Source of the DNA: a virus
Lineage: Duplodnaviria; Caudoviricetes
Length of the DNA: 64,000 nt
Reading direction: 5' to 3' (one strand)
IMG/VR virus record: IMGVR_UViG_3300037067_021615
Span: 38,662-102,661 of that record
The notes beneath the pieces were generated by a model. That model was not told the origin of the DNA and made no database searches. It was given only the letters and a program-made list of their open reading frames with translations. Position 1 is the first letter of the stretch. The number at the start of each line of letters is the position of its first letter. Position numbers and translations under genes: made by a program. Positions 1 to 64,000 of this stretch are shown in pieces.

Positions 1-1
1 T

Positions 2-184
2 ATACTCAGAAGTATTGCCCATGAACTAACACACAATAGACAAAGAGAAATTAAAAGTTTTGACCTTGGAGAAAATGTTCCAACAATTGGAGGGTGGATA
101 GAAGATGAAGCAAATGCAAAAGCTGGAATATTAATTAAAGATTTTGCTATGAATCTCGGTTTTGATGAAATTTATGAATTATAA
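2..184 (+). CDS. C-terminal part of an HExxH zinc metallopeptidase-like protein (5' truncated, not in ORF track)
   Basis: Frame 2 reads ILRSIAHELTHNRQ...IEDEANAKAG...YEL*: HExxH plus downstream ExEAN third ligand; stop at 182-184. Confidence 0.75.
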   Translation: MLRSIAHELTHNRQREIKSFDLGENVPTIGGWIEDEANAKAGILIKDFAMNLGFDEIYEL

Positions 185-187
185 ATT

Positions 188-679
188 ATGATAAAAAGAT
201 TTTTAATATTAATAATATTTGTATCAATTTGTATAATAAGTACTGCACAAAATATATCACAAAATGATTATAAAAATATTGTGGAGAATAAATATGAGAA
301 TCAAATTATTACTCTGGTTGATAAAACTGGATTTGTTTACGAATGGGGAATATGCGGAACGGTATGTTATGGATGTGCATCACATTATACAAAAATAATG
401 AGAACAAAATATGCAGCAAATGGATTATATGCTTATTATATTTTCTTCTATAGTAATAGCTATAATGGATATGGTTATTTAACTGGAACATATCTCAAGG
501 GGATTAATGTATATAAAATAAATTCTGATGGACAAGATGAAAGTATAATGTATATTGATTATTTTTTAATTAATCCAAAAACTTTATATTTTGATGGAAC
601 TAATTTGGGTGCTATTTTTTATTCTAAACTTCCAAATGAAATTATAAAAATTACTTGGCAAAATGCATTAGTTTATTAA
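188..679 (+). CDS. Exported protein, unknown function
   Basis: Signal-peptide-like N-terminus (MIKRFLILIIFVSICIISTA-Q); CGTVCYGC motif. Confidence 0.6.
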   Translation: MIKRFLILIIFVSICIISTAQNISQNDYKNIVENKYENQIITLVDKTGFVYEWGICGTVCYGCASHYTKIMRTKYAANGLYAYYIFFYSNSYNGYGYLTGTYLKGINVYKINSDGQDESIMYIDYFLINPKTLYFDGTNLGAIFYSKLPNEIIKITWQNALVY

Positions 680-688
680 TTTTTTAAA

Positions 689-696
689 TATTTATA
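689..696 (+). promoter_or_regulatory. TATTTATA putative phage late promoter
   Basis: Recurrent motif 13 nt upstream of ATG 710; about 22 copies in window (see findings). Confidence 0.6.
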
Positions 697-709
697 TAAA
701 AGAATTTTA

Positions 710-1093
710 ATGATGGCAGATATTGAAGCTAAAATTGGTGAAAAAACAATAGGTGAAAATACCAAAGTAACTCTTACAGTAAGAGTGGTAATGTGGATAA
801 TTGTTGGTTTAATATCTATATTTTCTACTGCTTTTACATTTGCTTATCTTGATGTTAAACGTGATGTAAAAAACTACAAGACACAAATGGAACAAGATAA
901 AAGTGATTTTATCAAAGCTGTTGAAGCTAAATTGGATGAAAAACTAGGAAGCTTCCAAGCCAAAGATGAAGCTTTTATAAAAGAAATAGGCGATATAAAA
1001 GGAGATATTAAAGTAATTTTAGACAGAACATCTGGAATAAGGTCATCAGATAATACAATCAATAAATCAAATACTCCTCCAGGAGCAAAATAA
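710..1093 (+). CDS. Single-TM coiled-coil membrane protein (holin/XhlA-like candidate)
   Basis: One TM (VVMWIIVGLISIFSTAFTFAYL) then heptads ending IGDIKGDIKVILDR; late motif upstream. Confidence 0.45.
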   Translation: MMADIEAKIGEKTIGENTKVTLTVRVVMWIIVGLISIFSTAFTFAYLDVKRDVKNYKTQMEQDKSDFIKAVEAKLDEKLGSFQAKDEAFIKEIGDIKGDIKVILDRTSGIRSSDNTINKSNTPPGAK

Positions 1094-1119
1094 AAAAGTC
1101 AGACAAGTCTGACTTTTTT
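1092..1119. terminator. Bidirectional intrinsic terminator
   Basis: AAAAAAGTCAGAC-AA-GTCTGACTTTTTT perfect inverted repeat between convergent genes. Confidence 0.85.
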
Positions 1120-1122
1120 ATT

Positions 1123-1557
1123 TTAATATGGGCAACTTGAGGAATCCATTGCCTTTTTTGCAATATCCTTTACAATGTTTTTATCGATAGTTTGAGCTTC
1201 TTTTATGATTGCTTCTAATTCTGCCTCATAATCCATTGACCTAAAGTTTGTCAAATCTTTTATCATTTCATCGGTAACAATTAGTAACATTATAAACCAT
1301 CTTAATTTATTTGTTTGTGTTCCTTCACATATAAGGTCTTTACATTCATAATTGGGGTCGCAATCTTTAAATAATTTTCCAATAGCAGTTTCACCAAAAG
1401 GAAGTTGTTTGTGTTCCCATAAATAATCTGTATATACACGTGACCTGTCACTTACCACTTTCCGTCCTTTTTTTTCAATTCTTTTATATGCAGCTTTTCT
1501 TCGAACTTCTAAGTGACGTTCTGCGGCCTCTTTGGTATTAAAATATCTTCTTTTCAT
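1123..1557 (-). CDS. Hypothetical protein with C-terminal major-capsid spine-helix-like segment
   Basis: TDEMIKDLTNFRSMDYEAELEAIIKEAQTIDKNIVKDI resembles gp23-family ELAQDLxAxHxxDAxAELxxxLxxxIxxEIDREI. Confidence 0.7.
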   Translation of the reverse strand: MKRRYFNTKEAAERHLEVRRKAAYKRIEKKGRKVVSDRSRVYTDYLWEHKQLPFGETAIGKLFKDCDPNYECKDLICEGTQTNKLRWFIMLLIVTDEMIKDLTNFRSMDYEAELEAIIKEAQTIDKNIVKDIAKKAMDSSSCPY

Positions 1558-1567
1558 TTTAAGTTAT

Positions 1568-2773
1568 TTAAACTGCCACTGGGGCTTTTATTGCTGACAA
1601 TGGATTATAATCAATTATTTTAATGTCGTCAATTCTAAAATCAAAGATATTTGTTATTTCTGGGTTTAATTTTAATTTTGGAAGTGGAGGACCATAATAA
1701 TTCCCAATGCTTCTATCTATTTCTTCTTTGGATAAAGAATAAAAATCTATAATCTCAGAATTTAACTCTCTTGTTCTATTTAACAATTCATTCACTTGGT
1801 TTTTATGATTAAGATATAAATGCAAATCTCCAAAGGTATGAACAAATTTATATGGTATCATATTTACTACTTGAGCAACCATATCCAGTAGCATAGCAAA
1901 AGACGCTATGTTAAAAGGAACTCCGAGAAAGGTATCTGCGCTTCTTTGATACAACTGTAAAGAAAGTCTAAATCTTGGAATTTTAAATGTTTCGCTACTT
2001 AATAGTTCTTGAATTTGTTCTTCGGTTCTTCCAGTTCCTACGACCCCTAATTCTAAAATATCATGGCCATCTTTAATAAAAATATTCATTCTTTCTTCGA
2101 AAGTGAGAGGTTCTGTAATAAATTGAAACAATGTGTGACATGGTCTAAGCGCCATTTCATTTAATTCATTAACTTGCCAGGCAGAAACGATGATACCTCT
2201 GTCATCTGGTCTGTTTTTTAATGTATCAATTACAACTTGAATCTGGTTTATGCCTTCTATAATTCCATTATTCCATGGATTTGCTGGAATTTCTGTTTTG
2301 CCGCAATTTATCCACTGCTTACCATAAACAGGGCCTAAATCTCCATAATCCAATGCAAATTTTTCATCAATTTTAATTCTTTCTATAAATTCTTCTTGAG
2401 ACATTATTCGAAAACTTTCGCTAGAAATATCTATAATGTGTAATTGGTCTACTGGCCTTAAAAGATTAGAACAAATTTTTTTATATTTAGCATAAGCCCA
2501 TTCGTCCCAAATATGAACATTATTATCAACTAAATACTTAATATTCGTATTCCCAAATATTTTATATTTTTCTGGCATTGCATTTAAAAACCAGAGCAAT
2601 TCGTGTATAACTCCATTTGTATATGTTTTTTTAAGAGTCAATAAAGGAAATCCATCTTTCATATAATAAACAGATTGATGCCCAAAAATTGATATAGTTC
2701 CTGTTCCAGTACGGTCTGTTTTAGTGCGTCCTTCTTTAAGGATGGCTGTAATTAAATCTATGTATTGTTTCAT
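1568..2773 (-). CDS. thyA: Thymidylate synthase
   Basis: DRTGTGT, HELLWFL, LGPVYGKQW, catalytic PCH, YQRSAD, PFNIAS, GDLHLY; carries insertions. Confidence 0.97.
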   Translation of the reverse strand: MKQYIDLITAILKEGRTKTDRTGTGTISIFGHQSVYYMKDGFPLLTLKKTYTNGVIHELLWFLNAMPEKYKIFGNTNIKYLVDNNVHIWDEWAYAKYKKICSNLLRPVDQLHIIDISSESFRIMSQEEFIERIKIDEKFALDYGDLGPVYGKQWINCGKTEIPANPWNNGIIEGINQIQVVIDTLKNRPDDRGIIVSAWQVNELNEMALRPCHTLFQFITEPLTFEERMNIFIKDGHDILELGVVGTGRTEEQIQELLSSETFKIPRFRLSLQLYQRSADTFLGVPFNIASFAMLLDMVAQVVNMIPYKFVHTFGDLHLYLNHKNQVNELLNRTRELNSEIIDFYSLSKEEIDRSIGNYYGPPLPKLKLNPEITNIFDFRIDDIKIIDYNPLSAIKAPVAV

Positions 2774-2778
2774 ATAAA

Positions 2779-3222
2779 TTATTTTATTTTTGTACTACCA
2801 AACCCGTTTTCTCCACGAACTGTATCAGAAATAACAAGTACACTATCTAATTTTACTTGTTCTACTTTTGTTATAACCATTTGAGCAATTCTATCACCTT
2901 GATTTACTGCAAAATCCTTATCTGAAAGATTGATAAGAATAACTCCAATATTTCCTCGGTAGTCAGCATCAATGGTACCAGGAGTGTTAAGAACAGTTAT
3001 TCCATGTTTTAATGCCAATCCACTTCTAGGCCTAATTTGAGCTTCAAATCCTACAGGGAGTTCAATAAATAAATCTGTCTTAATTAGAACTCTTTCAAAT
3101 GGTTTAATCCATATTGTTTGTTCATTTTCAATACTTGCTTTTAAATCCATTCCAGCAGATAGCGTTGTTGCATATTCAGGTAGGGAATTTTTTGATTTGT
3201 TTACGATTCTTACTATTGTCAT
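2779..3222 (-). CDS. dut: Trimeric dUTPase
   Basis: [36 protein letters not shown]. Confidence 0.97.
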
Positions 3223-3238
3223 ATTTTCAATTTTGCAG

Positions 3239-3269
3239 CAAATATATAAAAAAATAACAATTATTCAAA
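3239..3269 (-). promoter_or_regulatory. Bacteroidota housekeeping-type promoter for dut-thyA operon
   Basis: Minus strand TTTG(3266-69)-N19-TATATTTG(3239-46). Confidence 0.8.
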
Positions 3270-4367
3270 TTAATTTATGTGAAAAGTTTTAATAAATTGA
3301 TAATATGGCATAAAATCCTTAGAGATGTCTTTTAATTTTACAATTTTGTCATTTACATAAGTAATATCCATTTTTACTCTAGCAGCTTTTTCAAATTCAT
3401 CATTTTCAGCAAACTCAAGCATTTTTGAAGTTAAAATCTCTTTTGTTTTGTTAAATACCTCTGGTAAATGTTTTATCCCATATTTTAATCTGAATAATGA
3501 TTCATAGTCTTCTCTTATCTGTTTTGACATAATAATCATTTGGTCAAAATTAAATGAACTATCTATTTCAATAGTAATTCTATTCTCCAAAGGAAAATTA
3601 TTTTTTACTTCCATTAAATAATATACAAACAATTTATCAAGTAATATATTTTTCTCTTTTATTTTCAAATTAAAAGACCCACTAAAATCCATTGGGAGTT
3701 TTTTTAATATATTTTTGTTTGTTTGACAACTTTTTAAAATTATTTTATTTGGGTTGTACACATTATTAATTCTGATGAATTCACATTTAAATGGTAGCAA
3801 ATAATTTCTTAATTCATTGTTTGCCTTGGACATAAAATCTCCATTAAGGTTAAGATAACATTTATTTCCTGAAAATTTGCATTCTATAAATAAATAAAAA
3901 TATAATGTCAATCTTTCCCCAATTTCTGGTATTTTATAAACATTTGGTTTTATAAATGAATCTATAGTTTTTGGTTTTAAAACATTTTGCAAACTTGTTT
4001 CATCCTCTGCTAATTTTTTTATAATTTGTTTTGCTTCTTTTAAATTAAATAATTCAAATTCATCTTTTATTGTTTTTTCTAATTCTAAACTATAGTTCAT
4101 TCCCTTTTCCTCTAAAATCTTTTTAATTTCTTCAGTTGCAATATTTGGAAACTCTGGGTCTTGAGAAAATTCAAATGTTAATATATCAGATTCTATATAG
4201 CCTATGTTTTGAATGGCATAAATAGCCTTTTCATAGTCATCTTCATCGATAACTGTTTCATCCAAATATTGTCTTCCCTTCCTAGTCACAAAAATGATAG
4301 GTTTTTTGTTTTTGTCCAAGGGGTTTTCAATTATACAAAAATCTAAGTTTATATAGTTCATTACCAC
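3270..4367 (-). CDS. Hypothetical protein with C-terminal UVR (UvrB/C) motif
   Basis: KMLEFAENDEFEKAARVKMDI. Confidence 0.6.
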   Translation of the reverse strand: MVMNYINLDFCIIENPLDKNKKPIIFVTRKGRQYLDETVIDEDDYEKAIYAIQNIGYIESDILTFEFSQDPEFPNIATEEIKKILEEKGMNYSLELEKTIKDEFELFNLKEAKQIIKKLAEDETSLQNVLKPKTIDSFIKPNVYKIPEIGERLTLYFYLFIECKFSGNKCYLNLNGDFMSKANNELRNYLLPFKCEFIRINNVYNPNKIILKSCQTNKNILKKLPMDFSGSFNLKIKEKNILLDKLFVYYLMEVKNNFPLENRITIEIDSSFNFDQMIIMSKQIREDYESLFRLKYGIKHLPEVFNKTKEILTSKMLEFAENDEFEKAARVKMDITYVNDKIVKLKDISKDFMPYYQFIKTFHIN

Positions 4368-4478
4368 TGGTTTTGTTTTAATAAATATTATTTAATTTTT
4401 AGTCTTTTAGAAAATATATAAAAAACAACTTTTAAAAAAAATAGTTTTTGTTAATATTTATATAAAAGAAAAAAATAT

Positions 4479-4736
4479 ATGGAACTTGATGAAAAAGAAT
4501 TAAGAAAACAAATTAGAGAAATACTGTTGAATTCTGATGAATTAATGGATGGTGCTCTAAAACAAAAAAAAGGAATCTCTGAATTAAAAAAAGATTGCTA
4601 TACTAAACTTGTAGATTTAAAAAATGAATTTGAAGCTGACAAAGGAAATCCAAATAAAGAAGAAACAATTAAGAAAATTGATAGTCTTATAGCAGCATTA
4701 AATCAAATTAAATCATTTTTAGGTAAGCAATTATAA
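4479..4736 (+). CDS. Small putative head-internal protein
   Basis: N-terminal ELRKQIREIL helix; TATTTATA at 4455-4462. Confidence 0.55.
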   Translation: MELDEKELRKQIREILLNSDELMDGALKQKKGISELKKDCYTKLVDLKNEFEADKGNPNKEETIKKIDSLIAALNQIKSFLGKQL

Positions 4737-5626
4737 TTAGTTTTATATATTATTAAATGTGGGTGAATTTCTATGATTCTTTTCCAATTAGTTTCATTTA
4801 ATTTATAATAGCAGCATAAATCTATATATTCAGATGGGCTGTTTATTATCAACTTTTCCCATCCAAGAGCAGAAAGTTCTTCTTTATATTTTCTATCTTT
4901 AATTAAGAAGTTAAAATCTTGATTTTTAAATAAGCAAATAAGTTCAACGCTATTATAAATATCACTTTGTTTAAATTTATTTAAATCGCAATGATTTATT
5001 AACTCTGGTCTAATTTTTAGTATTTCTATCCATTTTCTTGCTGTGAGCTGTTTTAAATCTAAAATATTAAGAAACACATTTCCAGTATTAATAATTATAT
5101 CACATATATGATAATCTTTTAATTTTTTTAAATCAAAATTTCTTATCATATCTTCTGAAAAATTATTATATTCTATTATTTCATAAATTTCTTTGGATGT
5201 AAAATTGTATTTTTTAATATCTACTTTTTTTGAGATTTCATCAGCTCCAATAGTGAGTAAGCAAAAGGCGTCTTCGTGACCTATGTTATTCAAATCAATA
5301 TTAATTTTATCAATTAAATATGGACGAATTTTAAGCATGTTTTTTATTTCTTTTACAGCATAATTATATTTTGACAAATCCACAAAGTCTGCTATTTTTG
5401 CATTTCTAGCTACTACCCTTACAATTTTCATTCTGTCAATTTTATTCCATGGAATCATTTTGTGTAATTCCTCATTATCAGCAATTGACCTATCTGGTAT
5501 TTTATTATAATCAGCGTATTGACATATATGATATAATTCATCTTTGCTAAGTTCATGCCATTCATCCGATATAATTTTTGAAAGAAAAGCTTGTATAATA
5601 ATATTTGTTTTTTCGTTTATATTCAT
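4703..5626 (-). CDS. Alpha-solenoid repeat protein
   Basis: About 23-aa repeats D[LI]xK[LYF]xxxxWxx[IL][LI]xxxP. Confidence 0.6.
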   Translation of the reverse strand: MNINEKTNIIIQAFLSKIISDEWHELSKDELYHICQYADYNKIPDRSIADNEELHKMIPWNKIDRMKIVRVVARNAKIADFVDLSKYNYAVKEIKNMLKIRPYLIDKINIDLNNIGHEDAFCLLTIGADEISKKVDIKKYNFTSKEIYEIIEYNNFSEDMIRNFDLKKLKDYHICDIIINTGNVFLNILDLKQLTARKWIEILKIRPELINHCDLNKFKQSDIYNSVELICLFKNQDFNFLIKDRKYKEELSALGWEKLIINSPSEYIDLCCYYKLNETNWKRIIEIHPHLIIYKTNYNCLPKNDLI

Positions 5627-5634
5627 TATATTTG
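5604..5634 (+). promoter_or_regulatory. Bacteroidota-type promoter
   Basis: TTTG(5604-07)-N19-TATATTTG(5627-34), upstream of 5676. Confidence 0.7.
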
Positions 5635-5675
5635 CAATATTATAAAATATATATTATTTAAATAAAAAAATCAAT

Positions 5676-6026
5676 ATGGAAGAAAATAAAAAAATAATAG
5701 CAATTGATGTTAATAAATTAATCATCAGAACTTATAATAAGATTGCTATATGGAATAATCAAAGTGCATCAGATGAAGAAAAATCAATGATGTTAAAAGC
5801 ATTATCACATGATATTGTATCAGATATTATAACTACAGCATTTAGTAATTTAGAAGGAACGAAAGTAAGAGAAGAAATTATTCCAGAACAGCCAAAGAAA
5901 TTAGTTGTACCTGAAGAAAATAAAGATGCAGTTGTTATAAAAAATGATAAAAATACTGCTTCCAAAGCAATAAAGCCAAAGGGAATACTTTATAAACTAT
6001 TTAATGCAAAACAAAGTGATGATTAA
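5676..6026 (+). CDS. Hypothetical protein
   Basis: ORF with own host-type promoter. Confidence 0.6.
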   Translation: MEENKKIIAIDVNKLIIRTYNKIAIWNNQSASDEEKSMMLKALSHDIVSDIITTAFSNLEGTKVREEIIPEQPKKLVVPEENKDAVVIKNDKNTASKAIKPKGILYKLFNAKQSDD

Positions 6027-6033
6027 ATATTCC

Positions 6034-6606
6034 TTATTTTTTAAGATTTGTATCTTTATTTTGCATTTTGTATAAGTCAATTTCCTCTTCTGTTGTTTTT
6101 TCTCCCAAGCCGTCATTACTAAATTTAATGATATCAAATTTATTTGGGTCCATTTCTTCTTTTAAAAGAGTTTTTCTGTTTTTTTCTTGATATAATGGGT
6201 TTTTTAATTGCTTTTTTTGCTCATTTTCTAACAATCCACAAAGCTCCTTGTATCTTTTAGAAACATTTTCCATAGTGTTTTTTTTACTTTCTTCCATGCT
6301 TTCTTTATTTTCTTCTTCTTTTTTAGATTCTTCGGTTTTAACAGATTCTGCTTCTTTCTCCATTTTTTTAAGTCTTGTATAATAGTCTGGTAATTCATCC
6401 ATATGTGTTAGAACTATTTTAAAAGTTTGCATTGGGTCATCATTAGTAATATCTGTTTCTGGGCTTTTACTTCCATGTTCTAATTCTACTAACATTCCTT
6501 GAATCATTTCATTTATATCATATTTAGAAATATCCAAGTCCATTTTTTTTGCCAACAATTCAATTATTTTTTTAGTATAGCCTTTTGCCTTTTCATTCGT
6601 TTCCAT
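6034..6606 (-). CDS. DUF5661-like protein
   Basis: GMLVELEHG...DITNDD...KIVLTHMDELPDYYTRLKKME; RYKELCGL motif; TATTTATA at 6623-30. Confidence 0.7.
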   Translation of the reverse strand: METNEKAKGYTKKIIELLAKKMDLDISKYDINEMIQGMLVELEHGSKSPETDITNDDPMQTFKIVLTHMDELPDYYTRLKKMEKEAESVKTEESKKEEENKESMEESKKNTMENVSKRYKELCGLLENEQKKQLKNPLYQEKNRKTLLKEEMDPNKFDIIKFSNDGLGEKTTEEEIDLYKMQNKDTNLKK

Positions 6607-6642
6607 AACAGTTTAAATTTTTTATAAATATTAATAAATTTA

Positions 6643-7434
6643 TCAAAATCTTAACAAAGAATATTGTATACTTATTCCCACTCCTGGTCCTATAAGATAG
6701 GTACCCTTATTAAAAGTCATTCCAAATCCAATATAAGGCCCCACAGACCACTTTTTATTTTTAGATGGTGAAACAGGCGGATTAATCATATTTGATACAT
6801 CTGCGCCTTCTATTTGCCCCACAATTACATTTTCACTATCTGGAGTAATAAAGATTTTATATAAATTATTTTCTTTTTTAATTCCAGTTGTAAATCCAAG
6901 TTTTAAACTAATATCATTTATAGTAGAAATACCAGGACTTGTTTTAACTGAATATTTATTGGTTTCTTTGTCTATAAGAGTGGCTTCTGCAAAAAACGTA
7001 TTTGTTGATTTAATATGTAATGATTTATCTTTTGAATAATAGTCATAAACTAAAGAATATTCATTACTATCAAGTTGAATGATTGCATTTTTGACGGAAC
7101 CAGTATCTTTATATTCTATTTTTGTTTTCCATATAATTTTAACATCGCCTAACTCATTTTTTAATCTTTGATAAAGGTCTGGAAAGTATTTTTCAATTTC
7201 TTCAACAGACATATCTGCTATTGGTTTACTGTAAGATGTCTGCCCAGCTTTGTTTTTATATTTTGTAATAGAATCATTTAAAGCTGCTAGATTTTGCTGA
7301 GTTTTTTGTTCTTGACGTTTTAATTCGCTTTTTAATTTGTTTGTTGTATTGCATTGATTTAAAAAAAGCAAAAGAATAGCAACACTGGCAATTGCCAGTA
7401 TCATTTTAATATTATCTAAAATTTTTTTCCACAT
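6643..7434 (-). CDS. Membrane-anchored spanin-like protein with C-terminal beta-hairpin
   Basis: N-terminal TM followed by Cys, coiled coil, C-terminal KKWSVGPYIGFG...GVGISIQYSLLRF; late motif 7446-53. Confidence 0.55.
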   Translation of the reverse strand: MWKKILDNIKMILAIASVAILLLFLNQCNTTNKLKSELKRQEQKTQQNLAALNDSITKYKNKAGQTSYSKPIADMSVEEIEKYFPDLYQRLKNELGDVKIIWKTKIEYKDTGSVKNAIIQLDSNEYSLVYDYYSKDKSLHIKSTNTFFAEATLIDKETNKYSVKTSPGISTINDISLKLGFTTGIKKENNLYKIFITPDSENVIVGQIEGADVSNMINPPVSPSKNKKWSVGPYIGFGMTFNKGTYLIGPGVGISIQYSLLRF

Positions 7435-7471
7435 AATTTTTTTTTTATAAATATTACAAGAAAATAATAAA

Positions 7472-8248
7472 TTAAAGAGTCTGATTTAAATTTAAGAGGT
7501 GTATAGTTTCATCATTTTTTAGTCTTGTATAACCTGTAGCAAATAGAACAAATTCAAGCATCATTTTTTTATATTCTGTAGATGGAATAGTATTTCCTTT
7601 GCCACTTTGTTGAATAATTGTGCCACTTTTAATATCTATTTCAGTCGTTACATGTGGACAATTTTTTTCATCCCTTAAAGAAACTATTACAGACCTTTCA
7701 TTTTTAACTTTTGACATATAATACTTTTGTCCAACACACATACTCATTTTCTTGCCTTCATATATTAAATCATTCTCTGTTAAAAGATAAATAAAATGTT
7801 TTTTATTAGAACATCTAAATAAAACCCTATTGTTATCAACTTCTTGTATTTTGAAATCTTCTATATTGTATTTTTCGAACATTTCTTTATGCCATTGTTC
7901 TTGTTTATTAAAAGCATCTTCAAATGAATAACAAAATATATCTACTTTTGCTCCTATTGCCCAATCAATAATAAACCTAATTTTACTAAACTGATTTAAC
8001 AAGTCAAGATTTTTTTTTATTTCTTTTGCAATCCAAACATCATATTTATGCTTTCTTTTGGATGATTTTTCTAAATCTTTATTCTCTTTATCTCCAATAA
8101 AGCCGTATCTTTCTCCTATATTGGATATTTGTTTAATAATTTCATTAACTTTATCTTCAGATAAATATTCTTTTTTGCCACTTTTATTCTCTGGCAAAAA
8201 AATAGATTTTATATGTAATTCTCTTTTTGTAAGATTAAAAGAATGCAT
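7472..8248 (-). CDS. PcfJ-like domain protein
   Basis: QEQWH...LIYEGKKMSMCVG...VSLRD...PHVTTEI...QQSGKGN. Confidence 0.7.
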   Translation of the reverse strand: MHSFNLTKRELHIKSIFLPENKSGKKEYLSEDKVNEIIKQISNIGERYGFIGDKENKDLEKSSKRKHKYDVWIAKEIKKNLDLLNQFSKIRFIIDWAIGAKVDIFCYSFEDAFNKQEQWHKEMFEKYNIEDFKIQEVDNNRVLFRCSNKKHFIYLLTENDLIYEGKKMSMCVGQKYYMSKVKNERSVIVSLRDEKNCPHVTTEIDIKSGTIIQQSGKGNTIPSTEYKKMMLEFVLFATGYTRLKNDETIHLLNLNQTL

Positions 8249-8508
8249 TATATTATTAATTTAAGAATAATTTCTGTAGGGTCTTCTGTCTCTAAAACTT
8301 CATATCTTCCAATATATTCTTTGGGGTCTTCCATTCTAAGTCCATTTATTTTATGGTTTTTTTTAAATGTAAGAGTAAAATTTATTTCATTAAGAATAAG
8401 ATTTTTTATTGTGTAGCATTTCATTAAAACCCTTAATTTGTGCTGAAATATTGTAATGGGTTTTTTTTCAAAATCATCTTTTTTAATTTTAAAACTTCTA
8501 GCAACCAT
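8248..8508 (-). CDS. Hypothetical protein
   Basis: Operon-coupled ORF. Confidence 0.6.
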   Translation of the reverse strand: MVARSFKIKKDDFEKKPITIFQHKLRVLMKCYTIKNLILNEINFTLTFKKNHKINGLRMEDPKEYIGRYEVLETEDPTEIILKLII

Positions 8509-8519
8509 AAATTATTCTT

Positions 8520-9263
8520 CTATTTTTTTCTTTTAGACCCCTTTTTTGGACCTCTTTTTTTTGGTCTTCCTGGACCTTTTCTACTTTTTCGTTTCTTTTT
8601 TGGTTCTGCAGAATAATTTACTACTTCTTCTATTGCTTTGTCTAAAATAGTTTTCCCTTGTTTAGGCTCATCTATAACTTGTTTTTCTTGAGATTCAAGT
8701 AATAATGCTAAATTAGTATTAAGTGGTTGACGAAGATTATCAAGTATTCCAGATTTTTCCCATTTTTCAATAAGTTCTTCTTGCGTTTTTTTGTCTTTTG
8801 ACAAAGGAGTATTAATCTTATCAATGTCTGATTCTGTTTTAATAACTTCTCCTAGTTCTGTTTTGGCAACTTCTGGTTCTATTTTAACAACTTTTTGTTT
8901 AGAAATTTTTTGCTTTATTTTTTTTGTTTGCTTTTCTTTTTCCGTTGATGATTTATCATCGGTTAGGGAACTATGTAAATTGAGTAAAAATAACTTATTA
9001 TCAATCTCTTCTTCCTTATACCCAATGTAATATTTTAAAAATTCTGGCTTATTTTCTTCTTTAATATCTATAATTCCTTTTCTAGAATATATTTTTAAAG
9101 AATTAGAAAGATGATTTGTTTGTGAATAAACTATTTCTCCTGGGCGCAAATCAATTTGAATATCATTGCTAAAAATATCTTTAAAAAAGATTCTTATTTT
9201 TTCAGTGGCATTATGTCTTTCGTTGTTTAAAAATGTTACTTTAATGTCTTTTGTAGAACTCAT
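8520..9263 (-). CDS. Hypothetical protein with capsid-N-terminus-like segment and basic AT-hook-like tail
   Basis: LIEKWEKSGILDNL...NLALLLESQEKQV; tail RKGPGRPKKRGPKKGSKRKK. Confidence 0.7.
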   Translation of the reverse strand: MSSTKDIKVTFLNNERHNATEKIRIFFKDIFSNDIQIDLRPGEIVYSQTNHLSNSLKIYSRKGIIDIKEENKPEFLKYYIGYKEEEIDNKLFLLNLHSSLTDDKSSTEKEKQTKKIKQKISKQKVVKIEPEVAKTELGEVIKTESDIDKINTPLSKDKKTQEELIEKWEKSGILDNLRQPLNTNLALLLESQEKQVIDEPKQGKTILDKAIEEVVNYSAEPKKKRKSRKGPGRPKKRGPKKGSKRKK

Positions 9264-9304
9264 ATATTTTTTATTTAAATATAATAATTATAAATATTAA
9301 AATC

Positions 9305-9340
9305 AAAAAAAAATCCACCTAATTGATGGATTTTTTTTTT
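9305..9340 (-). terminator. Intrinsic terminator
   Basis: A-run-TCCA..TGGA-T-run inverted repeat downstream of the 9358 gene. Confidence 0.6.
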
Positions 9341-9357
9341 AATTTATTAATTTTTTA

Positions 9358-11052
9358 TTATTCTTTTGCTTTAAACAAAGGATTAAGTACAAGCTTATTT
9401 GTAAAATGGTCAATAATATAAGTTTTATTTTGTTTAACATCAGATTCTGAAAGTCTAAATACAATCATACTACCTTTTGCTTTTGGAACATCTAAAAAAC
9501 CTTTTTCTTCCCCAGAAAATGGAGTATTGCATAAATCTGATTCCAATGGTTTGTTAGTAGCTTCAAATTCTTTATTTGTATCAGACTCATATTCTTTTCT
9601 AGAAACTGTATCTGATTTATCTTTTATATTACAGAAACAATCATTTTCATATAATTCTTTCCATCTTTTTGATTGCTCTTTTTGTGTTAATTTTTCTGTA
9701 ATAACATATCTTTTATTAATTCCTTTTTCTTCATTTTCAGTCAAAGAAGAAAATTTTCTTTTTGTTAAATTAAGTTTTTTCTTATAAGTTTCTTCAATAC
9801 TTTTAGCTGTTTCTTCTATTTGATTTAATTCCCCATGCCCCGTTTCTTTTAGCTCTTCTGGGCTATTAACTTTGATACCATGTTTCCCCATTGTGTAATT
9901 ATGTTCCATCCCCTTTGGCGGCCATAATTTTTCACTCATTGGAACTTCTTCCACATAAGGAGTTTTTAAATTTTCTGTAATAAGTTTATAACTTCCATTT
10001 TCTTGTCTAACCAAATGGGGTCTTGGAGTTCTCATTTGACCATAAGTTGTGTTTTTTACAGCTTCACTCATTTGAACTTTTTCATATCCCAAATTTTTAC
10101 TAGCTTTATCTTCATGTTCTCCCCAACCGAATTTTTTGGCAAATCCAGGTCCAACCGAATTTTTATCTGCACCTTTTCCTTCGGTATCAGATGCTACTGG
10201 TCCTGCTAATGGAGCTGGAGATGTTGTTATTTCCTCAATTGTTTTATCTTCACTCCCAATAACAAGTTTTTTATCAGTTGGCTCTCCAGTTGGTGTTTCT
10301 GGGGTTTTAGCTCCCCTTTTTTCTTTCTCTTCGTTTGACTCAAGAGATTCGTTTACAAAATTATATATTTTTTTTCCAGCTTCTTCAAAAGAGCTTGATA
10401 AGATGTCTGTTAATTTCATATTATATTTATTTTCTTTTACAATTGAATCATTCATATTTTTTTCATTTTTATCATCATTTGCAATTTTGGTACCAACTAA
10501 ATATTCTGCTTCAGCTTGAGCAATTGGCTTAAAAAATTTTTTAAAATCTTTTATAAATGTTTTTTCATTTTCAATACCTGAAATAATCCCACTTTTATTT
10601 AATTTATTAGGAGCATATGTATCCTTTTCTGATGATTGGTGAAAGGCTGCAGCTTCTGTGTTTTTATAATCTATATGAACAGTTTTATCTTTTATTTCTA
10701 CATAAATTTCACTAACTATTTTTTTTCCGCCAAAAGTAGAGGTTTTTTGCATATATGAAACTGGTTTTGTAGCTCCCATATTAAGCATTTTTGGAATAGA
10801 AACTGTTACATTTAATTTCCCTTCTTGCGTTCCTTTCCCAACTTCTTTTTCTTTCCCATCTTTTCCTCCAGCAGCTATAACGAACATATAGCTATCTTTT
10901 TCTTCGTAGCCTAATTCTTTAAAAGCATTAATTGTTTCTTCTTTAATTATTTCTTCAATGTTTTCTCCTACAATTTTTTTAATTTTTTGACGTAGAGCAA
11001 AATCATCTGTTTGTTGTACAACGTTCTTTGGATATATTTCTTCTTTTTCCAT
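9358..11052 (-). CDS. Large Glu/Lys-rich putative head-internal protein (ATG at 11052)
   Basis: LRQKIKKIVGENIEEIIKEE; many [ILVM]xE sites; late motif 11070-77. Confidence 0.65.
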   Translation of the reverse strand: MEKEEIYPKNVVQQTDDFALRQKIKKIVGENIEEIIKEETINAFKELGYEEKDSYMFVIAAGGKDGKEKEVGKGTQEGKLNVTVSIPKMLNMGATKPVSYMQKTSTFGGKKIVSEIYVEIKDKTVHIDYKNTEAAAFHQSSEKDTYAPNKLNKSGIISGIENEKTFIKDFKKFFKPIAQAEAEYLVGTKIANDDKNEKNMNDSIVKENKYNMKLTDILSSSFEEAGKKIYNFVNESLESNEEKEKRGAKTPETPTGEPTDKKLVIGSEDKTIEEITTSPAPLAGPVASDTEGKGADKNSVGPGFAKKFGWGEHEDKASKNLGYEKVQMSEAVKNTTYGQMRTPRPHLVRQENGSYKLITENLKTPYVEEVPMSEKLWPPKGMEHNYTMGKHGIKVNSPEELKETGHGELNQIEETAKSIEETYKKKLNLTKRKFSSLTENEEKGINKRYVITEKLTQKEQSKRWKELYENDCFCNIKDKSDTVSRKEYESDTNKEFEATNKPLESDLCNTPFSGEEKGFLDVPKAKGSMIVFRLSESDVKQNKTYIIDHFTNKLVLNPLFKAKE

Positions 11053-11113
11053 TTGCAAATAGATTTTTTTATAAATATTAAAAAAAAACCTTTTTACATT
11101 TTTATTTTAAAAT

Positions 11114-11136
11114 AAAAAAGCTGCATCTCTGCAGCT
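11114..11136 (-). terminator. Intrinsic terminator
   Basis: Minus strand AGCTGCA-GAGA-TGCAGCT-TTTTT. Confidence 0.8.
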
Positions 11137-11137
11137 A

Positions 11138-11440
11138 TTATTTAATTAAATTTTTTTTTCTCCAAGCTTCCCAGGTATCACGGTCTTCAATTTTTAATCC
11201 TGGATTGTCTAAATATATATTATTTTCAAAAAAGTATCCTACAAATCTTTTTTTATATATGGTTTTCTTTTTTTTCTTCATATAATAATATGCATCCGTA
11301 TCATAGTCACCATCTTCAACTTGATATGATATAGTTTTATACATTTTTTTAGCAAATAGCCAAAATTTATAATTCCATTTTGCATTTAAAATATAAAATC
11401 TAAATCTTGAATGGTTCCATATTTTTTTAAAGATGTTCAT
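11138..11440 (-). CDS. Hypothetical protein (probable start MNIFKK at 11440)
   Basis: This start removes the overlap with the upstream ORF. Confidence 0.55.
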   Translation of the reverse strand: MNIFKKIWNHSRFRFYILNAKWNYKFWLFAKKMYKTISYQVEDGDYDTDAYYYMKKKKKTIYKKRFVGYFFENNIYLDNPGLKIEDRDTWEAWRKKNLIK

Positions 11441-11447
11441 ATGCAGA

Positions 11448-11843
11448 TTAATTTTTTTTAAATTCTTTGACACTAATTCTTTCATGTGCCGTGTGTTTAT
11501 CCCCACATTTTGAACATACACAATCATTTAAATCTTTGTATTCTTCTTTCTTTTCTGAATAAAAAGCATATCCAACTAATGTTGTAGAATGCATTTTTGA
11601 CCCACATTTTGGACAAACTTTATGAGCTTTGCTATATTTTCTCATGAATTTTTTATATTCTTTGCTGGGCTTATCTACGCATAAAGATGTGTATGGCAAA
11701 TATATATACGCAGATTCTATATATTCTTTTTCAATTGATACTTCAGCGACATTCATTTTTTTAATTTCAATTGTTTCATAAAATTCTGGATTAACTTTTT
11801 TTAAAGTATAGCGAAAAGTTATTTTTTTTATGTTCTTTTTCAT
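11448..11843 (-). CDS. Zn-ribbon protein with major-capsid C-terminal-like motifs
   Basis: FRYTLKKVNPEFYETIEI, ESAYIYLPY, then CPKCG...CSKCG. Confidence 0.7.
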   Translation of the reverse strand: MKKNIKKITFRYTLKKVNPEFYETIEIKKMNVAEVSIEKEYIESAYIYLPYTSLCVDKPSKEYKKFMRKYSKAHKVCPKCGSKMHSTTLVGYAFYSEKKEEYKDLNDCVCSKCGDKHTAHERISVKEFKKN

Positions 11844-11844
11844 A

Positions 11845-12081
11845 TTACCACATTGTTAATTGCATTGGAGAGATTACATAAAATAAAAGAAGTAAACAAA
11901 AGATAAATATTGCAATTATAGAAAAATATAACATAATTTTTACTTTTATTTTATCTATAATTGTACTATCTTCATACTCCACAGTTTTTTCTGTCAGCTT
12001 AAAATCTTTGTATAAGTTTTTTATTATAAAACCACCTAAAATAATAATAAGCGATAATATAATTTTAAGTAATATTATCAT
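11845..12081 (-). CDS. Small two-TM membrane protein
   Basis: Two hydrophobic segments. Confidence 0.6.
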   Translation of the reverse strand: MIILLKIILSLIIILGGFIIKNLYKDFKLTEKTVEYEDSTIIDKIKVKIMLYFSIIAIFIFCLLLLFYVISPMQLTMW

Positions 12082-12433
12082 TATTTGATTCCTCCTTTTT
12101 TTCTATTGTTTGTTTAACTTCATTAACTACTTGAGAATTATTTTCTTTAAAAATTTGATTAATTTCGTTTTCAACTTTTTTAATATTTTCGTCTAAATGT
12201 TCGTTAGCTGATGGTAATGGGAAGTGATTTGCATAATATCTCTGAATAACCTCTATTGTCAACTCTGCTAATGTGATTTTTTCAAATTCTTTTTTCAATT
12301 CTGTAGTATTCTCATCGATTGGGTTACATCCATGCTCTAATATAAAAGAAATATTAGAAGCAGCTCTATCTCTGTCTGCTACACATTGAGATAAAGTTGC
12401 TAACATCATTTTTTGTTTATTTTTTTCCATCAT
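12065..12433 (-). CDS. Hypothetical protein
   Basis: Operon-coupled ORF. Confidence 0.6.
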   Translation of the reverse strand: MMEKNKQKMMLATLSQCVADRDRAASNISFILEHGCNPIDENTTELKKEFEKITLAELTIEVIQRYYANHFPLPSANEHLDENIKKVENEINQIFKENNSQVVNEVKQTIEKKEESNNDNIT

Positions 12434-12435
12434 TT

Positions 12436-13041
12436 TTAGATTTGACTTTCTGGAATTACTGGGACTTCATCTCTCTGCTCTTTTATGTTTTCTTTTTTAT
12501 TTTTTCTTTCTTCTTTTTCTTGATTAGTAATTCTTTCCACAACTGTATCAATCATTTCTGAACTATTTAATACTTTGGCTTCACCATAACATCTTAAATT
12601 GGAGGTATATTCTTTGCTATCGGCTGGATATTTTTTAGTTTTGTTATCAATATCAATATCAACACCACAAAGTATTTTATCTAATTGAATTACTTTATTT
12701 TCTATATCTAATTCTTTCCATGATTTATAATGAATGAAGAGTATGTAATCATATTCATCATTTACCATTTTTTCTACATCAGTACGCAAAGACAAATTTC
12801 CAAGTACGTATCTACCACCATCTTTTTTTACATTTGTAGTATAAAGATATTTAATTCTTTCTGGCTTTATGTCTTTGTTGTGTTCAGTATTAGATTTAAT
12901 CCAATTAGCAATCTGCAGTAATTCATCATCTGCATCTATGTATTTGCTACCACCAGCAAAAACCGTTTGCTTTTCTAAAAGTTCAACTTGTATCTCAGGA
13001 GTTTGTACTCCTCTTAATGCTAAAAAATTTTTTTCTGTCAT
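12436..13041 (-). CDS. Phage metallopeptidase-like protein lacking HExxH
   Basis: RIKYLY..GRYVLG..YDYILFI..WKEL..KVIQLDKILCG, where the family normally has LxDHELxH. Confidence 0.55.
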   Translation of the reverse strand: MTEKNFLALRGVQTPEIQVELLEKQTVFAGGSKYIDADDELLQIANWIKSNTEHNKDIKPERIKYLYTTNVKKDGGRYVLGNLSLRTDVEKMVNDEYDYILFIHYKSWKELDIENKVIQLDKILCGVDIDIDNKTKKYPADSKEYTSNLRCYGEAKVLNSSEMIDTVVERITNQEKEERKNKKENIKEQRDEVPVIPESQI

Positions 13042-13066
13042 AATTATATGTTTTAATATTAACAGT

Positions 13067-13097
13067 CAAAGATAAGAAAAAAAAATATGAAAACAAA
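13067..13097 (-). promoter_or_regulatory. Bacteroidota-type promoter
   Basis: TTTG(13094-97)-N19-TATCTTTG(13067-74). Confidence 0.8.
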
Positions 13098-13105
13098 ATT
13101 ATTAT

Positions 13106-13162
13106 AAAAAAAGAAGCACCCCTAAAAAATGGGAGTGCCAGACCACAAATACTTTTCGTGGT
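13106..13162 (-). terminator. Terminator preceded by a second hairpin
   Basis: Minus strand ACCACGAA-AAGTA-TTTGTGGT, then GCACTCC..GGGGTGC followed by a U-run. Confidence 0.65.
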
Positions 13163-13166
13163 GATG

Positions 13167-13730
13167 TTATTTATTTATTCTTTGTTGTGATGGGTCGTAT
13201 TGTGTTCTAAAAACACCCATTCCATTATTTTTATAGGCGCCCCCAACATGGCGTAATCTTTCTTTTTTTTTATTTCCCTGTTCATGTGTATCAGATAGTT
13301 TAGATGTTACCCATTTTTTACAAGCATCTCCACCATGTAAATTCCAAACCAATAATATATTTGATTTAATCATTTCATATATAGTACCCCTTCTTTGCTG
13401 TATTATTCCTATTCTTTTTCTTTCTTCTTCCACTTTTGTTAAATTAGATTCAAAAAAAGATTTTAATCTCTTCATTTCAGCAAAACTTTGTTTAGTTTTT
13501 TGAGAAAGTTGTTTTGCTTTCATTCTACCACTGCCCTGATTTCCTGTTGTATCTAAACTTGCTAATTTTATTCCCTTTTGTAATGCTACAGTTATAGCCT
13601 CTAGTGCTGTTTGTGCTGTTTCTGCCACTTCAGTAGTGGGCATATAATTTTTATTGTTATTTTTCATCTCAAAAGACTCAAATAGCAAATTGATTTGTTC
13701 TCTTATTATTTTTCTGAGAGCATTCTTCAT
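13167..13730 (-). CDS. Putative head protein with conserved phage 'WxLWGGD' domain
   Basis: GRMKAKQLS..MKRLKSFF..VWNLHGGDACKKWV; N-terminal LRKIIREQINLLFE. Confidence 0.6.
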   Translation of the reverse strand: MKNALRKIIREQINLLFESFEMKNNNKNYMPTTEVAETAQTALEAITVALQKGIKLASLDTTGNQGSGRMKAKQLSQKTKQSFAEMKRLKSFFESNLTKVEEERKRIGIIQQRRGTIYEMIKSNILLVWNLHGGDACKKWVTSKLSDTHEQGNKKKERLRHVGGAYKNNGMGVFRTQYDPSQQRINK

Positions 13731-14185
13731 TATTCACTTATCATTGATAGAACTGTGTTCTTGATATCAATTTCATTAACTGCTGGGAATCCCAAGTTCA
13801 TTAAATTCCAATTTATTTCATCATAAAAAGAAATGTTGTTTATTGGAGTTCCTGACTTTAAAACTCGTTTAATACATATTTCAAGTGCTTCGTCTGGCTT
13901 AAGGTTTGATGGAGCTACTTTAGGCGTTCTAACTGCTGTATTGTCTTTATAATCATCTACAATCGAATTAACAGTTTTTCCTCTTCCTCCAGTTCCAAAT
14001 TTGCCAGCTATATAATATTCATTTTTAAAATCTGCATTTATGTTTTCAGAAATAAGAGCTTTAAGCCTTTTATTTTCTTTCAAAAGTTTTTCTGAATTTA
14101 TTTCCTTTGTATTGTCTTTATAAATTTCATGACTTTCCTCAAGAGAATTCATAATTTCAATCATTCTTTTATCGTTTTCTTTCAT
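13730..14185 (-). CDS. Putative head-internal protein
   Basis: KRMIEIM..LEE, LLKENKRLKALISE. Confidence 0.55.
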   Translation of the reverse strand: MKENDKRMIEIMNSLEESHEIYKDNTKEINSEKLLKENKRLKALISENINADFKNEYYIAGKFGTGGRGKTVNSIVDDYKDNTAVRTPKVAPSNLKPDEALEICIKRVLKSGTPINNISFYDEINWNLMNLGFPAVNEIDIKNTVLSMISE

Positions 14186-14203
14186 TTTATTAAATTTTAT
14201 ATG

Positions 14204-14686
14204 TTACCAAACTACTGTTCCTAATCCTAAATTGCCAGAATAATTTCTAACTGATTTTGGCATTGACCTTTTAAATATTTTTTCCAAATCCATTGTTTGA
14301 CTTGCACCAATCATCCTGTTTGTTGCATTTGATGGGATGTCTTGGTCTGGCATTATTTCATTTGTATCGTCTATTATTTCATCTATCTGTTCTACATCAG
14401 CTTCTTTTGAGCTATCAAAATAATCTTTAAGATAATCATTGAATAAACTTGAAGCTTTCTTGCCTTCTTTTAAATGCGTATTTAACCATTTTTTAAAATC
14501 AGTTAATTTAGTAATAAAAGAATACTTTTTTTTATAAGTAGTAGAGAAATCAATTTTAATATAATTTTCTTTATTATCAAAATCTATATCATGAATTTTA
14601 TCAATAGTATCTCCTTTGATATAAATAAAATTATCATCTTTATCACTTTCTGATTCTAACAAAAAGTCTCTTATGCTATTTTTCAT
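14204..14686 (-). CDS. Putative head-internal protein
   Basis: MKNSIRDFLLE; TATTTATT at 14701-08. Confidence 0.55.
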   Translation of the reverse strand: MKNSIRDFLLESESDKDDNFIYIKGDTIDKIHDIDFDNKENYIKIDFSTTYKKKYSFITKLTDFKKWLNTHLKEGKKASSLFNDYLKDYFDSSKEADVEQIDEIIDDTNEIMPDQDIPSNATNRMIGASQTMDLEKIFKRSMPKSVRNYSGNLGLGTVVW

Positions 14687-14750
14687 CCCAAATGTTTTAT
14701 AATAAATAGAATAAAATTCTTTTTTTTGGGGGAATTAAAACTAATTATGA

Positions 14751-16841
14751 TTATTCGTTTTGTAATTTTAAATCTTTTATGGGTCTATAAGATATATCTT
14801 TAATTGTAAGAAATTCCATTAATAATCTTTTGAATCTATCTGACCCTGGTTTATTAGCAAATCCTTTTACTTGGTGAAATTCGAGTCCATTGACACTATC
14901 AAATGTAAACCCAATTGTAAATCTTATTAATTCATCTGGAGATAAATCTGCAGTTCTATCAAATACTTGCCCAATAACATAAGATTCTGTAATAACTTTT
15001 TTGGAATAAGATGATGCACTATGCTTCATTTGAACCCCTTCTGTTATAAGCATAGCTGGAGTGGATATTAATTTGAATTCTAAAGGTCCCTCATAATCTT
15101 CTCTGCTTTCTAAAAACTTAAATCTGTTAACAAAATCTTTAAATTTAGCATTTTTTTCTTTATCTGCCACAACGTTAAAATATTTAACCAAGTTATCGTG
15201 ATAATCTATTAATTCCTTATATGTTCTAATTTTATTAAATTCCTTTCTAGGGTCAAATTCTAGAACCTCCATCATCATTATACTGTCATCATAAAACACA
15301 AATTCAAATTTATTTACATTTGAATAATCTGGAATAAAATTTTCCATGTTAAGAGTTGGCTTATATTTAAGTGTTTCTTGAATTGTATAGTCTTTTATTA
15401 TGGCAATAATTCTTTCGAACTCTTTAATGTCAACATTATCTCTAAAATAAATTAAATCTATAACCCTTGTAAGTAATTCTAAGTCATGTTTTTGTAATAA
15501 AGATATTATTTGATGCTTATCGTAGAATTTAAAATATTTTAATAATTGTTTATAATCCGAAAAATTTTTTATGTTTTTATATATAAACTTTGAGGCATTT
15601 GCATCATTTGATATTTCCATTACTTGAAATTTGTTTGCATCAGCATTGTGGGAAATTTTAGTTTTATAATCTTTGTTTTCTTTATAAATAATTTTCATTT
15701 CTTTTTCTTCGCCTTCAATTACTTCAAAGCTTTTGATTTCTTCTTTTCTTTCTGAAGGCTTTCTTTTTAAATCTGCAGCTTCATCAATTTCCATTTTTAT
15801 TATTTTACTTGATTTAAAAAGGAACTCATGAATTTCTTTGTTATCTTCATTTACTTCTTCATTTATCTTTTTAATATAGTTGCTAACAAGATAATTAAAT
15901 ATAGGAATTGGGGATGTTAATCCACCATCTTTCAATTTGCTACTACTTGGGACATCACATTCTTTCATTAAATCATATAAAAATTTGCAGCCTTTAGTTA
16001 AAGCTATAGTAGACAGATTAGAATATTTTATTATCCCAAAAAATATAGAAACAACTTTTTTTATTGAATCCAAACCTGCATGATTAAATCTATTTTTCAC
16101 TTCTCCCAATAACTCTTCTACAACATTAGTGTTTTTAACATCTATAACATATTTAGCAAGTTTACTAACATATAATTGCACATAATATAAGTTATAGATA
16201 TTGGGAATTTCTTCAGTAAAAATGTTATCAGTTACTTTTGTAATCATATCCAAATCAAACTCTATTTCATTAGCATCAAAGTCTTTGAAATATATTTTAT
16301 TAAATGATATGTTGTATTTTATGTATTTACATTTTTGTTCAAAGTCAAGAGTATATGCTGGGTTTGTATTTGTTCCACTTTTTTTGATGTCTGGCTTTAT
16401 TTTTGCATAATATAAAAATAATTCATTTTCTGTTTCTAAAACATTATATCCAGATATAAAATATGAATTGTCTACAATTAATTTTTGTTGATTTTCTAAT
16501 GTAGCAAAATTTTTATTGCATCCATTACACCTTATTATAATATCATCATCTTCTGACAATTTTATACTTTTAAACAAATCTGCAAATTCATCATCATTAT
16601 CTTTACAAATTATACTTAACTTATCTGATTTACTTTCATTGTTTTTAAGTTCTACAGGTAAATTAATTTTTTCTGGAAACAAATAGTCTATTTGCTCATG
16701 TTTTGGAATTTCTTTTACAATTTTTTTTTCAGTTTCTGTTATAACACCACAGTTACAAAAATAAATTTCTTTTTCTCTTTCTTTATCTTCAAATAAAAAA
16801 GAATATTCTTTTTTAATTTCTTTTATATCTAAAACTTGCAT
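14751..16841 (-). CDS. Large PcfJ-like domain protein
   Basis: N-terminal CxCG and CxxC; C-terminal YHDNL..EGVQMKHSASSY..QVKGFAN. Confidence 0.7.
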   Translation of the reverse strand: MQVLDIKEIKKEYSFLFEDKEREKEIYFCNCGVITETEKKIVKEIPKHEQIDYLFPEKINLPVELKNNESKSDKLSIICKDNDDEFADLFKSIKLSEDDDIIIRCNGCNKNFATLENQQKLIVDNSYFISGYNVLETENELFLYYAKIKPDIKKSGTNTNPAYTLDFEQKCKYIKYNISFNKIYFKDFDANEIEFDLDMITKVTDNIFTEEIPNIYNLYYVQLYVSKLAKYVIDVKNTNVVEELLGEVKNRFNHAGLDSIKKVVSIFFGIIKYSNLSTIALTKGCKFLYDLMKECDVPSSSKLKDGGLTSPIPIFNYLVSNYIKKINEEVNEDNKEIHEFLFKSSKIIKMEIDEAADLKRKPSERKEEIKSFEVIEGEEKEMKIIYKENKDYKTKISHNADANKFQVMEISNDANASKFIYKNIKNFSDYKQLLKYFKFYDKHQIISLLQKHDLELLTRVIDLIYFRDNVDIKEFERIIAIIKDYTIQETLKYKPTLNMENFIPDYSNVNKFEFVFYDDSIMMMEVLEFDPRKEFNKIRTYKELIDYHDNLVKYFNVVADKEKNAKFKDFVNRFKFLESREDYEGPLEFKLISTPAMLITEGVQMKHSASSYSKKVITESYVIGQVFDRTADLSPDELIRFTIGFTFDSVNGLEFHQVKGFANKPGSDRFKRLLMEFLTIKDISYRPIKDLKLQNE

Positions 16842-16869
16842 ATATTTTTTGTCTTAAATATAGTAAAAC

Positions 16870-16904
16870 AAAAAAAAAGAGTCAAGAATAATCCTGACTC
16901 TTTT
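16870..16904 (-). terminator. Intrinsic terminator
   Basis: Minus strand GAGTCAGGA-loop-TCTTGACTC followed by a T-run. Confidence 0.8.
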
Positions 16905-16923
16905 ATGTATTTTTAAATTATTA

Positions 16924-17646
16924 TTAAATGATTTTAGATAATTTAAGTGCTTCTTTTCTTACAAACTCTAATAATGCAGCTTTGTTTTTAAAGCTTTCTG
17001 GAAGCTGAATTGTTTTTATAGAATCTCTTAATTTTTGTTCACGTTCATCTTTTTCGTTTTTAGATTCTTTATTAACTTCTTTATCAGTTTGTCCTTTAGA
17101 AAATCCGTCTTTATTTATTTCCCCTTTTCCCAAAACTTGAGTCATGGGCTTTTCTGCTTTATCTTCTTTGTCCTCTTTGTTCATATCAACATCATTTTCT
17201 TTTTTCCCAGGAACTCCACCTTCTTTTGTTGGGTCAGCTTCTATAGAAATACTTGGTTGAGTAGTTTTACTATCAACTTTTGGCTTTGCTTGACCGTCAA
17301 TAAATGGATTTGTCTCAGTTCCCTTTTTCTCAGAATTGGTACCTTCAATTTTAGCTGCCGTAGCAATATCTTCGTCATGACCACCGTCTCTTTCTTTCAT
17401 TTTAATAGTAACTGGGTCTTCAGTTTTTTTAAATTCTTTTGGAATATTAACTGGTGCCTCTGTCTTCATTTTCCCTTTAGTATCAACTTGTGCACCAGTA
17501 GAATTTTTGGAGCCATCGTTCTTATTCATTTTTAAATCAGTAGGAGTCCCAAGGTTTTGTATTTTTTCTTCTTTAAGAATTTTGCGAGCTTCAGTTATTA
17601 TATATTCTCTAAATTCTTCCTCAGTTTTGAATGTTTTAGTACTCAT
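16924..17646 (-). CDS. Low-complexity putative head-internal protein (start MSTKTF at 17646)
   Basis: EFREYIITEARKILKEE; late motif 17664-71 lies inside the longer track ORF. Confidence 0.65.
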   Translation of the reverse strand: MSTKTFKTEEEFREYIITEARKILKEEKIQNLGTPTDLKMNKNDGSKNSTGAQVDTKGKMKTEAPVNIPKEFKKTEDPVTIKMKERDGGHDEDIATAAKIEGTNSEKKGTETNPFIDGQAKPKVDSKTTQPSISIEADPTKEGGVPGKKENDVDMNKEDKEDKAEKPMTQVLGKGEINKDGFSKGQTDKEVNKESKNEKDEREQKLRDSIKTIQLPESFKNKAALLEFVRKEALKLSKII

Positions 17647-17703
17647 ATAAATTATTTTTTTTATATAAATAGATAATAAAACATAAAAATCAAAAAGCAA
17701 ACA

Positions 17704-17727
17704 AACTTTTTTAAAAAAAAACGTATA
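17704..17727 (+). promoter_or_regulatory. ECF-sigma-like promoter
   Basis: AACTTTTT...CGTATA with AAC-N15-CGTA spacing. Confidence 0.45.
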
Positions 17728-17743
17728 AAATAATGTAAATGGT

Positions 17744-17774
17744 TTTGAATTTAATAAAAAAGTTGTTATATTTG
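17744..17774 (+). promoter_or_regulatory. Bacteroidota-type promoter
   Basis: TTTG(17744-47)-N19-TATATTTG(17767-74), 4 nt before ATG. Confidence 0.8.
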
Positions 17775-17778
17775 CAAA

Positions 17779-18282
17779 ATGGAAAATGTTGTTAGAACAT
17801 ACAAGTTACTTATATCCAATAATATTCCAGAAGATTTATTTGTTCTTCAATATGGGCAAGAATTATTTAATCATCTCAAAAAAGAAGCTTTTATAATAGA
17901 CAAAGGGAGATGTGCGGGATGTGAGCATGAACCTCCAGGTCATAAAAAAAATGATTTATTTTTTCACATATACGAAGTTAATAAAATAAATCCAGAACTT
18001 TCTAAGGGAATTACGCTGTGTAAAGCATGTCATGCAACACAACATATTGAAAATTCTATAAAAAACAATTGGATAATATTTGTTAACTCTACATATGACC
18101 AAAATAATTTAATTAGATTAAATAGGGCAAATCAAACATATGGGCTAATTAATCAAAAATTTATAGTACCATTAAAAAAAACCCCTGAACAATTCTTAAA
18201 AGAATGGTATTCTGGGGAAGCTAAATTAACAACAACCTTAAAAGTTATTTTTACAAATAATTTTAATTTTGATGATTTATAA
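17779..18282 (+). CDS. HNH-fold zinc-binding protein
   Basis: DKGRCAGC...FHIYE...TLCKACHATQH. Confidence 0.65.
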   Translation: MENVVRTYKLLISNNIPEDLFVLQYGQELFNHLKKEAFIIDKGRCAGCEHEPPGHKKNDLFFHIYEVNKINPELSKGITLCKACHATQHIENSIKNNWIIFVNSTYDQNNLIRLNRANQTYGLINQKFIVPLKKTPEQFLKEWYSGEAKLTTTLKVIFTNNFNFDDL

Positions 18283-19314
18283 TGTGGCTTTAGTAACGGG
18301 AACTACCTGCTTTAATTGATAAAATTTATCATTTATTTTTATGATATTTTTTTCTTTATTGGCAACCTCGTAAATGTTTTTCTTTTTTTGTCCTTCTGCA
18401 TATTCTCTTAAAACTTTTTTTATCATATCTTCCGCAGCTTTTTTTGCAATAGTTTCCATCATTTCTTTAAGAGTTGCCAAATCATATCCACTATTTTTTT
18501 GTTGAGTTTTCATTAAAGTTTCCATCATAAGCATCATCTTAGACATTTGTTCAGAATTGTCGGTTTGAAACACTTGCGGAGATTGTTGTTGCTGTTGTTT
18601 TTTTGAAAAATCTATATTTATCCCTTTTTCTGCTGCCTTTTTTTTCAAATATAAAACTGGGTCATAAGAAGGCCCTATATTTGAATAATTTTCATCTGTT
18701 TGAATTAAATTTCCTTGCGGAACATTGTTGCCAGAATTACGCATACTTATTCCTGGAGCTCTGTCTGTAAATAAACTTTCGAGGTTCTCAGCTTCGTCAA
18801 TTTTTGGAACATTATATGTTTGAACTGGTACTGCACTTTTTGATTTTTCTTGAGGTTGTCCAGGTCTTGTCTGTCTCTTTCTCCCAACCTTTGGCTCTGG
18901 TAATTGTCCCCCTTTGCCACCATTAGATTCAGCTTTTAAAAAAGTTCTAAATTCTTGTCTCTTAGCCCCTTTTTTAATTGCATCTAATGCATTAAATTTA
19001 TCTCTAGGAGCGGTATACAGAAGTCTTTGCCTTTCAGCTCTTTCCTCTGCTAATTGAATTTGTATTTGTTGTGATACATCTGATTCATTAGGTATCACAA
19101 CATTTGATGTGTTTTGTGGCATATCATATTGCTGCTGAACATTTTCTACAACAGGAGCGGCAGGTGGTTCATAGACTCTCTGTTTTGGAACATTTTCAAC
19201 AGGAACATCTACTAATTGCCCAGCATTACCAGGTAGTCCCAATGATTTAAAACGCTGAATTTTTTGTTGTTTTATTCTTTCTAACTGAGCAGGAGTTAAC
19301 TCTTGTTGTTCCAT
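18277..19314 (-). CDS. Gln/Pro-rich hypothetical protein (start MEQQE at 19314)
   Basis: Long ORF with low-complexity segments. Confidence 0.65.
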   Translation of the reverse strand: MEQQELTPAQLERIKQQKIQRFKSLGLPGNAGQLVDVPVENVPKQRVYEPPAAPVVENVQQQYDMPQNTSNVVIPNESDVSQQIQIQLAEERAERQRLLYTAPRDKFNALDAIKKGAKRQEFRTFLKAESNGGKGGQLPEPKVGRKRQTRPGQPQEKSKSAVPVQTYNVPKIDEAENLESLFTDRAPGISMRNSGNNVPQGNLIQTDENYSNIGPSYDPVLYLKKKAAEKGINIDFSKKQQQQQSPQVFQTDNSEQMSKMMLMMETLMKTQQKNSGYDLATLKEMMETIAKKAAEDMIKKVLREYAEGQKKKNIYEVANKEKNIIKINDKFYQLKQVVPVTKATL

Positions 19315-19315
19315 A

Positions 19316-19645
19316 TTATTCTTTTTTATAATTTCTAATATCACTTATTTCATAATCATGAAGAAGTTTTAATCGTTTCTCTTTTATTAAATATTTCAAT
19401 TTTTCGAATTCTTCTTCTAACATTTCAACTTTTAGTGTTAAAACCATTTTATTTCTTTCAAATTTCCTAAATTTTATTTTATTACTAACCATCTCAGAAA
19501 CCATTTTTTTTAAATCTATATAACTTTCTTGTTCTATAAATGAATAATTTATATTTTCTCCATAGCATTCTTCAAAGTAATTCATTGAATATTTATACTT
19601 GATGTCAATAAAATAAATTTGAGTATTTTTCCTATCTTTTATCAT
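19316..19645 (-). CDS. Hypothetical protein (probable start 19645)
   Basis: Operon-coupled ORF. Confidence 0.55.
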   Translation of the reverse strand: MIKDRKNTQIYFIDIKYKYSMNYFEECYGENINYSFIEQESYIDLKKMVSEMVSNKIKFRKFERNKMVLTLKVEMLEEEFEKLKYLIKEKRLKLLHDYEISDIRNYKKE

Positions 19646-19922
19646 ATTTAAAAATTTTAACTTCTTTTTCTTCATCATCCCACCAAACATAAAAAACAGT
19701 ATTTCTATGAGAATTTAAAAAAAACAAATGTTCAATATATTTTTTTTGTTTAATTTTTTTAAATCTGTTTTTAAGTTTATTTTTTTCTTTAATAATATAT
19801 TCATCTTCTGAATTAATGCTATTAAGAATTTTTTTAGCTTCAGCATTTTCTTTAGATAAAAAAGAAAATATTTTATCTTTAAATTCTTTTTGATTTTCTA
19901 TTATTTTTTGAATTGGGTGCAT
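19632..19922 (-). CDS. Hypothetical protein
   Basis: ORF. Confidence 0.55.
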   Translation of the reverse strand: MHPIQKIIENQKEFKDKIFSFLSKENAEAKKILNSINSEDEYIIKEKNKLKNRFKKIKQKKYIEHLFFLNSHRNTVFYVWWDDEEKEVKIFKYDKR

Positions 19923-19974
19923 AAAGAAAATATAATTCTTAAAAAAAAAAAATTAAATAGTTATTTAATTTATA

Positions 19975-20658
19975 TTAAACTCCTGGCATTGAAGGTGGCG
20001 ATGTTATATCTTCTTGAGATGGCTCCATGGGAGGTGTGGCAGTTGGGGCTGGGACTGGTGTTGTTGCTTTATCTTCAGTATTTTCAGAAGGATTTAAAAT
20101 TTGATTAAATTTTTCTTTGAAAATTTCTTCAAATAAATTTAATATTTTTCCAAAAACGTCTTTTGTTTCTTTGTTGATTTCAAAGGTTTTTAAATTCCCA
20201 TTTTCGATTATGTTTTTAATTTTAAACCCATTTAACAAAGACATTGTGAACCCTATAGCTTCATCTCCTATAGTTATTTCTCCCGATGTTATTGCATCTT
20301 TTTGCCCATTTCTTATTGGAAAATCTACAATTTGCCCATTTTGTCCAGGACCAAGTTGTTTTTTAAAAGATATTCCTGGAAAACGATTTTTAAATTCTTT
20401 TTCAAATTGCTGGAATTCTTTAGAAGAAATTCTTGGTCTTTCGTTAGTTTCATGAAGTCTTAATTTATAGCTTATTTCCTCTTCTGTTCCAAATAAAGCA
20501 TCATGAGCATCTTGAGCCCTTTGTGCTTTAGTTTTTTTAATTTCTTCTTGTCTAGTTTTTAATTTTTCAGGCAATTGTCTCATTTCATCATAGACCACTT
20601 CATCTATGCATGCTCTAATTATTTCTAATAATTTTTTTTTTGTAATTTCGTCTACCAT
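19975..20658 (-). CDS. Putative head-internal protein
   Basis: ITKKKLLEIIRACIDE; Pro-rich tail. Confidence 0.6.
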   Translation of the reverse strand: MVDEITKKKLLEIIRACIDEVVYDEMRQLPEKLKTRQEEIKKTKAQRAQDAHDALFGTEEEISYKLRLHETNERPRISSKEFQQFEKEFKNRFPGISFKKQLGPGQNGQIVDFPIRNGQKDAITSGEITIGDEAIGFTMSLLNGFKIKNIIENGNLKTFEINKETKDVFGKILNLFEEIFKEKFNQILNPSENTEDKATTPVPAPTATPPMEPSQEDITSPPSMPGV

Positions 20659-20660
20659 AG

Positions 20661-20954
20661 TTATAATTCGTTAAAATAAGAAGTGATAAATTTTGATTTT
20701 TCCCACATAAATTTATTCTGTTTAATAAAAGCAGCAATCATCAAGTCTTTTATTTGTTTTTTTGTAATAATTTTTTTATCTAAAGATTCAATTTCTCTTT
20801 TTAAAAATGATAAAAATTCAGTTTTTTGAGATTTTTCACTATCTTTAATAGCTTTAAGAATTTGTTTATCTATAAATTCCTTTTCTTTGTTTAGTTCCTT
20901 CTCAATAATTGCTTTTACTATTTCTCTAATTTTTATTTCATCGTCTTTTGTCAT
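20661..20954 (-). CDS. Small helical protein (start MTKDDE at 20954)
   Basis: EIKIREIVKAIIEKEL. Confidence 0.6.
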   Translation of the reverse strand: MTKDDEIKIREIVKAIIEKELNKEKEFIDKQILKAIKDSEKSQKTEFLSFLKREIESLDKKIITKKQIKDLMIAAFIKQNKFMWEKSKFITSYFNEL

Positions 20955-20955
20955 A

Positions 20956-21855
20956 TTAATTAAACTCTTTAGAAATTCTATTAAGTATTTCAAACAATCT
21001 AGTATCTGGATATGTATCAAATTTATCTTTTCTTACAGTGGAGTGTGACCATATTCCAGGCAAACTTTTGTTAATTACATCTTGATTGTATTCTAACCAA
21101 CTTTTATCAAAATTTTTTTGAACTTTTATGCTATATTTTTTAATTAAAAATCTCAAAAGACTTTCTAAATTTTTTAATTGTTCATCAGTATAGTTAAAAT
21201 AATATTTATATCCTCTAAATGGCTGGTCAAGTATATATACATTTTTAGTATCAACTTTTGTTGTATAGTCATTAGGCCAGGCAAAAAAATCATTTCCCCT
21301 TTTAATAAGAGGGCCAAAAGCACAAATCTCAATTCCAATTGAAATTCTATCCAATTTCCCATTTGTTCCCTTTATTCCAAGATGAAAACCCCAATAATCT
21401 GGATTAAAAGCTTGAACGATTGTTCCTGTATTTCCATCTATTACATAGGCAGTAGCAACTCTTGGCTCGTCGCTATTCCATCCATTAATAGTTCCTTCTG
21501 CACTTGGACGACCTGCTGTAAAATGGATAAAAATCTGACTTTTTGAAGTTATTTGTTTAACATATTGATTTTCTGGCATCTGGCAATCCGTCCTTATTTC
21601 AAGGCCATTATAATTAATTGCTTGTAATTGAGTAAGGTCTTCTTTTGAAGTTTTTTTCTGTGCGGCTTTTAACGTTGTTAATGTTTTATCATTTACAATT
21701 CCATCTTGTGGAATTCCATATTTTTTTTGAAAGGCTTTTATAGACCTAAGTGTTTTAGGCCCAAAAGAAGAATCAACTATTAAGTCATAACCTAATAATG
21801 ATAACAGTTTTTGTACTTCTGCTACTTCTGCACTTTTATCCCCAAATTTTATCAT
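20956..21855 (-). CDS. Endolysin: peptidoglycan-binding domain plus Amidase_2 N-acetylmuramoyl-L-alanine amidase
   Basis: VQKLL..LGY..FGPKT..FQ..DGIV; IHFTAG, SIGIEI, SHSTVRKDKFD; late motif 21873-80. Confidence 0.9.
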   Translation of the reverse strand: MIKFGDKSAEVAEVQKLLSLLGYDLIVDSSFGPKTLRSIKAFQKKYGIPQDGIVNDKTLTTLKAAQKKTSKEDLTQLQAINYNGLEIRTDCQMPENQYVKQITSKSQIFIHFTAGRPSAEGTINGWNSDEPRVATAYVIDGNTGTIVQAFNPDYWGFHLGIKGTNGKLDRISIGIEICAFGPLIKRGNDFFAWPNDYTTKVDTKNVYILDQPFRGYKYYFNYTDEQLKNLESLLRFLIKKYSIKVQKNFDKSWLEYNQDVINKSLPGIWSHSTVRKDKFDTYPDTRLFEILNRISKEFN

Positions 21856-21924
21856 ATATAATTTTATTTCTTTATAAATATGTATTTTTTTCTTATTTTT
21901 CTATAAAAAATAATATTCTAAAAC

Positions 21925-21952
21925 AAAAAAGCCCCTATTGAGGCTTTTTTTT
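21925..21952 (-). terminator. Intrinsic terminator
   Basis: Minus strand GCCTC-AATA-GGGGC-TTTTTT. Confidence 0.75.
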
Positions 21953-21986
21953 ATTTTATGTTATTTTTTTAACTTTTATTATTAAT

Positions 21987-22661
21987 TCATTTATTTTTTT
22001 CTTCATTAATTCCTTCTGCAAATTTACCAGGTGCACTAAGAATATCTGGAGCAGTATAAACTCCTGCATCTACAAATTCTCCTTTTGTTTTGTCCCATTT
22101 GGCATATTTAGCTTGTGGATTTTTTTGCACAAAAGCTAAATATTTTTCTTTGAATTCTGGTTTTAACTTATTAAACCAAGGACCTTTTGTGGGATGACTC
22201 ATAATCAGCTTTAGAGCCTCTTCTCTACTAACACCTTCTTCAACAACTGCTTCATTAACAGTTTCTTCTGCAAATCTACCAGGTGCACTAAGAATATCTG
22301 GAGCAGTATAAACTCCTGCATCTACAAATTCTCCTTTTGTTTTGTCCCATTTGGCATATTTAGCTTGTGGATTTTTTTGCACAAAAGCTAAATATTTTTC
22401 TTTAAATTCTGGTTTTAACTTATTAAACCAAGGACCTTTTGTGGGGTGACTCATAATCAGTTTTAGAGCCTCTTCTCTACTAACACCTTCTTCAACAACT
22501 GCTTCATCTCCTATATTATCACTTTCATATAATTCATTAAGTTGTTTGGTAATATTTTCTTTTTCCTCTTTTAATGCAATAAGCTTCTTAATCTTTAATG
22601 CTTCTTCTTTAATTATTCTTTCTACTATAGCTTTTTCAATTATAACTTTTTCAGTTTTCAT
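21987..22661 (-). CDS. Putative head-internal protein with 84-aa tandem duplication
   Basis: Two near-identical EAVVEEG...APG(R/K)FAE units; late motif 22684-91. Confidence 0.8.
   Translation of the reverse strand: MKTEKVIIEKAIVERIIKEEALKIKKLIALKEEKENITKQLNELYESDNIGDEAVVEEGVSREEALKLIMSHPTKGPWFNKLKPEFKEKYLAFVQKNPQAKYAKWDKTKGEFVDAGVYTAPDILSAPGRFAEETVNEAVVEEGVSREEALKLIMSHPTKGPWFNKLKPEFKEKYLAFVQKNPQAKYAKWDKTKGEFVDAGVYTAPDILSAPGKFAEGINEEKNK
22013..22507. repeat. 252-bp near-perfect tandem duplication
   Basis: Position 22019 aligns with 22271; only a handful of substitutions. Confidence 0.95.
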
Positions 22662-22728
22662 AGTAATGATTTTTTAAGTTTTCTATAAATATTAAAAAAA
22701 AATATAAAATTTAACAAATTTCCCTTAA

Positions 22729-22764
22729 TGTAACTTTTTTTAATAATTCTCGTATATATTTATA
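22729..22764 (+). promoter_or_regulatory. ECF-like promoter abutting a TATTTATA motif
   Basis: TGTAACTTTTTT...CGTATA (AAC-N16-CGTA), then TATTTATA at 22757-64. Confidence 0.5.
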
Positions 22765-22778
22765 GAAACAAATAAAAC

Positions 22779-23138
22779 ATGAAAAAAGTAAACATTACTC
22801 CAGAAGATGAACTCTATTTCATGCAAATGGAGGAAGAGCTTAATAAAAAGTTAACATTTCAAGATATTCAAGAAATGAATAAAACTATCAGTTTTTATAA
22901 AAAAGAGTATTTTGAGAACAAATCTAAATCAACAAAAATATTAATGAATTTTACTATTATTTTTATTTTTGGGTTATTATTCTCCATAAAATATGGAGTT
23001 TTATTAATTTTTCCATTTGCTGCTATACTTTTATTTCTTGGATATAAACTTTATGTTTTTTATAAAAAAATAAAATTTGCTGATATAATGATTGGAAATC
23101 TAGAATTTTCAAAAAAAGAATATTTCAATTCTATATAA
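22779..23138 (+). CDS. Two-TM membrane protein
   Basis: Hydrophobic hairpin FTIIFIFGLLF...LLIFPFAAILLFLGY. Confidence 0.65.
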   Translation: MKKVNITPEDELYFMQMEEELNKKLTFQDIQEMNKTISFYKKEYFENKSKSTKILMNFTIIFIFGLLFSIKYGVLLIFPFAAILLFLGYKLYVFYKKIKFADIMIGNLEFSKKEYFNSI

Positions 23139-23142
23139 AAAC

Positions 23143-26142
23143 TTATTTATTTTTAATCCTCTTAAGTAAGTCTTTATAAATACTTTCATTAACTGTTGTA
23201 CTCTCCTTTTTGTATTCTTTATTATCCAAGGTTTTGGTTACAATATAAGATTTATCTTTTAAAAGTTCCATAATATCTTCGTCAACAGTGTCCTGACAAT
23301 AAGGAGTTATTATTTCTACTGTATCTGCGGTAGTGCTAGCTCTATGTATTCTATCCTCTACTTGCTCTTCATCTGCTGGAGTCCAAGCAAATCCCAATTT
23401 GATAAGTTTACTTGCAGCAGTTAAAGTATTGCCAACCCCAGATGCTATAATCATTCCAGAGAATACTTTTATTTCTTTATCTTCTTGAAATTTATCTATT
23501 ACTGATTGTTTTTCAGCAACTGACATTTCTCCAGTATGTAAAACGGCTATTTTCCCAAATTCTTTTGCTATTTCTTTTGCCAATTCAATATAGTCTGAAA
23601 CAACTACAACCTTTTCTCCACTTTCAACTATGTCTTCTATTATTTCTTTGATTCGATTTACTTTGATTCTTCCAGTAAACATTTTGAGCTTGTGGATTTT
23701 GGTTAAATAATTATCTTTCTTTTCTATTTCCTTGCCATCAACTATTTCCTTTTTTACTTCATTTAATAATTTTTGATATTCTGCATATTCCTTATCGTCG
23801 AGTTCGATAGGAATTTCTAAATAAGTTTTTGGAGGAAGTTCTTTTAAAACATCACGTTTTAATCTTCTTAAAAAATATGGAGAAACTCTTGTAAATAACT
23901 CTTCTAAATTGGATGCTCCATCATAAATCCAACCAAAATTATCTTGATATCCTGCTCCATATCTAACTCCAAATTCATGAGAATTCTTCCATTCTTCTGG
24001 AAAAATAAAGTTTAAGGTTGAAAAAAATTCAGATGGTCTACTTTTTATGACAGTCCCAGATAAAAGAATTTTTTTTGGAATACATGAAAATGCTTTATGA
24101 ATAATTTTTGTCCAAGTAGTTTTCAGTTCCTTCATTTTATGGCATTCATCAATAATGATTAAATCATAATTTGATGGGTCTATCTCTTGAGAGAATTTAT
24201 CTTGAAAAGATACTAAACTGGCTATTCTTGTTTTAATTTTTCCAGTGTTTTCACAAATGGGGCATTTTTTATACTGCTTTGTGAGGTCTGTTTGTTCCCA
24301 TGTACATTTTCCCATTTTGCCACTCGCTTGTAACATATTTCCGCTACATTTGTGATGATATTCAAGCTTTATATATGAATCAATTGATTCATAATTGGTG
24401 ATATGAAACAAAGACTCTTCTTTTGTGTGTGCTATAATTTTGCTTTTCTTTTTAGGCTTAAATTTATAGACAAATGCTTTTTCATTGGTAAATTTTAATA
24501 TTTCATTTCGCCACATCAATTTTAATGATGCTGGGCATATCACTAGTGTTTTTAATTTGTGTTTTACAGCGTAAGCGAATGCAGGTGCTGTATTATGAGT
24601 GACTGTATAATTTGTTGTTAAAAATGTATTGTCTGGAGAATCTACAGAAATGCAAACACATTCATCTTTGCCGACATACTCAACACTTTTTATATATCGT
24701 GAACAATAATTATTTTTAACAATATTCCATTCCTTCTTTTTTGAGTCTAAGTAAAATGGGCATACTTTCATTCTTACATTTACCCGATGTTCTATACCTT
24801 TATTTTCTTTTGTTCTATCATATGAATATAATAATGCTTGCCCGCCCAAAGATTGAACTAATTCAATTACATCTTTCGCTAATTGCAAAGACTTTGTATG
24901 ATAATGTATTTTGTTTTTATCTGCACTTCCATCTGTATCCATTAATCCTCTTAATAATTCAATTCTCTGTTCTATAGAGGCAAACATATATTCTTTTGGA
25001 ATAAATTTATCAACTGATTTGACGTTAAGACCAAGCCGTTTAATTTCTGATTTAATAATATTTTTGCCAACAGAAGTATTTCTGGTCATATAATATTGAG
25101 GACAATTTGGAAAATTATTAATTTTTGTTTTAAATCCTTTTGGCAATTTAGGGTCAATTATTTCTTTTATCTGAATTTGATGGTCTGGAATTGATATACA
25201 TATGCCGTCCAGCACTAAGCATCTATCTCCGATTAGTGCACCAAGTATATATGGGTCTATGACAAATTTTTTTTTAAGGTAATTAACTGGCTCACTTAAT
25301 GGGATTTCCCATTTCAAAACAGGCTTTCTGGTTGTTAAAGCTCTTTTTCCTTTATGATTATAGCTCAATCCAGAATTTACTAATTCTTTTAAAGTTTTTG
25401 TAATCCATCCAGTGCCCCTTTTTCTTCTATTTACATCTCTTACAGTCCAAATATGGTCTAAACTACAATTGACAAATGATTCATCATTAAATGTTACTTT
25501 ATAAACATCTAAAGTACCTTGTGGATATACTCCAGAAACGTTGTACAAGTTACCATCTCGATTAAATATTTTTTGTCCAACTTTAATATCTCCAATTTTA
25601 AAGCACCCATTAATACCAAATACTAATTCATCAATTTTGAGGCTTTTACCTACTCCAGGTTGGTCTCCTAAAATCGACTTTCCGTCGTTTATTTCAAAGA
25701 ATTTAACAGCCTTTTTTTGATAATCATATGGCTGAATTTTCATAAAAGAATAATCTTCTCCAGAAATATCTAATTGTTCAGCTTTTAAACGTAATACTTC
25801 TGCTATTCTTTTTTGCCTTTCAAAATATTCGTTTTTTAATCTTTCAAGAGCATCTTGGGTAATATTTTCAAAAGCAAATCTTATTTTATTATCAATTAAA
25901 AATGCTAAAATTTCTCCTATTTTTGCTTCACTTACAATTCTTACCCATTCATCTTTTGGATTTCCATCCATTCCTATGACACTATCTTTTCTAACAGCCC
26001 TATGTTCTTTTGGCAATCGTTTTATATATTCTGAAAGAATTTTTAAATAATCATATCTTAATTCGAAATTAACTTTTAATTTTCTTATTTTTACAAAATT
26101 TATTTCTTGACTAGTTGCCTCCTTTTTCGTATTCTTTGCCAT
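23143..26142 (-). CDS. SNF2-family (SMARCAL1/HARP-like) helicase containing an intein
   Basis: GDQPGVGK|T, CPASLK, DECH, LSGT, LRRLK, QVEDRIHR. Confidence 0.92.
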   Translation of the reverse strand: MAKNTKKEATSQEINFVKIRKLKVNFELRYDYLKILSEYIKRLPKEHRAVRKDSVIGMDGNPKDEWVRIVSEAKIGEILAFLIDNKIRFAFENITQDALERLKNEYFERQKRIAEVLRLKAEQLDISGEDYSFMKIQPYDYQKKAVKFFEINDGKSILGDQPGVGKSLKIDELVFGINGCFKIGDIKVGQKIFNRDGNLYNVSGVYPQGTLDVYKVTFNDESFVNCSLDHIWTVRDVNRRKRGTGWITKTLKELVNSGLSYNHKGKRALTTRKPVLKWEIPLSEPVNYLKKKFVIDPYILGALIGDRCLVLDGICISIPDHQIQIKEIIDPKLPKGFKTKINNFPNCPQYYMTRNTSVGKNIIKSEIKRLGLNVKSVDKFIPKEYMFASIEQRIELLRGLMDTDGSADKNKIHYHTKSLQLAKDVIELVQSLGGQALLYSYDRTKENKGIEHRVNVRMKVCPFYLDSKKKEWNIVKNNYCSRYIKSVEYVGKDECVCISVDSPDNTFLTTNYTVTHNTAPAFAYAVKHKLKTLVICPASLKLMWRNEILKFTNEKAFVYKFKPKKKSKIIAHTKEESLFHITNYESIDSYIKLEYHHKCSGNMLQASGKMGKCTWEQTDLTKQYKKCPICENTGKIKTRIASLVSFQDKFSQEIDPSNYDLIIIDECHKMKELKTTWTKIIHKAFSCIPKKILLSGTVIKSRPSEFFSTLNFIFPEEWKNSHEFGVRYGAGYQDNFGWIYDGASNLEELFTRVSPYFLRRLKRDVLKELPPKTYLEIPIELDDKEYAEYQKLLNEVKKEIVDGKEIEKKDNYLTKIHKLKMFTGRIKVNRIKEIIEDIVESGEKVVVVSDYIELAKEIAKEFGKIAVLHTGEMSVAEKQSVIDKFQEDKEIKVFSGMIIASGVGNTLTAASKLIKLGFAWTPADEEQVEDRIHRASTTADTVEIITPYCQDTVDEDIMELLKDKSYIVTKTLDNKEYKKESTTVNESIYKDLLKRIKNK
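24592..25644 (-). mobile_element. 351-aa intein with LAGLIDADG homing endonuclease, inserted in Walker A
   Basis: Starts SLKID after GK; block B DHIW; GALIGDR and RGLMDTDG; ends THN before +1 Thr. Confidence 0.93.
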
Positions 26143-26145
26143 ATT

Positions 26146-26481
26146 TTATCTGAAGAGCCTTGCTACCCTTTCCCTTTTTTTCTTTTCAATTAATTCTTTA
26201 TCTTTAATTTGCTTTTTTTGTGCTTGTTTTATTACTTTTTCCAATACAGAAATTTTATTTTCTTTACGCTTTATTCCCTTTCTAATCTGAATTTTATCTC
26301 TTATAATTTCGCATAAAATTTTAACATCTTGTAATTTACTACGAACTCTAATCCCTGCAGCCTTTTCTCCCCTTAAAACCCTTTCTAAATCTTTTTTTTC
26401 TGATTCAGCAAATTCTATTATTTTATAAAGTAAGTCTAACTCGTTTAAATCTACGAATTCGTTTAGTTCATTTAATCTCAT
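26146..26481 (-). CDS. Histone-H1-like Hc1-family DNA-binding protein
   Basis: DLERVLRGEKAAGIRVRSKLQDVK..IR matches the GNKAAxxRxR motif; basic tail. Confidence 0.7.
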   Translation of the reverse strand: MRLNELNEFVDLNELDLLYKIIEFAESEKKDLERVLRGEKAAGIRVRSKLQDVKILCEIIRDKIQIRKGIKRKENKISVLEKVIKQAQKKQIKDKELIEKKKRERVARLFR

Positions 26482-26485
26482 ACAA

Positions 26486-26899
26486 TTATTCTTTTTTAGT
26501 TATTTTTTCAGAAAGACTATTTTCTAAATCTTCTTTATTGTCTTTTATAGATTTTTTTGCCCTTTCTTGGTCAATCATTCTTTCTTTTATAACTTGTGTC
26601 ACAGTTTTAGATTCGGCTTGAGATTGATATAGGTCGAGTGCAAATCTATCATCCGTATATAAATTAAAATCAATTCTCACAAAAGTTTTACCTTCCAATT
26701 TAACTTTTGCACTTTCCACTTTTTTTTCGCTTCTTTCTTCATTAATATCCACCCAAAAGAATCCAACAATATCCTCTTCATTGTTTAGTTGGCACATTGA
26801 GTGTTCAAATGAGGTCATAGGCTTATGCCCTCTATTTTCTATTATATCATTGTTTTCGGAGATATACTTCTCTATGTCTTTTTTATTATAATATGCCAT
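26486..26899 (-). CDS. Hypothetical protein, possible C-terminal ribbon-helix-helix
   Basis: VRIDFNLYTDDRFAL...KTVTQVIKERMI. Confidence 0.5.
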   Translation of the reverse strand: MAYYNKKDIEKYISENNDIIENRGHKPMTSFEHSMCQLNNEEDIVGFFWVDINEERSEKKVESAKVKLEGKTFVRIDFNLYTDDRFALDLYQSQAESKTVTQVIKERMIDQERAKKSIKDNKEDLENSLSEKITKKE

Positions 26900-26909
26900 A
26901 TTTTATTTT

Positions 26910-27839
26910 TTAATTATTAAATAATTTTTTTTGTTTATTTTCTTGTAGGAGTTCTACATATTGATTATATTTTGAATTACATAATGGATGAATACCTCCT
27001 TTATATTTGCAAAACATACAGTTATATTTTTCATTACCAGTAAATTTAACTTTTGGAAAAATTTTTTCTATATGAATGTTTTTTAAAGTATCTCCTAATT
27101 TAGTTAATGAATAGAATATTTCATCTTCAGTAGAATTGATATCGACTATTTGTATTTTTCCAAACCCTTTTGATATATTTTTTTTATCATTAAGTCTATT
27201 TAAAACAATATATTTGCAATCTATTTTATCAAGAGGAATTTTATTTTTTCTTGCCCAAAAAAATTTATAAAACCTCATTTGACATAAAAATATTTCATCT
27301 TTTTTCTTTTTATCAACATCCCATTCTTCCCCAGAAGTTTTCCAATCAATTATTAAAAATCTTCCAGTGGCTGGATTATAAGCTATAAGGTCTATAAACC
27401 CTTTAAAATAAAATTTTTTATATATTATTTCGTATAATGGTTCCTCCACATTAACTATTTGATACCCTTTTAGAAGAACTTCTGTATCCAAGACTGACAA
27501 AATGTGCATCCCCTGTTCAATAAAGTCATCAACTTCTTTAAATTGCTTATCATGGAGCATATTGTCCATCATATCTTTTTTGAATTTATCTGCAAAATAT
27601 TTTATTTTTTGGTCTTTATTCAATCCGTTTTTTACTCCCATTTCTATAGATTCATGAATTGCATTTCCAAAAAATAAATGTATAGATTGTTCCTGAATAT
27701 CTAATGCTAAATATTTAAAAATTAAATGTTTTTGACCACATTCATTATAAAGAGAAAACTCACTAAAACTAATGTGAGTATTATTGTTTTGATTTAAATT
27801 TGTATGTATTTCACTTTTAATTATTTTATTATCTGTCAT
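26910..27839 (-). CDS. PD-(D/E)XK (Cas4/RecB-like) nuclease
   Basis: SFSE..C; GNAIHE; GFIDL..IIDWKT; CMFC..C cysteine set; TATATTTG at 27855-62. Confidence 0.88.
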   Translation of the reverse strand: MTDNKIIKSEIHTNLNQNNNTHISFSEFSLYNECGQKHLIFKYLALDIQEQSIHLFFGNAIHESIEMGVKNGLNKDQKIKYFADKFKKDMMDNMLHDKQFKEVDDFIEQGMHILSVLDTEVLLKGYQIVNVEEPLYEIIYKKFYFKGFIDLIAYNPATGRFLIIDWKTSGEEWDVDKKKKDEIFLCQMRFYKFFWARKNKIPLDKIDCKYIVLNRLNDKKNISKGFGKIQIVDINSTEDEIFYSLTKLGDTLKNIHIEKIFPKVKFTGNEKYNCMFCKYKGGIHPLCNSKYNQYVELLQENKQKKLFNN

Positions 27840-27908
27840 TATAATGCTTTTTTACAAATATAAGAAAAAAAAATATAAAAATTAAGTTTATTTCCATATT
27901 TATTACAT

Positions 27909-28685
27909 ATGGCATTTTTATCAGAATCATACAAATATAGAATAATGGAATTGGCTGGGCTAAAATCCATTGACGAAGCTATTGAATTTAATCGCCAAGA
28001 TTTATCTAAAACATATGATAAAAGTTGGCAAAGAATTCAAGGATTTGATTTAAATTTAATTAAGCAAGCCATTAGAGAAGGAAGAGCGATTGGAATATCT
28101 TATAAAAGTACTGATATGCCTGTAACAAAATTTAGAGTTATATTGCCTGTCACTTTGGGAAATTATAAAACAAAAAGCGGAGTACCATTAAAATTAAGTG
28201 CTTTTCATTTGGCTGGGCAATCTGAAAGAGAAGCTCAACGAGTTGGAGTGAGAAGTGCAGAACCACAATATGTATGGAGATTGTTTGATTTAGACCCAAA
28301 AAGTTTTAAAAGTATGTGGTTCTCAGAAAAATTTTTTTATGAGTATCCCCCTGGATATAAAAAAGGAGATAGACGATTTTCTAATATTTTTACTGAGTAT
28401 GATGCAAAAGTTGCAGAAATTGAAAAAGATGCTAGAGAAGGAAGGGGTGAAGAATTAGGCGAGCCAATTGATTTAACAAATGTAAAACCAACAGGGCAAA
28501 TTCCAGCTGAGGCTCCAGAAAACCAGAAAGGACCAGAAGTTAAAACCACAGAGGAGCCAAAACTTTCGGAACCAAAATCTCCAGAAGCTGGAGTAGAAAA
28601 ACCATTAACCGAAAGAGAAAGACATGCCTTATATTTAAAAAAACCTTGGAACAAATTCTTAAGAGATGGGTTTAAATTTTCTTAA
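27909..28685 (+). CDS. WYL-like domain protein with RxxELAGL N-terminal motif
   Basis: IKQAIREGRAIGISY..RVILPVTLG..LSAF..G.S..WRLFDLD. Confidence 0.65.
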   Translation: MAFLSESYKYRIMELAGLKSIDEAIEFNRQDLSKTYDKSWQRIQGFDLNLIKQAIREGRAIGISYKSTDMPVTKFRVILPVTLGNYKTKSGVPLKLSAFHLAGQSEREAQRVGVRSAEPQYVWRLFDLDPKSFKSMWFSEKFFYEYPPGYKKGDRRFSNIFTEYDAKVAEIEKDAREGRGEELGEPIDLTNVKPTGQIPAEAPENQKGPEVKTTEEPKLSEPKSPEAGVEKPLTERERHALYLKKPWNKFLRDGFKFS

Positions 28686-29150
28686 AAATTCAGGATTATT
28701 CAAAAGAATATTATTTGCTTTTTCTTGTAATTTAATAAGGTCTATAGAGTTATTGCTTCTATTATCTATTTTTAGTTCATCATGAATTATTTTGAGAGAA
28801 AAAAGTATAATTCCTCTTTTAATTTCAAAACATTTTTCTTTTGCAAATAGACCTTCATAAACTTTGCCATTATTATATTTATCAATCCACACTATTAAAT
28901 TTTTTTTTATATTAGGTTCTAATAAAGATTTCTTAAACAATTCTTTTGCTTTTATTTTATCTTGTGCAATTTTTTCTTTTCTAAGTCTCCAATTTAAAGC
29001 ATTTTTTTCTTCTAATTTTTTTCTTTCCTGTTCTCTTTTTTCTATTAAAGTTTGTCTATCTTTATCCTCTGTTATTTTTTTTTCATCTTCTTCAAGCTTT
29101 AATTTTAAAGCTGCTTCTTCCTCTAATTTCTTTTTTTCTTTTCTGTTCAT
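28659..29150 (-). CDS. Hypothetical protein
   Basis: Charged N-terminal helix. Confidence 0.6.
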   Translation of the reverse strand: MNRKEKKKLEEEAALKLKLEEDEKKITEDKDRQTLIEKREQERKKLEEKNALNWRLRKEKIAQDKIKAKELFKKSLLEPNIKKNLIVWIDKYNNGKVYEGLFAKEKCFEIKRGIILFSLKIIHDELKIDNRSNNSIDLIKLQEKANNILLNNPEFLRKFKPIS

Positions 29151-29165
29151 TGTTATATAAATTTT

Positions 29166-29486
29166 TTATTCTTTTTCAAATTTATCAAATACAATTACTG
29201 TACATTCTGTATTTAATTGAATATCTGGATAAAATCTTCTCATTTTTTGGCACATATCTTCATGAGATTTAAACCCATCATTTATTACGTAATCATTGGG
29301 GACATTTTGTAATTCAGTGTAAATTATGGTGTTAATATTTACAACTTCAGTTCTTTTAAAATCTAATGATTCAAATAAAAGGTGACCAAGTTTTATGTCT
29401 CTTCTACCATTTCTAATTGTACATTTTTTACCGCATTCAAGTGCATCAAAGATATCTTCAGCTAAAATTAATTTTTGTAATTCCAT
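29166..29486 (-). CDS. ASCH-domain protein
   Basis: GKKCTIR..DGF..MRRFYP. Confidence 0.8.
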   Translation of the reverse strand: MELQKLILAEDIFDALECGKKCTIRNGRRDIKLGHLLFESLDFKRTEVVNINTIIYTELQNVPNDYVINDGFKSHEDMCQKMRRFYPDIQLNTECTVIVFDKFEKE

Positions 29487-29504
29487 ATTTTAAAATATTA
29501 ATAA

Positions 29505-32500
29505 TTATGATATATTTATTTTTGTTATACCTGCATGTTCATTCATATCCAAGACTTCTTGCGGAATATTTTCAAAAGTTTTATAAACTTCTATAATGTT
29601 ATTTACACTATCTTTAATTTCATTTCTATGTGTAATCACAAGAACATTTTTATATTTATTTTTTAAATATTGTAGAACAGTTATAATTCCAGAAATTAAA
29701 TCATCATCCAAAGTACCAAAACCTTCATCGATTATATTTAAAGAAGGTTTAATCAAATTACTCATATAGTGTAAAGAATCTTTAATAACAACACTGGAAA
29801 TGAATTTTTGAGCCCCAGATGCAAATGCTAATGGTAACATATCAGATTTATCTCTACTAAAATAAAACCCTTCTATAACATCACCCTTTGTTGTTACACT
29901 CATTTCAATTTTAAAATTAACAATTGTACTCAAAATACTATTAATTTTATTGTTAATAATTGGTAATTTTCTTCTAATAATTTTAGCCGGAATGCCATCT
30001 CTGTGGACTGCTTGTAAGTATAAAGAATACTTTTTATATGTCTTTTCTGCGTTTTTAACCTCATCAAGTTTATTAATGAAATTTTCTAAGTTATTTTCTT
30101 CAACTCTGATATCTCCATTTTTATTAGTTATTTGCTGAGAGAATCCATATATAGAAATTTTATAAGCTTTATTTTGCTCTTGCAATTGTAAAATATTGTT
30201 TTCAATAGAGAGATTGTATTTTAAGCAGTTCGAAATTTCTTTTATTTTTACTAAGTTAGCGTCCAATTTTTTTAATAATTCAGTATTATCATCAATAGAT
30301 AATTTTATTGATTTCATTGAATGAGTTTTTACATCTACAATTTTATTATGATTTATAATTTCTTGTGATTGTAATAATAAATTAAGTCTTTCTATGTTTT
30401 TGGTTTTATTATCAATTTCTTTTTTTATCCATTGTAAAGTTTGGTTTTTGTTTTCAACGTCTTTATTATGTGCAATAATACCTTGGGACTGTGATATTAA
30501 TTCTATTTTTTGAATTAATGCTTCTTTTCTTGACTTTCTTGAAGTTAATGCCAAGCGCAAATTCAAAAGATTAGAATTTTGTATTTCACAATTATTGTTA
30601 TGTTGAGAATCTTCATAAAATTTATTTATAGCATTAGTATAATTATTAACAAGTCCAGTTTTTGCTGAAATATCTTCCAAACATTGATTATATAATTCTA
30701 TATTTGGCTCTGTGGTTATATGCCCACAAGTGGGACATTTTTCCCCCTTATATGTCGGTAGTTTAGCATTTAAATCTGCTATTTGGAAATTCAAATTTTG
30801 TACAATTAAACCAAATCCTTCTATACTATATAGTTGTCTTACTGGATTTGTATTAATCCATTTTTCTATCTTAATATATTTTGCTTTATCTATATTAAAT
30901 TCTTCATTTTCTTTTGTATACTCTTGGCTTAATTTTTCAATACTTTCCTTTTCATCAAACGGAAGTTCTTTTTTAAAATTATTAGAAACCCAATTAGATA
31001 GTTCTTCACAATTTTGAATATCTATTTCAAGTTGCTGCTGTAAGATATTTATATTTGATGGGATGTTTTCTTGTATTGATAATTCTGTCCCAAGTTTTTC
31101 TATAACGTCTTGTTCGTCAAATGGTAACTCCTTTTTAAAGTTTGTAGATGTCCATAATAATAAATCTTGATAATCTTTTTTGCTTTGTTCTAATATTCTC
31201 TTTGTTTCATTTATAAGAATCACAACATCTTCCTCTTTAGATAATTCTCCTTTAATAATAGGAGAATATTGCTTTAACTCTTTAGTTAAAGAAATTATTT
31301 CATTATCTATTTTTTCTTTTTTCTTTTCAGAACTATCTTTTTCTTTAACAAAAGAATCATATTCAGATTTTAATGTAGTTATTTTATTCTCTATTTCCAA
31401 AACTTTTGCCTGAAGATATATTATATCTCCTAATTCTTTTTGCTTTTTCTTTATATCATTAAATTTTTTATTACAGAAATCATATCTAACCCTAAATGGC
31501 TCTAACCCAAGATATTTGTTTACCAAGTCATTTTTTGGTTGCTGCTCTTGGTTTATATAATCCTCCTTCCCTCCTTGGGTTTGTAAACAAACTTTTGTAA
31601 AATCTTCAACAACACCGATAGAATCTAAAATAATAGATTTAACTTCTATATTAACATTGGCTTTCTTATCAGATATTTCTGATGCCCATTTTTGTTTCCC
31701 ACTATCATCAGTAATTAATTTTTTAAATTCTACTGGGTACTTATTTGAAGATTCGTTGTGCTTATCAATTGTAGTTATTACTTCCCTTTTTATATAATAC
31801 TTTTCTCCATCTATTGTTAAGTGTATTTTTACATATCCCTTATTTGAAGATGTATATATATTTACAAGTTTTTTTGCACTACCTCCTCCAAGGATGTGTT
31901 GATATAAACCCCAAACAATTGCTTTAACAACATTAGATTTACCAGAATAATTTTTACCAAATATTCCAGTAGAACCTCTCATTTTTTCAAGGTTAATAAT
32001 AATTGGTTTTTCAGGAAATGAAAAAATATTAGATATTTCAATACAATCAACATCCCATAATTTTATATTTTGAACTTTTTCTGAAATCTCCAACTCTTTG
32101 TCAACATATTTTGCTAATTCTAAAACTTCGTTTATTATATCTTTGTCTTCATCTGGATTAGTTTCTTTAAAATAAGTTATTATTTGTTGTAAAAATGTTT
32201 CTTTATTTATTGAATCTGCCACATCTGTATTATCTTGTTCAGCCTTTTTCATTTCGGAAAATTCAACTTTTACAACATCACACCCAAATTTTTCCTTTAC
32301 CAATTTGGCAATTTGCATTTCTTTTTCTGTAGAATAATTTTCTTCATAGTCTTCCCATGTAATATAAACTTTAGTTTTTCTTTTATTGTTGCTGAATTTT
32401 ATATTTTCAATTCTTTCCTCAATCATCTCTCCTTTGGCAATAGTTAGTTTGGCAAATCCGTAGTCATTAAGAATATATCTTCTTTGGAATGTTTTTTTAT

Positions 32501-33257
32501 CTAAATCCCACATTAAATATCCCTTATCAATTGATTCCCCATAATCTTGCTGAATTAATGAACCACAATAAGCCATACTTTCATTGTCTCTAAATGCTTG
32601 GTGTTCATGGATATCGCCCATCATAACTACATCGAAATTGTTAAATGTTGTTATATTTAATAATCCATCGTTTATTAATTCATATCCATTATCACCTCTA
32701 GCGCCTTTTAGTTGACCATGATATAATGCCACATATTTAACTCCTTCGTTCTTTTTGTCTAATGTAAGTATTTTATTATCTTTACATGAATAGACTCCAT
32801 AAATTAAATCATCAGATATTTTATAAAAATCACTATCTGGAAAAAGGTAAATTCCTTTTTTTGAAAAATCTATGAAATCTACATTATTTTTATTTATTAT
32901 AAAGGACTTTTTGAACGTTTTTTTAACTGACTCAGAAACTAAATCTGCAAATCTATCAGCTATGTTAAAGATTGGAGTTATAGTATCCCCTTGTTCTTTT
33001 TGCTGTAAATTTAAGTCGTGATTGCCAAATATAATATCAACTGGAGCTATTTTAGCCAAATTTATTAAAAATTCAGAAGTTAAATTAACAGAGCCTGGAG
33101 ACATGTTAACTTTTAAGTGGTTAAGGTCTCCGGTGATTACTATTCTATTGGGTTTTTGTTTTTTTAAATCGTCAAACAATCTATCAAATACTTCTTTGTA
33201 TTCAGCATGTCTACTTGAAAATCTGATATGAATGTCTGATAAATGAGCTATTTTCAT
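29505..33257 (-). CDS. Mre11/SbcD-Rad50/SbcC fusion nuclease-ATPase
   Basis: DIH, GDL, GNHD, GDIH; GKNYSGKS; CPTCG hook; ASGAQ; DEGFGTLD; ITH. Confidence 0.93.
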   Translation of the reverse strand: MKIAHLSDIHIRFSSRHAEYKEVFDRLFDDLKKQKPNRIVITGDLNHLKVNMSPGSVNLTSEFLINLAKIAPVDIIFGNHDLNLQQKEQGDTITPIFNIADRFADLVSESVKKTFKKSFIINKNNVDFIDFSKKGIYLFPDSDFYKISDDLIYGVYSCKDNKILTLDKKNEGVKYVALYHGQLKGARGDNGYELINDGLLNITTFNNFDVVMMGDIHEHQAFRDNESMAYCGSLIQQDYGESIDKGYLMWDLDKKTFQRRYILNDYGFAKLTIAKGEMIEERIENIKFSNNKRKTKVYITWEDYEENYSTEKEMQIAKLVKEKFGCDVVKVEFSEMKKAEQDNTDVADSINKETFLQQIITYFKETNPDEDKDIINEVLELAKYVDKELEISEKVQNIKLWDVDCIEISNIFSFPEKPIIINLEKMRGSTGIFGKNYSGKSNVVKAIVWGLYQHILGGGSAKKLVNIYTSSNKGYVKIHLTIDGEKYYIKREVITTIDKHNESSNKYPVEFKKLITDDSGKQKWASEISDKKANVNIEVKSIILDSIGVVEDFTKVCLQTQGGKEDYINQEQQPKNDLVNKYLGLEPFRVRYDFCNKKFNDIKKKQKELGDIIYLQAKVLEIENKITTLKSEYDSFVKEKDSSEKKKEKIDNEIISLTKELKQYSPIIKGELSKEEDVVILINETKRILEQSKKDYQDLLLWTSTNFKKELPFDEQDVIEKLGTELSIQENIPSNINILQQQLEIDIQNCEELSNWVSNNFKKELPFDEKESIEKLSQEYTKENEEFNIDKAKYIKIEKWINTNPVRQLYSIEGFGLIVQNLNFQIADLNAKLPTYKGEKCPTCGHITTEPNIELYNQCLEDISAKTGLVNNYTNAINKFYEDSQHNNNCEIQNSNLLNLRLALTSRKSRKEALIQKIELISQSQGIIAHNKDVENKNQTLQWIKKEIDNKTKNIERLNLLLQSQEIINHNKIVDVKTHSMKSIKLSIDDNTELLKKLDANLVKIKEISNCLKYNLSIENNILQLQEQNKAYKISIYGFSQQITNKNGDIRVEENNLENFINKLDEVKNAEKTYKKYSLYLQAVHRDGIPAKIIRRKLPIINNKINSILSTIVNFKIEMSVTTKGDVIEGFYFSRDKSDMLPLAFASGAQKFISSVVIKDSLHYMSNLIKPSLNIIDEGFGTLDDDLISGIITVLQYLKNKYKNVLVITHRNEIKDSVNNIIEVYKTFENIPQEVLDMNEHAGITKINIS

Positions 33258-33266
33258 ATATTCTAT

Positions 33267-34265
33267 TTAATTTAATATTCTTGATAATTTATAAATAAAG
33301 TCTATTTTTTTTCTATTTTTTAAAAGCTTAATTATAGCTTGAACTCCATTTTGCTCATAATGATAAGAAATATCTCCTAGCCCTTTTAAGTCTATAAAAT
33401 AAACATCCAATCCTAAAGAAGAAAGTTGTTCATAAATTTCAAAACTATCTTTAATAGCATCTTCATCTAAGCATATAATAACAGTGGAATTATGTTCAAT
33501 AAGTTTGGATATTAATAGCCATGATGGTGTTTTCCCTAACATAGGTATTGAGTTTGGTATTCTAAACATGTCAAAAACACCCTCCACAAGATACACTGGC
33601 AAATCCCAATTTATATTTCTCTCATTAAATATTATATCATATTTTTCTGGAACATTTTTGCTTAAAAAAACTTTTTGGTCTGGTTTATAATATGGTGGCT
33701 TTACTTTTTTGAGAAAGGTTCTAGCTTCAAAATAATTAATACTTCCACAATCATTTCGAGATGGTATTATTATTCTATTTCTATAAGCTCCAACTTCAGT
33801 ATATCCTATTTCATAGTCTACTAATTGATTAAAAGTCAGTTTTCTTATTTTTGTCATGTAATCATATGCTATTTTATGCATTGTAGATTTTACAGTAGAT
33901 GTAATCAAGGTATATCCTTCTGGAAGGGGGCATGTTATTAAATTATGATTTATAGTGTTCTTTCGGAAAACATTAACAAAGTTTCCCATATATTCTGGCA
34001 TTATAAGTTTTAATCTTTTATAATCCTCTGATGAGCCATATTTATGAACTAATTTATGAACAATTCCACTATCTTTACATTTCCAACATTTAAAAATATT
34101 TTCTTCTGTATTAAAGGCTAAATTAAATTTATTTATATCATTTCTACAATCATGACTAGGGCAATTAAATTCCCATTGTTTCCTTGCTTCAAAATCTTTT
34201 GAGGATTTTGGTTCCCCAAGAAAATTTTTCAAAATAGATAATATAATAATTTTTTGGTCTTCCAT
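33267..34265 (-). CDS. DnaG-type DNA primase
   Basis: Zn finger CPSHDC..CWKC; RIIIP; TOPRIM VEGVFD..LDED. Confidence 0.88.
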   Translation of the reverse strand: MEDQKIIILSILKNFLGEPKSSKDFEARKQWEFNCPSHDCRNDINKFNLAFNTEENIFKCWKCKDSGIVHKLVHKYGSSEDYKRLKLIMPEYMGNFVNVFRKNTINHNLITCPLPEGYTLITSTVKSTMHKIAYDYMTKIRKLTFNQLVDYEIGYTEVGAYRNRIIIPSRNDCGSINYFEARTFLKKVKPPYYKPDQKVFLSKNVPEKYDIIFNERNINWDLPVYLVEGVFDMFRIPNSIPMLGKTPSWLLISKLIEHNSTVIICLDEDAIKDSFEIYEQLSSLGLDVYFIDLKGLGDISYHYEQNGVQAIIKLLKNRKKIDFIYKLSRILN

Positions 34266-34273
34266 ATAATTTG

Positions 34274-34304
34274 CAAATATAGCACTAATTAATGTAAAAT
34301 CAAA
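34274..34304 (-). promoter_or_regulatory. Bacteroidota-type promoter
   Basis: TTTG(34301-04)-N19-TATATTTG(34274-81). Confidence 0.8.
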
Positions 34305-34314
34305 AAATAGAATA

Positions 34315-34349
34315 AAAAAACTCCCAAATGCTATATTTGGGAGTTTTTT
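34315..34349 (-). terminator. Intrinsic terminator
   Basis: AAAAAACTCCCAAAT-GCTAT-ATTTGGGAGTTTTTT. Confidence 0.85.
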
Positions 34350-34363
34350 GTGTTATTTTTAAT

Positions 34364-34525
34364 TTATTTTTTTACAACATCTGTAATAATTGGTACAGTA
34401 ACTACTGTATCTATATTAACTATTGTTGAATCTGTTTTTATTTCCTCCTTTTTAGCTCCTTCAGAGTTGCAGGAAAATAATGCAATTACTGAAATTGCAA
34501 ATAATAATGTAATAAGTTTTTTCAT
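34364..34525 (-). CDS. 53-aa lipoprotein (missed by ORF track)
   Basis: MKKLITLLFAISVIALFS|CNSEGAKKEEIKTDSTIVNIDTVVTVPIITDVVKK; own promoter motif (34561-68) and terminator. Confidence 0.85.
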   Translation of the reverse strand: MKKLITLLFAISVIALFSCNSEGAKKEEIKTDSTIVNIDTVVTVPIITDVVKK

Positions 34526-34597
34526 TTTTTTTATTAAATTTTAATTTAGTTTAAGTTGATTATAAATATAAAAAAAAAGTAAAAAAAATCAAGTTAA

Positions 34598-35140
34598 TTA
34601 AGAAATTTTTATTTTTTGCTTTTCTAACATTTTAATAAAACATTTTCCAATTATATAAGAATCTGTCATATCATAATTCTCTTCTAAAAGTTTTCTACTT
34701 CTTTCCCCATATTTCCAATTAATTTGTGGTTCCATTTCAACAACCTTTTCCCATATTTGATGTTTTGTAGATGCACCTTCTTTTTTTATTTTAAACCCAG
34801 GCAAAACAGTTGCCCTTGCATTGTTTACATTGTAATAAATTGGTACTACTTTAAAATGATTATATAAGAAAGAACTAATCATTCCATTAAAAAAATTTAA
34901 TATAGAAATTGTGTGTGCACTTGAAAATTTACCCTGAAATTTTTGCAGGGGTTCCTCTATAGCAATAGCTTCAATTTTAAATTTTAACAAATGAGAAATT
35001 TTTTCTTTAAACTCTTCTAATTTTTCAAATAGTCCTTTTTTATTGTCAAATTTTACATAATTTAATTCTATTAAAGTATTTTTTTCATTAAATACTGAAT
35101 AACCTACGCAACTTGTACTTATGTCCAAAGATAATAACAT
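34598..35140 (-). CDS. RuvC-like Holliday junction resolvase
   Basis: LSLDISTSCVGY, IAIEEP, DMTDS. Confidence 0.82.
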   Translation of the reverse strand: MLLSLDISTSCVGYSVFNEKNTLIELNYVKFDNKKGLFEKLEEFKEKISHLLKFKIEAIAIEEPLQKFQGKFSSAHTISILNFFNGMISSFLYNHFKVVPIYYNVNNARATVLPGFKIKKEGASTKHQIWEKVVEMEPQINWKYGERSRKLLEENYDMTDSYIIGKCFIKMLEKQKIKIS

Positions 35141-35190
35141 TTTAATTTTTTTTAGTTATTAAAATATATAAAAAAATAAATTATAAATCA

Positions 35191-35230
35191 AATAAAAAGG
35201 GAAATCTTTTTAAAATTTCCCTTTTTATTT
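35191..35230 (-). terminator. Intrinsic terminator
   Basis: AATAAAAAGGGAAAT..ATTTCCCTTTTTATT. Confidence 0.8.
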
Positions 35231-35248
35231 GTTTACCTTACAAAATAA

Positions 35249-36445
35249 TTAGATATCAATTTCTAAAGCAAAGGATAACATTCCATCATAAGTTTTTTCA
35301 ACTGGTCTATCTATTTTTGCAACTGCAATTAGTTGTTCGTGAATATTATATAAACCAATTTGATTAATAAAAATTGAGTCAAAATTTGTTGTATTATTGG
35401 ATATTTCGGCCAAATTTCTTGACAAAGGCCAAGTTGGATTTTTTGATATAAAAAACTCTCCTGGCATTGCAATGCAAACAACAGAATTTACATATCTTAT
35501 ACTAATATCTTGATATGTTAAAGTAGATGTTACACTTGTGAATACAATTCTTGATGTTCCACTTGTGGCACCTGCATTTGACCCTTTTATTATATTTGTT
35601 CCAGCACCAGTATCAATATACCCTGGTTCATAAACAGTACTTCCAGAAGTCCATGGAATATTATCAATTATGTCTGGATGTGTTAAGACTATAAATCCTT
35701 TATCTAAGCAAGCAAACCCGACAGGAATATCATAATTATATCCACCTGCCACACTTCCAATTGAACTATCTGTTCTAGGGTAAGACTGGTATACTGATAC
35801 TGCTAATTTTACAGAAGTCCACGGTCTTTGGTCTTTATTAAAATCTAAATCTTTTATTTCTGGATTATATGCTACAGCAGAAGGTCTATCTCTATAATCT
35901 GTTGTTGGGTCCCATGTAGTTACTTTATCATGACTTACAGTCCCATTTTCAGTTGTTCCAGTATATGGCTTATTTATATCATCTGAAAACAAAAACGCTA
36001 CATTATTAGGGCCGAAATATTTGATAGGCGAATCTGATACTTTAGCTGTTCTTAATTTATCAGAATAAAAACTTGAAATTATTGTTTTATATGTATTGCC
36101 ATTCTGTGGTACTTTCAAAGTAATTGACCTTCCGTCAATATACTCGCTATAGTAATTTTCACTAATTGGAATTACTACAATTTTATCTACATTTAATTGA
36201 AATAATTCTGGATTAGATTTAGCCATAGTATCTCCACTATAAAAAACTGAATTAGAACGTTTATGTGGCATATTAAATGTTGCAAAATAGTGTCCATATC
36301 TAGAACTAACATCTGTTCTATCTGCTAAAGTATAAGAAATTTGTGAATTAGATAAGCTAGTCCATGTTGCCACTTCTTTTCTTATAGAGGTTATTGAATT
36401 TACCAGTTTTTTGTTAATTTCTGCCATAATGTTGCTTGTTGCCAT
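35249..36445 (-). CDS. Baseplate/tail-collar-type structural protein (C-terminal half of domain)
   Basis: INQIGLYN..EQLIAVAK..PVEK. Confidence 0.7.
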   Translation of the reverse strand: MATSNIMAEINKKLVNSITSIRKEVATWTSLSNSQISYTLADRTDVSSRYGHYFATFNMPHKRSNSVFYSGDTMAKSNPELFQLNVDKIVVIPISENYYSEYIDGRSITLKVPQNGNTYKTIISSFYSDKLRTAKVSDSPIKYFGPNNVAFLFSDDINKPYTGTTENGTVSHDKVTTWDPTTDYRDRPSAVAYNPEIKDLDFNKDQRPWTSVKLAVSVYQSYPRTDSSIGSVAGGYNYDIPVGFACLDKGFIVLTHPDIIDNIPWTSGSTVYEPGYIDTGAGTNIIKGSNAGATSGTSRIVFTSVTSTLTYQDISIRYVNSVVCIAMPGEFFISKNPTWPLSRNLAEISNNTTNFDSIFINQIGLYNIHEQLIAVAKIDRPVEKTYDGMLSFALEIDI

Positions 36446-36486
36446 AATGCTATATTTTTATATTACTGCTTAGTTTATTGTTAATA

Positions 36487-37164
36487 TTATTCAACTGTTG
36501 GTTGTGCTGGTGCTTGTCCTGGATAATAAATAAATTCAAAAGCAAAAGTTGAAGCTTTACCCAAAACACCACTTAAATTTCCCCAAAAATTAAAAGAAAA
36601 TGATGCACTTTGAGTAGCCCCTGCTGAACTAAAAGTTTTTGTTTTATCTGTTGTTGGAACAGCACTTGAAGATTTGTCTTCAGTATTGTTTGGTAAAGTG
36701 CTTACATATTTTATAAATGCAGTAATAAAATCTGTTGGGACTGCTGTGGTATAATCTTGATATTTAGTTAAATAATTATTATTTTGTTTTGCTGGAACAC
36801 AATACACCATATTATAATACTGAGGATTATATTCATCTGGTCCGTAAAATTTAAGAGCGTATACGCTATTTGGAATGGGAAGATACCAAATTCCGTTTTG
36901 TGGACCAATACACGAAATTAATCCAGTAAAATTGGGTTTAATAAAATATTTTTCAACAGCTATTTGATTATTATTTATATTTCCGCCAAAATAAGTTATT
37001 AGTTGAATTGACTTTGCAATTGGAGACTTACTTGGATGTTGATTTTCTAAAATTGTATTTGTTGTGGTAGTATTGCTATCTACTGTGAGTGCTTGGTCTA
37101 AAGTAACTCCATTGTTTGAGGCAGATTTTTCTGCTGTTGTTGAAAAAATTGTTGATGTTGCCAT
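36487..37164 (-). CDS. Putative virion protein
   Basis: Ser/Thr-rich, inside structural operon. Confidence 0.55.
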   Translation of the reverse strand: MATSTIFSTTAEKSASNNGVTLDQALTVDSNTTTTNTILENQHPSKSPIAKSIQLITYFGGNINNNQIAVEKYFIKPNFTGLISCIGPQNGIWYLPIPNSVYALKFYGPDEYNPQYYNMVYCVPAKQNNNYLTKYQDYTTAVPTDFITAFIKYVSTLPNNTEDKSSSAVPTTDKTKTFSSAGATQSASFSFNFWGNLSGVLGKASTFAFEFIYYPGQAPAQPTVE

Positions 37165-37178
37165 ATTTATTTAATTAA

Positions 37179-37652
37179 TTATACACTTGTAGTGGAATTT
37201 ATATTACTAGTTGTTTCTACAAAAGTAGGAAAACTATTTAAATTTATATTTAGTATGTTACCTGCTATATTTGTTTCTAAAATATAAGGAACATCCACAG
37301 TTAAATTGTCATTTCCCGTCAGTCCATTAACTCCATTAACTTTTCCATTAACAGAAATTAAATTATTTTCTTCATGAATTATTGTACCCTTAATACAATC
37401 TTCATTTTTACCAGAAATATTTGCAATTTCGCCAGTCTCAAAACTGTTACCATAGGTTATATTATAATTATAATCTGGGTCAGACATAGAAAAATACACT
37501 ATTTTAAAAGCATCTATAGTTACATTATTATTATTTGAATCTGTTGTTAATGTAAATCTATTATTGTTGATGGGGTCAAACAAATATTTTCTCCCTAAGT
37601 CTGTTAAAAATGCGACTCCATAAATTGTACTTGATGATAAAATGTTTCCCAT
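37179..37652 (-). CDS. Baseplate/tail-collar-type protein (N-terminal half of domain)
   Basis: AFLTDLGRKYL..FKIVYFSMSDPDYNY; late motif 37665-72. Confidence 0.65.
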   Translation of the reverse strand: MGNILSSSTIYGVAFLTDLGRKYLFDPINNNRFTLTTDSNNNNVTIDAFKIVYFSMSDPDYNYNITYGNSFETGEIANISGKNEDCIKGTIIHEENNLISVNGKVNGVNGLTGNDNLTVDVPYILETNIAGNILNINLNSFPTFVETTSNINSTTSV

Positions 37653-37687
37653 AAATTTTTTTTTTATAAATATATTAAAAAATTTTT

Positions 37688-39751
37688 TTAAAAATCTAAT
37701 TCTAATTGAAATGCTAAATATCGTGATTCATTCTTTTTAATTGGATAAGATGGCTTAGAAACTGCGACAAGGTCATTGTTTGAGTTGAGAATTCCTATTT
37801 CTGTGAAAAAAGTACTATCATTATATAAACTATTAAAAGAACTATTAGAAGCAGAAGAATTATATTCATCATTTTTAGCATAGACTGTAATTATAGTTTT
37901 AAAAACATTTGCCATAATTCCTGTTGTTAAATTTCCATAAAAGAATGATTCATCTCCAAAAGTTAAGCCACTAGCATATAAAGAATCTACATTAGATGTA
38001 AATGCCGAAAATTTCCCAGTTAATGCATATGTTGTTCCTGAGTTATAATCTGCTTGAGTAATATTAAAAACATGACTTTGTAAGTCAGATGGGCTTATTG
38101 TTAAACTTCCAGTTTCTCCAGTATATATTCCATTACCAATTCCATCAGAAATTAACTTCCATTTATTTGTTGGTAAATCACCAATTAATGTACTTGCAGA
38201 TGTAACTATTTCTTGAAGTAATATTTGTACCGAATTTGCATTCCATCCAGTTCCTGTTAATCCAGACATACTAGAACTATTTCTCATATATGGGAATGAA
38301 AGAGCAGGAAAATTAATTCTTAAGACAGATGCTAACCCAGTTTCAGAACTAGTTTCTCCATCTATTCTTTTTATATATCCACATGGTGAACTTTGCGGAT
38401 ATCCATAACTAATATTTTTTTGATACGCATTACTTGATGTTAAATAAGTTACATAATATGAATAATCAGTCTTACACAATCCAGTCATACCTCCTATTGT
38501 AGATGGCATTAAATTAAGATTTAATTCTGGTAATGTATAATTTCTATTAGATTTGTATGTTAAAACTGTCAACAATTCTTGGTCAGTTATTACAATTATT
38601 TTAAGTTTATGATATACTCTCCCAACAACAAGTGAACTGCTTGATATTCCATCTCTTAATTCTCTATAACTTGTTTGAGAAACTGAATCAAAAATATCGG
38701 CTCCATAGTAATCATATAAAATAATTCCATAATTTAATTCTTGTCCTAAAGTTGTAGTAGAATTTCTATGCCACATTATATTTGGAATTTCTAATTTAAC
38801 AGTTCCAGATACTAATTGTTCTGCATAGGTATTGCCAGAATATTTATTTGTATAATGAATTATTCCAAAAGCTTTTATATCATTATTGAATCCCAAATAT
38901 TGCTTTGTGCCATTGTATTCAATAGACCCATATGTTGTATATCCACTCATTGTTGAAGCTGTTCCCATTTCAGAAGATGTTCTTATTATATTCATATTCC
39001 ACACGCCACAATTAACTGTAACAGCAGACCCATAATAGGATTCTATTGCGTCAAATGGATAAAAATATGCTTGAATTTTTTGTTGTGAAGACCCAACAAT
39101 TGGAGAACTACCAAAATTTGGCACACTTCTATCTAAGTCTAATCTTAATCCACTTCTTCCTTGTACTCTATACCATAATGACACATTTGGCCTACCACTA
39201 TATACATAAGATGAATCATTTGTTATTGCACTATATTGAGGTGGTTCCCAAGGAATATATACTAAATCCCCTGTTTTTGCTGAGTATTCTCCAGAAGAAA
39301 TATAAATTTGTGTTCCCCCACTTGGAATGGTCGATGAATAGTCTATTGATGCTATTCCCAGTGGTTGTCCTTGTCCTCCAGCTGATATTATTGACCAATT
39401 TCCAGAACTTCCAGTAAGAAAACCAGTACTATTTGTCATAGCAGAGACAATTTGTCTTGCACTTGCTAAATTTTGAGAACTTATTGGAATACTATTTAAT
39501 GAACTAAATGCTGTTTTAGAATCTGTCGATGTAGCCGCCAAACTATATAATAGTTTTGGGTGGTCATCTTTAGGTGCCAAAATCTTGTTTCTACAAATAT
39601 CATAATTGTTTATACTCATTGCATAATTAACTTCTCTATCAGAAAGAATTATTTTATTAAAAGTTAACGCTCCTAATGACAATAATCTTCTTCCAGTGTC
39701 AGTAAGCTTGATATTTATAAAATTTGAAGGTTCTTGAACTATATAACTCAT
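37688..39751 (-). CDS. Baseplate/tail-collar-type structural protein, full length (start MSYIV at 39751)
   Basis: KLTDTGRRLL..SDREVNY ... FTEIGILN..LVAVSK..PIKK; late motif 39766-73. Confidence 0.72.
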   Translation of the reverse strand: MSYIVQEPSNFINIKLTDTGRRLLSLGALTFNKIILSDREVNYAMSINNYDICRNKILAPKDDHPKLLYSLAATSTDSKTAFSSLNSIPISSQNLASARQIVSAMTNSTGFLTGSSGNWSIISAGGQGQPLGIASIDYSSTIPSGGTQIYISSGEYSAKTGDLVYIPWEPPQYSAITNDSSYVYSGRPNVSLWYRVQGRSGLRLDLDRSVPNFGSSPIVGSSQQKIQAYFYPFDAIESYYGSAVTVNCGVWNMNIIRTSSEMGTASTMSGYTTYGSIEYNGTKQYLGFNNDIKAFGIIHYTNKYSGNTYAEQLVSGTVKLEIPNIMWHRNSTTTLGQELNYGIILYDYYGADIFDSVSQTSYRELRDGISSSSLVVGRVYHKLKIIVITDQELLTVLTYKSNRNYTLPELNLNLMPSTIGGMTGLCKTDYSYYVTYLTSSNAYQKNISYGYPQSSPCGYIKRIDGETSSETGLASVLRINFPALSFPYMRNSSSMSGLTGTGWNANSVQILLQEIVTSASTLIGDLPTNKWKLISDGIGNGIYTGETGSLTISPSDLQSHVFNITQADYNSGTTYALTGKFSAFTSNVDSLYASGLTFGDESFFYGNLTTGIMANVFKTIITVYAKNDEYNSSASNSSFNSLYNDSTFFTEIGILNSNNDLVAVSKPSYPIKKNESRYLAFQLELDF

Positions 39752-39883
39752 TTTCTCTTTTTTACTATAAATAAGCAATAAAAAAATATTTAATTTTTTT
39801 TTTAAAATAAATAGTTAATCATTAAAAACATTTTGATTTATTTTAAATCTTTTTTTGTCAATATTTATAAAAAACAAAAACTA

Positions 39884-42427
39884 ATGCCCATTTTTGATAC
39901 AATACCAAATTCTGCCACTACATTATCTATAAATTATAGACCAGGACAAAACAAAAGGTTGGTAGCTTCAAAATCCGAAGCTATATTTACTTTTGGCGAT
40001 TTTACTATAGAAAAAAATTATACACTTAATAATTTAACTGCTAACACTCGTTATGCTCAATTTGGAGGATTTGATAATCTTGAAACTTTAAGTGCCGTAA
40101 GTTTTTCTAGTGATATTTCTATTCCATATGTACAACACAATGAGTTAAATTTGCCAAAAAAGATGCCTAAAAGTTATTCTTATTTTTCATCTTTTTATAC
40201 TAATGTAGCATCATCAATTAACAAAATAATAGCAGATTTTCCATATGCTATTTTATCTTATAATAATGGAAATGTAAATATTTTTGATTATTCTGAATAT
40301 TATAATACAATAACTTTTGAAAGAGTTTGTTCTTTTAAAATTCCAGTTTCTGGATTAACTAATCAAGGAAATATTGCGTTGGTTTCTGCAGATACTTCAA
40401 CAAACAGTTTCAGTTTAGCATATAATAGTAATGATTTTTGTATACAATTAAGTGGGCAAACTGGACAAACAGAAGTTTTTAAAATAAAAAACTATTCGTT
40501 TTCTGGAACATATTTATATTTTGAAATTTATAATTTTTTAGAAAATAATAATATTTTAACTACATACACTGATGCATTATATATAAAACCAACAAAAGAA
40601 AGATTATTTAATTATAATAAATCAATAACAGCTTTAGAAACGCAATTGTTAAACGATGGTATTTTTTTAATTCCAGCAGTTGACACTATACAAAACGATT
40701 CTTTTGAGCAAGCTTTTATATGGCCTAGAACAATAGATGGATTTTCCCCAGATTCATACGGAACCGCATTTGAAACTTATAAAACTAACATATTAGCTGC
40801 AGCTGAAAAGATTGACGAGGAAAAAACAGATATTTTTATAAAAACAGTAACCCCAGAAAACTACTTAGAACTTGATTCTGATAATAAAATTTATAGAACA
40901 ATAATTCAAACATATGCTTATGAATTTGATAAACTTAAAAATTATATAGATGCAATAGCATATGCTCACAGTATAGAATATAATAATGAAGAAACTGTTC
41001 CAAAAAAATTCTTAATTAAATTAGGGAATCTTCTGGGTTGGAAATTGACAGAAGGATTTAGTGAATTAGATTTATTTGATTATTTAACAACTGATTTAGA
41101 CCAAAAATCAAATTCTTTTTCTTATTTTAATGTTGAGATTTGGAGAAGAATTTTAATTAATATTGTTTGGTTGTATAAAAGAAAGGGAACAAGAGACGCA
41201 ATAACATTTATATTTAAATTATTAGGTGCACCAGATTGCTTAATAAATTTTAATGAATTTGTTTATGATATTAATAAAGTAACTCCAAACATAACAGAAA
41301 AAGTAGATAATGATGGATATATTAATTACAATTCAAGTATATATGCATTTCAACAAGGTGGAATAGGTTCAGGAAATGGAGACGCATATATCAATCAATG
41401 GAAACCAGAATTTAATCCATTTAAAAGAAATGATAACAATAAAGTACAAACAGGAGACACAACTTATGGAACAAGAAATATTATAAACACAAAAGAAATA
41501 TTAATTGGATTTTCTCCAGCACAAGCAATAGAAAATGATGTTTGGGATTTTTTTAAACAAGATTGTAGTTGTTGGGCAGAAGGAGGAGCCTGTCCTCCTT
41601 TAAGCTCTATAACAGTACCTCAAGAATTTCTAACTTTTACTTGTAATAATATAAAACCAGTGAGTATAACGTCTATGACTTTAAGTCAGTATATAGACTA
41701 TGTTTATACAAATTCTATTAACCCAACAACTAGAAAAACTAGTGTACAAAATCACACAACCTGGGGATACCCCGAATTAAAAAATATATATTTAGCTTAT
41801 TATTATTCAACATATCCAGACAGTAATAGTCTAACTATGTGTAAATTAGAAGCATATCTTCAATTGCTGGAGGTTCAACTTGGGGATTATATATCACAAT
41901 TGATTCCATCTACTACAATCTTTGATGACAATGTTTCTACAATTTATAAAAACACTGTTTTTCATAGACAAAGATTTGTGTACAGAGAAGGTGTTGATAG
42001 CGGGTCTATGTTTAGAAAAAATTTCCCCACAGAAGTAACTCCAAGTATTAAATATCCTATAATAAATGATGGAAAAATACATGTTTTTGCTGGACAATCT
42101 AGGCTGCCTAATGGCCTAATAGATGAAACTGGAACTGTTTGGAGACTTTCAAAAGATATTCCAGCAGAAAACATTTATCCATCAGCAAAAAATAGAATTG
42201 GCAATATTAATTTACAAAAAAATGAATTTATAACTCCAAAATTAAAGAATTTTGATATTAATTCAATTTATATTACCACTAGAAAAACTAACTTAAGTCC
42301 ATATAAAATAACATGTAGAATAAATATAAATTCTATAACAACAATATTGGGGGCTGTAAATATACCTAATGGAACTATAAGTGAAACATCAAGTAATTTA
42401 ATAACTGAAAAAATATTTATATTTTAA
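39884..42427 (+). CDS. Baseplate wedge protein, P2 gpI/T4 gp7-like (start MPIFD at 39884)
   Basis: LGNLLGW..WRRIL..LYKRKGTRDAI; late motif 39862-69. Confidence 0.72.
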   Translation: MPIFDTIPNSATTLSINYRPGQNKRLVASKSEAIFTFGDFTIEKNYTLNNLTANTRYAQFGGFDNLETLSAVSFSSDISIPYVQHNELNLPKKMPKSYSYFSSFYTNVASSINKIIADFPYAILSYNNGNVNIFDYSEYYNTITFERVCSFKIPVSGLTNQGNIALVSADTSTNSFSLAYNSNDFCIQLSGQTGQTEVFKIKNYSFSGTYLYFEIYNFLENNNILTTYTDALYIKPTKERLFNYNKSITALETQLLNDGIFLIPAVDTIQNDSFEQAFIWPRTIDGFSPDSYGTAFETYKTNILAAAEKIDEEKTDIFIKTVTPENYLELDSDNKIYRTIIQTYAYEFDKLKNYIDAIAYAHSIEYNNEETVPKKFLIKLGNLLGWKLTEGFSELDLFDYLTTDLDQKSNSFSYFNVEIWRRILINIVWLYKRKGTRDAITFIFKLLGAPDCLINFNEFVYDINKVTPNITEKVDNDGYINYNSSIYAFQQGGIGSGNGDAYINQWKPEFNPFKRNDNNKVQTGDTTYGTRNIINTKEILIGFSPAQAIENDVWDFFKQDCSCWAEGGACPPLSSITVPQEFLTFTCNNIKPVSITSMTLSQYIDYVYTNSINPTTRKTSVQNHTTWGYPELKNIYLAYYYSTYPDSNSLTMCKLEAYLQLLEVQLGDYISQLIPSTTIFDDNVSTIYKNTVFHRQRFVYREGVDSGSMFRKNFPTEVTPSIKYPIINDGKIHVFAGQSRLPNGLIDETGTVWRLSKDIPAENIYPSAKNRIGNINLQKNEFITPKLKNFDINSIYITTRKTNLSPYKITCRININSITTILGAVNIPNGTISETSSNLITEKIFIF

Positions 42428-42437
42428 TTTTTAAAAA

Positions 42438-44150
42438 ATGGCATTAATATACGACTCAACTAATCATATTTTTTTAAAACAGGAACAACAAAAACATTCT
42501 GGAATGCCAGCATGTTCTAAAGAAAGTCCAGCGGAATCTTTTTATGTAAATCATTTTATCAACATTTCTCAGGACAGTAATTTATTTTTTGAATTTGATA
42601 CTCCTTTATTTTATACGTTAGGTGGAACCATAAATTATTATGGACAAGATTTTTGGTCTATTTTTACAAATATATCTAGACCATTTATTAAATATGTATT
42701 TACAGCCAATACAGAGCATTTTGGAACTGGAACAACAATTGTACATAATGTTTACAGAATTTTATATAAAGATTATTTAGATTATGGAGCTGAGATAATA
42801 AGAACTAACATTGAACAAAATAAAAATTACACTCTTGAGACTGTAGAAGAAACCGTTGTTGATGATAGTGGAAATTCTAAAACAACTATAACTACAAAAA
42901 AAACATCTTCATCTAGTACTTCCGAAAAGGCAGCCCCTACAAATTTTTCTGAAACAATATCTAATTTAGAAGAACAAGCAGGAGAACAAAATTCGGAATT
43001 AAAAAAAATGTTAAATACTCCGATTTTAACAATTACTGCAACCACTACTGGAATATCATCATCAAATTATATTTTGTTTTTAGATGAATATCAAAAGAGT
43101 ATAGGCGATTTTCAACAGCAAATGTTTCAAGATTATGCACAATATTTTATAACAACACAATTTGAATTTAATAGAGAACAAGCAATTGGATTGCGTGATT
43201 TTTATCAATTAAGCTCTGGAAACACACTTACCCCAATTGATTATCAGCAATATTATCAAGAAACTACTCCTGCTAATGGACATATAATAACAGGTGGTAC
43301 ATTTTCTGGAATTACTGTTTATGGAAATTTTTTTACTTATTTTTTAATTCCAAATAAACCCAATTGGCAAAGTCCATATGTAAAAGGGCAATTGTCAACT
43401 TTTTCTCCAACATTTTTTTGGTCTAATACTAATGATGGGGATAGTTTTTTACTTCAAGTCGTTTATGATTCTGGAGATAGTCAATCTTTTAGTGGAGTTG
43501 TATATTCTTATCCAATAGAAAAATCAAATTCTTTATTAAGTACAAATGATATGCTAGATTTACCAGATGGAGATTGGTCAATAACCAGAAAAACAACAGA
43601 CATAGTAAGAGAATATTCCGTACCGTTAGCATATGGAAAAACATTTTGGTATAGAATAGGGAATGTTAAAGAATTGATAAACATATTTGGGGTAAAACAG
43701 AAAGTTATATCATTTTCAAGTATAGAAAGTGCAATAACATCTTCAGATACATATAAAGACCAAGTTTATATTCAATCAGATAGCCCACATACAGAAGATA
43801 GTTCAATATTAACTTATCCAGATTATTTAGATGATGATATTTCAATACTACAAAAATACAACTTAAGTGGTACCGTTTCTGGAAGTGTTATTACTGGAGC
43901 AACAGTAGTACTGGGATATCCTAATGGAAATTATACAACACAGACAACAGATTTACTTGGTAATTATTTATTTACGCAAGTGACTCCTGGAATATACGGA
44001 ATTACTGTGTTTTATACTGGGTATGATACTTATGGACCACTTATGATAAATGTAAGTGGGAACACAATTGTACCAACAATTTATCTTGGTTGGGTATGGG
44101 GTAATCAAACTGAAACATGGGGGAGCTTAGCAGACCATCTTTTTATTTAA
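42438..44150 (+). CDS. Virion protein with C-terminal carboxypeptidase-regulatory-like (Ig) domain
   Basis: LSGTV..GATV..TTDLLGNYLF..PGIY; late motif 42414-21. Confidence 0.6.
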   Translation: MALIYDSTNHIFLKQEQQKHSGMPACSKESPAESFYVNHFINISQDSNLFFEFDTPLFYTLGGTINYYGQDFWSIFTNISRPFIKYVFTANTEHFGTGTTIVHNVYRILYKDYLDYGAEIIRTNIEQNKNYTLETVEETVVDDSGNSKTTITTKKTSSSSTSEKAAPTNFSETISNLEEQAGEQNSELKKMLNTPILTITATTTGISSSNYILFLDEYQKSIGDFQQQMFQDYAQYFITTQFEFNREQAIGLRDFYQLSSGNTLTPIDYQQYYQETTPANGHIITGGTFSGITVYGNFFTYFLIPNKPNWQSPYVKGQLSTFSPTFFWSNTNDGDSFLLQVVYDSGDSQSFSGVVYSYPIEKSNSLLSTNDMLDLPDGDWSITRKTTDIVREYSVPLAYGKTFWYRIGNVKELINIFGVKQKVISFSSIESAITSSDTYKDQVYIQSDSPHTEDSSILTYPDYLDDDISILQKYNLSGTVSGSVITGATVVLGYPNGNYTTQTTDLLGNYLFTQVTPGIYGITVFYTGYDTYGPLMINVSGNTIVPTIYLGWVWGNQTETWGSLADHLFI

Positions 44151-44165
44151 TAAATTGCAAAAAAA

Positions 44166-45041
44166 TTATTGTTGTGATAAATCATTAAAGTTCTGATTAC
44201 GGTTAATGATTGTTCTTTGCTCTTTATAATCAATATTACCATTAGAAAATGTTTTTTTTCTAGTTAATAAATTATATTGTTTATAAAGATTGTTATTTTC
44301 ATCGAATATAGAAAATAAACCTGTTTCCATATCTCTTGTTGAATTCCCGAATACTCCATAACTTATAGTTTTAAGGGTTTGGTCAACCATTTCTACTTCT
44401 ATCATAATTGGGTCAAAAAAAGTATTAGAAACAAGAATCTTTTGCCCAGCTTTTCCAAGGTCTGCTCTTGCAGTATTTGATATTAAACTAACTTCATCTG
44501 GAGTTAAAGTTAAAAATAAAGATGCGCCATTATCATTTAAAGTGTAACTTGTTGTTGACCCCTGTACTGATTGGGTTGTATTTTGTGCTGGACTTACAGG
44601 GTCACTACCTGTAATTATTTTATGAAAATTTTTTATTTTTATTCCATTATCATCGAAATACTCTATTTGATATCCTATTAAACTTCCAGTTCCTTGAAAT
44701 TGTAATTTTGGAATAACAATTCCTTTTCTAGAAATTTGTATATTTTCGTTTGTCTCTGTTACAATAAAAGAACAATCTATTATATTTGTTTGAAATGTTT
44801 TTGGTTTTATTAAAACTACATAAAACCCAAGGGCTTTAAAAATAGAAGCAGGTAATTTTAATTTATATGCGCCATCAGCTCCAAACATTTTTGCAAAATC
44901 ACCATTCGAAATATTAGAGAATAATGGTTTTAGTTGATTATCTGTAATAGCTTCTCTAGATGGAGAATATGCATACAAAACATCAACATCATTATAATCT
45001 ACATCCGCAAGTTTCTTAGTTCCATAAATTCCTATTGCCAT
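44166..45041 (-). CDS. Putative virion structural protein
   Basis: In tail block; TATTTATT at 45056-63. Confidence 0.6.
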   Translation of the reverse strand: MAIGIYGTKKLADVDYNDVDVLYAYSPSREAITDNQLKPLFSNISNGDFAKMFGADGAYKLKLPASIFKALGFYVVLIKPKTFQTNIIDCSFIVTETNENIQISRKGIVIPKLQFQGTGSLIGYQIEYFDDNGIKIKNFHKIITGSDPVSPAQNTTQSVQGSTTSYTLNDNGASLFLTLTPDEVSLISNTARADLGKAGQKILVSNTFFDPIMIEVEMVDQTLKTISYGVFGNSTRDMETGLFSIFDENNNLYKQYNLLTRKKTFSNGNIDYKEQRTIINRNQNFNDLSQQ

Positions 45042-45096
45042 AATTAAGATTTTTAAATAAATAACTAGAAATAATTTTTTTAATTTTTATATTTTA

Positions 45097-46365
45097 TTAA
45101 TCATATTCAATTCCATTATTACCATTTTGTTCCCATACTATTTCTATTGTAACTATTTTGTCAGAAGGATTGAATTCTAATAAATTAGAAGTTAAAAATG
45201 GAGAGCTAATAATAGCACCAATATTTGGATTATCTGGAGGAGTTGGCGACATATTATTAATCATAGAAAAAGTAAAAGCTTCCCCATTTTTTCTTATACT
45301 GTTAACTGTCCACCCAGTTGTACTTGCTATATATCCTCCATTTCCGTCTGGTATTGGGTCTCCTGGAATACATTCAATTTTTTTAAATCCTGCATTACAT
45401 CCAACATTTTTAAATTGGTCTCCATATTTTTCATCAAATATAACGTCATTAGTTTGATTTACTCCAATAAATTTAATTGTGGGACCTATTAAATTGTAAA
45501 ATACTGGATGCCCTCCAGGTGGTCTGGACATAAATTTTTGTTTTACTATTAATATCGCACCTTGTTCGTATCTTAAAGTCATAGATTTGTTTTCATTCAT
45601 TATAAGTGTATAGCTATTTTGTTCAAGTGTTGGGTCTATAATTTGTTTTTCATTATTTATAACAAACTCCACCAAATTAAACGATTCGAAATTGGGTGGT
45701 AAAGTTGGAGATATAACAGTCTGTAAAACAAATAATGTTACAGATTCTCCTTCATGGTATTTATTTCTTAATGGGAAAATATCTATTATTGGTATAGAAT
45801 CAATTCCAGGTGCTATTCCAGAACAAGTAATAAAATTTTTTATGTATGTAAGTGAATATGGAGTAATCTCTGACAGTATTGCTTTTACAAAAGTGTTTTG
45901 CTTAATGTTAATTTGAAATGTATTTCCTGTTGTGGTAACCGCCCCTTCTTTAAAGTTGTTTATTGAAAATCCTTTAAAATTCCAATAAGATGAAGTACTT
46001 AAATTAATCCCAGAAATTATTTCTTCTGCCCTAAATAACGTATCATTAGGAAAAACCTCTACATTTATATTATTTGTTGGAGCAGTAGTAAATGTGTTAC
46101 CACCATCTGGAATTAAACCAATAGAAAAATTAAAAGTATATTCTTCTGGTATAGGACAAGCGCCATTGCTAGAAAAAGGAATAATAAAATTGGGAGAATT
46201 AGGGGTATTTTCTTCTATTTTACCAGTTGGTTGTTCATTTATTTTATATACTTCATATATCTCACTAAATATATAATTTCCAGTATTATATGTACCAACA
46301 TTTCTTCCACGGAACAAAGCATTGGATATTTCACAGGTCTTCGTGTTTTCATTTCCAATCCATAT
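45097..46365. repeat. About 1.26 kb direct repeat, copy A
   Basis: Aligns by eye with 47876-49130. Confidence 0.9.
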
Positions 46366-47322
46366 TTTAGTATTATCATATACAATATCTGACCAATATT
46401 CATTTTCGTTAATCATAAAATTGGGGTCAATAAAACATTGAATAAGTTGTGTGGTATTGCTTAAACTTGAAAAGCTTTCTTGCTGAGAAATAGATTCAAC
46501 GCCAGGAGTTTTTATAAAAGAATTATCAAAGCTCTTTTCGCTTGTACCTTTTAAATTGTTTAAATAATCTTTATGTCTTAATATATCAGTTAAATTTTGA
46601 GAATAAACAGTATTGCTACTAAGGGATTTATTGACAATATTATTACATGCCTCAAAAGCTATTCTTGCTGTTTGTGTAAATCTTTTTAGTAAAAAGACAT
46701 TTATAAAATAATTTTCGCCTTCTGTTGGAATGTCGACTAATTTTTCTTCAGCATTTGTGTTTCTATCTCCATTATATACATCTAAAACTGCATTAGTAAA
46801 TGGAAATTTTATTGGAGAGTTTGCTGGGGTAGTTGAATTTGGTTTTTTCCAAAAATAATAATTATCAAAAACATTTTGTTTTATAAATTTGTGCCCATCT
46901 CCATCTAATAACTGATTTCTAATTGAATTATTAAAAATATCTGGATTTGCAGAATAATTAGAATTAACTCCTCTTAAAATAGAAGTGTTATAAAAACTGT
47001 TAAAAGAATCTGCCAATTTTTCGTCATCATAAAAAACTGCCTTAAATTGTGCTGTTGGAATAAAAGTATTTGCTGCTTTATTGTCTATTAATGCCGCATT
47101 CATTAAAGTGGAGGAAGTTAGAAAAGAATAATATGCTTTAACAACCTTCTGATTGCTTTCATTTGTTAAGAAAGCTCTTATGTTTGAAAAATCTACTATT
47201 TTTTCTTCTTGATTAGTTTGGTTCAAATAATAATTATCTATATATTTCAAATTACTTTCAATAAGTGAATTTGAAGTTCCTGTAAATAATTTATTTTGTA
47301 ATATATAATAATTTTGTTCCAT
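45097..47322 (-). CDS. Virion protein with duplicated C-terminal module (copy A)
   Basis: Shares WIGNENTKTCE...GNNGIEYD with the 47876 ORF; Ig/InlB-B-like repeats. Confidence 0.7.
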   Translation of the reverse strand: MEQNYYILQNKLFTGTSNSLIESNLKYIDNYYLNQTNQEEKIVDFSNIRAFLTNESNQKVVKAYYSFLTSSTLMNAALIDNKAANTFIPTAQFKAVFYDDEKLADSFNSFYNTSILRGVNSNYSANPDIFNNSIRNQLLDGDGHKFIKQNVFDNYYFWKKPNSTTPANSPIKFPFTNAVLDVYNGDRNTNAEEKLVDIPTEGENYFINVFLLKRFTQTARIAFEACNNIVNKSLSSNTVYSQNLTDILRHKDYLNNLKGTSEKSFDNSFIKTPGVESISQQESFSSLSNTTQLIQCFIDPNFMINENEYWSDIVYDNTKIWIGNENTKTCEISNALFRGRNVGTYNTGNYIFSEIYEVYKINEQPTGKIEENTPNSPNFIIPFSSNGACPIPEEYTFNFSIGLIPDGGNTFTTAPTNNINVEVFPNDTLFRAEEIISGINLSTSSYWNFKGFSINNFKEGAVTTTGNTFQINIKQNTFVKAILSEITPYSLTYIKNFITCSGIAPGIDSIPIIDIFPLRNKYHEGESVTLFVLQTVISPTLPPNFESFNLVEFVINNEKQIIDPTLEQNSYTLIMNENKSMTLRYEQGAILIVKQKFMSRPPGGHPVFYNLIGPTIKFIGVNQTNDVIFDEKYGDQFKNVGCNAGFKKIECIPGDPIPDGNGGYIASTTGWTVNSIRKNGEAFTFSMINNMSPTPPDNPNIGAIISSPFLTSNLLEFNPSDKIVTIEIVWEQNGNNGIEYD

Positions 47323-47324
47323 TG

Positions 47325-47861
47325 CTATTTATTTATAGATATTGGAAAATAAAAAGATTTAGAAACTATGCTATGTGAATTTTTTTCAATTTTTTCTAGT
47401 TTATCTAATCCATTCTCTTCTTGCTTTTTTCCTGTAACATCATTAACAGTAGTAGTTATTTCATTGATAAGTATATTATATCCAATTTCATCAAACCAAG
47501 AATAAACATCTGAATAATTTTTTATTGAATTTGCATAATTTTGATTTAAATAAATTATCATTTCTGAAGTTAAATCATTTTTGTTATTAATTTTTATTCT
47601 CTTTACTGAACTAAAAAAATCAAAATCAATATAAAATGGATTAATTGTTTGTTTATCAATTTTAAATACTTTTTCATCTCTTTTTACATCAACATATTCA
47701 AACAATTCACAAGTTTTAGTTAAAAAAATATTTATATAATAATCTCTTTTACGATTGAACGTTTCTCTTTCATAAACATCTTTGTTAGATTTTGTACTTA
47801 TAACAGGCATATCTTTTTCAAGATATATTTTTCTTTTTATATAATTTTTATTTAAATTCAT
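47325..47861 (-). CDS. Putative virion protein
   Basis: YYINIFLTK motif echoes NYFINVFLLK in the 45097 ORF. Confidence 0.55.
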   Translation of the reverse strand: MNLNKNYIKRKIYLEKDMPVISTKSNKDVYERETFNRKRDYYINIFLTKTCELFEYVDVKRDEKVFKIDKQTINPFYIDFDFFSSVKRIKINNKNDLTSEMIIYLNQNYANSIKNYSDVYSWFDEIGYNILINEITTTVNDVTGKKQEENGLDKLEKIEKNSHSIVSKSFYFPISINK

Positions 47862-47875
47862 AATTCTACATTTTA

Positions 47876-49130
47876 TTAATCATACTCGATTCCATTGTTT
47901 CCATCTTGTTGCCATATTATTTCTATCACAACTGTTTCATCGGAAGAATTAAAATCCAGCAAATTTTGAGTTGGGAATGGTGACATAATAATAGCACCAA
48001 CATTTGGGTTGTCTGGAGGATTTGGCAATGTATTGTTAATTATAGAAAATGTGAGATTTTCTCCATTTTTTCTTATGCTGTTAACTGTCCACCCAGTTGT
48101 ACTTACTATATATCCTCCATTCTCGTCTGGTATTGGGTCTCCTGGAACACACTCAATCCTTTTAAATTCTGCATTACATCCAGCGCTTTTAAATTGGTCT
48201 CCAAATTTTTCATCAAATATAATATCATTTGTTTGATTTACTCCAATAAATTTAACTGTGGGACCTATTGAATTATAAAATGTTGGATGCCCCCCAGGTG
48301 ATTTAGGCATAAATTTTTGCTTTACTATTAATATTGTACCTTGTTCATATTTAAAATACATGATTTTATCTTCAGTCATTGTAAAATTAAATGTTTGTCC
48401 TCCCAATTGAGTTGGATATATTTTCTGTTCTATTCCGTTTATAGTAAATAATGTTAATCTATATGGAAATGTAGAAGCTTCAATTCTTTGTAATACACTG
48501 AATGATACGGGCTCTCCATTATAGTATTTTTTCCTATCAGGCACTAAATTATCGATTATGGGAACAGAATTAATTCCAGGTGTAAAAACTCCGCTACAAT
48601 TAATGAAATCTTTTGTATATATAATTGAATATGGAGTAATTTCTGACATTATTGCTCTTATAACAGTGTTCTCTCTAATACTAATTTTGAATGTTTCATC
48701 TGTTGTGGTAATACTTTTGTTATTTATTGCAAAACCTTCGAAATTCCAATAAGATGAAGTATTAAGATTTGCTCCAGAAATTACTTCCCCTTCTCTAAAT
48801 AATGTGTCATTAGGAAAAACTTCTGTTTTTACATTATTTATCGGAGCCGTAGTAAATGTATTATCATTAGTTGGTGTTAAAACAACATGAAAATTAAAAG
48901 TATACTCTTCTGGTATAGGACAAGCGCCATTACTAGGAAAAGGAGCAATGTAATTAAGAGAGCTAGGAATGTTTTCTTCTGCTTTCCCAGTTGGTTGTTC
49001 ATTTATTTTATACACTTCTATTACTTCCCCGAATGTATGATTTCCAGTATTATATACGCCAACATTTCTTCCACGAAATAAAGCGTTAGACATTTCACAG
49101 GTTTTTGTATTTTCATTTCCAATCCATTTT
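47876..49130. repeat. About 1.26 kb direct repeat, copy B
   Basis: Aligns with 45097-46365. Confidence 0.9.
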
Positions 49131-49768
49131 GTTGATTCATCTATAATATGCAAATTTTTTTTAATCCAATGTTTATTATAAAAAAAATCAAAATCATTAT
49201 TAATTTCAGTAACATTGCCATCACAATCTGTTACGGCCTCATTGAGACCATATTTTAATTGTTCAACTATTTTTTTTCCTGTTTGATTTAAAGTTAAAGT
49301 AGTAAAAATTAATTGCTGATTAACAACGTATTCAATATAATCATTTGGAGGAAGTGTCTCTATTTTCAGCCACACTGAGCATCCACTAAAAGTAATAGGA
49401 ATATTATTAATAATATATTTGCCTCTTAATTTACTATATATATTCATAAAAGGCATATATTTATTAATTATATGATTAGAATATGTTGTGCATAAATAAT
49501 CTTGCGAACTTAAACTTGGAGATTGATATACTGTTATTTTTAAATTATCACAATTCCAAGAATATGAATCTATTGCTCCATATATAATAAAATTTCTACT
49601 TTCATTTCTTTCTTGGTCATAAAATTTAGTTAAATCAAAAATATTATCATATTTATATGGGATAATTTCCTTGTTATCTCTTGAAAGGTTTATATCAACA
49701 TAAAAGTCCTCCAGATTTCTGGATAAAATATCTTTGTTTCCTAATAATATTTTTTTTCTTATATCCAT
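47876..49768 (-). CDS. Virion protein with duplicated C-terminal module (copy B)
   Basis: Distinct N-terminus (FYDQERNES..IYG), shared C-terminus. Confidence 0.7.
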   Translation of the reverse strand: MDIRKKILLGNKDILSRNLEDFYVDINLSRDNKEIIPYKYDNIFDLTKFYDQERNESRNFIIYGAIDSYSWNCDNLKITVYQSPSLSSQDYLCTTYSNHIINKYMPFMNIYSKLRGKYIINNIPITFSGCSVWLKIETLPPNDYIEYVVNQQLIFTTLTLNQTGKKIVEQLKYGLNEAVTDCDGNVTEINNDFDFFYNKHWIKKNLHIIDESTKWIGNENTKTCEMSNALFRGRNVGVYNTGNHTFGEVIEVYKINEQPTGKAEENIPSSLNYIAPFPSNGACPIPEEYTFNFHVVLTPTNDNTFTTAPINNVKTEVFPNDTLFREGEVISGANLNTSSYWNFEGFAINNKSITTTDETFKISIRENTVIRAIMSEITPYSIIYTKDFINCSGVFTPGINSVPIIDNLVPDRKKYYNGEPVSFSVLQRIEASTFPYRLTLFTINGIEQKIYPTQLGGQTFNFTMTEDKIMYFKYEQGTILIVKQKFMPKSPGGHPTFYNSIGPTVKFIGVNQTNDIIFDEKFGDQFKSAGCNAEFKRIECVPGDPIPDENGGYIVSTTGWTVNSIRKNGENLTFSIINNTLPNPPDNPNVGAIIMSPFPTQNLLDFNSSDETVVIEIIWQQDGNNGIEYD

Positions 49769-49788
49769 ATCTTAATTTTTAAATATTA

Positions 49789-52700
49789 TTAATATTGAGA
49801 ATCAACTAATTGACAAAGAGGAGTTTCCCATTGTGCACCATATTGTATTCTTACAAGTGGATATCCAGTAATCCAATCTCCATTCGGATTATGTCTTTGT
49901 CCTTTAGACCAATATAGTTCCATTGCACCACCATTATTTAATCTTCCAGTTGTATCAGTATTGCGATATGTATATGATGTTCCATCTGAATAAGCCGCCA
50001 TATTATCTTGTTTTCCAGGATTACAGAATATTCCATTTATATTAAGTATATCACCATCACGTTCACGCATACTATTTGTATCTTTTAGCCATCCATAATT
50101 ATCAAAATTTTCATAATAATAAATATATACAGCTCTCCATATAGTATTTGCATTATATACACTACCACGAGTAGAGTCAGTCGCATCAAATATGCAATTA
50201 ACATTACATTTATCTTTAATTGGAATTTCATGAATTTTTTGCCCACTTCCATATCCAGGCCATGCAGCTGAAACTTTAAAGGTTATAGATGTCTTTGTAT
50301 ATTTATTATTAGTTTCATCATAAGAATAATTACCTTTTGCCAATATACTAAAATTTATCATACTCTTTCGAATTGCAGCTGGATTAATTGAGCCATAATT
50401 TCCGTTGAAGAAGACTAATGATTGCCCAACTTCTATAGTGTGAGAAGTATCAGTATCTCCGTTCGAATAAATTGTAATATGTAATGGGGCTTCTCCTGTA
50501 TTTTTAATTTCTAAATTTACAAAATATTCTTCATTATTATAACTTCCTATAATATCACTATGATGTGGTCTTACTCTTTCATTTTCATCCCTGGACACTG
50601 TGAATCTAAATTCCTCGATAATAAAATAGGTATAAGTAGGAACAACAGGCTGTATAGTATCATAAGACACTCTAGAAGAACCTTCAATTATTCTATATAT
50701 ATTTAATTTATCGTTAATCAAAGGTTGAGCAATATCTTTTTTACTTAAATCCATTGAGATTCTTTTTCCACGATTTAAAACAGAATATGAATTGTATTGA
50801 TTTACTTTAGGAATTAAATTCCACCATCCTGACATTGTTAAATCTTCAATTGATGAATATCCCTTATTATATACTTCTGGGTAGTTTACTAAATCTACTT
50901 GTGTTAATAAAAGAGCTATTAATCCAGTTGGAACTGGGGCTAATCTTGGCATACTAGATGGAAATAAATAATATCCATATCCAGCCTCTAAACGTTGGTA
51001 TTTTTCTGCACTTAAAACAGTTGATGTAGCTCCAACCCCACCATTAAAATTGTCTATCCCATTAAAATATCCATTTGCATAACATCCAAAATACTGATTT
51101 TGTCCAAATTGTCCAGCTCCAATTGGTTCATATCTATACATATCAGTATTTATTGCACCTCCAATAACATCAGTTGCAAAATCAGTATATTGCTCTATTC
51201 CGCCCATCCATGATATTCCCCATCCATTATAACCTCCATCTAACCAAGAATGCCCTGGAATTAAGTCCCCATCTGCAAATCTTGGAGATTCCAAATTAGG
51301 TCTTTCAATTCCATAATAATTTGTAAAATTTTCTATTTTGGGTGGTTTTGGAATGGAATATGGCTCTGGATAATTTTTACTCCATGCTTTTTCATATGGA
51401 AATTTATTTAAATTAACTCCTTTCCCCCATGCAGAATTAGAATTATCAGATGATTCATTAATGCTTAAACTATAAATTTCTTCATATAACGAACAATGGA
51501 AATGGTCCCTATCATACCACCCCCTTTCATTGTTTGCAGAAACTAAAGCCATTCCAGTTGTTCTATATAATTCAGTTTCTTTTGTTAAAAATATTTTCAA
51601 TTGATAACCCCCCAACCAAACTCCTCTTAAGTATGGACTATTTTGTGGCTCTCCAAATTTATTTGTTTTATACCCCTCATCATCATAAATATTTGCAGGA
51701 AGTTTAATTCCATGAAATCCGTATGTATAAAAAGATGCTTTATCTTTAATTTGAGAAAATTCATTAGCCCATTCCCATTGTTGTTCAGAATTTTTATCAA
51801 GTATATTCTGAATTTCTACCATTTGAATTCTTTTTGATGGGTAAACTTCCATTTTATCAGAAATAGTTTCAGCATTTTCAAGTTTTTTTATATCATATCT
51901 ACTCATATCTCTAACTTGAACTGTTAAAGGCGCTCTGGAAATTTCTTGATATGCTGAACTATCAATAGGATTTCCTTTATATGTAATTGGAGGAAATATG
52001 TAAGTAATCCATTTTCTTAAATCTAAATTAATTGAAATATTTACTTCTGTATATCCAGTTTGGAAGGAATCTCCCCAACTTGGTACAACGTCTATTGGAA
52101 TTGCTCGATAAAAATAATGTGGAATAGTATCTATAGATATATTTTCAAAATTTGGTGGATATGGAAAAAAATTTAAAGCTACTTCATCTTTTGTAAGCCC
52201 TTGTTTTAGCAAATCAACTTCAAAAAATAGCATTTGTGGGCCAGTTTCTATGTTGTGTAATATAAATTCTCCATTTTCATTAGTATATACCACATTAACA
52301 AAAGTTGGATGTAAATTAATTCCATCTAAAGGTGCTCTTTTTAAAAATTGATTATCAAATGATACAGATTCTGAATTAAAATAATATGATGAATATTCTG
52401 TTGTATAAGTGTCTTCAGTAGATTTTAATGGCCTAAAATTTAATCTTATTCTATTTCCTTCATTATCTAAATCATTTACAGTTTGAAAATCTGTAGATGA
52501 AACAAATATCCCTACAGGGACATTTCTTAGGGGGATTCTAATTTTATTCCCATTTGTGTCTGATATTTTTTGTATTGCTTCTAATTTACCAAAAACTACT
52601 CCAGTTGTTGATTCTCTAGTTGAATATTCTCCAGAAACTTTATTGTATATATTTAGAGTATCTAAAACGTCAAAAGTTCTTTCTAATTTAATATTTGCAT

Positions 52701-53169
52701 ATAAATCATCCAATAATGTTTCTTCAAAAAAAACATATGATGTAGTTCCAGCAGTAAATTGAGTTTCCATGGAACTTAAAAACCTGTTTCTTATAGAATT
52801 TGTTTGTAATGAAGAAGGTGGTAAATCATAAATTTGAGTAAATGTTCTACCTGAAATATAATTTAAATTTGGGAATAATGTATCTTGTACATAATCCATT
52901 CTTGCTTCTGAATCATTATAATTTTTTTGATGGGTATTCCTTTTCCACAAAACAGTAAAAGTATTCTGTTCTACAGACACACTTTCAGTATTTTTAATTA
53001 AAGATACCCCATCAAAAGTATTAAGTTCTATTGGAATATTTTTTGTTGAATTAAGTTTTATAACAGCAGGAATAGTAGATATAGAATAATTATTTTCATT
53101 AATATCTGTATTAAAAAAATGAACGGTGGTTCCAGTTCTACTTGCTTTTATTAAAATTTCCTCTTGCAT
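49789..53169 (-). CDS. Large baseplate/tail structural protein
   Basis: GVVFGKL..IPLRNVPVGIF..TNENGEFIL Ig-like segment; adjacent to baseplate J. Confidence 0.65.
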   Translation of the reverse strand: MQEEILIKASRTGTTVHFFNTDINENNYSISTIPAVIKLNSTKNIPIELNTFDGVSLIKNTESVSVEQNTFTVLWKRNTHQKNYNDSEARMDYVQDTLFPNLNYISGRTFTQIYDLPPSSLQTNSIRNRFLSSMETQFTAGTTSYVFFEETLLDDLYANIKLERTFDVLDTLNIYNKVSGEYSTRESTTGVVFGKLEAIQKISDTNGNKIRIPLRNVPVGIFVSSTDFQTVNDLDNEGNRIRLNFRPLKSTEDTYTTEYSSYYFNSESVSFDNQFLKRAPLDGINLHPTFVNVVYTNENGEFILHNIETGPQMLFFEVDLLKQGLTKDEVALNFFPYPPNFENISIDTIPHYFYRAIPIDVVPSWGDSFQTGYTEVNISINLDLRKWITYIFPPITYKGNPIDSSAYQEISRAPLTVQVRDMSRYDIKKLENAETISDKMEVYPSKRIQMVEIQNILDKNSEQQWEWANEFSQIKDKASFYTYGFHGIKLPANIYDDEGYKTNKFGEPQNSPYLRGVWLGGYQLKIFLTKETELYRTTGMALVSANNERGWYDRDHFHCSLYEEIYSLSINESSDNSNSAWGKGVNLNKFPYEKAWSKNYPEPYSIPKPPKIENFTNYYGIERPNLESPRFADGDLIPGHSWLDGGYNGWGISWMGGIEQYTDFATDVIGGAINTDMYRYEPIGAGQFGQNQYFGCYANGYFNGIDNFNGGVGATSTVLSAEKYQRLEAGYGYYLFPSSMPRLAPVPTGLIALLLTQVDLVNYPEVYNKGYSSIEDLTMSGWWNLIPKVNQYNSYSVLNRGKRISMDLSKKDIAQPLINDKLNIYRIIEGSSRVSYDTIQPVVPTYTYFIIEEFRFTVSRDENERVRPHHSDIIGSYNNEEYFVNLEIKNTGEAPLHITIYSNGDTDTSHTIEVGQSLVFFNGNYGSINPAAIRKSMINFSILAKGNYSYDETNNKYTKTSITFKVSAAWPGYGSGQKIHEIPIKDKCNVNCIFDATDSTRGSVYNANTIWRAVYIYYYENFDNYGWLKDTNSMRERDGDILNINGIFCNPGKQDNMAAYSDGTSYTYRNTDTTGRLNNGGAMELYWSKGQRHNPNGDWITGYPLVRIQYGAQWETPLCQLVDSQY

Positions 53170-53210
53170 GCTAATGGTTAAAAATAATGTTTTAAATAAG
53201 CTATTTATAA

Positions 53211-55112
53211 TTATGCTACACGAACTTTAATCTCTTTTTCATTATATCGAATTTCAAACATTGAAACGGGTGTACTATATATAGCATTATCAATTGGCTC
53301 TATTTGAGTTTTAAAAACACCCGAATTAATATCTTGTATTCTCTCTCCAGTTGCTTGAGAGCATAGAACTGAAGAATAAATCCCTCCTTCCAAATTATAA
53401 AATCTTATATCTACAACATTAATAACACCAGGAACTTCTCTCAAAACATCTGTTAATTGTGATATATATATATGTTGATTCATTTGCCAATTATCAATAT
53501 TAAAAAATTCTTGAATTTTTGAAATTGCGTTTAATTTTACTTCACTTCCATTATATGTTTTATCTATAAACAAATCTGCTTGAACTTCTAAATTTATAAA
53601 TTTTCCATCATTAATTTCCACAAAATCATTAATCATTCTATAAGGAGTAAGGTATGTTACTAAATTTCTTTTTATTTCTCCTGTTGAAATTGTATTTAAT
53701 TTTCCATTTGCATCTTTTGTTAAAATATATAGAATAATTTTATTATCACTTACCTCTCCATAAATTCTAAATGGACCTCCAAATTTTCCAGGAATTTGAT
53801 ATGCTCTTGAAATATAATCTTCTAATGTCACACATCTTTCTTGAGATGCAAAATTTGATGCGATAAAGTTTTTTATTTCACTAACAGTTGGTAACCCCCT
53901 TCCTCCTATTGCTGGAATTGGATTATTGGTTCTTATCGATGATAAAACTGCTTGATTAATTTGTGAGTCTGACCCTAAAATTACCCCATTTATATTACTG
54001 ACTGATTGCAACACTCCTTGGCCAACATTGCTTAAAGGACCACCACCAATTCTATATTTTATATATAATGTTGAATTGCCTGGTACTATTTCTCCCAATG
54101 ATGGATTTAGTAATAATGATGATACATTTAAATTTGTGGTTATATCACAACAATTTTTATTTGTTAAATTTGTTAAATAATCTTGATATGAATTATAATT
54201 TTCGTATCCTCCGCCGAAAGTTAGCTTGCAACTTCCATCAGACATAAATTCTTTAATAAATCTTTTAAAAATTTGTAAATATTTTCCTATTTTTACTCCC
54301 CCAGTAGATGGCTCACTATCATCTTCCACAAATATTTTATCTGTTGCCAAATAATCAACTTCCCAATATCTTTTAGAAGTATTATGAAAATCTTCATATG
54401 AAGGAGTTTTGTTTAGTCCAATACCAGACTCAATTATAACATCAACTATTTCCAAAACATTGTTTTCTGGTAAAGTAACTTGCATAAATGATTTTTCCTC
54501 TCCAGAAGCAATTTCAATTTTTAAAATTTTAGAAACCCCTGCTTTTACAACTTCTCTTTTTAAAATTCTATATTTTATAAGGTCTTGATTACCATTTAAT
54601 ACAGGTTGAATAGTTCTATTAGGTATTCCTTCTTCACTATAATCATTTGAAAAATCTACATCATAAACAGTTTCAAAAGTTTGTCCTCCTCCTCTAATTT
54701 GAAGTCCTGGTCTTAAAATTGGAGCATATGTATAATCTGGGCCATTTGCTGTTGTTGGAACTTCTACTGTTATATCTACAACAGTAAGTGCCGGCCTTAC
54801 TCCGGGGACTTTAAATCCAAAAGTTTTAGCCATTTTATATACAGAACTTCTTTGCTGCACTCCATCTATAAAAAGTTCATTATATTTTTTATCAATTGAA
54901 AAAGACAATAAATCTCCCACATATGCATTTAATTCTAAAAGCGCCATGCCTGGAGAAGCAACATTAAAATCTTGCCATTGTTCTGGAAAGAATGCTTTTA
55001 AATAATTAATCAAATCTGTTCTTATTGTTTGAAAATCTCTACTCAAATAGTTTATTTGTTTAGTGCCTACTACTGATTGAGAAAATTGTGCATTTAAATT
55101 TAAATTTGCCAT
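53211..55112 (-). CDS. Baseplate wedge protein, T4 gp6/P2 J-like
   Basis: YLSRDFQTIR, AYVGDLLSF, YRIGGG..N, QERCVTLEDY. Confidence 0.9.
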   Translation of the reverse strand: MANLNLNAQFSQSVVGTKQINYLSRDFQTIRTDLINYLKAFFPEQWQDFNVASPGMALLELNAYVGDLLSFSIDKKYNELFIDGVQQRSSVYKMAKTFGFKVPGVRPALTVVDITVEVPTTANGPDYTYAPILRPGLQIRGGGQTFETVYDVDFSNDYSEEGIPNRTIQPVLNGNQDLIKYRILKREVVKAGVSKILKIEIASGEEKSFMQVTLPENNVLEIVDVIIESGIGLNKTPSYEDFHNTSKRYWEVDYLATDKIFVEDDSEPSTGGVKIGKYLQIFKRFIKEFMSDGSCKLTFGGGYENYNSYQDYLTNLTNKNCCDITTNLNVSSLLLNPSLGEIVPGNSTLYIKYRIGGGPLSNVGQGVLQSVSNINGVILGSDSQINQAVLSSIRTNNPIPAIGGRGLPTVSEIKNFIASNFASQERCVTLEDYISRAYQIPGKFGGPFRIYGEVSDNKIILYILTKDANGKLNTISTGEIKRNLVTYLTPYRMINDFVEINDGKFINLEVQADLFIDKTYNGSEVKLNAISKIQEFFNIDNWQMNQHIYISQLTDVLREVPGVINVVDIRFYNLEGGIYSSVLCSQATGERIQDINSGVFKTQIEPIDNAIYSTPVSMFEIRYNEKEIKVRVA

Positions 55113-55122
55113 TTTTATTTTT

Positions 55123-55503
55123 TTAAGATTGAATTACTAAATCTATAGAAACATTATCTTCTACTTTTAAATCAATAATAGTATAATAAAGCGTTAGATG
55201 TAAAAGATGAGCATCTTCATCAAAAACAAATTTTATGTTCTTAACTTCTATTTCTGGAAAAAACTCTATAAGTTTTTGCTTTAATTCACTAATTAAACTA
55301 GCCTCACTTAATTCATCCCATATTTCCATAATATAATTATATAAAGGAGAATATAAAGAATTATTCATAACTCTATGCCCCTTTTTTAAGGTAAGAAATG
55401 ACGTTAAATTAGCTTTTATAGCATCAATATCTATTTCTGTATATCCAAAAATTCCACCTTTATTTGTTTCTGTAAATGGAAAATTTATTCCTAATGACTG
55501 CAT
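55123..55503 (-). CDS. Baseplate gp25/GPW-like protein
   Basis: GINFPF, IKANL..LT.KKG.RVMN; late motif 55521-28. Confidence 0.85.
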   Translation of the reverse strand: MQSLGINFPFTETNKGGIFGYTEIDIDAIKANLTSFLTLKKGHRVMNNSLYSPLYNYIMEIWDELSEASLISELKQKLIEFFPEIEVKNIKFVFDEDAHLLHLTLYYTIIDLKVEDNVSIDLVIQS

Positions 55504-55613
55504 AATTTGTTTATTTTAAATATAAATATTCTTTAAAAAAAAATAAACATTTATATTTATCATTGAGCATCTGAAAAAACAATAAAATAAGATATTTATA
55601 AAAAAAAAAGAAA

Positions 55614-57032
55614 ATGTCAATTTTTAGAATTTATCCATCAAAAAGCAATACAATTGCTGGAAGTACTTTCAGCAGCTTAAACTCAGGACAAAACGCTGTA
55701 ACAGATTTATGGTATGGTGGAGGTGGAACAGATACTGCTCCAGATAAAAGAAACTCAGTGAGTAGATTTATGATTAATTTCGATTTATCTAGTTTACAAC
55801 AAAAAATTAGTAATAAGGAAATTAATGACTCTTTAATAACATCATATAAATTAAAATTAAAAAATTCAAAGCCAAGAGACCTGGTTTTAGAAGACGATTA
55901 TGAATATGATATTTTATTTAAAAAAATAGCTACTTCGTTTGATTTAATTTGTTTTCCAGTAAATAAATATTGGGAGGAAGGAAGAGGATATGATTTAACC
56001 AAAGAAATATATATAGTAAAACAAAAAGGTAATGCACAATATTCTGGAGTTTCTAATTGGAATTATGCAACATCAACAATAACTTGGGACCAGCCAGGAA
56101 TATTTACAAACCCAACAGCTTCTACTTCTTTTAATTCTACACAACATTTTGATAAGGGTGATGAGGATATTGATATGGATATAACAGATATTGTTAGAGA
56201 TTGGTTAAGTGGTGGGTCAGAAAATTATGGTCTTGCAATAGCATATAGAAGAGATTATGAGTTACTAAGCACAAATACAAGATATATTTGTTCATTTTTT
56301 ACAGAAAAGACAAATACAGCATTTAAGCCATATATAGAAGTTTCTTATAATCAGGTAATTCAAGATGACAGAAAACAAATAACAAATAATAGACCATCTA
56401 ATTTATTTTTATATACTTTTAGTGGTCACAATTTTGTAAATATAATAAATATTTCGGCGGTAACAGTTGATATAAAGAAAGGGGCAACTACTGTTTACTC
56501 TGGATTAATACCTTCTCAATTATCTACTGGAGTATATTATATAAATGTTTGGATGTCTGCGGCAACAATTGGAGAAAAATACACAGATGTTTGGAATAAT
56601 ATAAGTTTTAGTAATTATGATAATCAAAATATAGAACAAACTTTCCAAATACAAAAAAATTATTTTACATCAGTAAAACCATCTATAAATGAATATGTTC
56701 TTGAGACATATGGAATTGAACAGGGTATGACAGTATTTCAAAATGAAAAGCTAAGAGTTTATTGCGATTTAAGAGTTAGTTTTAGCATTCAAAAACCATC
56801 AACTCCTTACTCTTTACAATATAGACTAATTATGAATAATCAAACAGAAATTATTCCATGGACAGAAGTTAATCAAGCGGTAATAGATGATTGTAAAACA
56901 AATTATTTTGATATTGATGCTTCTTGGCTATTACACAATCAAACATATCAAATAAATTTTAAAATAAGTGAAATGGGAACAAATAGAATTATGCCAGAAA
57001 AAATAGATTTAAAAGTGCTAAAACCTTTTTAG
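55614..57032 (+). CDS. Virion protein with DNRLRE-like domain
   Basis: SRFMINFD..W..PG..MDITDIVRDW..NYGL..PYIEVSY; late motif 55593-600. Confidence 0.65.
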   Translation: MSIFRIYPSKSNTIAGSTFSSLNSGQNAVTDLWYGGGGTDTAPDKRNSVSRFMINFDLSSLQQKISNKEINDSLITSYKLKLKNSKPRDLVLEDDYEYDILFKKIATSFDLICFPVNKYWEEGRGYDLTKEIYIVKQKGNAQYSGVSNWNYATSTITWDQPGIFTNPTASTSFNSTQHFDKGDEDIDMDITDIVRDWLSGGSENYGLAIAYRRDYELLSTNTRYICSFFTEKTNTAFKPYIEVSYNQVIQDDRKQITNNRPSNLFLYTFSGHNFVNIINISAVTVDIKKGATTVYSGLIPSQLSTGVYYINVWMSAATIGEKYTDVWNNISFSNYDNQNIEQTFQIQKNYFTSVKPSINEYVLETYGIEQGMTVFQNEKLRVYCDLRVSFSIQKPSTPYSLQYRLIMNNQTEIIPWTEVNQAVIDDCKTNYFDIDASWLLHNQTYQINFKISEMGTNRIMPEKIDLKVLKPF

Positions 57033-58351
57033 TTAACTCTAATATGATTAGATATAAGATTTTGTAACCAGCCGTCAACGGTATATTTTTTTAATTCTTC
57101 TGATAAAGAAGTTTGTAATAAAGGTTTCTCTGGAGTGTGAATATGGTCAAGTAATAATCTAATTATTAAATCAAGCACTCTAATATTTTCATCTCCAAAT
57201 GTAACAGGATGAAGTGAATCTGAAATTTTTTCAAAAGATTTTAAGTCTGCATTTTTTTCAAAAGGTTTTATATCATCACCTCTGAATTTGCCTCTAGGAG
57301 AATAAATGTTAATATTTGTAGAAATTAATGTTGCTTGAGAATATTTTTTTAATAAATTTTGATTATCTATTAAAGGTGGTGCAGTTATTGAGGGTGTTGA
57401 TATTATATTATAATTTGCTGGTAAATTTTTAAATTCCTCTGTAGTAGAAGCAAAACTCCAATTTTTATATTTTTCTTTCGCTTCTTTAATTTTTTCATTT
57501 AACCACACAACAGTCTGGTCTCTATTAATATAAGTATTTGTTTCGTTTTTTAATTCAAAATTATTTTTTACTTCTTTAATAATTATTGTTCCAGCAAATC
57601 TACTATTAGTATCAATTTTAATATCAACATTAATACTATTAATTATATTTGTAGAAGTTACTGTTGAAATTATTTCTGTATTTGTATTATCAAATTGTTT
57701 TAATTTTAAATAAGAAGGACATTCTATGTTTATATCAAAATTCTGACTACTAAATTTTCCAGCAATAAGTAATGCCTCTCTATTTTTTAATATTAAATCA
57801 GCATCATTCCTTCCTTGGATTGCCACATCAGAATCCTCTGGAAAAACTTTAGAAAGTTCTATAGAACTTCCAATTTTTGTAGTTGATATAAAATTTGTTT
57901 TATTAAAAATTTTAGCAGAATCTTCATAGGATTGATATTTTAATTTCAATTTCGAAGACACAATAGGACCAATCCAATATCTAACTCCTGTGTTATTTTT
58001 TGGATTTTCCATTATAACAAAAACCATTTCTCCGACTTGAGGTCTTACATGAAAAAATTCTGGCAGAAGTGGAACACATAAAACTAACATATTATCTGTT
58101 ATTCCCCTATCTTTACCAGAATAATTGTTATAATTTTCTTCATTAGCAGAAGATGATTTTCCCTTTATTTTTCCATCATCTTCCAAAGAAACTATTCTTG
58201 CTCGTATTCTATTTTGTTCTGAATTATCATTAGTGCCATATGGCACAACAATAGCTGGATATATAATTCTATTGCTTTCTATTTCACTTCCATAATTACC
58301 TTGACCAGAATTTTGAAGGGCTCTTTGCGCTAATAAATCATCTTTTGGCAT
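57029..58351 (-). CDS. Baseplate hub/spike protein (gp5/gpV-like OB fold)
   Basis: RIRARI..PLLP..PQVGEMV..YWIG; C-terminal HIHT apex-like motif. Confidence 0.7.
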   Translation of the reverse strand: MPKDDLLAQRALQNSGQGNYGSEIESNRIIYPAIVVPYGTNDNSEQNRIRARIVSLEDDGKIKGKSSSANEENYNNYSGKDRGITDNMLVLCVPLLPEFFHVRPQVGEMVFVIMENPKNNTGVRYWIGPIVSSKLKLKYQSYEDSAKIFNKTNFISTTKIGSSIELSKVFPEDSDVAIQGRNDADLILKNREALLIAGKFSSQNFDINIECPSYLKLKQFDNTNTEIISTVTSTNIINSINVDIKIDTNSRFAGTIIIKEVKNNFELKNETNTYINRDQTVVWLNEKIKEAKEKYKNWSFASTTEEFKNLPANYNIISTPSITAPPLIDNQNLLKKYSQATLISTNINIYSPRGKFRGDDIKPFEKNADLKSFEKISDSLHPVTFGDENIRVLDLIIRLLLDHIHTPEKPLLQTSLSEELKKYTVDGWLQNLISNHIRVN

Positions 58352-58353
58352 AA

Positions 58354-58512
58354 TTAGTTCTTTTTAATTTCTTCTACAATTTTTCTATATTTAAGTTCAA
58401 TTATATCCATATCATCTAATATATTATAAACTATTAACTTTAATTCAGCATGTTGTTCTGCTAATTTTTTAGCATCTTCAATTAACTCTTGTTGACTTTT
58501 TTTATTTTCCAT
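58354..58512 (-). CDS. 52-aa coiled-coil protein (missed by ORF track)
   Basis: MENKKSQQELIEDAKKLAEQHAELK...IVEEIKKN fills the operon gap exactly. Confidence 0.75.
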   Translation of the reverse strand: MENKKSQQELIEDAKKLAEQHAELKLIVYNILDDMDIIELKYRKIVEEIKKN

Positions 58513-58513
58513 A

Positions 58514-58930
58514 TTATCTTGCTATTCCTATTCCATCTTGGGCAGTTATGGTTGCTCCAACAGCAGCCACGGGACCACCTGCATTAGCTCCGTTTGCATT
58601 AACAGTACCACCTGGAAATATGCCAACATCAACTCTCATATCATTTTGTATTGCATCAATTATTTCTTCACATAAAACAATGACAAAAGCTTCCATTACG
58701 TTTTGTGCTCCATTTACAAGTGGACCACTTGGTAAACCAATTTCTTTAAATCTTGATACAATAGAGTTAGCTAAAACTTCAGCATTTAGTCCTGGTCTTA
58801 CCTTTTCAGCTAAAATTTCATAAACATTTAATCCTCTATTTATTTCAGAAGCATCATTAATAAAAGTTAGCAATAAATCTGCAGTTTCTTCGGCCACATT
58901 TAAACTTGAGTCTATATCTATAAATGCCAT
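58514..58930 (-). CDS. Putative baseplate/spike-associated protein
   Basis: Gly/Ala-rich C-terminus (GANAGGPV). Confidence 0.55.
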   Translation of the reverse strand: MAFIDIDSSLNVAEETADLLLTFINDASEINRGLNVYEILAEKVRPGLNAEVLANSIVSRFKEIGLPSGPLVNGAQNVMEAFVIVLCEEIIDAIQNDMRVDVGIFPGGTVNANGANAGGPVAAVGATITAQDGIGIAR

Positions 58931-58938
58931 AATAAAAA

Positions 58939-60384
58939 TTAAGTTATAGTTGGAACATTAATTACATTTTCTGAAGACTTAAGTGCTGGCATGATTTTCG
59001 TTATTAACTTAATTTGTCTTGCAGATTTATTGGCTTTTGCTGTTTGTTTACCTGGAATACTTGTTTCATATTTCTTTTTCATTTTTTCAATTTTTCTCTT
59101 AGCTCTTTCCTGTGCCCTTTTAGCTATGTATTTTTTAATCATTTTTTTTACTTTTTCAAGAACATATGCCAAAATAAAACCTATAGTCATATTTAAAATC
59201 AAATTGCATAGTATAGTCATTAAAGTAACTTTTTTCTTTTGCCCTGTAGTTAGGTTTTCTTTGTTATATCCTTTTATGATTTCACAACTTGTAGCTGGTA
59301 CGAATTCCCCAATTCTTTTTCCTGTTAATTGGTCGGTTGTAACAGAACCTGGAAATACTGAATTTAATAGTCCATCAGTTAGCATTTGTAATGCGGCAGG
59401 TGCCATTCCCTGTGCTTCACCAGGAACAGCTCCAATAATACCTACAAAAAAAGGACTTAATAAACAAGTAATAGAAGAAATTAATGTTTCTAAAAATTTT
59501 TGTGTAAAACTTTTTGCTCCAGAAGATGCATTCGATTGACTGTTTGCTCCTGTGGTTTGCTTTTGTATTTGATTTCCCACATAACTAAATACATTTGCCA
59601 TTGCCTCTTGAGGGGTTACTGTTTCAGACCCTTGAAATCCTGGAGGCACAGTTTTAAATAAATACATCGGGTCATCTGGTAAATTAATTTTAACCCCTTG
59701 ACAGGTAACTTGAAATGTTAAATTTCCATTTTTTACCTGTTCCATTTTCTGAAGTCTATTATATGATAAATCTCCAAAATTAATATTTGCTGGGCTTGAA
59801 ACGCTAAAAATTTCATCTCCACCACAAATCGCTTCATCAAGAAGTTCATTTAGTCTATTCTCATCATTTACTAAACCATTTGTTCCAAAAGCTGCTTCTG
59901 GCTTTTTTGGCTTTCCAAAAATAAGAATCATGAGTTCTTGAATAATTCTAGTTTTTAAAGCCTCTACCACTGTTGTAAGTGTAACTTTTATTATCCCAGA
60001 ATTCAGCCAATTATAATTTATATTTGTTAATTCTTTTTTTTGATTATCATTTAAATCTCCAGATGGCATGTCAAACATTACACTATTATCCAATTTTATC
60101 TTCATTGCGGTAGATAATTGAGCAGTACTACGCAATATTAATTCAACTAATTTTTCTGTTTTAAAAAGTTCATTGAGTAAAGCGGTAAGTAATAATTGGG
60201 GGTCAATTCCCATTGCTCTTAAAACTTTTATTAAATAATCAAACATAGACATTTCATCTTCTTTTTTTATTTTAAATTTTTTAAAAAAAGATAAATCAGT
60301 CAAATTTTTCATTGACCCAACTTGGGCAATCAACTTGGCTTGTGTCTCACTTAATGGTTGGTCTAAAGGTACTATATATGCCAT
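58939..60384 (-). CDS. Putative virion protein
   Basis: Long ORF in late operon. Confidence 0.6.
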   Translation of the reverse strand: MAYIVPLDQPLSETQAKLIAQVGSMKNLTDLSFFKKFKIKKEDEMSMFDYLIKVLRAMGIDPQLLLTALLNELFKTEKLVELILRSTAQLSTAMKIKLDNSVMFDMPSGDLNDNQKKELTNINYNWLNSGIIKVTLTTVVEALKTRIIQELMILIFGKPKKPEAAFGTNGLVNDENRLNELLDEAICGGDEIFSVSSPANINFGDLSYNRLQKMEQVKNGNLTFQVTCQGVKINLPDDPMYLFKTVPPGFQGSETVTPQEAMANVFSYVGNQIQKQTTGANSQSNASSGAKSFTQKFLETLISSITCLLSPFFVGIIGAVPGEAQGMAPAALQMLTDGLLNSVFPGSVTTDQLTGKRIGEFVPATSCEIIKGYNKENLTTGQKKKVTLMTILCNLILNMTIGFILAYVLEKVKKMIKKYIAKRAQERAKRKIEKMKKKYETSIPGKQTAKANKSARQIKLITKIMPALKSSENVINVPTIT

Positions 60385-60389
60385 TGTGT

Positions 60390-60749
60390 TTAATCATTTT
60401 CTATGTTTCTCGATGTCCTACTTCTTTCTACTTCATCTATTTTATCAGAAATAGCAGTTTTCCAACCTTCAGGTAAACTTGCCGTAGCATCTTCTCCTGC
60501 TTCATCTTTATAAACAATGCTTTTGATTTCTTTAGCCACTAATGCTAATTCATTTGTAGAAAGCGAAGCTAAATTAAGAAATGCAACAGCATTTTTTCCC
60601 ATTAATGTAAATTGCTCTGCAGTTTCCATCTGCTCATCTGCCTTCCTATATCTATCTAATGCTAATTCTCTTTCCTCAAGTTTGTTTTCAAAAACTTTTC
60701 TCATTAAATTTAGATAGCCATCTTTTGAAATTTCTAATTTTTCAGCCAT
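60390..60749 (-). CDS. Hypothetical protein
   Basis: Late motif 60763-70. Confidence 0.6.
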   Translation of the reverse strand: MAEKLEISKDGYLNLMRKVFENKLEERELALDRYRKADEQMETAEQFTLMGKNAVAFLNLASLSTNELALVAKEIKSIVYKDEAGEDATASLPEGWKTAISDKIDEVERSRTSRNIEND

Positions 60750-60783
60750 AATTATTTTTTATTATAAATATGTGACTAAAAAA

Positions 60784-61779
60784 TTATTTTTCTCTTTTTT
60801 GTACAAATTCTTGCTTTAAAACCTTATATTCTATTCTAAATCTATGTAATGAATAAGTTATATCTTTTGTTTCTAATCCTGTATTTTCTTTTATCAATTG
60901 ATATACTTGATTTTTATTATAAACTCCTAAAATTTCATGATTTTTAAATATTTGAACAATTGCATCGCCCACCTTTTGGTCATTTTTAGATAAAGAATTT
61001 TTATCTAATTCTGTTTCCATGGAATTAATAATAAAGTTAAATAAATCTTGTGAAGCATCATCTTTAACATAAGGTTTAGGGTCTTCAATTTTTTTATTAT
61101 CAGCCTCCTCTTTATTTGAATCATAATTATAAAGAATTTTTACATTTTTTACAAAGTCTTTTTTTTTACCTAAAAAATAATGTTTAGCTATAGTACCAAA
61201 AAAAGAAAATGATTTTGTTTTTCTCCATGGATTAAAATTAGCAAATTTAAGATATAAAAAAGTATAGCAGTCTTTTTGCTGAGTTTTTGCATCTGTATCT
61301 GGAGTAAATAATTTATAACTAAATAGAATATTCTCTACTAATTTTTTTAGTGGAGTTTCTATTTTCTCTTTAAAAATTCTTTCTCTTTTTTCAACACGGT
61401 CTGGAATTAGTAAAACTTCATTCTTTCGTCTTTCCATTTCATCACAATAAGTTTTATTTACTGCTCTTTTGTTTTCTTTAGCTTCATCTTCTTCTTCTTT
61501 AATTCTATTTTCATAGAAAAATTCATTTAAGTATAAAAAATCAATAATTCCAGTTTCTGTGTCATCAGTCCAATAAGTTTTAACACTTTTTTCGTCAAGT
61601 ATCAAACTGTCATTATCAGTAACCAATTCAGATTCTGATAAATTTTCTTCTTCAAAATCATTTGATAAATGGTTTTCATTTTCATCTGGTTCTTCATAAA
61701 GAAAGCTTAAAATTACATCATCATCATTTTGGTCTTCAAGACTCTGTTTTTTTTTGTTTTTAACTGATTTTCTCTTCAT
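60784..61779 (-). CDS. Putative phage late sigma factor (gp55-like, sigma70 region 2)
   Basis: LKKLVENI..Y..DC...KFANFNP..KSFSFFGTIAKHYFL resembles DCxxx...FDPxK..FxYFxxIxxNxF. Confidence 0.6.
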   Translation of the reverse strand: MKRKSVKNKKKQSLEDQNDDDVILSFLYEEPDENENHLSNDFEEENLSESELVTDNDSLILDEKSVKTYWTDDTETGIIDFLYLNEFFYENRIKEEEDEAKENKRAVNKTYCDEMERRKNEVLLIPDRVEKRERIFKEKIETPLKKLVENILFSYKLFTPDTDAKTQQKDCYTFLYLKFANFNPWRKTKSFSFFGTIAKHYFLGKKKDFVKNVKILYNYDSNKEEADNKKIEDPKPYVKDDASQDLFNFIINSMETELDKNSLSKNDQKVGDAIVQIFKNHEILGVYNKNQVYQLIKENTGLETKDITYSLHRFRIEYKVLKQEFVQKREK

Positions 61780-62701
61780 AAATCTTGTCCCTATCTTCAT
61801 CAAAGAAATATTCTTTTTTAGCTAAATCCATCCAAAATTTTCCTTCGTTTGGAGTAACTCCACCTTTATCAGCCGAAATCTGCATAATATTATGTGGAAT
61901 TTTGCAATATGTATGTTTAAACACATCATTACTTTTGATTTTAAATTCATACCCAATTCTTGGAATACACATTGCTTTTACTCCATTATAAATCATTCTC
62001 ATTAAAAATTCATAATAGTGACTTATTTTTATACTTTCTTTAAATGGATAATATTTATTGTCTTCTTTTTGCTCACTATATTCCTTTATTTCACTTATTT
62101 TAAATATAGCACTTATTGGAACAATACAATTAAATCTATTTAATAAATTTATATCAACTTTTCCGGCCTCTTCTGAAAGTCCTTCAGCCCAAGGTGCCTC
62201 ATTTAATAAACCACTAAAAATTCCATTTACCGTATTTCTTATAATTGGAAAAAAAATTGAAACATTTTTATTTTCTGATGCATAAAAACTAGCTTGCGCA
62301 AACCAATTTAGCCCAATTATATCATTTGGTTCTATTATTGAACAAAATTCATATTCATTTTCCAATGCAATATTAAATGCCTCATTAAATATTTTTGAAA
62401 AATTGTTACTATTTGAAGATTTCAAGAAATAATTTATTTTCCCATCAGTTTCTACTTTTTCTTCCTCTATTTCGTTTTTGTCATTCTTCTTTCTTAAAAC
62501 AATCTTTGGTTTTTTTAAAGATTCTTCTAAAATATTAAGTTGCTCTTTTGAGAACGCTTCTGGGTATAACACCAATAAATCTACATCACATGTTTGTTTA
62601 GAAATACTATAAAAAGTTTCTTCTAATGTGATTAAATTACTCAAATCATCTATATATATAGAGACAAGTATATTACTATTTTTTAAGTCCTTCAAGTTCA
62701 T
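61760..62701 (-). CDS. GT-A (family 2-like) glycosyltransferase
   Basis: TFYSISKQT..FN..IIEPND..YYEFLMR..IPRIGY. Confidence 0.65.
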   Translation of the reverse strand: MNLKDLKNSNILVSIYIDDLSNLITLEETFYSISKQTCDVDLLVLYPEAFSKEQLNILEESLKKPKIVLRKKNDKNEIEEEKVETDGKINYFLKSSNSNNFSKIFNEAFNIALENEYEFCSIIEPNDIIGLNWFAQASFYASENKNVSIFFPIIRNTVNGIFSGLLNEAPWAEGLSEEAGKVDINLLNRFNCIVPISAIFKISEIKEYSEQKEDNKYYPFKESIKISHYYEFLMRMIYNGVKAMCIPRIGYEFKIKSNDVFKHTYCKIPHNIMQISADKGGVTPNEGKFWMDLAKKEYFFDEDRDKIYEEKIS

Positions 62702-63863
62702 TTATTCTTTCGTTTTTATATTCATTAATAATATCTAAAATTCTTTCTTCTTCACCTGTTTCAGTGTATCTTTCAAGAGTCTTTTCGTAAGATTCTTGAA
62801 TTTCTTGTACATCTAATTCCCCATTCAACCATTTATCAATAGCAATTCCTAAAAGTTCTGCTGTTTGGAAAATATCACCATTGACAGTCCAATATCCATT
62901 TTCTGCAGTCACATATTCTTTCCCTCCATATGAATTCCACCCAACAACATGAGTGCCGGACGCCATAGCTTCAAGAGGTAATGTTCCAAATCCAGCAATA
63001 TCGTCAGTATATAAAACAAATGCACAATTTGATAATCTTTCTGAAAATTCTTTTCTTGATAATCCACTTAATTGAATAAATCTTACCCATCTTAAATGAG
63101 GATAAAAAGCTTGAAATGTTTTAATAATATTAAAGGTTTTCATTTGATTTTCTTGCCCTCTATTTCCCATAAATCCAACCATTGGATATTTATCAGATTT
63201 TTTTTCAGGTACTTTAAATAAATTTCTGTTAATTCCTTGTGATAAATTTTTTATTTTTAACCCAGGCATAACGGTATCAAGATATTCAGTTATTGCATCT
63301 GAAACAGAAATTACATCAAATATCCCTAATCCTTGCCATGTTTCTCCAGTGTTTAAAGCATTAAGTACATAAAACCAACTTTGTGCTAAAACAATCTTTT
63401 TACAAGCTACTTGCATAGTTTTTTTCATTACATTTGGAAATCCTTCTGGAATTATAAAAAAATCTTCTGGGTTAATATTAAGCCCAGCGCATTCTTGTTC
63501 TATTCCATCATTATAAAGAATTTTTTTATCTCCTAAAGGAATAAATTCAATATTAGAATAATCAAAATCCAGCCAGGTTGGGTTAAATTTTTCAAAGACT
63601 GCAATTTCTTTATTTTTTTTCCTTGATTCTTCATAAGATGCTCTTTGGTCTTGTCTTGGTTCAAAAACTATTTTGGAATTATATCCAGCATCTTTTAAAA
63701 TTTTTGCTAATTTAATTAAAACCCCAATACCGCCACTTGGACCATTTAATGGAGGGCAATAGAAATAATATTTTGATTCATTACTTCTAACTTTTTCAAT
63801 TACAGATTCAACCAAAGCATTATGGTCAATTTGTGGTGTAACATCATTCATTTCTTTTTCCAT
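62676..63863 (-). CDS. GT-B (family 4-like) glycosyltransferase
   Basis: PSGG, IIPE, GFGTLPLEAMASG..VVG. Confidence 0.85.
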   Translation of the reverse strand: MEKEMNDVTPQIDHNALVESVIEKVRSNESKYYFYCPPLNGPSGGIGVLIKLAKILKDAGYNSKIVFEPRQDQRASYEESRKKNKEIAVFEKFNPTWLDFDYSNIEFIPLGDKKILYNDGIEQECAGLNINPEDFFIIPEGFPNVMKKTMQVACKKIVLAQSWFYVLNALNTGETWQGLGIFDVISVSDAITEYLDTVMPGLKIKNLSQGINRNLFKVPEKKSDKYPMVGFMGNRGQENQMKTFNIIKTFQAFYPHLRWVRFIQLSGLSRKEFSERLSNCAFVLYTDDIAGFGTLPLEAMASGTHVVGWNSYGGKEYVTAENGYWTVNGDIFQTAELLGIAIDKWLNGELDVQEIQESYEKTLERYTETGEEERILDIINEYKNERINELEGLKK

Positions 63864-64000
63864 ATCAAATTTTTACATTTATTTAAACAAATTATACTTA
63901 TTTTTTAAGATAAAATAAACTGTTATTTTATTTTTTTTGTTTTACTAAACTAATTTTATCTTTTGATTTTACTTTTTTTCTTTGTAAAGGTTTTCCTTTG

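Follow-up and report, generated by a model that had tools for sequence, protein, structure and literature searches.

Three capsid-like segments in accessory genes

The window analysed here, a stretch of 64,000 nucleotides, is part of a 102,661-bp (102.7-kb) record, about 29% complete, whose source is a huge, AT-rich, uncultured T4-like phage. Three small open reading frames on its minus strand, which is also the strand of every other feature located below, each encode a segment that resembles the gp23-type major capsid protein (MCP): P1 (1123..1557, 144 aa), P2 (8520..9263, 247 aa) and P3 (11448..11843, 131 aa). The initial annotation had placed the capsid gene itself outside the window, and our search found it absent from the whole 102,661-bp record as well, so that the cognate MCP could not serve as reference. 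Comparisons were therefore made with the 560-aa gp23-type MCP of G001, a syntenic, complete 372-kb relative (204.6 bits against the Pfam Gp23 model), and with a profile of 76 clade MCPs. A contig of 149,537 bp also encodes identical P1 and P3 proteins and thus possibly carries the cognate MCP gene.

P1 closes an operon that opens with a dUTPase gene (2779..3222) and continues with a thymidylate synthase gene (thyA; 1568..2773, 401 aa; PF00303, E 4.8e-88), whose product has about 135 inserted residues as compared with the Pfam model. Profile and alignment matches assign residues 52-137 of P1 (1147..1404) to the MCP-like module, the core of which, residues 95-137, corresponds to a β-strand, the spine helix and the next helix of the MCP (G001 MCP 303-391); the partner part is a basic N-terminal helix. 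A derivation of this helix (V-R-R) from the MCP N-arm (F-P-I-V-R-R) was considered and dropped, as no alternative alignment obtained with hhalign supported it.

According to the family alignment, P2 consists of a conserved N-terminal small β domain, a hypervariable linker, a short conserved helix and an AT-hook-like basic tail. The MCP-propeptide-like segment (residues 152-200; 8664..8810; alignment and clade-MCP profile) sits in the hypervariable linker, carries the motif W-E-K-S-G-I-L-D-N-L ... L-L-L-E-S-Q and is modelled as two helices; its final residues, V-I-D-E, line up with the predicted maturation site M-L-N-E of the MCP. In the tail (8523..8603) the sequence G-P-G-R-P-K-K-R-G-P-K-K-G is nearly invariant in 24 aligned family members, and its G-R-P core with Arg/Lys-rich flanks is that of an AT-hook, which predicts DNA binding. 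A protein-atlas search with the N-terminal domain returned only unnamed viral clusters and a generic small β-barrel or cupin-like shape. The suggestion that a prohead-protease site before the C-terminal helix is conserved across the P2 family found no support across its members.

P3, the fourth gene of an operon headed by a phage metallopeptidase gene, joins an N-terminal MCP-like module to a CxxC...CxxC zinc ribbon, as delineated by family alignment. Alignment, profile and motif matches relate residues 5-32 (11748..11831) to the last strand of the MCP (G001 MCP 533-558), and residues 41-55 (11679..11723), with the motif A-Y-I-Y-L-P-Y, resemble the MCP strand G-Y-I-Y-A-P-Y at about positions 505-516. 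The order of the strands is permuted, as the A-Y-I-Y-L-P-Y-type strand precedes the last strand in the MCP and follows it in P3. The zinc-ribbon core (residues 77-116; 11496..11615) is common to the whole P3 family, in which C77, C80, C110 and C113 are invariant and form the two CxxC pairs of a zinc ribbon; Pfam zinc-ribbon models match P3 weakly, below their cut-offs.

The initial annotation held that two of the three genes lie in operons driven by host-type promoters. Exact matches to the Bacteroidota-type motif TTTG-N19-TAnnTTTG do occur at 3239..3269, 17 nt upstream of the dUTPase start codon, and at 13067..13097, 26 nt upstream of the first gene of the P3 operon (12436-13041), but window-wide the motif is only mildly enriched (11 sites against 5.0 +/- 2.3 expected, a count reached in 3 of 100 shuffles). 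P2 is not preceded by such a promoter and instead follows a TATTTATA motif (9289..9296) 33 nt upstream of its start codon. This recurrent, late-like promoter motif is the phage's own; it lies at distances of 13-47 nt before 29 of the contig's genes and, in G001, before structural genes as well, namely those for the MCP and the prohead protease.

Relationship of the segments to the MCP

Local alignment to the G001 MCP, with 500 shuffles for each reading frame, gave scores of 91 for P1 (residues 52-136 against MCP 303-388; shuffles 30.6 +/- 4.7, maximum 54), 90 for P2 (residues 137-199 against MCP 1-60; shuffles 33.6 +/- 4.5, maximum 54) and 49 for P3 (residues 6-31 against MCP 533-558; shuffles 29.7 +/- 4.0, maximum 46). 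When all 400 reading frames of at least 40 aa in the contig were scanned with the clade-MCP profile, P2 (E 1.5e-7), P1 (E 3.3e-6) and P3 (E 0.08, with two motifs) ranked as the top three, noise setting in at E of about 0.4. The matched MCP stretches do not overlap: 1-60 for P2, 303-391 for P1, and 505-516 together with 533-558 for P3. The original observation of three minus-strand frames with segments from different, non-overlapping MCP parts, each joined to another domain (the basic helix in P1, the small β domain and AT-hook tail in P2, the zinc ribbon in P3), is thereby borne out.

Comparison of families at the profile level, which the initial annotation had proposed as a check, separates the three genes. 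The P1 family matches the MCP with a probability of 95.8% (E 7.8e-9), whereas the P3 family reaches only 9% (E 0.0035). In the reverse direction, the MCP is the sole non-family match of the P1-family profile in G001 (E 3e-5) and in a second genome, G002 (E 2e-5). In addition, motif patterns derived from the MCP match only MCPs and fragment-bearing reading frames, with about zero matches expected by chance. The Pfam Gp23 model (PF07068, 376 positions) by itself is of little help: it matches P1 at E 0.15 (11.8 bits against a cut-off of 24.4, profile positions 155-198 only), does not match P2 or P3, and Pfam and PHROGs yield only sub-threshold matches for all three. We therefore rejected P1, P2 and P3 as members of the Gp23 family (HK97 fold), as they fall below the Pfam threshold and carry one short MCP stretch each; the complete fold, with N-arm, E-loop, P domain and A domain in one chain, is found in none of them.

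Could short helical or strand-forming segments of biased composition resemble an MCP by chance? The poor score of P1 with the Pfam model and the shortness of the P3 match, which is marginal when taken alone, might be read that way. Against it stand the shuffle tests, the ranks among the 400 reading frames, the profile-profile probability for P1, the reciprocal profile matches, the specificity of the motifs and the independent recurrence in G001 and G002 described below. We consider chance highly improbable as an overall explanation, and for P1 and P2 these comparisons already contradict it. The resemblance to three different MCP parts thus holds as real and beyond chance as judged by these comparisons. 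For P1, P2 and the mini-MCPs of G001, reciprocal profile matches to the same region argue for shared ancestry with the MCP; for P3 the two E values, the two motifs and a link to the G002 fragment provide a moderate case for homology.

Different histories of the three genes

The P1 family comprises 79 sequence clusters of small phage proteins, across which the spine module with its motif T-D-E-M-I-K-D-L ... S-I-D-x-E-A-E-L is kept as the conserved core, and most members are individually matched by the MCP profile. In a 16-member alignment W87, T95, D96, E97 and D101 are invariant and L102 nearly so, all of them within or beside the MCP-like helix, whose conserved acidic positions are E97, D101, D109 and E111/E113. 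The AlphaFold2 model of P1 (mean pLDDT 89) combines the MCP-like strand and helices with the N-terminal helix in one compact domain, so that the needs of its own fold, and not a partner in common with the MCP, could explain the conservation. This model had no meaningful or capsid-protein match in the PDB with Foldseek and VIA-align (best Z 4.2), nor did the P1-family profile match any PDB sequence. Complex prediction for the P1 family with the G001 MCP scored 0.00 in runs made without controls and carries no weight either way.

In the P3 family the C-terminal-strand module is retained in about half of the members, and those with the N-terminal extension are individually matched by the MCP profile. 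Moreover, two different MCP-derived pieces occur on this one zinc-ribbon family: P3-type members carry the C-terminal MCP strands at their N-terminus, and P0064 carries a propeptide-like motif at its C-terminus. By contrast, of the 38 members identified in the P2 family, the protein of this phage alone has the MCP-like segment. The initial annotation had named lack of conservation in homologues as grounds for refutation; P1 and P3 withstand this check and P2 does not. The idea of one co-evolved system does not stand, since P1 is an old family, the P3 module is present in about half of its family and the P2 insert is a one-off. A tblastn search of 50,697 GenBank phages gave no match for P1, P2 or a mini-MCP, and the zinc ribbon of P3 matched only one unannotated, 642-kb metagenomic phage.

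Recurrence in related phages

The annotation's proposal to scan related genomes for MCP segments in non-capsid genes proved productive in both G001 and G002. G001 encodes four paralogous "mini-MCPs" of 124-145 aa that carry three MCP motifs (W..SGLLEGL, FPIVRR and IDAEAEL) and match the MCP with a probability of 95.7% (E 1e-8). The TATTTATA motif is missing within 90 nt upstream of all four of their genes. In the same genome a dCMP deaminase carries a portion of the MCP A-domain (E 6.6e-20), and this fusion is unique. G002 has an independent trio of small reading frames with N-terminal (E 1e-22), spine (E 4e-16) and C-terminal (E 5e-12) MCP pieces. These pieces are punctuated or flanked by an R-x-V-L-x-E-K tag that is present in 22% of G002 genes; since its third codon positions vary, the tag is a protein-level motif, and a DNA repeat or MITE was rejected. 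Among the nearest culturable relatives is Flavobacterium phage vB_FspM_immuto, with an MCP that is about 42% identical. In the literature searched we found no description of accessory proteins that carry MCP pieces.

Partial segments shared by otherwise unrelated proteins are common in G001, amounting to 85 pairs. Among the 93 G002 proteins of at least 350 aa, the MCP alone has three small partial partners and six others have one each, so that the MCP stands out as an over-represented donor. The fragments evolve much faster than the MCP and, when compared across MCPs, are not closest to that of their own genome, so that we see no sign that they track it by co-evolution or gene conversion.

Origin and possible function

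Taken together, these comparisons show P1, P2 and P3 to carry what by sequence are genuine diverged copies of three parts of a gp23-type MCP, namely the propeptide helices, a β-strand with the spine helices, and the C-terminal strands, and they show that, within this lineage of huge T4-like phages, pieces of the MCP gene were repeatedly copied and joined to accessory proteins of unrelated kinds. The P2 insert and the G001 deaminase fusion are one-off grafts, whereas the P1 family, the P3-type N-terminal module and the mini-MCP paralogues have long been kept under selection.

But what are the retained modules kept for? We give about even weight to the idea that they act as mimics of MCP assembly interfaces. 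Each module keeps the MCP-invariant residues of one structural element, and its carrier could therefore engage the MCP partners of that element. In P2, which is probably expressed late and has the AT-hook tail, the propeptide copy with its hydrophobic-x-Glu end would act like a capsid-targeting propeptide and bring the protein to the prohead scaffold and prohead-protease environment. This suggestion is consistent with the presence of TATTTATA before the MCP and protease genes of G001 and with the T4-type S77 prohead protease whose gene adjoins the scaffold and MCP genes in this lineage (in G001, protease 166865-167605 and scaffold 165440-166804). The modules of P1 and P3 would associate with freshly synthesised MCP or with its partners and thereby time, chaperone or modulate assembly. 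P1, the C-terminal piece of the G001 deaminase and the N-terminal module of P3 represent neighbouring stretches of the MCP and might re-associate. Of the three ideas put forward in the initial annotation, namely immune decoys, inhibitors of competing phages and prohead docking, the last, in the form of such mimicry, seems to us to fit the additional evidence best.

Several observations count against mimicry. The genes for P1 and P3 are not located among head genes but in operons of another kind (nucleotide metabolism and metallopeptidase, respectively), both of them non-structural and behind host-type promoter matches. The 85 partial-match pairs of G001, the uniqueness of the P2 insert and of the deaminase fusion, the compact fold of P1, the distance of the fragments from their own MCP and the lack of TATTTATA before the mini-MCP genes are counted on the same side.

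Much of this evidence bears on an explanation without any link to the capsid, in which MCP pieces were captured by the recombination that also shuffles many other segments of these genomes, and the survivors serve only as structural building blocks or inert linkers in carrier proteins with roles in nucleotide metabolism, in DNA binding or in regulation. It would account for the synteny of P1 with dut-thyA in two genomes, for an MCP piece on a dCMP deaminase, for the single compact domain of the P1 model and for the general frequency of partial matches; the P2 insert inside its hypervariable linker and the deaminase fusion are unique events and may thus be neutral. Such exaptation is at odds with the donor bias toward the MCP, the independent retention of the same MCP elements in three genomes, the conservation of MCP-invariant residues, several of them acidic, and the receipt of two different MCP pieces by one zinc-ribbon family. 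We regard it as possible, at distinctly less than even chance.

Since the P1 and P3 operons follow host-type promoter matches, both proteins are plausibly made before the MCP, a timing that would suit fragments that occupy or blunt bacterial MCP sensors. Capsid-sensing defences such as Lit/Gol, CapRel and PifA exist in other hosts, and the rapid evolution of the fragments is what would be expected in an arms race. However, neither for this uncultured phage nor for its host is such a sensor known, a trigger-like fragment would be expected to activate a sensor and not to silence it, P2 is behind the late-like motif, and a single sensor would not see pieces from four MCP regions. Immune decoys are thus an unlikely explanation.

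Early timing of P1 and P3 would also suit a dominant-negative action, in which the pieces spoil the heads of related phages in the same cell and the MCP of the phage itself is insensitive to them. In line with this, the G001 deaminase piece (70.1 against 68.1 bits) and the G002 spine piece (56.5 against 53.5 bits) score higher with MCPs of the sister clade than with those of their own. These advantages are small, though, and most fragments are nearer to their own clade (P1, 37 against 24 bits; G002 N-terminal piece, 72 against 63; C-terminal piece, 56 against 46). The mimicked elements are moreover nearly invariant across the clade, so that self-poisoning would be hard to avoid, and we rate such a weapon as slightly less probable still than decoys.

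Returning to mimicry, we tentatively propose, with well under even confidence, that "capsid-interface mimic" proteins form an undescribed class in huge T4-like phages and are selected for engaging the MCP's own partners, either for prohead cargo loading and the timing and size of assembly or for interference with rival phages or capsid-sensing immunity, and that the R-x-V-L-x-E-K tag of G002 may be a matching processing or targeting signal. The class would comprise the MCP propeptide, N-arm, spine helix, A-domain half and C-terminal strands, either grafted onto metabolic or nucleic-acid-binding proteins or as free-standing mini-MCPs. If they are interface mimics, the modules would be natural portable tags for cargo loading into T4-type heads, candidate regulators of the timing and size of very large capsids, and newcomers to the conflicts of phages with each other or with defence systems. 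A capsid gene is commonly regarded as serving one structural purpose; in these giant phages sub-domain pieces of it have been reused repeatedly in small accessory proteins, and long-term selection acts on at least two of the families that arose. Even under a neutral reading this is a clear case of new genes arising from fragments of an essential gene, and it warns that a weak "capsid" match in a small reading frame is not necessarily noise.

Comparison with known systems

The closest parallel to P2 is provided by the capsid targeting sequences (CTS) of T4 and the long propeptides of giant-phage head proteins, which are thought to target proteins into proheads; a CTS is a short removable peptide that carries unrelated cargo into the prohead and has a hydrophobic-x-Glu end cut by the prohead protease (PMC5694885). 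A possible likeness to the CTS of T4 IPI-III and Alt and to the propeptides of SPN3US, phiKZ and 201phi2-1 lies in the I-D-E end of the P2 copy, as compared to L-N-E in the MCP, and in the S77 protease of this lineage. Known CTS peptides are N-terminal, whereas the putative targeting modules described here are internal (P2), C-terminal (P0064) or N-terminal (mini-MCPs). To our knowledge, no CTS has been reported to duplicate the propeptide of the MCP itself.

The Gol region of T4 gp23, which acts through Lit, likewise is a short internal MCP peptide with an activity away from the capsid. Different from our pieces, Gol is part of a full MCP and triggers a host defence, and P1, P2 and P3 do not cover this region; the N-arm motif FPIVRR of the G001 mini-MCPs presumably corresponds to its start. 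We know of no free-standing, phage-encoded copy of Gol.

The T4 vertex protein gp24, a whole-gene paralogue of gp23 that fits into the MCP lattice, is also a retained product of MCP duplication. It is, however, a complete HK97-fold protein, whereas the pieces here are sub-domain stretches of 25-90 residues on unrelated domains that fail the Pfam Gp23 threshold. Finally, satellite capsid-redirecting proteins, including MCP homologues such as Ccm of the PICIs, change the way in which heads assemble, either by mimicking the MCP or by binding to it. These proteins are satellite-encoded, whole and act on the capsid of a helper, whereas the pieces described here are sub-domain parts encoded by the phage itself.

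Three accessory ORFs resemble different parts of the major capsid protein

The initial annotation had proposed that three small accessory ORFs, P1 (1123-1557(-)), P2 (8520-9263(-)) and P3 (11448-11843(-)), each resemble a different part of the T4 gp23-type major capsid protein (MCP), and shuffled controls, profile ranking, hhalign and reverse searches agree in bearing this out, with P3 the weaker case. The capsid gene is indeed missing from the window, and no gp23-family gene is found anywhere in the 102,661-bp parent contig either, an IMG/VR virus of ~27% G+C and 29% completeness (CheckV). The window carries T4-like functions (baseplate wedge protein, SbcCD-like nuclease, helicase) and had no megablast match among GenBank phages. 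The reference MCP (560 aa) was hence a relative's, not the phage's own. It comes from G001 (IMGVR_UViG_3300014208_000024; 372,283 bp, rated 100% complete), which was reached via its P1 homologue, shares with the window the gene block 263-aa/190-aa/.../dUTPase/ThyA/P1, and also has orthologues of P2 and of P2's 566-aa neighbour (73% identity for the latter). The T4-type head module of G001 comprises an S77 prohead protease, an acidic coiled-coil scaffold-like protein and the Gp23-family MCP, whose closest cultured relatives are those of Flavobacterium phages (~42% identity), in agreement with the Bacteroidota-type promoter matches in the window. A second relative, G002 (IMGVR_UViG_3300014205_000170; 518,809 bp), is complete with terminal repeats.

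Local alignment, with 500 shuffles per ORF, placed P1 residues 52-136 on MCP 303-388 (score 91; shuffles 30.6 +/- 4.7), P2 residues 137-199 on MCP 1-60 (90; 33.6 +/- 4.5) and P3 residues 6-31 on MCP 533-558 (49; 29.7 +/- 4.0, maximum 46). When the MCP was compared with the contig in six frames, P2 and P1 were matched and no other place. A profile from related IMG/VR loci (76 of 78 MCPs, those reaching 500 aa), run with all filters off on each contig ORF of at least 40 aa (n = 400), ranked P2 (E = 1.5e-7), P1 (3.3e-6) and P3 (0.08) first to third, the fourth rank standing at E = 0.41. By hhalign, the P1 family aligned with the MCP at 95.8% probability (E = 7.8e-9) and the P3 family at 9% (E = 0.0035). 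In reverse, the P1-family profile had the MCP as its sole extra match in both G001 and G002, and the P3-family profile matched a C-terminal fragment ORF of G002. Simple MCP motif patterns matched only MCPs and fragment carriers across the three genomes, with about zero matches expected. The profile match of P3 likens residues 5-32 to the last MCP strand and residues 41-55 (A-Y-I-Y-L-P-Y) to the strand G-Y-I-Y-A-P-Y, which in the MCP comes before the last strand, so that the order in P3 is permuted. None of the three ORFs qualifies for Gp23 family membership. Taken together, the alignment, profile, reverse and motif evidence makes homology secure for P1 and P2 and moderately secure for P3, and derivation of their segments from the MCP can, on sequence grounds, be graded likewise.

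Elsewhere in the window, a 1250-aa protein (29505-33257(-)) unites SbcD-like and SbcC-like parts on a single chain, and a 999-aa protein (23143-26142(-)) joins a helicase to a P-loop ATPase region matched by terminase, DnaC-like loader and primase PHROGs. PcfJ-like proteins (Pfam PF14284; 7472-8248(-) and 14751-16841(-)) bracket the P2/P3 region. The thymidylate synthase (1568-2773(-)) has 401 aa (417 in G001), which against a 266-position Pfam model implies an insertion of ~135 residues.

Conservation in the P1 and P3 families

A word-indexed search gave 16 P1-family members (P1 and 15 homologues) and an exhaustive profile search 79 clusters at 50% identity, every one of 59-210 aa. One of the two sites with invariant positions is a basic helix at the N-terminus (R-Y-F-N-T-K-E-A-A-E-R-H-L-E-V-R-R-K-A-A-Y-K-R-I-E-K-K-G); the other is the MCP-like element (W ... 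T-D-E-M-I-K-D-L ... S-I-D-x-E-A-E-L). The latter is retained in remote members, one of which has W-T-P-E-M-I-E-D-L, intermediate toward the W-T-P-E-L-A-Q-D-L of the MCP. An AlphaFold2 model of P1 from the family alignment (mean pLDDT 89) predicts a helix (9-29), a long hairpin (40-53 and 75-90) and three helices (96-103, 110-122, 126-139); no resemblance of the whole model to solved structures was found.

All 13 P3-family members have a zinc ribbon, and six or seven carry the N-terminal MCP-like strands. One member (P0066) has a longer run of the MCP C-terminal region; another (P0064) is without the N-terminal strand module, and its C-terminal end, L-I-K-R-W-Q-D-S-G-Y-L-D-N-I ... T-N-L-L, resembles the propeptide motif (E = 8e-4 against MCP profile positions 16-53). 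Lack of conservation in homologues, which the initial annotation had regarded as speaking against its proposal, is thus not seen for P1 (79 clusters) or for about half of the P3 family, but does apply to the P2 insert.

Capsid pieces in related genomes

MCP segments in non-capsid genes, which the initial annotation had suggested looking for in related genomes, are present in both G001 and G002. Four paralogous 'mini-MCPs' of G001, with 124-145 aa (C1:73409-73783(-), 98327-98731(-), 206315-206752(+) and 311014-311430(+)), fuse the propeptide motif to F-P-I-V-R-R from the N-arm and to the helix I-D-A-E-A-E-L, omitting all between (hhalign probability against the MCP 95.7%); there are none in the window's contig or among GenBank phages. 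A G001 dCMP deaminase (C1:16446-17321(-)) ends in a piece of the MCP A-domain ~120 residues long (E = 6.6e-20), a fusion unique among 22 IMG/VR deaminase loci. The P1 piece (MCP 303-391), the deaminase piece (383-530) and P3-type pieces (502-590) are adjoining MCP parts and could in principle re-associate.

The P1, P2 and P3 families are absent from G002, which has three small ORFs of its own that match MCP profile positions 23-108 (E = 1e-22), 351-400 (4e-16) and 524-584 (5e-12). Among the 93 G002 proteins of at least 350 aa, the MCP is alone in having three small partial partners, against one each for six others. Segment sharing in general is frequent in G001 (85 pairs), and a complete 294-kb genome of the sister MCP clade (G004) gave no capsid pieces at the sensitivity used. 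Divergence of the fragments far exceeds that of the MCP, and most fragments are somewhat nearer their own MCP clade, but the MCP of their own genome is not the nearest. These data establish that the pieces are homologous to the MCP and grafted as modules, that some grafts are under selection, and that the habit is lineage-wide, with the MCP as favoured donor. Directly downstream of the G001 MCP gene, a 498-aa ORF (C1:162062-163558(-)) with a ROS/MUCR-type zinc finger and a weak REase_MTES_1575 match is possibly homing-endonuclease-like, and such a neighbour could help explain frequent breakage of MCP DNA and its copying elsewhere.

Every MCP piece of G002 is bordered by a peptide motif, [RK]x[VIM][LIVFM]xEK, usually (Y/H)-T-R-x-V-L-x-E-K, which is found 186 times, spread over 181 of the 819 genes (22%; shuffles expect 7.75), mostly near the N- or C-termini of ~124-aa proteins in long gene arrays. 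Its third codon positions vary, which indicates selection on the peptide sequence. G001 lacks the motif (10 occurrences against 7 expected). T4-type prohead proteases cleave after hydrophobic-x-Glu (PMC5694885), and the motif would fit such a site. A 164-aa protein from the P1-family profile search (P0140) alternates two MCP spine pieces with three copies of a motif, T-R-K-V-L-F-E-K. P2's 566-aa neighbour (9358-11058(-); G001 C1:268156-270030(+)), which has no family match, contains a conserved I-N-K-R-Y-(V/I)-I-T-E-K-L weakly resembling the G002 motif.

Expression signals

Host-type promoters had been assigned to the P1 and P3 operons. The pattern TTTG-N19-TAnnTTTG does occur exactly at 3239-3269(-), 17 nt upstream of the first gene of the dut-thyA-P1 operon, and at 13067-13097(-), 26 nt upstream of that of the metallopeptidase...P3 operon; the window has 11 such sites where 5.0 +/- 2.3 are expected, so a promoter function is plausible, though unproven. 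When k-mers were counted without bias, TATTTATA turned up in 110 of the 617 upstream regions taken from the contig (G000) and G001 (10.5 expected), mostly embedded in (A/T)ATATTTATA(A/T)AAAA. It lies 13-47 nt before 29 contig genes, including baseplate-region genes, P2 (33 nt; 9289-9296(-)) and its 566-aa neighbour, and precedes the G001 MCP and protease genes. The T4 late promoter word is TATAAATA, and by this likeness TATTTATA is probably the late-type promoter of the phage. TTCCCACTTTT, TTTTCGTATA and AATTTGCTTTATAT are further enriched upstream words.

Possible roles of the capsid pieces

What, then, would these pieces do? Accepting their MCP origin, and judging from the sequences, we think it about as likely as not that the retained modules imitate assembly interfaces of the MCP. 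The 38 members of the P2 family share a conserved small beta domain of ~100 residues, a hypervariable acidic/lysine linker, a short helix (T-I-L-D-K-A-I) and a close to invariant tail (G-P-G-R-P-K-K-R-G-P-K-K-G). The 49 MCP-propeptide-like residues occur only in the window's P2 and one identical database entry, and the G001 orthologue is without residues ~105-187. Such a singular insert could just as well stem from a recent, neutral capture. On the other hand, the late-type motif, the AT-hook tail and the propeptide copy, whose final I-D-E corresponds to L-N-E in the MCP, suggest that P2 would enter the prohead the way a capsid-targeting propeptide does, perhaps leaving a tail that binds DNA. 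For P1 and P3, the early-type operons point to action on freshly made MCP or MCP partners, or else to no capsid role at all; exaptation of MCP pieces for something unrelated is a minority reading to which we give some weight. Two of the roles first envisaged, immune decoys and weapons against competing phages, appear improbable.

In full-text literature searches, sub-domain MCP pieces in accessory genes were undescribed. The nearest concepts are the CTS peptides of T4 together with giant-phage propeptides, the Gol peptide of gp23, and paralogues of the entire MCP gene such as T4 gp24, whereas P1, P2 and P3 carry sub-domain pieces.

Follow-up and report, generated by a model that had tools for sequence, protein, structure and literature searches.

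The dut–thyA operon and its last gene

The DNA analysed here, called the window throughout, is a stretch of 64,000 nucleotides at the right-hand end of an IMG/VR virus record of 102,661 bp. The following features lie at the locus under study.

1086-1125, bidirectional: intrinsic terminator between the small gene and the convergent ORF 710-1093, consisting of a hairpin with flanking A and T runs
1123-1557, minus strand: whole small gene, 144 aa, with its stop codon at 1123-1125; the product belongs to a small phage protein family
1568-2773, minus strand: thyA, thymidylate synthase, 401 aa with insertions (Pfam PF00303, E = 4.8e-88)
2779-3222, minus strand: dut, dUTPase, first gene of the operon (Pfam PF00692, E = 3.4e-32)
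3239-3269, minus strand: promoter upstream of dut, read from the sequence as TTTG, a 19-nt spacer and TAnnTTTG

The operon thus reads promoter, dut, thyA, small ORF, terminator. The small gene, which appears in the ORF list as 1123-1557 on the minus strand, starts 10 nt past the thyA stop codon on the same strand; at the related loci L003 and L099 the distance from thyA stop to small-gene start is only 1-2 nt. A preliminary description of this DNA had placed a capsid-like element at the end of a dut–thyA operon, and the ORF that carries it is indeed the last gene after dut and thyA, both identified with Pfam. The terminator hairpin has a folding energy of -18.6 kcal/mol (z = -8.1), and the orthologues in L003 and L099 are also followed directly by a hairpin and a T run. 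The window, L003 and L099 share this order of dut, thyA and the small gene. Insertion of a GIY-YIG homing endonuclease gene separates thyA from the small gene at L098, and another such gene is found immediately upstream of the small gene at L111; the family members at L100 and L096 have other nucleotide- or DNA-metabolism neighbourhoods.

CheckV assigns the record a completeness of 29%, which implies a phage of roughly 350 kb. Its G+C content is 27%, and it carries T4-like baseplate wedge, primase, helicase and endolysin genes; a major capsid protein (MCP) gene was not found in this 102-kb, 29%-complete record. The source is an uncultured huge T4-like phage. For comparison we used a related complete 372-kb phage, IMGVR_UViG_3300014208_000024 (G001), whose orthologue of the small gene follows dut–thyA at L003:5995-6381 and whose gp23-type MCP has 560 residues and scores 204.6 bits against Pfam.

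Promoter motifs point to early expression

The arrangement of TTTG, 19 nt and TAnnTTTG is the promoter form of the primary, sigma-A-like sigma factors of the Bacteroidota, and it is kept upstream of dut in both L003 and L099. The -7 element in front of dut also precedes the exonuclease and primase genes. A different upstream motif, with 24 copies in the window, accompanies the endolysin and baseplate genes, and no copy of this structural and lysis-type motif was found at the operon of the small gene. From these promoter motifs we infer that dut, thyA and the small gene are transcribed early by the host polymerase; with an early, host-type promoter, the small protein would be present before the capsid protein.

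A basic domain joined to an acidic tail

Two parts can be distinguished in the small protein.

1276-1557, minus strand: N-terminal basic alpha/beta domain, residues 1-94, delimited with AlphaFold2; no Pfam, PHROG or NCBIfam family
1153-1278, minus strand: MCP-derived tail, residues 94-135, delimited by HMM, hhalign and reciprocal genome searches

The AlphaFold2 model, built from a 16-sequence alignment, has a mean pLDDT of 89, with values above 90 at residues 1-100 and of 75-84 in the tail region, which is modelled as part of one chain. In the N-terminal domain a helix (9-29), strands (34-37 and 40-53), a second helix (58-66) and a long strand (75-90) are predicted. The predicted tail continues with a strand end (93-95), a short helix at 96-103, a loop at 104-109 and the spine-like helix at 110-122, which is continued in a helix at 126-139. 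In the model, the succession of strand end, short helix, loop and long helix is that expected for the corresponding segment of gp23.

The net charge is +11 over residues 1-40 and -4 over the tail. With hhalign, no similarity to the MCP is detected outside residues 94-135, which bears out the earlier suggestion that the capsid-like element is appended to an unrelated basic domain. The N-terminal domain belongs to no family in Pfam, PHROG or NCBIfam. Structure searches were similarly uninformative: Foldseek of the AlphaFold2 model against the PDB and BFVD returned nothing at E ≤ 0.001, the best hits of a wide VIA-align search with the same model were mixed small alpha/beta proteins (best Z 4.2), and the ESM Atlas yielded no usable match. 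We also considered the whole protein as a shrunken MCP, with the hairpin in the place of the E-loop and the N-terminal helix in that of the N-arm, and rejected this because of the hhalign result outside 94-135.

The tail matches the spine region of gp23-type capsid proteins

The stretch singled out in the preliminary description, 1162-1278, encodes residues 94-132 and lies inside the tail. Against general profile libraries its likeness to capsid proteins stays below threshold. The top Pfam match of the small protein is Gp23 (PF07068), with residues 95-136 aligned to profile positions 155-198 at E = 0.15 and 11.8 bits, short of the gathering threshold of 24.4 bits; PHROG 138, the major head protein, picks up the same stretch at E = 0.42, again sub-threshold. 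Six of the 16 close homologues also match Pfam Gp23, the best of them at E = 0.0054.

Comparison with capsid proteins of the clade gave much stronger matches. BLASTP of the window protein against the G001 MCP yields E = 4e-5 at MCP residues 335-370, and an HMM built from the C-terminal part of the family reaches 29.7 bits against the same MCP, with a 28.3-bit domain aligned to residues 344-387; the best of 20,000 shuffled G001 MCPs reached 8.9 bits. In a profile–profile comparison of 88 family members with 78 MCPs, hhalign gave a probability of 93.1% and E = 3.1e-7, aligning query positions 91-135 to MCP 341-387. The family alignment used for this excluded P0088 and P0090, the sequences closest to the capsid protein. 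The gp23-like alignment proposed at the outset is therefore far above chance.

Searches of whole genomes led to the same place. A six-frame search of G001 with the 65 C-terminal residues recovered nothing besides the orthologue and the spine segment of the MCP (E = 7.8e-5, 48% identity), and in five more gp23-type phage records of 136-519 kb the best match of the family profile was always the MCP spine segment, at E-values from 1e-5 to 2.5e-3. In the reverse direction, the MCP profile recovers the small ORF from the window's own 102-kb record at E = 4.2e-6. A link to MCP profiles, as first envisaged, thus holds in both directions for clade-specific capsid proteins; it does not extend to significance in Pfam or PHROG.

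The conserved tail positions T95, M/L98, D101, D109, E113 and L114/L117 coincide with conserved positions of the MCP, whose spine segment is nearly invariant across the 78 MCPs. Residues ~247-308 of T4 gp23 (PDB 6uzc, 5vf3) align to the same MCP segment, so that the T4 sequence given in the preliminary description was the right one. Sequence searches of the PDB reached no gp23 or gp24 chain at E ≤ 10 with the whole-family profile, and with the single tail they returned nothing at E ≤ 10, T4 gp23 included. Since these chains were not reached, the likeness is to the clade's own MCPs rather than to that of T4. The closest cultured capsid proteins are those of Flavobacterium phages (45% identity over the C-terminal half) and of a Microcystis phage, and those of uncultured huge phages are also close. 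The tail of the G001 orthologue is more diverged from its own MCP: BLASTP reports no spine match for it, and the MCP profile does not find this orthologue at E ≤ 1.

We conclude that, on the evidence of these profile and reciprocal comparisons, the tail is shown to be homologous to three elements of the clade's gp23-type MCP, namely the spine helix, the short helix before it and the end of the return strand of the E-loop. The full HK97-type architecture, with N-arm, E-loop, P-domain and A-domain in 450-650 residues, is absent from the 144-aa protein.

Distribution, conservation and age of the family

Among 1.84 billion representative proteins, a search with the family profile at E ≤ 1e-3 delimits a family of 79 clusters with lengths of 59-210 aa, none of them the size of an MCP; 16 sequences are close homologues. 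A tblastn search of 50,697 GenBank phage records left the protein unmatched at E ≤ 1, and the family is so far known from metagenomes only. When IMG/VR was searched for related loci, one locus was returned with alignment A1 and none with A3 or A4. The family is missing in G002, a complete phage that is close by its MCP, and in four other records.

Residues A12, D37 and S39 are invariant in the N-terminal domain and are followed by a hydrophobic strand. The window ORF has the complete family signature: the basic domain with A12/D37/S39, the hydrophobic strand and the T95/D101 helix. In the tail, T95 is conserved at 98%, D101 at 92%, D109 at 82% and E113 at 74%. Conservation falls towards the C-terminus: of 88 members, 87 have the strand end and first short helix, the best-kept part of the tail, 70 have the spine-like helix proper and no more than 34 the last helix. 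P0004 (locus L099), which is a close relative, stops after the first helix, before the spine-like helix, directly ahead of its terminator.

Between the window gene and its closest relative, at L111 (72% identity), dN/dS is 0.21 in the tail and 0.34 in the N-terminal domain. At the level of codons compared here, the tail is shown to be under purifying selection, that is, it behaves as a selected peptide. Alignment of the tail with the G001 MCP gene over a 26-codon ungapped core gave 46% amino-acid and 55% nucleotide identity, with 12-13 of the 26 third positions matching, an agreement that we read as about background level. Because DNA identity to this MCP gene is near background, the capture is ancient and predates the radiation of the family, with no signal left at the DNA level; a recent capture from the MCP gene was considered and rejected on the same 26-codon comparison with G001.

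We also asked whether the last helix is a C-terminal tag common to many phage proteins. A regular-expression scan of the 400 ORFs of the 102-kb record found the C-terminal helix motif on the small ORF only, and this idea was dropped; within the family, a tag-like C-terminal motif is present in only two members, P0038 and P0076.

Other capsid pieces in related phages

Capsid-derived segments turned up in several other settings. P0088 (164 aa) is built from two spine pieces in tandem; the family profile finds it at E = 1e-4 among the 1.84 billion proteins, and it matches PHROG 138 at E = 1.1e-16 over the same profile positions as the tail. By these two matches P0088 is a sequence bridge between the small-protein family and the capsid protein. 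Its gene lies in an accessory region beside DUF5661 and PcfJ genes, and such genes are also present in the window. P0090 (63 aa) carries a spine piece without the N-terminal domain, as does an ORF of 130 aa in G002, a complete phage of 518 kb. Conversely, P0053 joins the N-terminal domain of the family to a tail that, judged by eye and unscored, resembles the N-terminal propeptide of the MCP.

Other regions of the MCP are found on an enzyme and on further proteins. The dCMP deaminase of G001 (PF00383, E = 8e-26) has a C-terminal extension that is 36% identical to residues 394-501 of the phage's own MCP (E = 4e-17). This fusion of a deaminase with a piece of the MCP A-domain is kept in four clusters, and the same A-domain piece also occurs on stand-alone proteins of 160-185 aa. 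In the window itself, part of ORF 8520-9263 resembles MCP 1-60 (E = 4e-7; E = 3.7e-7 with the MCP profile); since the segment around it is absent from the G001 orthologue, it represents a lineage-specific insertion. ORF 11448-11843, for which no G001 orthologue was found, matches MCP 504-558 twice, weakly and in permuted order (E = 0.002 and 0.005).

Possible roles of the capsid-derived tail

Capsid proteins are among the main phage molecules read by bacterial immune sensors, and no part of the capsid fold is better conserved than the spine region. The reading that we prefer, to which we give an even chance, is that the small protein would act, much like a microProtein, as a competitive mimic of the MCP, addressed to a factor that reads unassembled capsid protein. 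The small protein would be made from the host-type promoter together with dUTPase and thymidylate synthase, ahead of the capsid protein, and its tail would display the MCP's most conserved element to the factor that normally reads the unassembled protein. Candidate readers are a host capsid sensor, for which the small protein would be a decoy, and a component of phage head assembly such as a scaffold, protease or chaperone. The basic N-terminal domain may supply a second activity or an anchor, possibly through nucleic-acid binding. We lean slightly towards a decoy for a host sensor because the small protein is probably expressed early. In favour of mimicry, different capsid pieces appear on the same N-terminal domain, alone, in tandem and on an enzyme, which suggests that likeness to the capsid is itself the selected property.

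Several observations count against mimicry. The spine-like helix proper is gone in about a fifth of the members, P0004 included, and is thus not indispensable. The tail is only 40-46% identical to an MCP segment that is nearly invariant, so that no faithful copy of an epitope has been maintained. In addition, the tail of the G001 orthologue has diverged further from its MCP, and the family is absent from G002 and four further records.

Part of this evidence is what one would expect of structural reuse without mimicry, in which the strand–helix–helix unit was co-opted long ago, for example as a sheet-packing or oligomerization helix, and now has a function unrelated to the MCP. The best-kept part of the tail, the strand end and short helix (87 of 88), is continuous with the sheet of the N-terminal domain, and the later helices are often lost; AlphaFold2 models the region fairly confidently as one chain (pLDDT 75-84); and the tail has drifted to ~40-46% identity while its MCP counterpart stayed nearly invariant. 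Nevertheless, the N-terminal domain of P0053 appears, as judged by eye, with a different MCP piece, the spine piece occurs alone or in tandem in other mini-proteins, and other MCP pieces sit on unrelated proteins of the clade. Because capsid pieces have been chosen repeatedly, the needs of the fold alone hardly explain the pattern, and we regard structural reuse as possible yet rather unlikely. Of still lower probability is a chance or convergent origin of acidic amphipathic helices, or neutral debris from recombination and homing-endonuclease traffic near thyA. It would account for the Pfam and PHROG matches being sub-threshold only, for the failure of both the profile and the single tail to reach a T4 gp23 chain in the PDB sequence search, and for the GIY-YIG genes directly upstream in two relatives; the MCP piece in the lineage-specific insertion of ORF 8520-9263 indicates, moreover, that pieces of the capsid gene do move around. 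The statistics largely refute it: none of the 20,000 shuffles came near the observed score, real whole genomes return the MCP spine as the only other match, the 93% hhalign probability is joined by bridging sequences, and the tail, conserved across 79 clusters, evolves under purifying selection. We therefore consider it very improbable.

Two further proposals give the tail a binding partner, and both seem to us improbable, to about the same degree. The tail might be a docking module that pairs with the MCP A-domain piece of the deaminase (MCP 394-501), rebuilding part of the capsid fold and tying the dut–thyA products and the deaminase into a nucleotide-synthesis complex. Both the small protein and the deaminase fusion are present in G001, the two MCP segments (341-387 and 394-501) are adjacent without overlapping, both genes are tied to nucleotide metabolism, and five other records are without both. 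The T4 dCMP deaminase and thymidylate synthase are, furthermore, reported to associate in a dNTP-synthesis complex, which speaks for docking. This co-occurrence, however, was observed in a single genome, with relatedness as a confounder, no deaminase was found in the window's partial record, and neither the propeptide-like tail of P0053 nor the mini-proteins that lack the N-terminal domain fit such an arrangement. The other proposal makes the tail a prohead-targeting signal, by which the basic N-terminal domain would be co-assembled with scaffold or capsid, become an internal head protein and enter the host along with the DNA; its purpose would be comparable to that of the capsid targeting sequence of T4. 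The basic character of that domain recalls the internal proteins of T4, and spine and propeptide pieces face the inside, the scaffold side, of HK97-type proheads. The host-type early promoter, the lack of a copy of the structural and lysis motif at the operon, and the position of the signal at the C-terminus rather than the N-terminus all argue against it.

A broader proposal reaches beyond this family: the clade may keep dispersed, domesticated capsid pieces on early accessory proteins and enzymes, as an undescribed system that would serve either as decoys, blinding host capsid sensors ahead of the real capsid protein, or as docking tags of a split fold, bringing nucleotide-synthesis enzymes together by rebuilding part of the capsid fold. 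The set would comprise the propeptide, the spine, the A-domain piece and possibly the C-terminal strands. We consider this wider proposal unlikely.

A small, probably early protein with a capsid tail is a design undescribed in the literature that we searched. If the early copy does act on host sensors, counter-defence of a new type would be the result; action on head assembly would instead amount to a new type of assembly control. The family, the deaminase fusion and the stand-alone mini-proteins show, taken together, that parts of structural genes are reused by huge phages as protein modules. The family also offers a small example that can be tested: its proteins, of about 100-140 aa, have two parts that can be separated, and their cognate capsid proteins are known.

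Comparison with known systems

The closest known relatives are the T4-type capsid proteins gp23 and vertex gp24 (PF07068, PHROG 138; 6uzc, 5vf3). The tail corresponds to residues ~269-308 of T4 gp23, equivalent to 341-387 of the G001 MCP, and has its predicted secondary structure elements in the same order. In contrast to gp23, only ~42 of the 144 residues match, and the N-arm, E-loop, P-domain sheet and A-domain are lacking; the gene is a small one in a nucleotide-metabolism operon, probably expressed early, and its product cannot build a shell.

The literature that we searched contained no description of capsid-derived accessory proteins or of microProteins from phage capsids. Three systems of a different make can be set beside the protein. 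The Gol peptide is a piece of T4 gp23, within the first quarter of that protein, that activates the Lit protease (PMC3014915). The likeness lies in a short internal capsid piece that is active by itself and is read by a host defence factor. However, Gol is part of the capsid protein rather than the product of a separate gene, and it triggers defence, whereas the protein described here is proposed to blunt it. We considered that the tail might mimic the Gol peptide itself and rejected this, as the tail corresponds to residues 341-387 of the 560-residue MCP and to ~269-308 of the 521 residues of T4 gp23, outside the first quarter.

The capsid targeting sequence of T4, found on IPI-III and Alt, is a peptide of about 10 residues at the N-terminus that the prohead protease cleaves off and that does not stem from the capsid protein. 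It resembles the present case in that a short peptide on unrelated, often basic proteins ties them to head assembly; the tail of the small protein differs in being C-terminal and ~42 residues long. MicroProteins and dominant-negative fragments of eukaryotes, finally, are small proteins that keep one interaction element and compete through it. In the family described here, by contrast, a conserved domain of separate origin is joined to the element.

Capsid-like segments in other genes

Segments resembling the gp23-type major capsid protein (MCP) were found in several further genes, both in the window and in relatives of this phage.

Open reading frames carrying MCP-like segments (MCP numbering as in the related phage G001)
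L102:1333-2208, (-): dCMP deaminase with an MCP piece, 291 aa, phage G001 (IMGVR_UViG_3300014208_000024)
L094:1372-1764, (-): spine-piece mini-protein, phage G002 (518 kb, terminal repeats)
L095:6001-6495: spine-piece mini-protein P0088
Window 8520-9263, (-): ORF with an MCP N-terminal-like piece, 247 aa (E 4e-7; MCP profile E 3.7e-7)
Window 11448-11843, (-): zinc ribbon ORF, 131 aa, resembling MCP 504-558 weakly in two places, in permuted order

In G001, the ∼110-aa C-terminal extension of the dCMP deaminase matches residues 394-501 of the phage's own MCP (36% identity, E 4e-17). The deaminase–capsid fusion is kept in four protein clusters, and the same MCP piece also occurs in stand-alone proteins of 160-185 aa. 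The G002 ORF and P0088 consist solely of the capsid E-loop return strand and the spine-helix piece, present as one copy with an insertion in the former and as two copies in tandem in the latter.

Within the window, residues 137-199 of ORF 8520-9263 resemble the N-terminal 60 residues of MCP, the propeptide region. The G001 orthologue lacks residues ∼105-187, and the MCP-like piece therefore lies in a lineage-specific insertion; upstream of the ORF is a motif that also precedes the endolysin and baseplate genes. The matches of the zinc ribbon ORF to MCP are weak and in permuted order (E 0.002 and 0.005), and a search of G001 for an orthologue of this ORF found none.

In some members of the small-gene family (P0023, P0068 and P0019; 199-210 aa), the capsid-like tail is followed by a further C-terminal domain that is ∼80 aa long and belongs to no known family. 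On the contig that encodes the family protein P0053, the capsid gene is seemingly interrupted (L096:8386-10334): it yields a Gp23 piece of 246 aa, after which no gene is called for ∼1.2 kb, and the adjoining UvrD helicase contains intein-like domains.

Promoter-like motifs

Two classes of promoter-like motif are present in the window. The first, TTTG + TAnnTTTG, lies upstream of dut, exonuclease and primase; the second, ATATTTATA, occurs in 24 copies, 10-20 nt 5' of gene starts, and precedes the endolysin gene, the baseplate cluster and many genes of unknown function. It is probably the late class.

Examples of motif sites in the window
First class: 3239-3269 (-); upstream of ORFs 26910-27839 and 33267-34265
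Second class: upstream of ORFs 20956-21855, 55123-55503, 6034-6606 and 9358-11058

An 11/12 match to the sigma-70 consensus was also seen at 1604-1632 (-), within the 3' end of thyA and ∼47 nt before the small-gene start. The inferred host would not use such a promoter, and the match may be due to chance, the DNA being A+T-rich.

The thyA/small-gene junction

The window thymidylate synthase (1568-2773, (-); 401 aa) covers all of the 266-position Pfam model, and thus contains ∼135 residues of insertions. In two relatives a further gene is found directly upstream of the small gene.

Free-standing GIY-YIG (I-TevI-like) homing endonuclease genes
L098:5273-5998: between thyA and the small gene
L111:521-1255: directly upstream of the small gene

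Since a GIY-YIG gene stands directly 5' of the small gene in both, this junction looks like a homing site.
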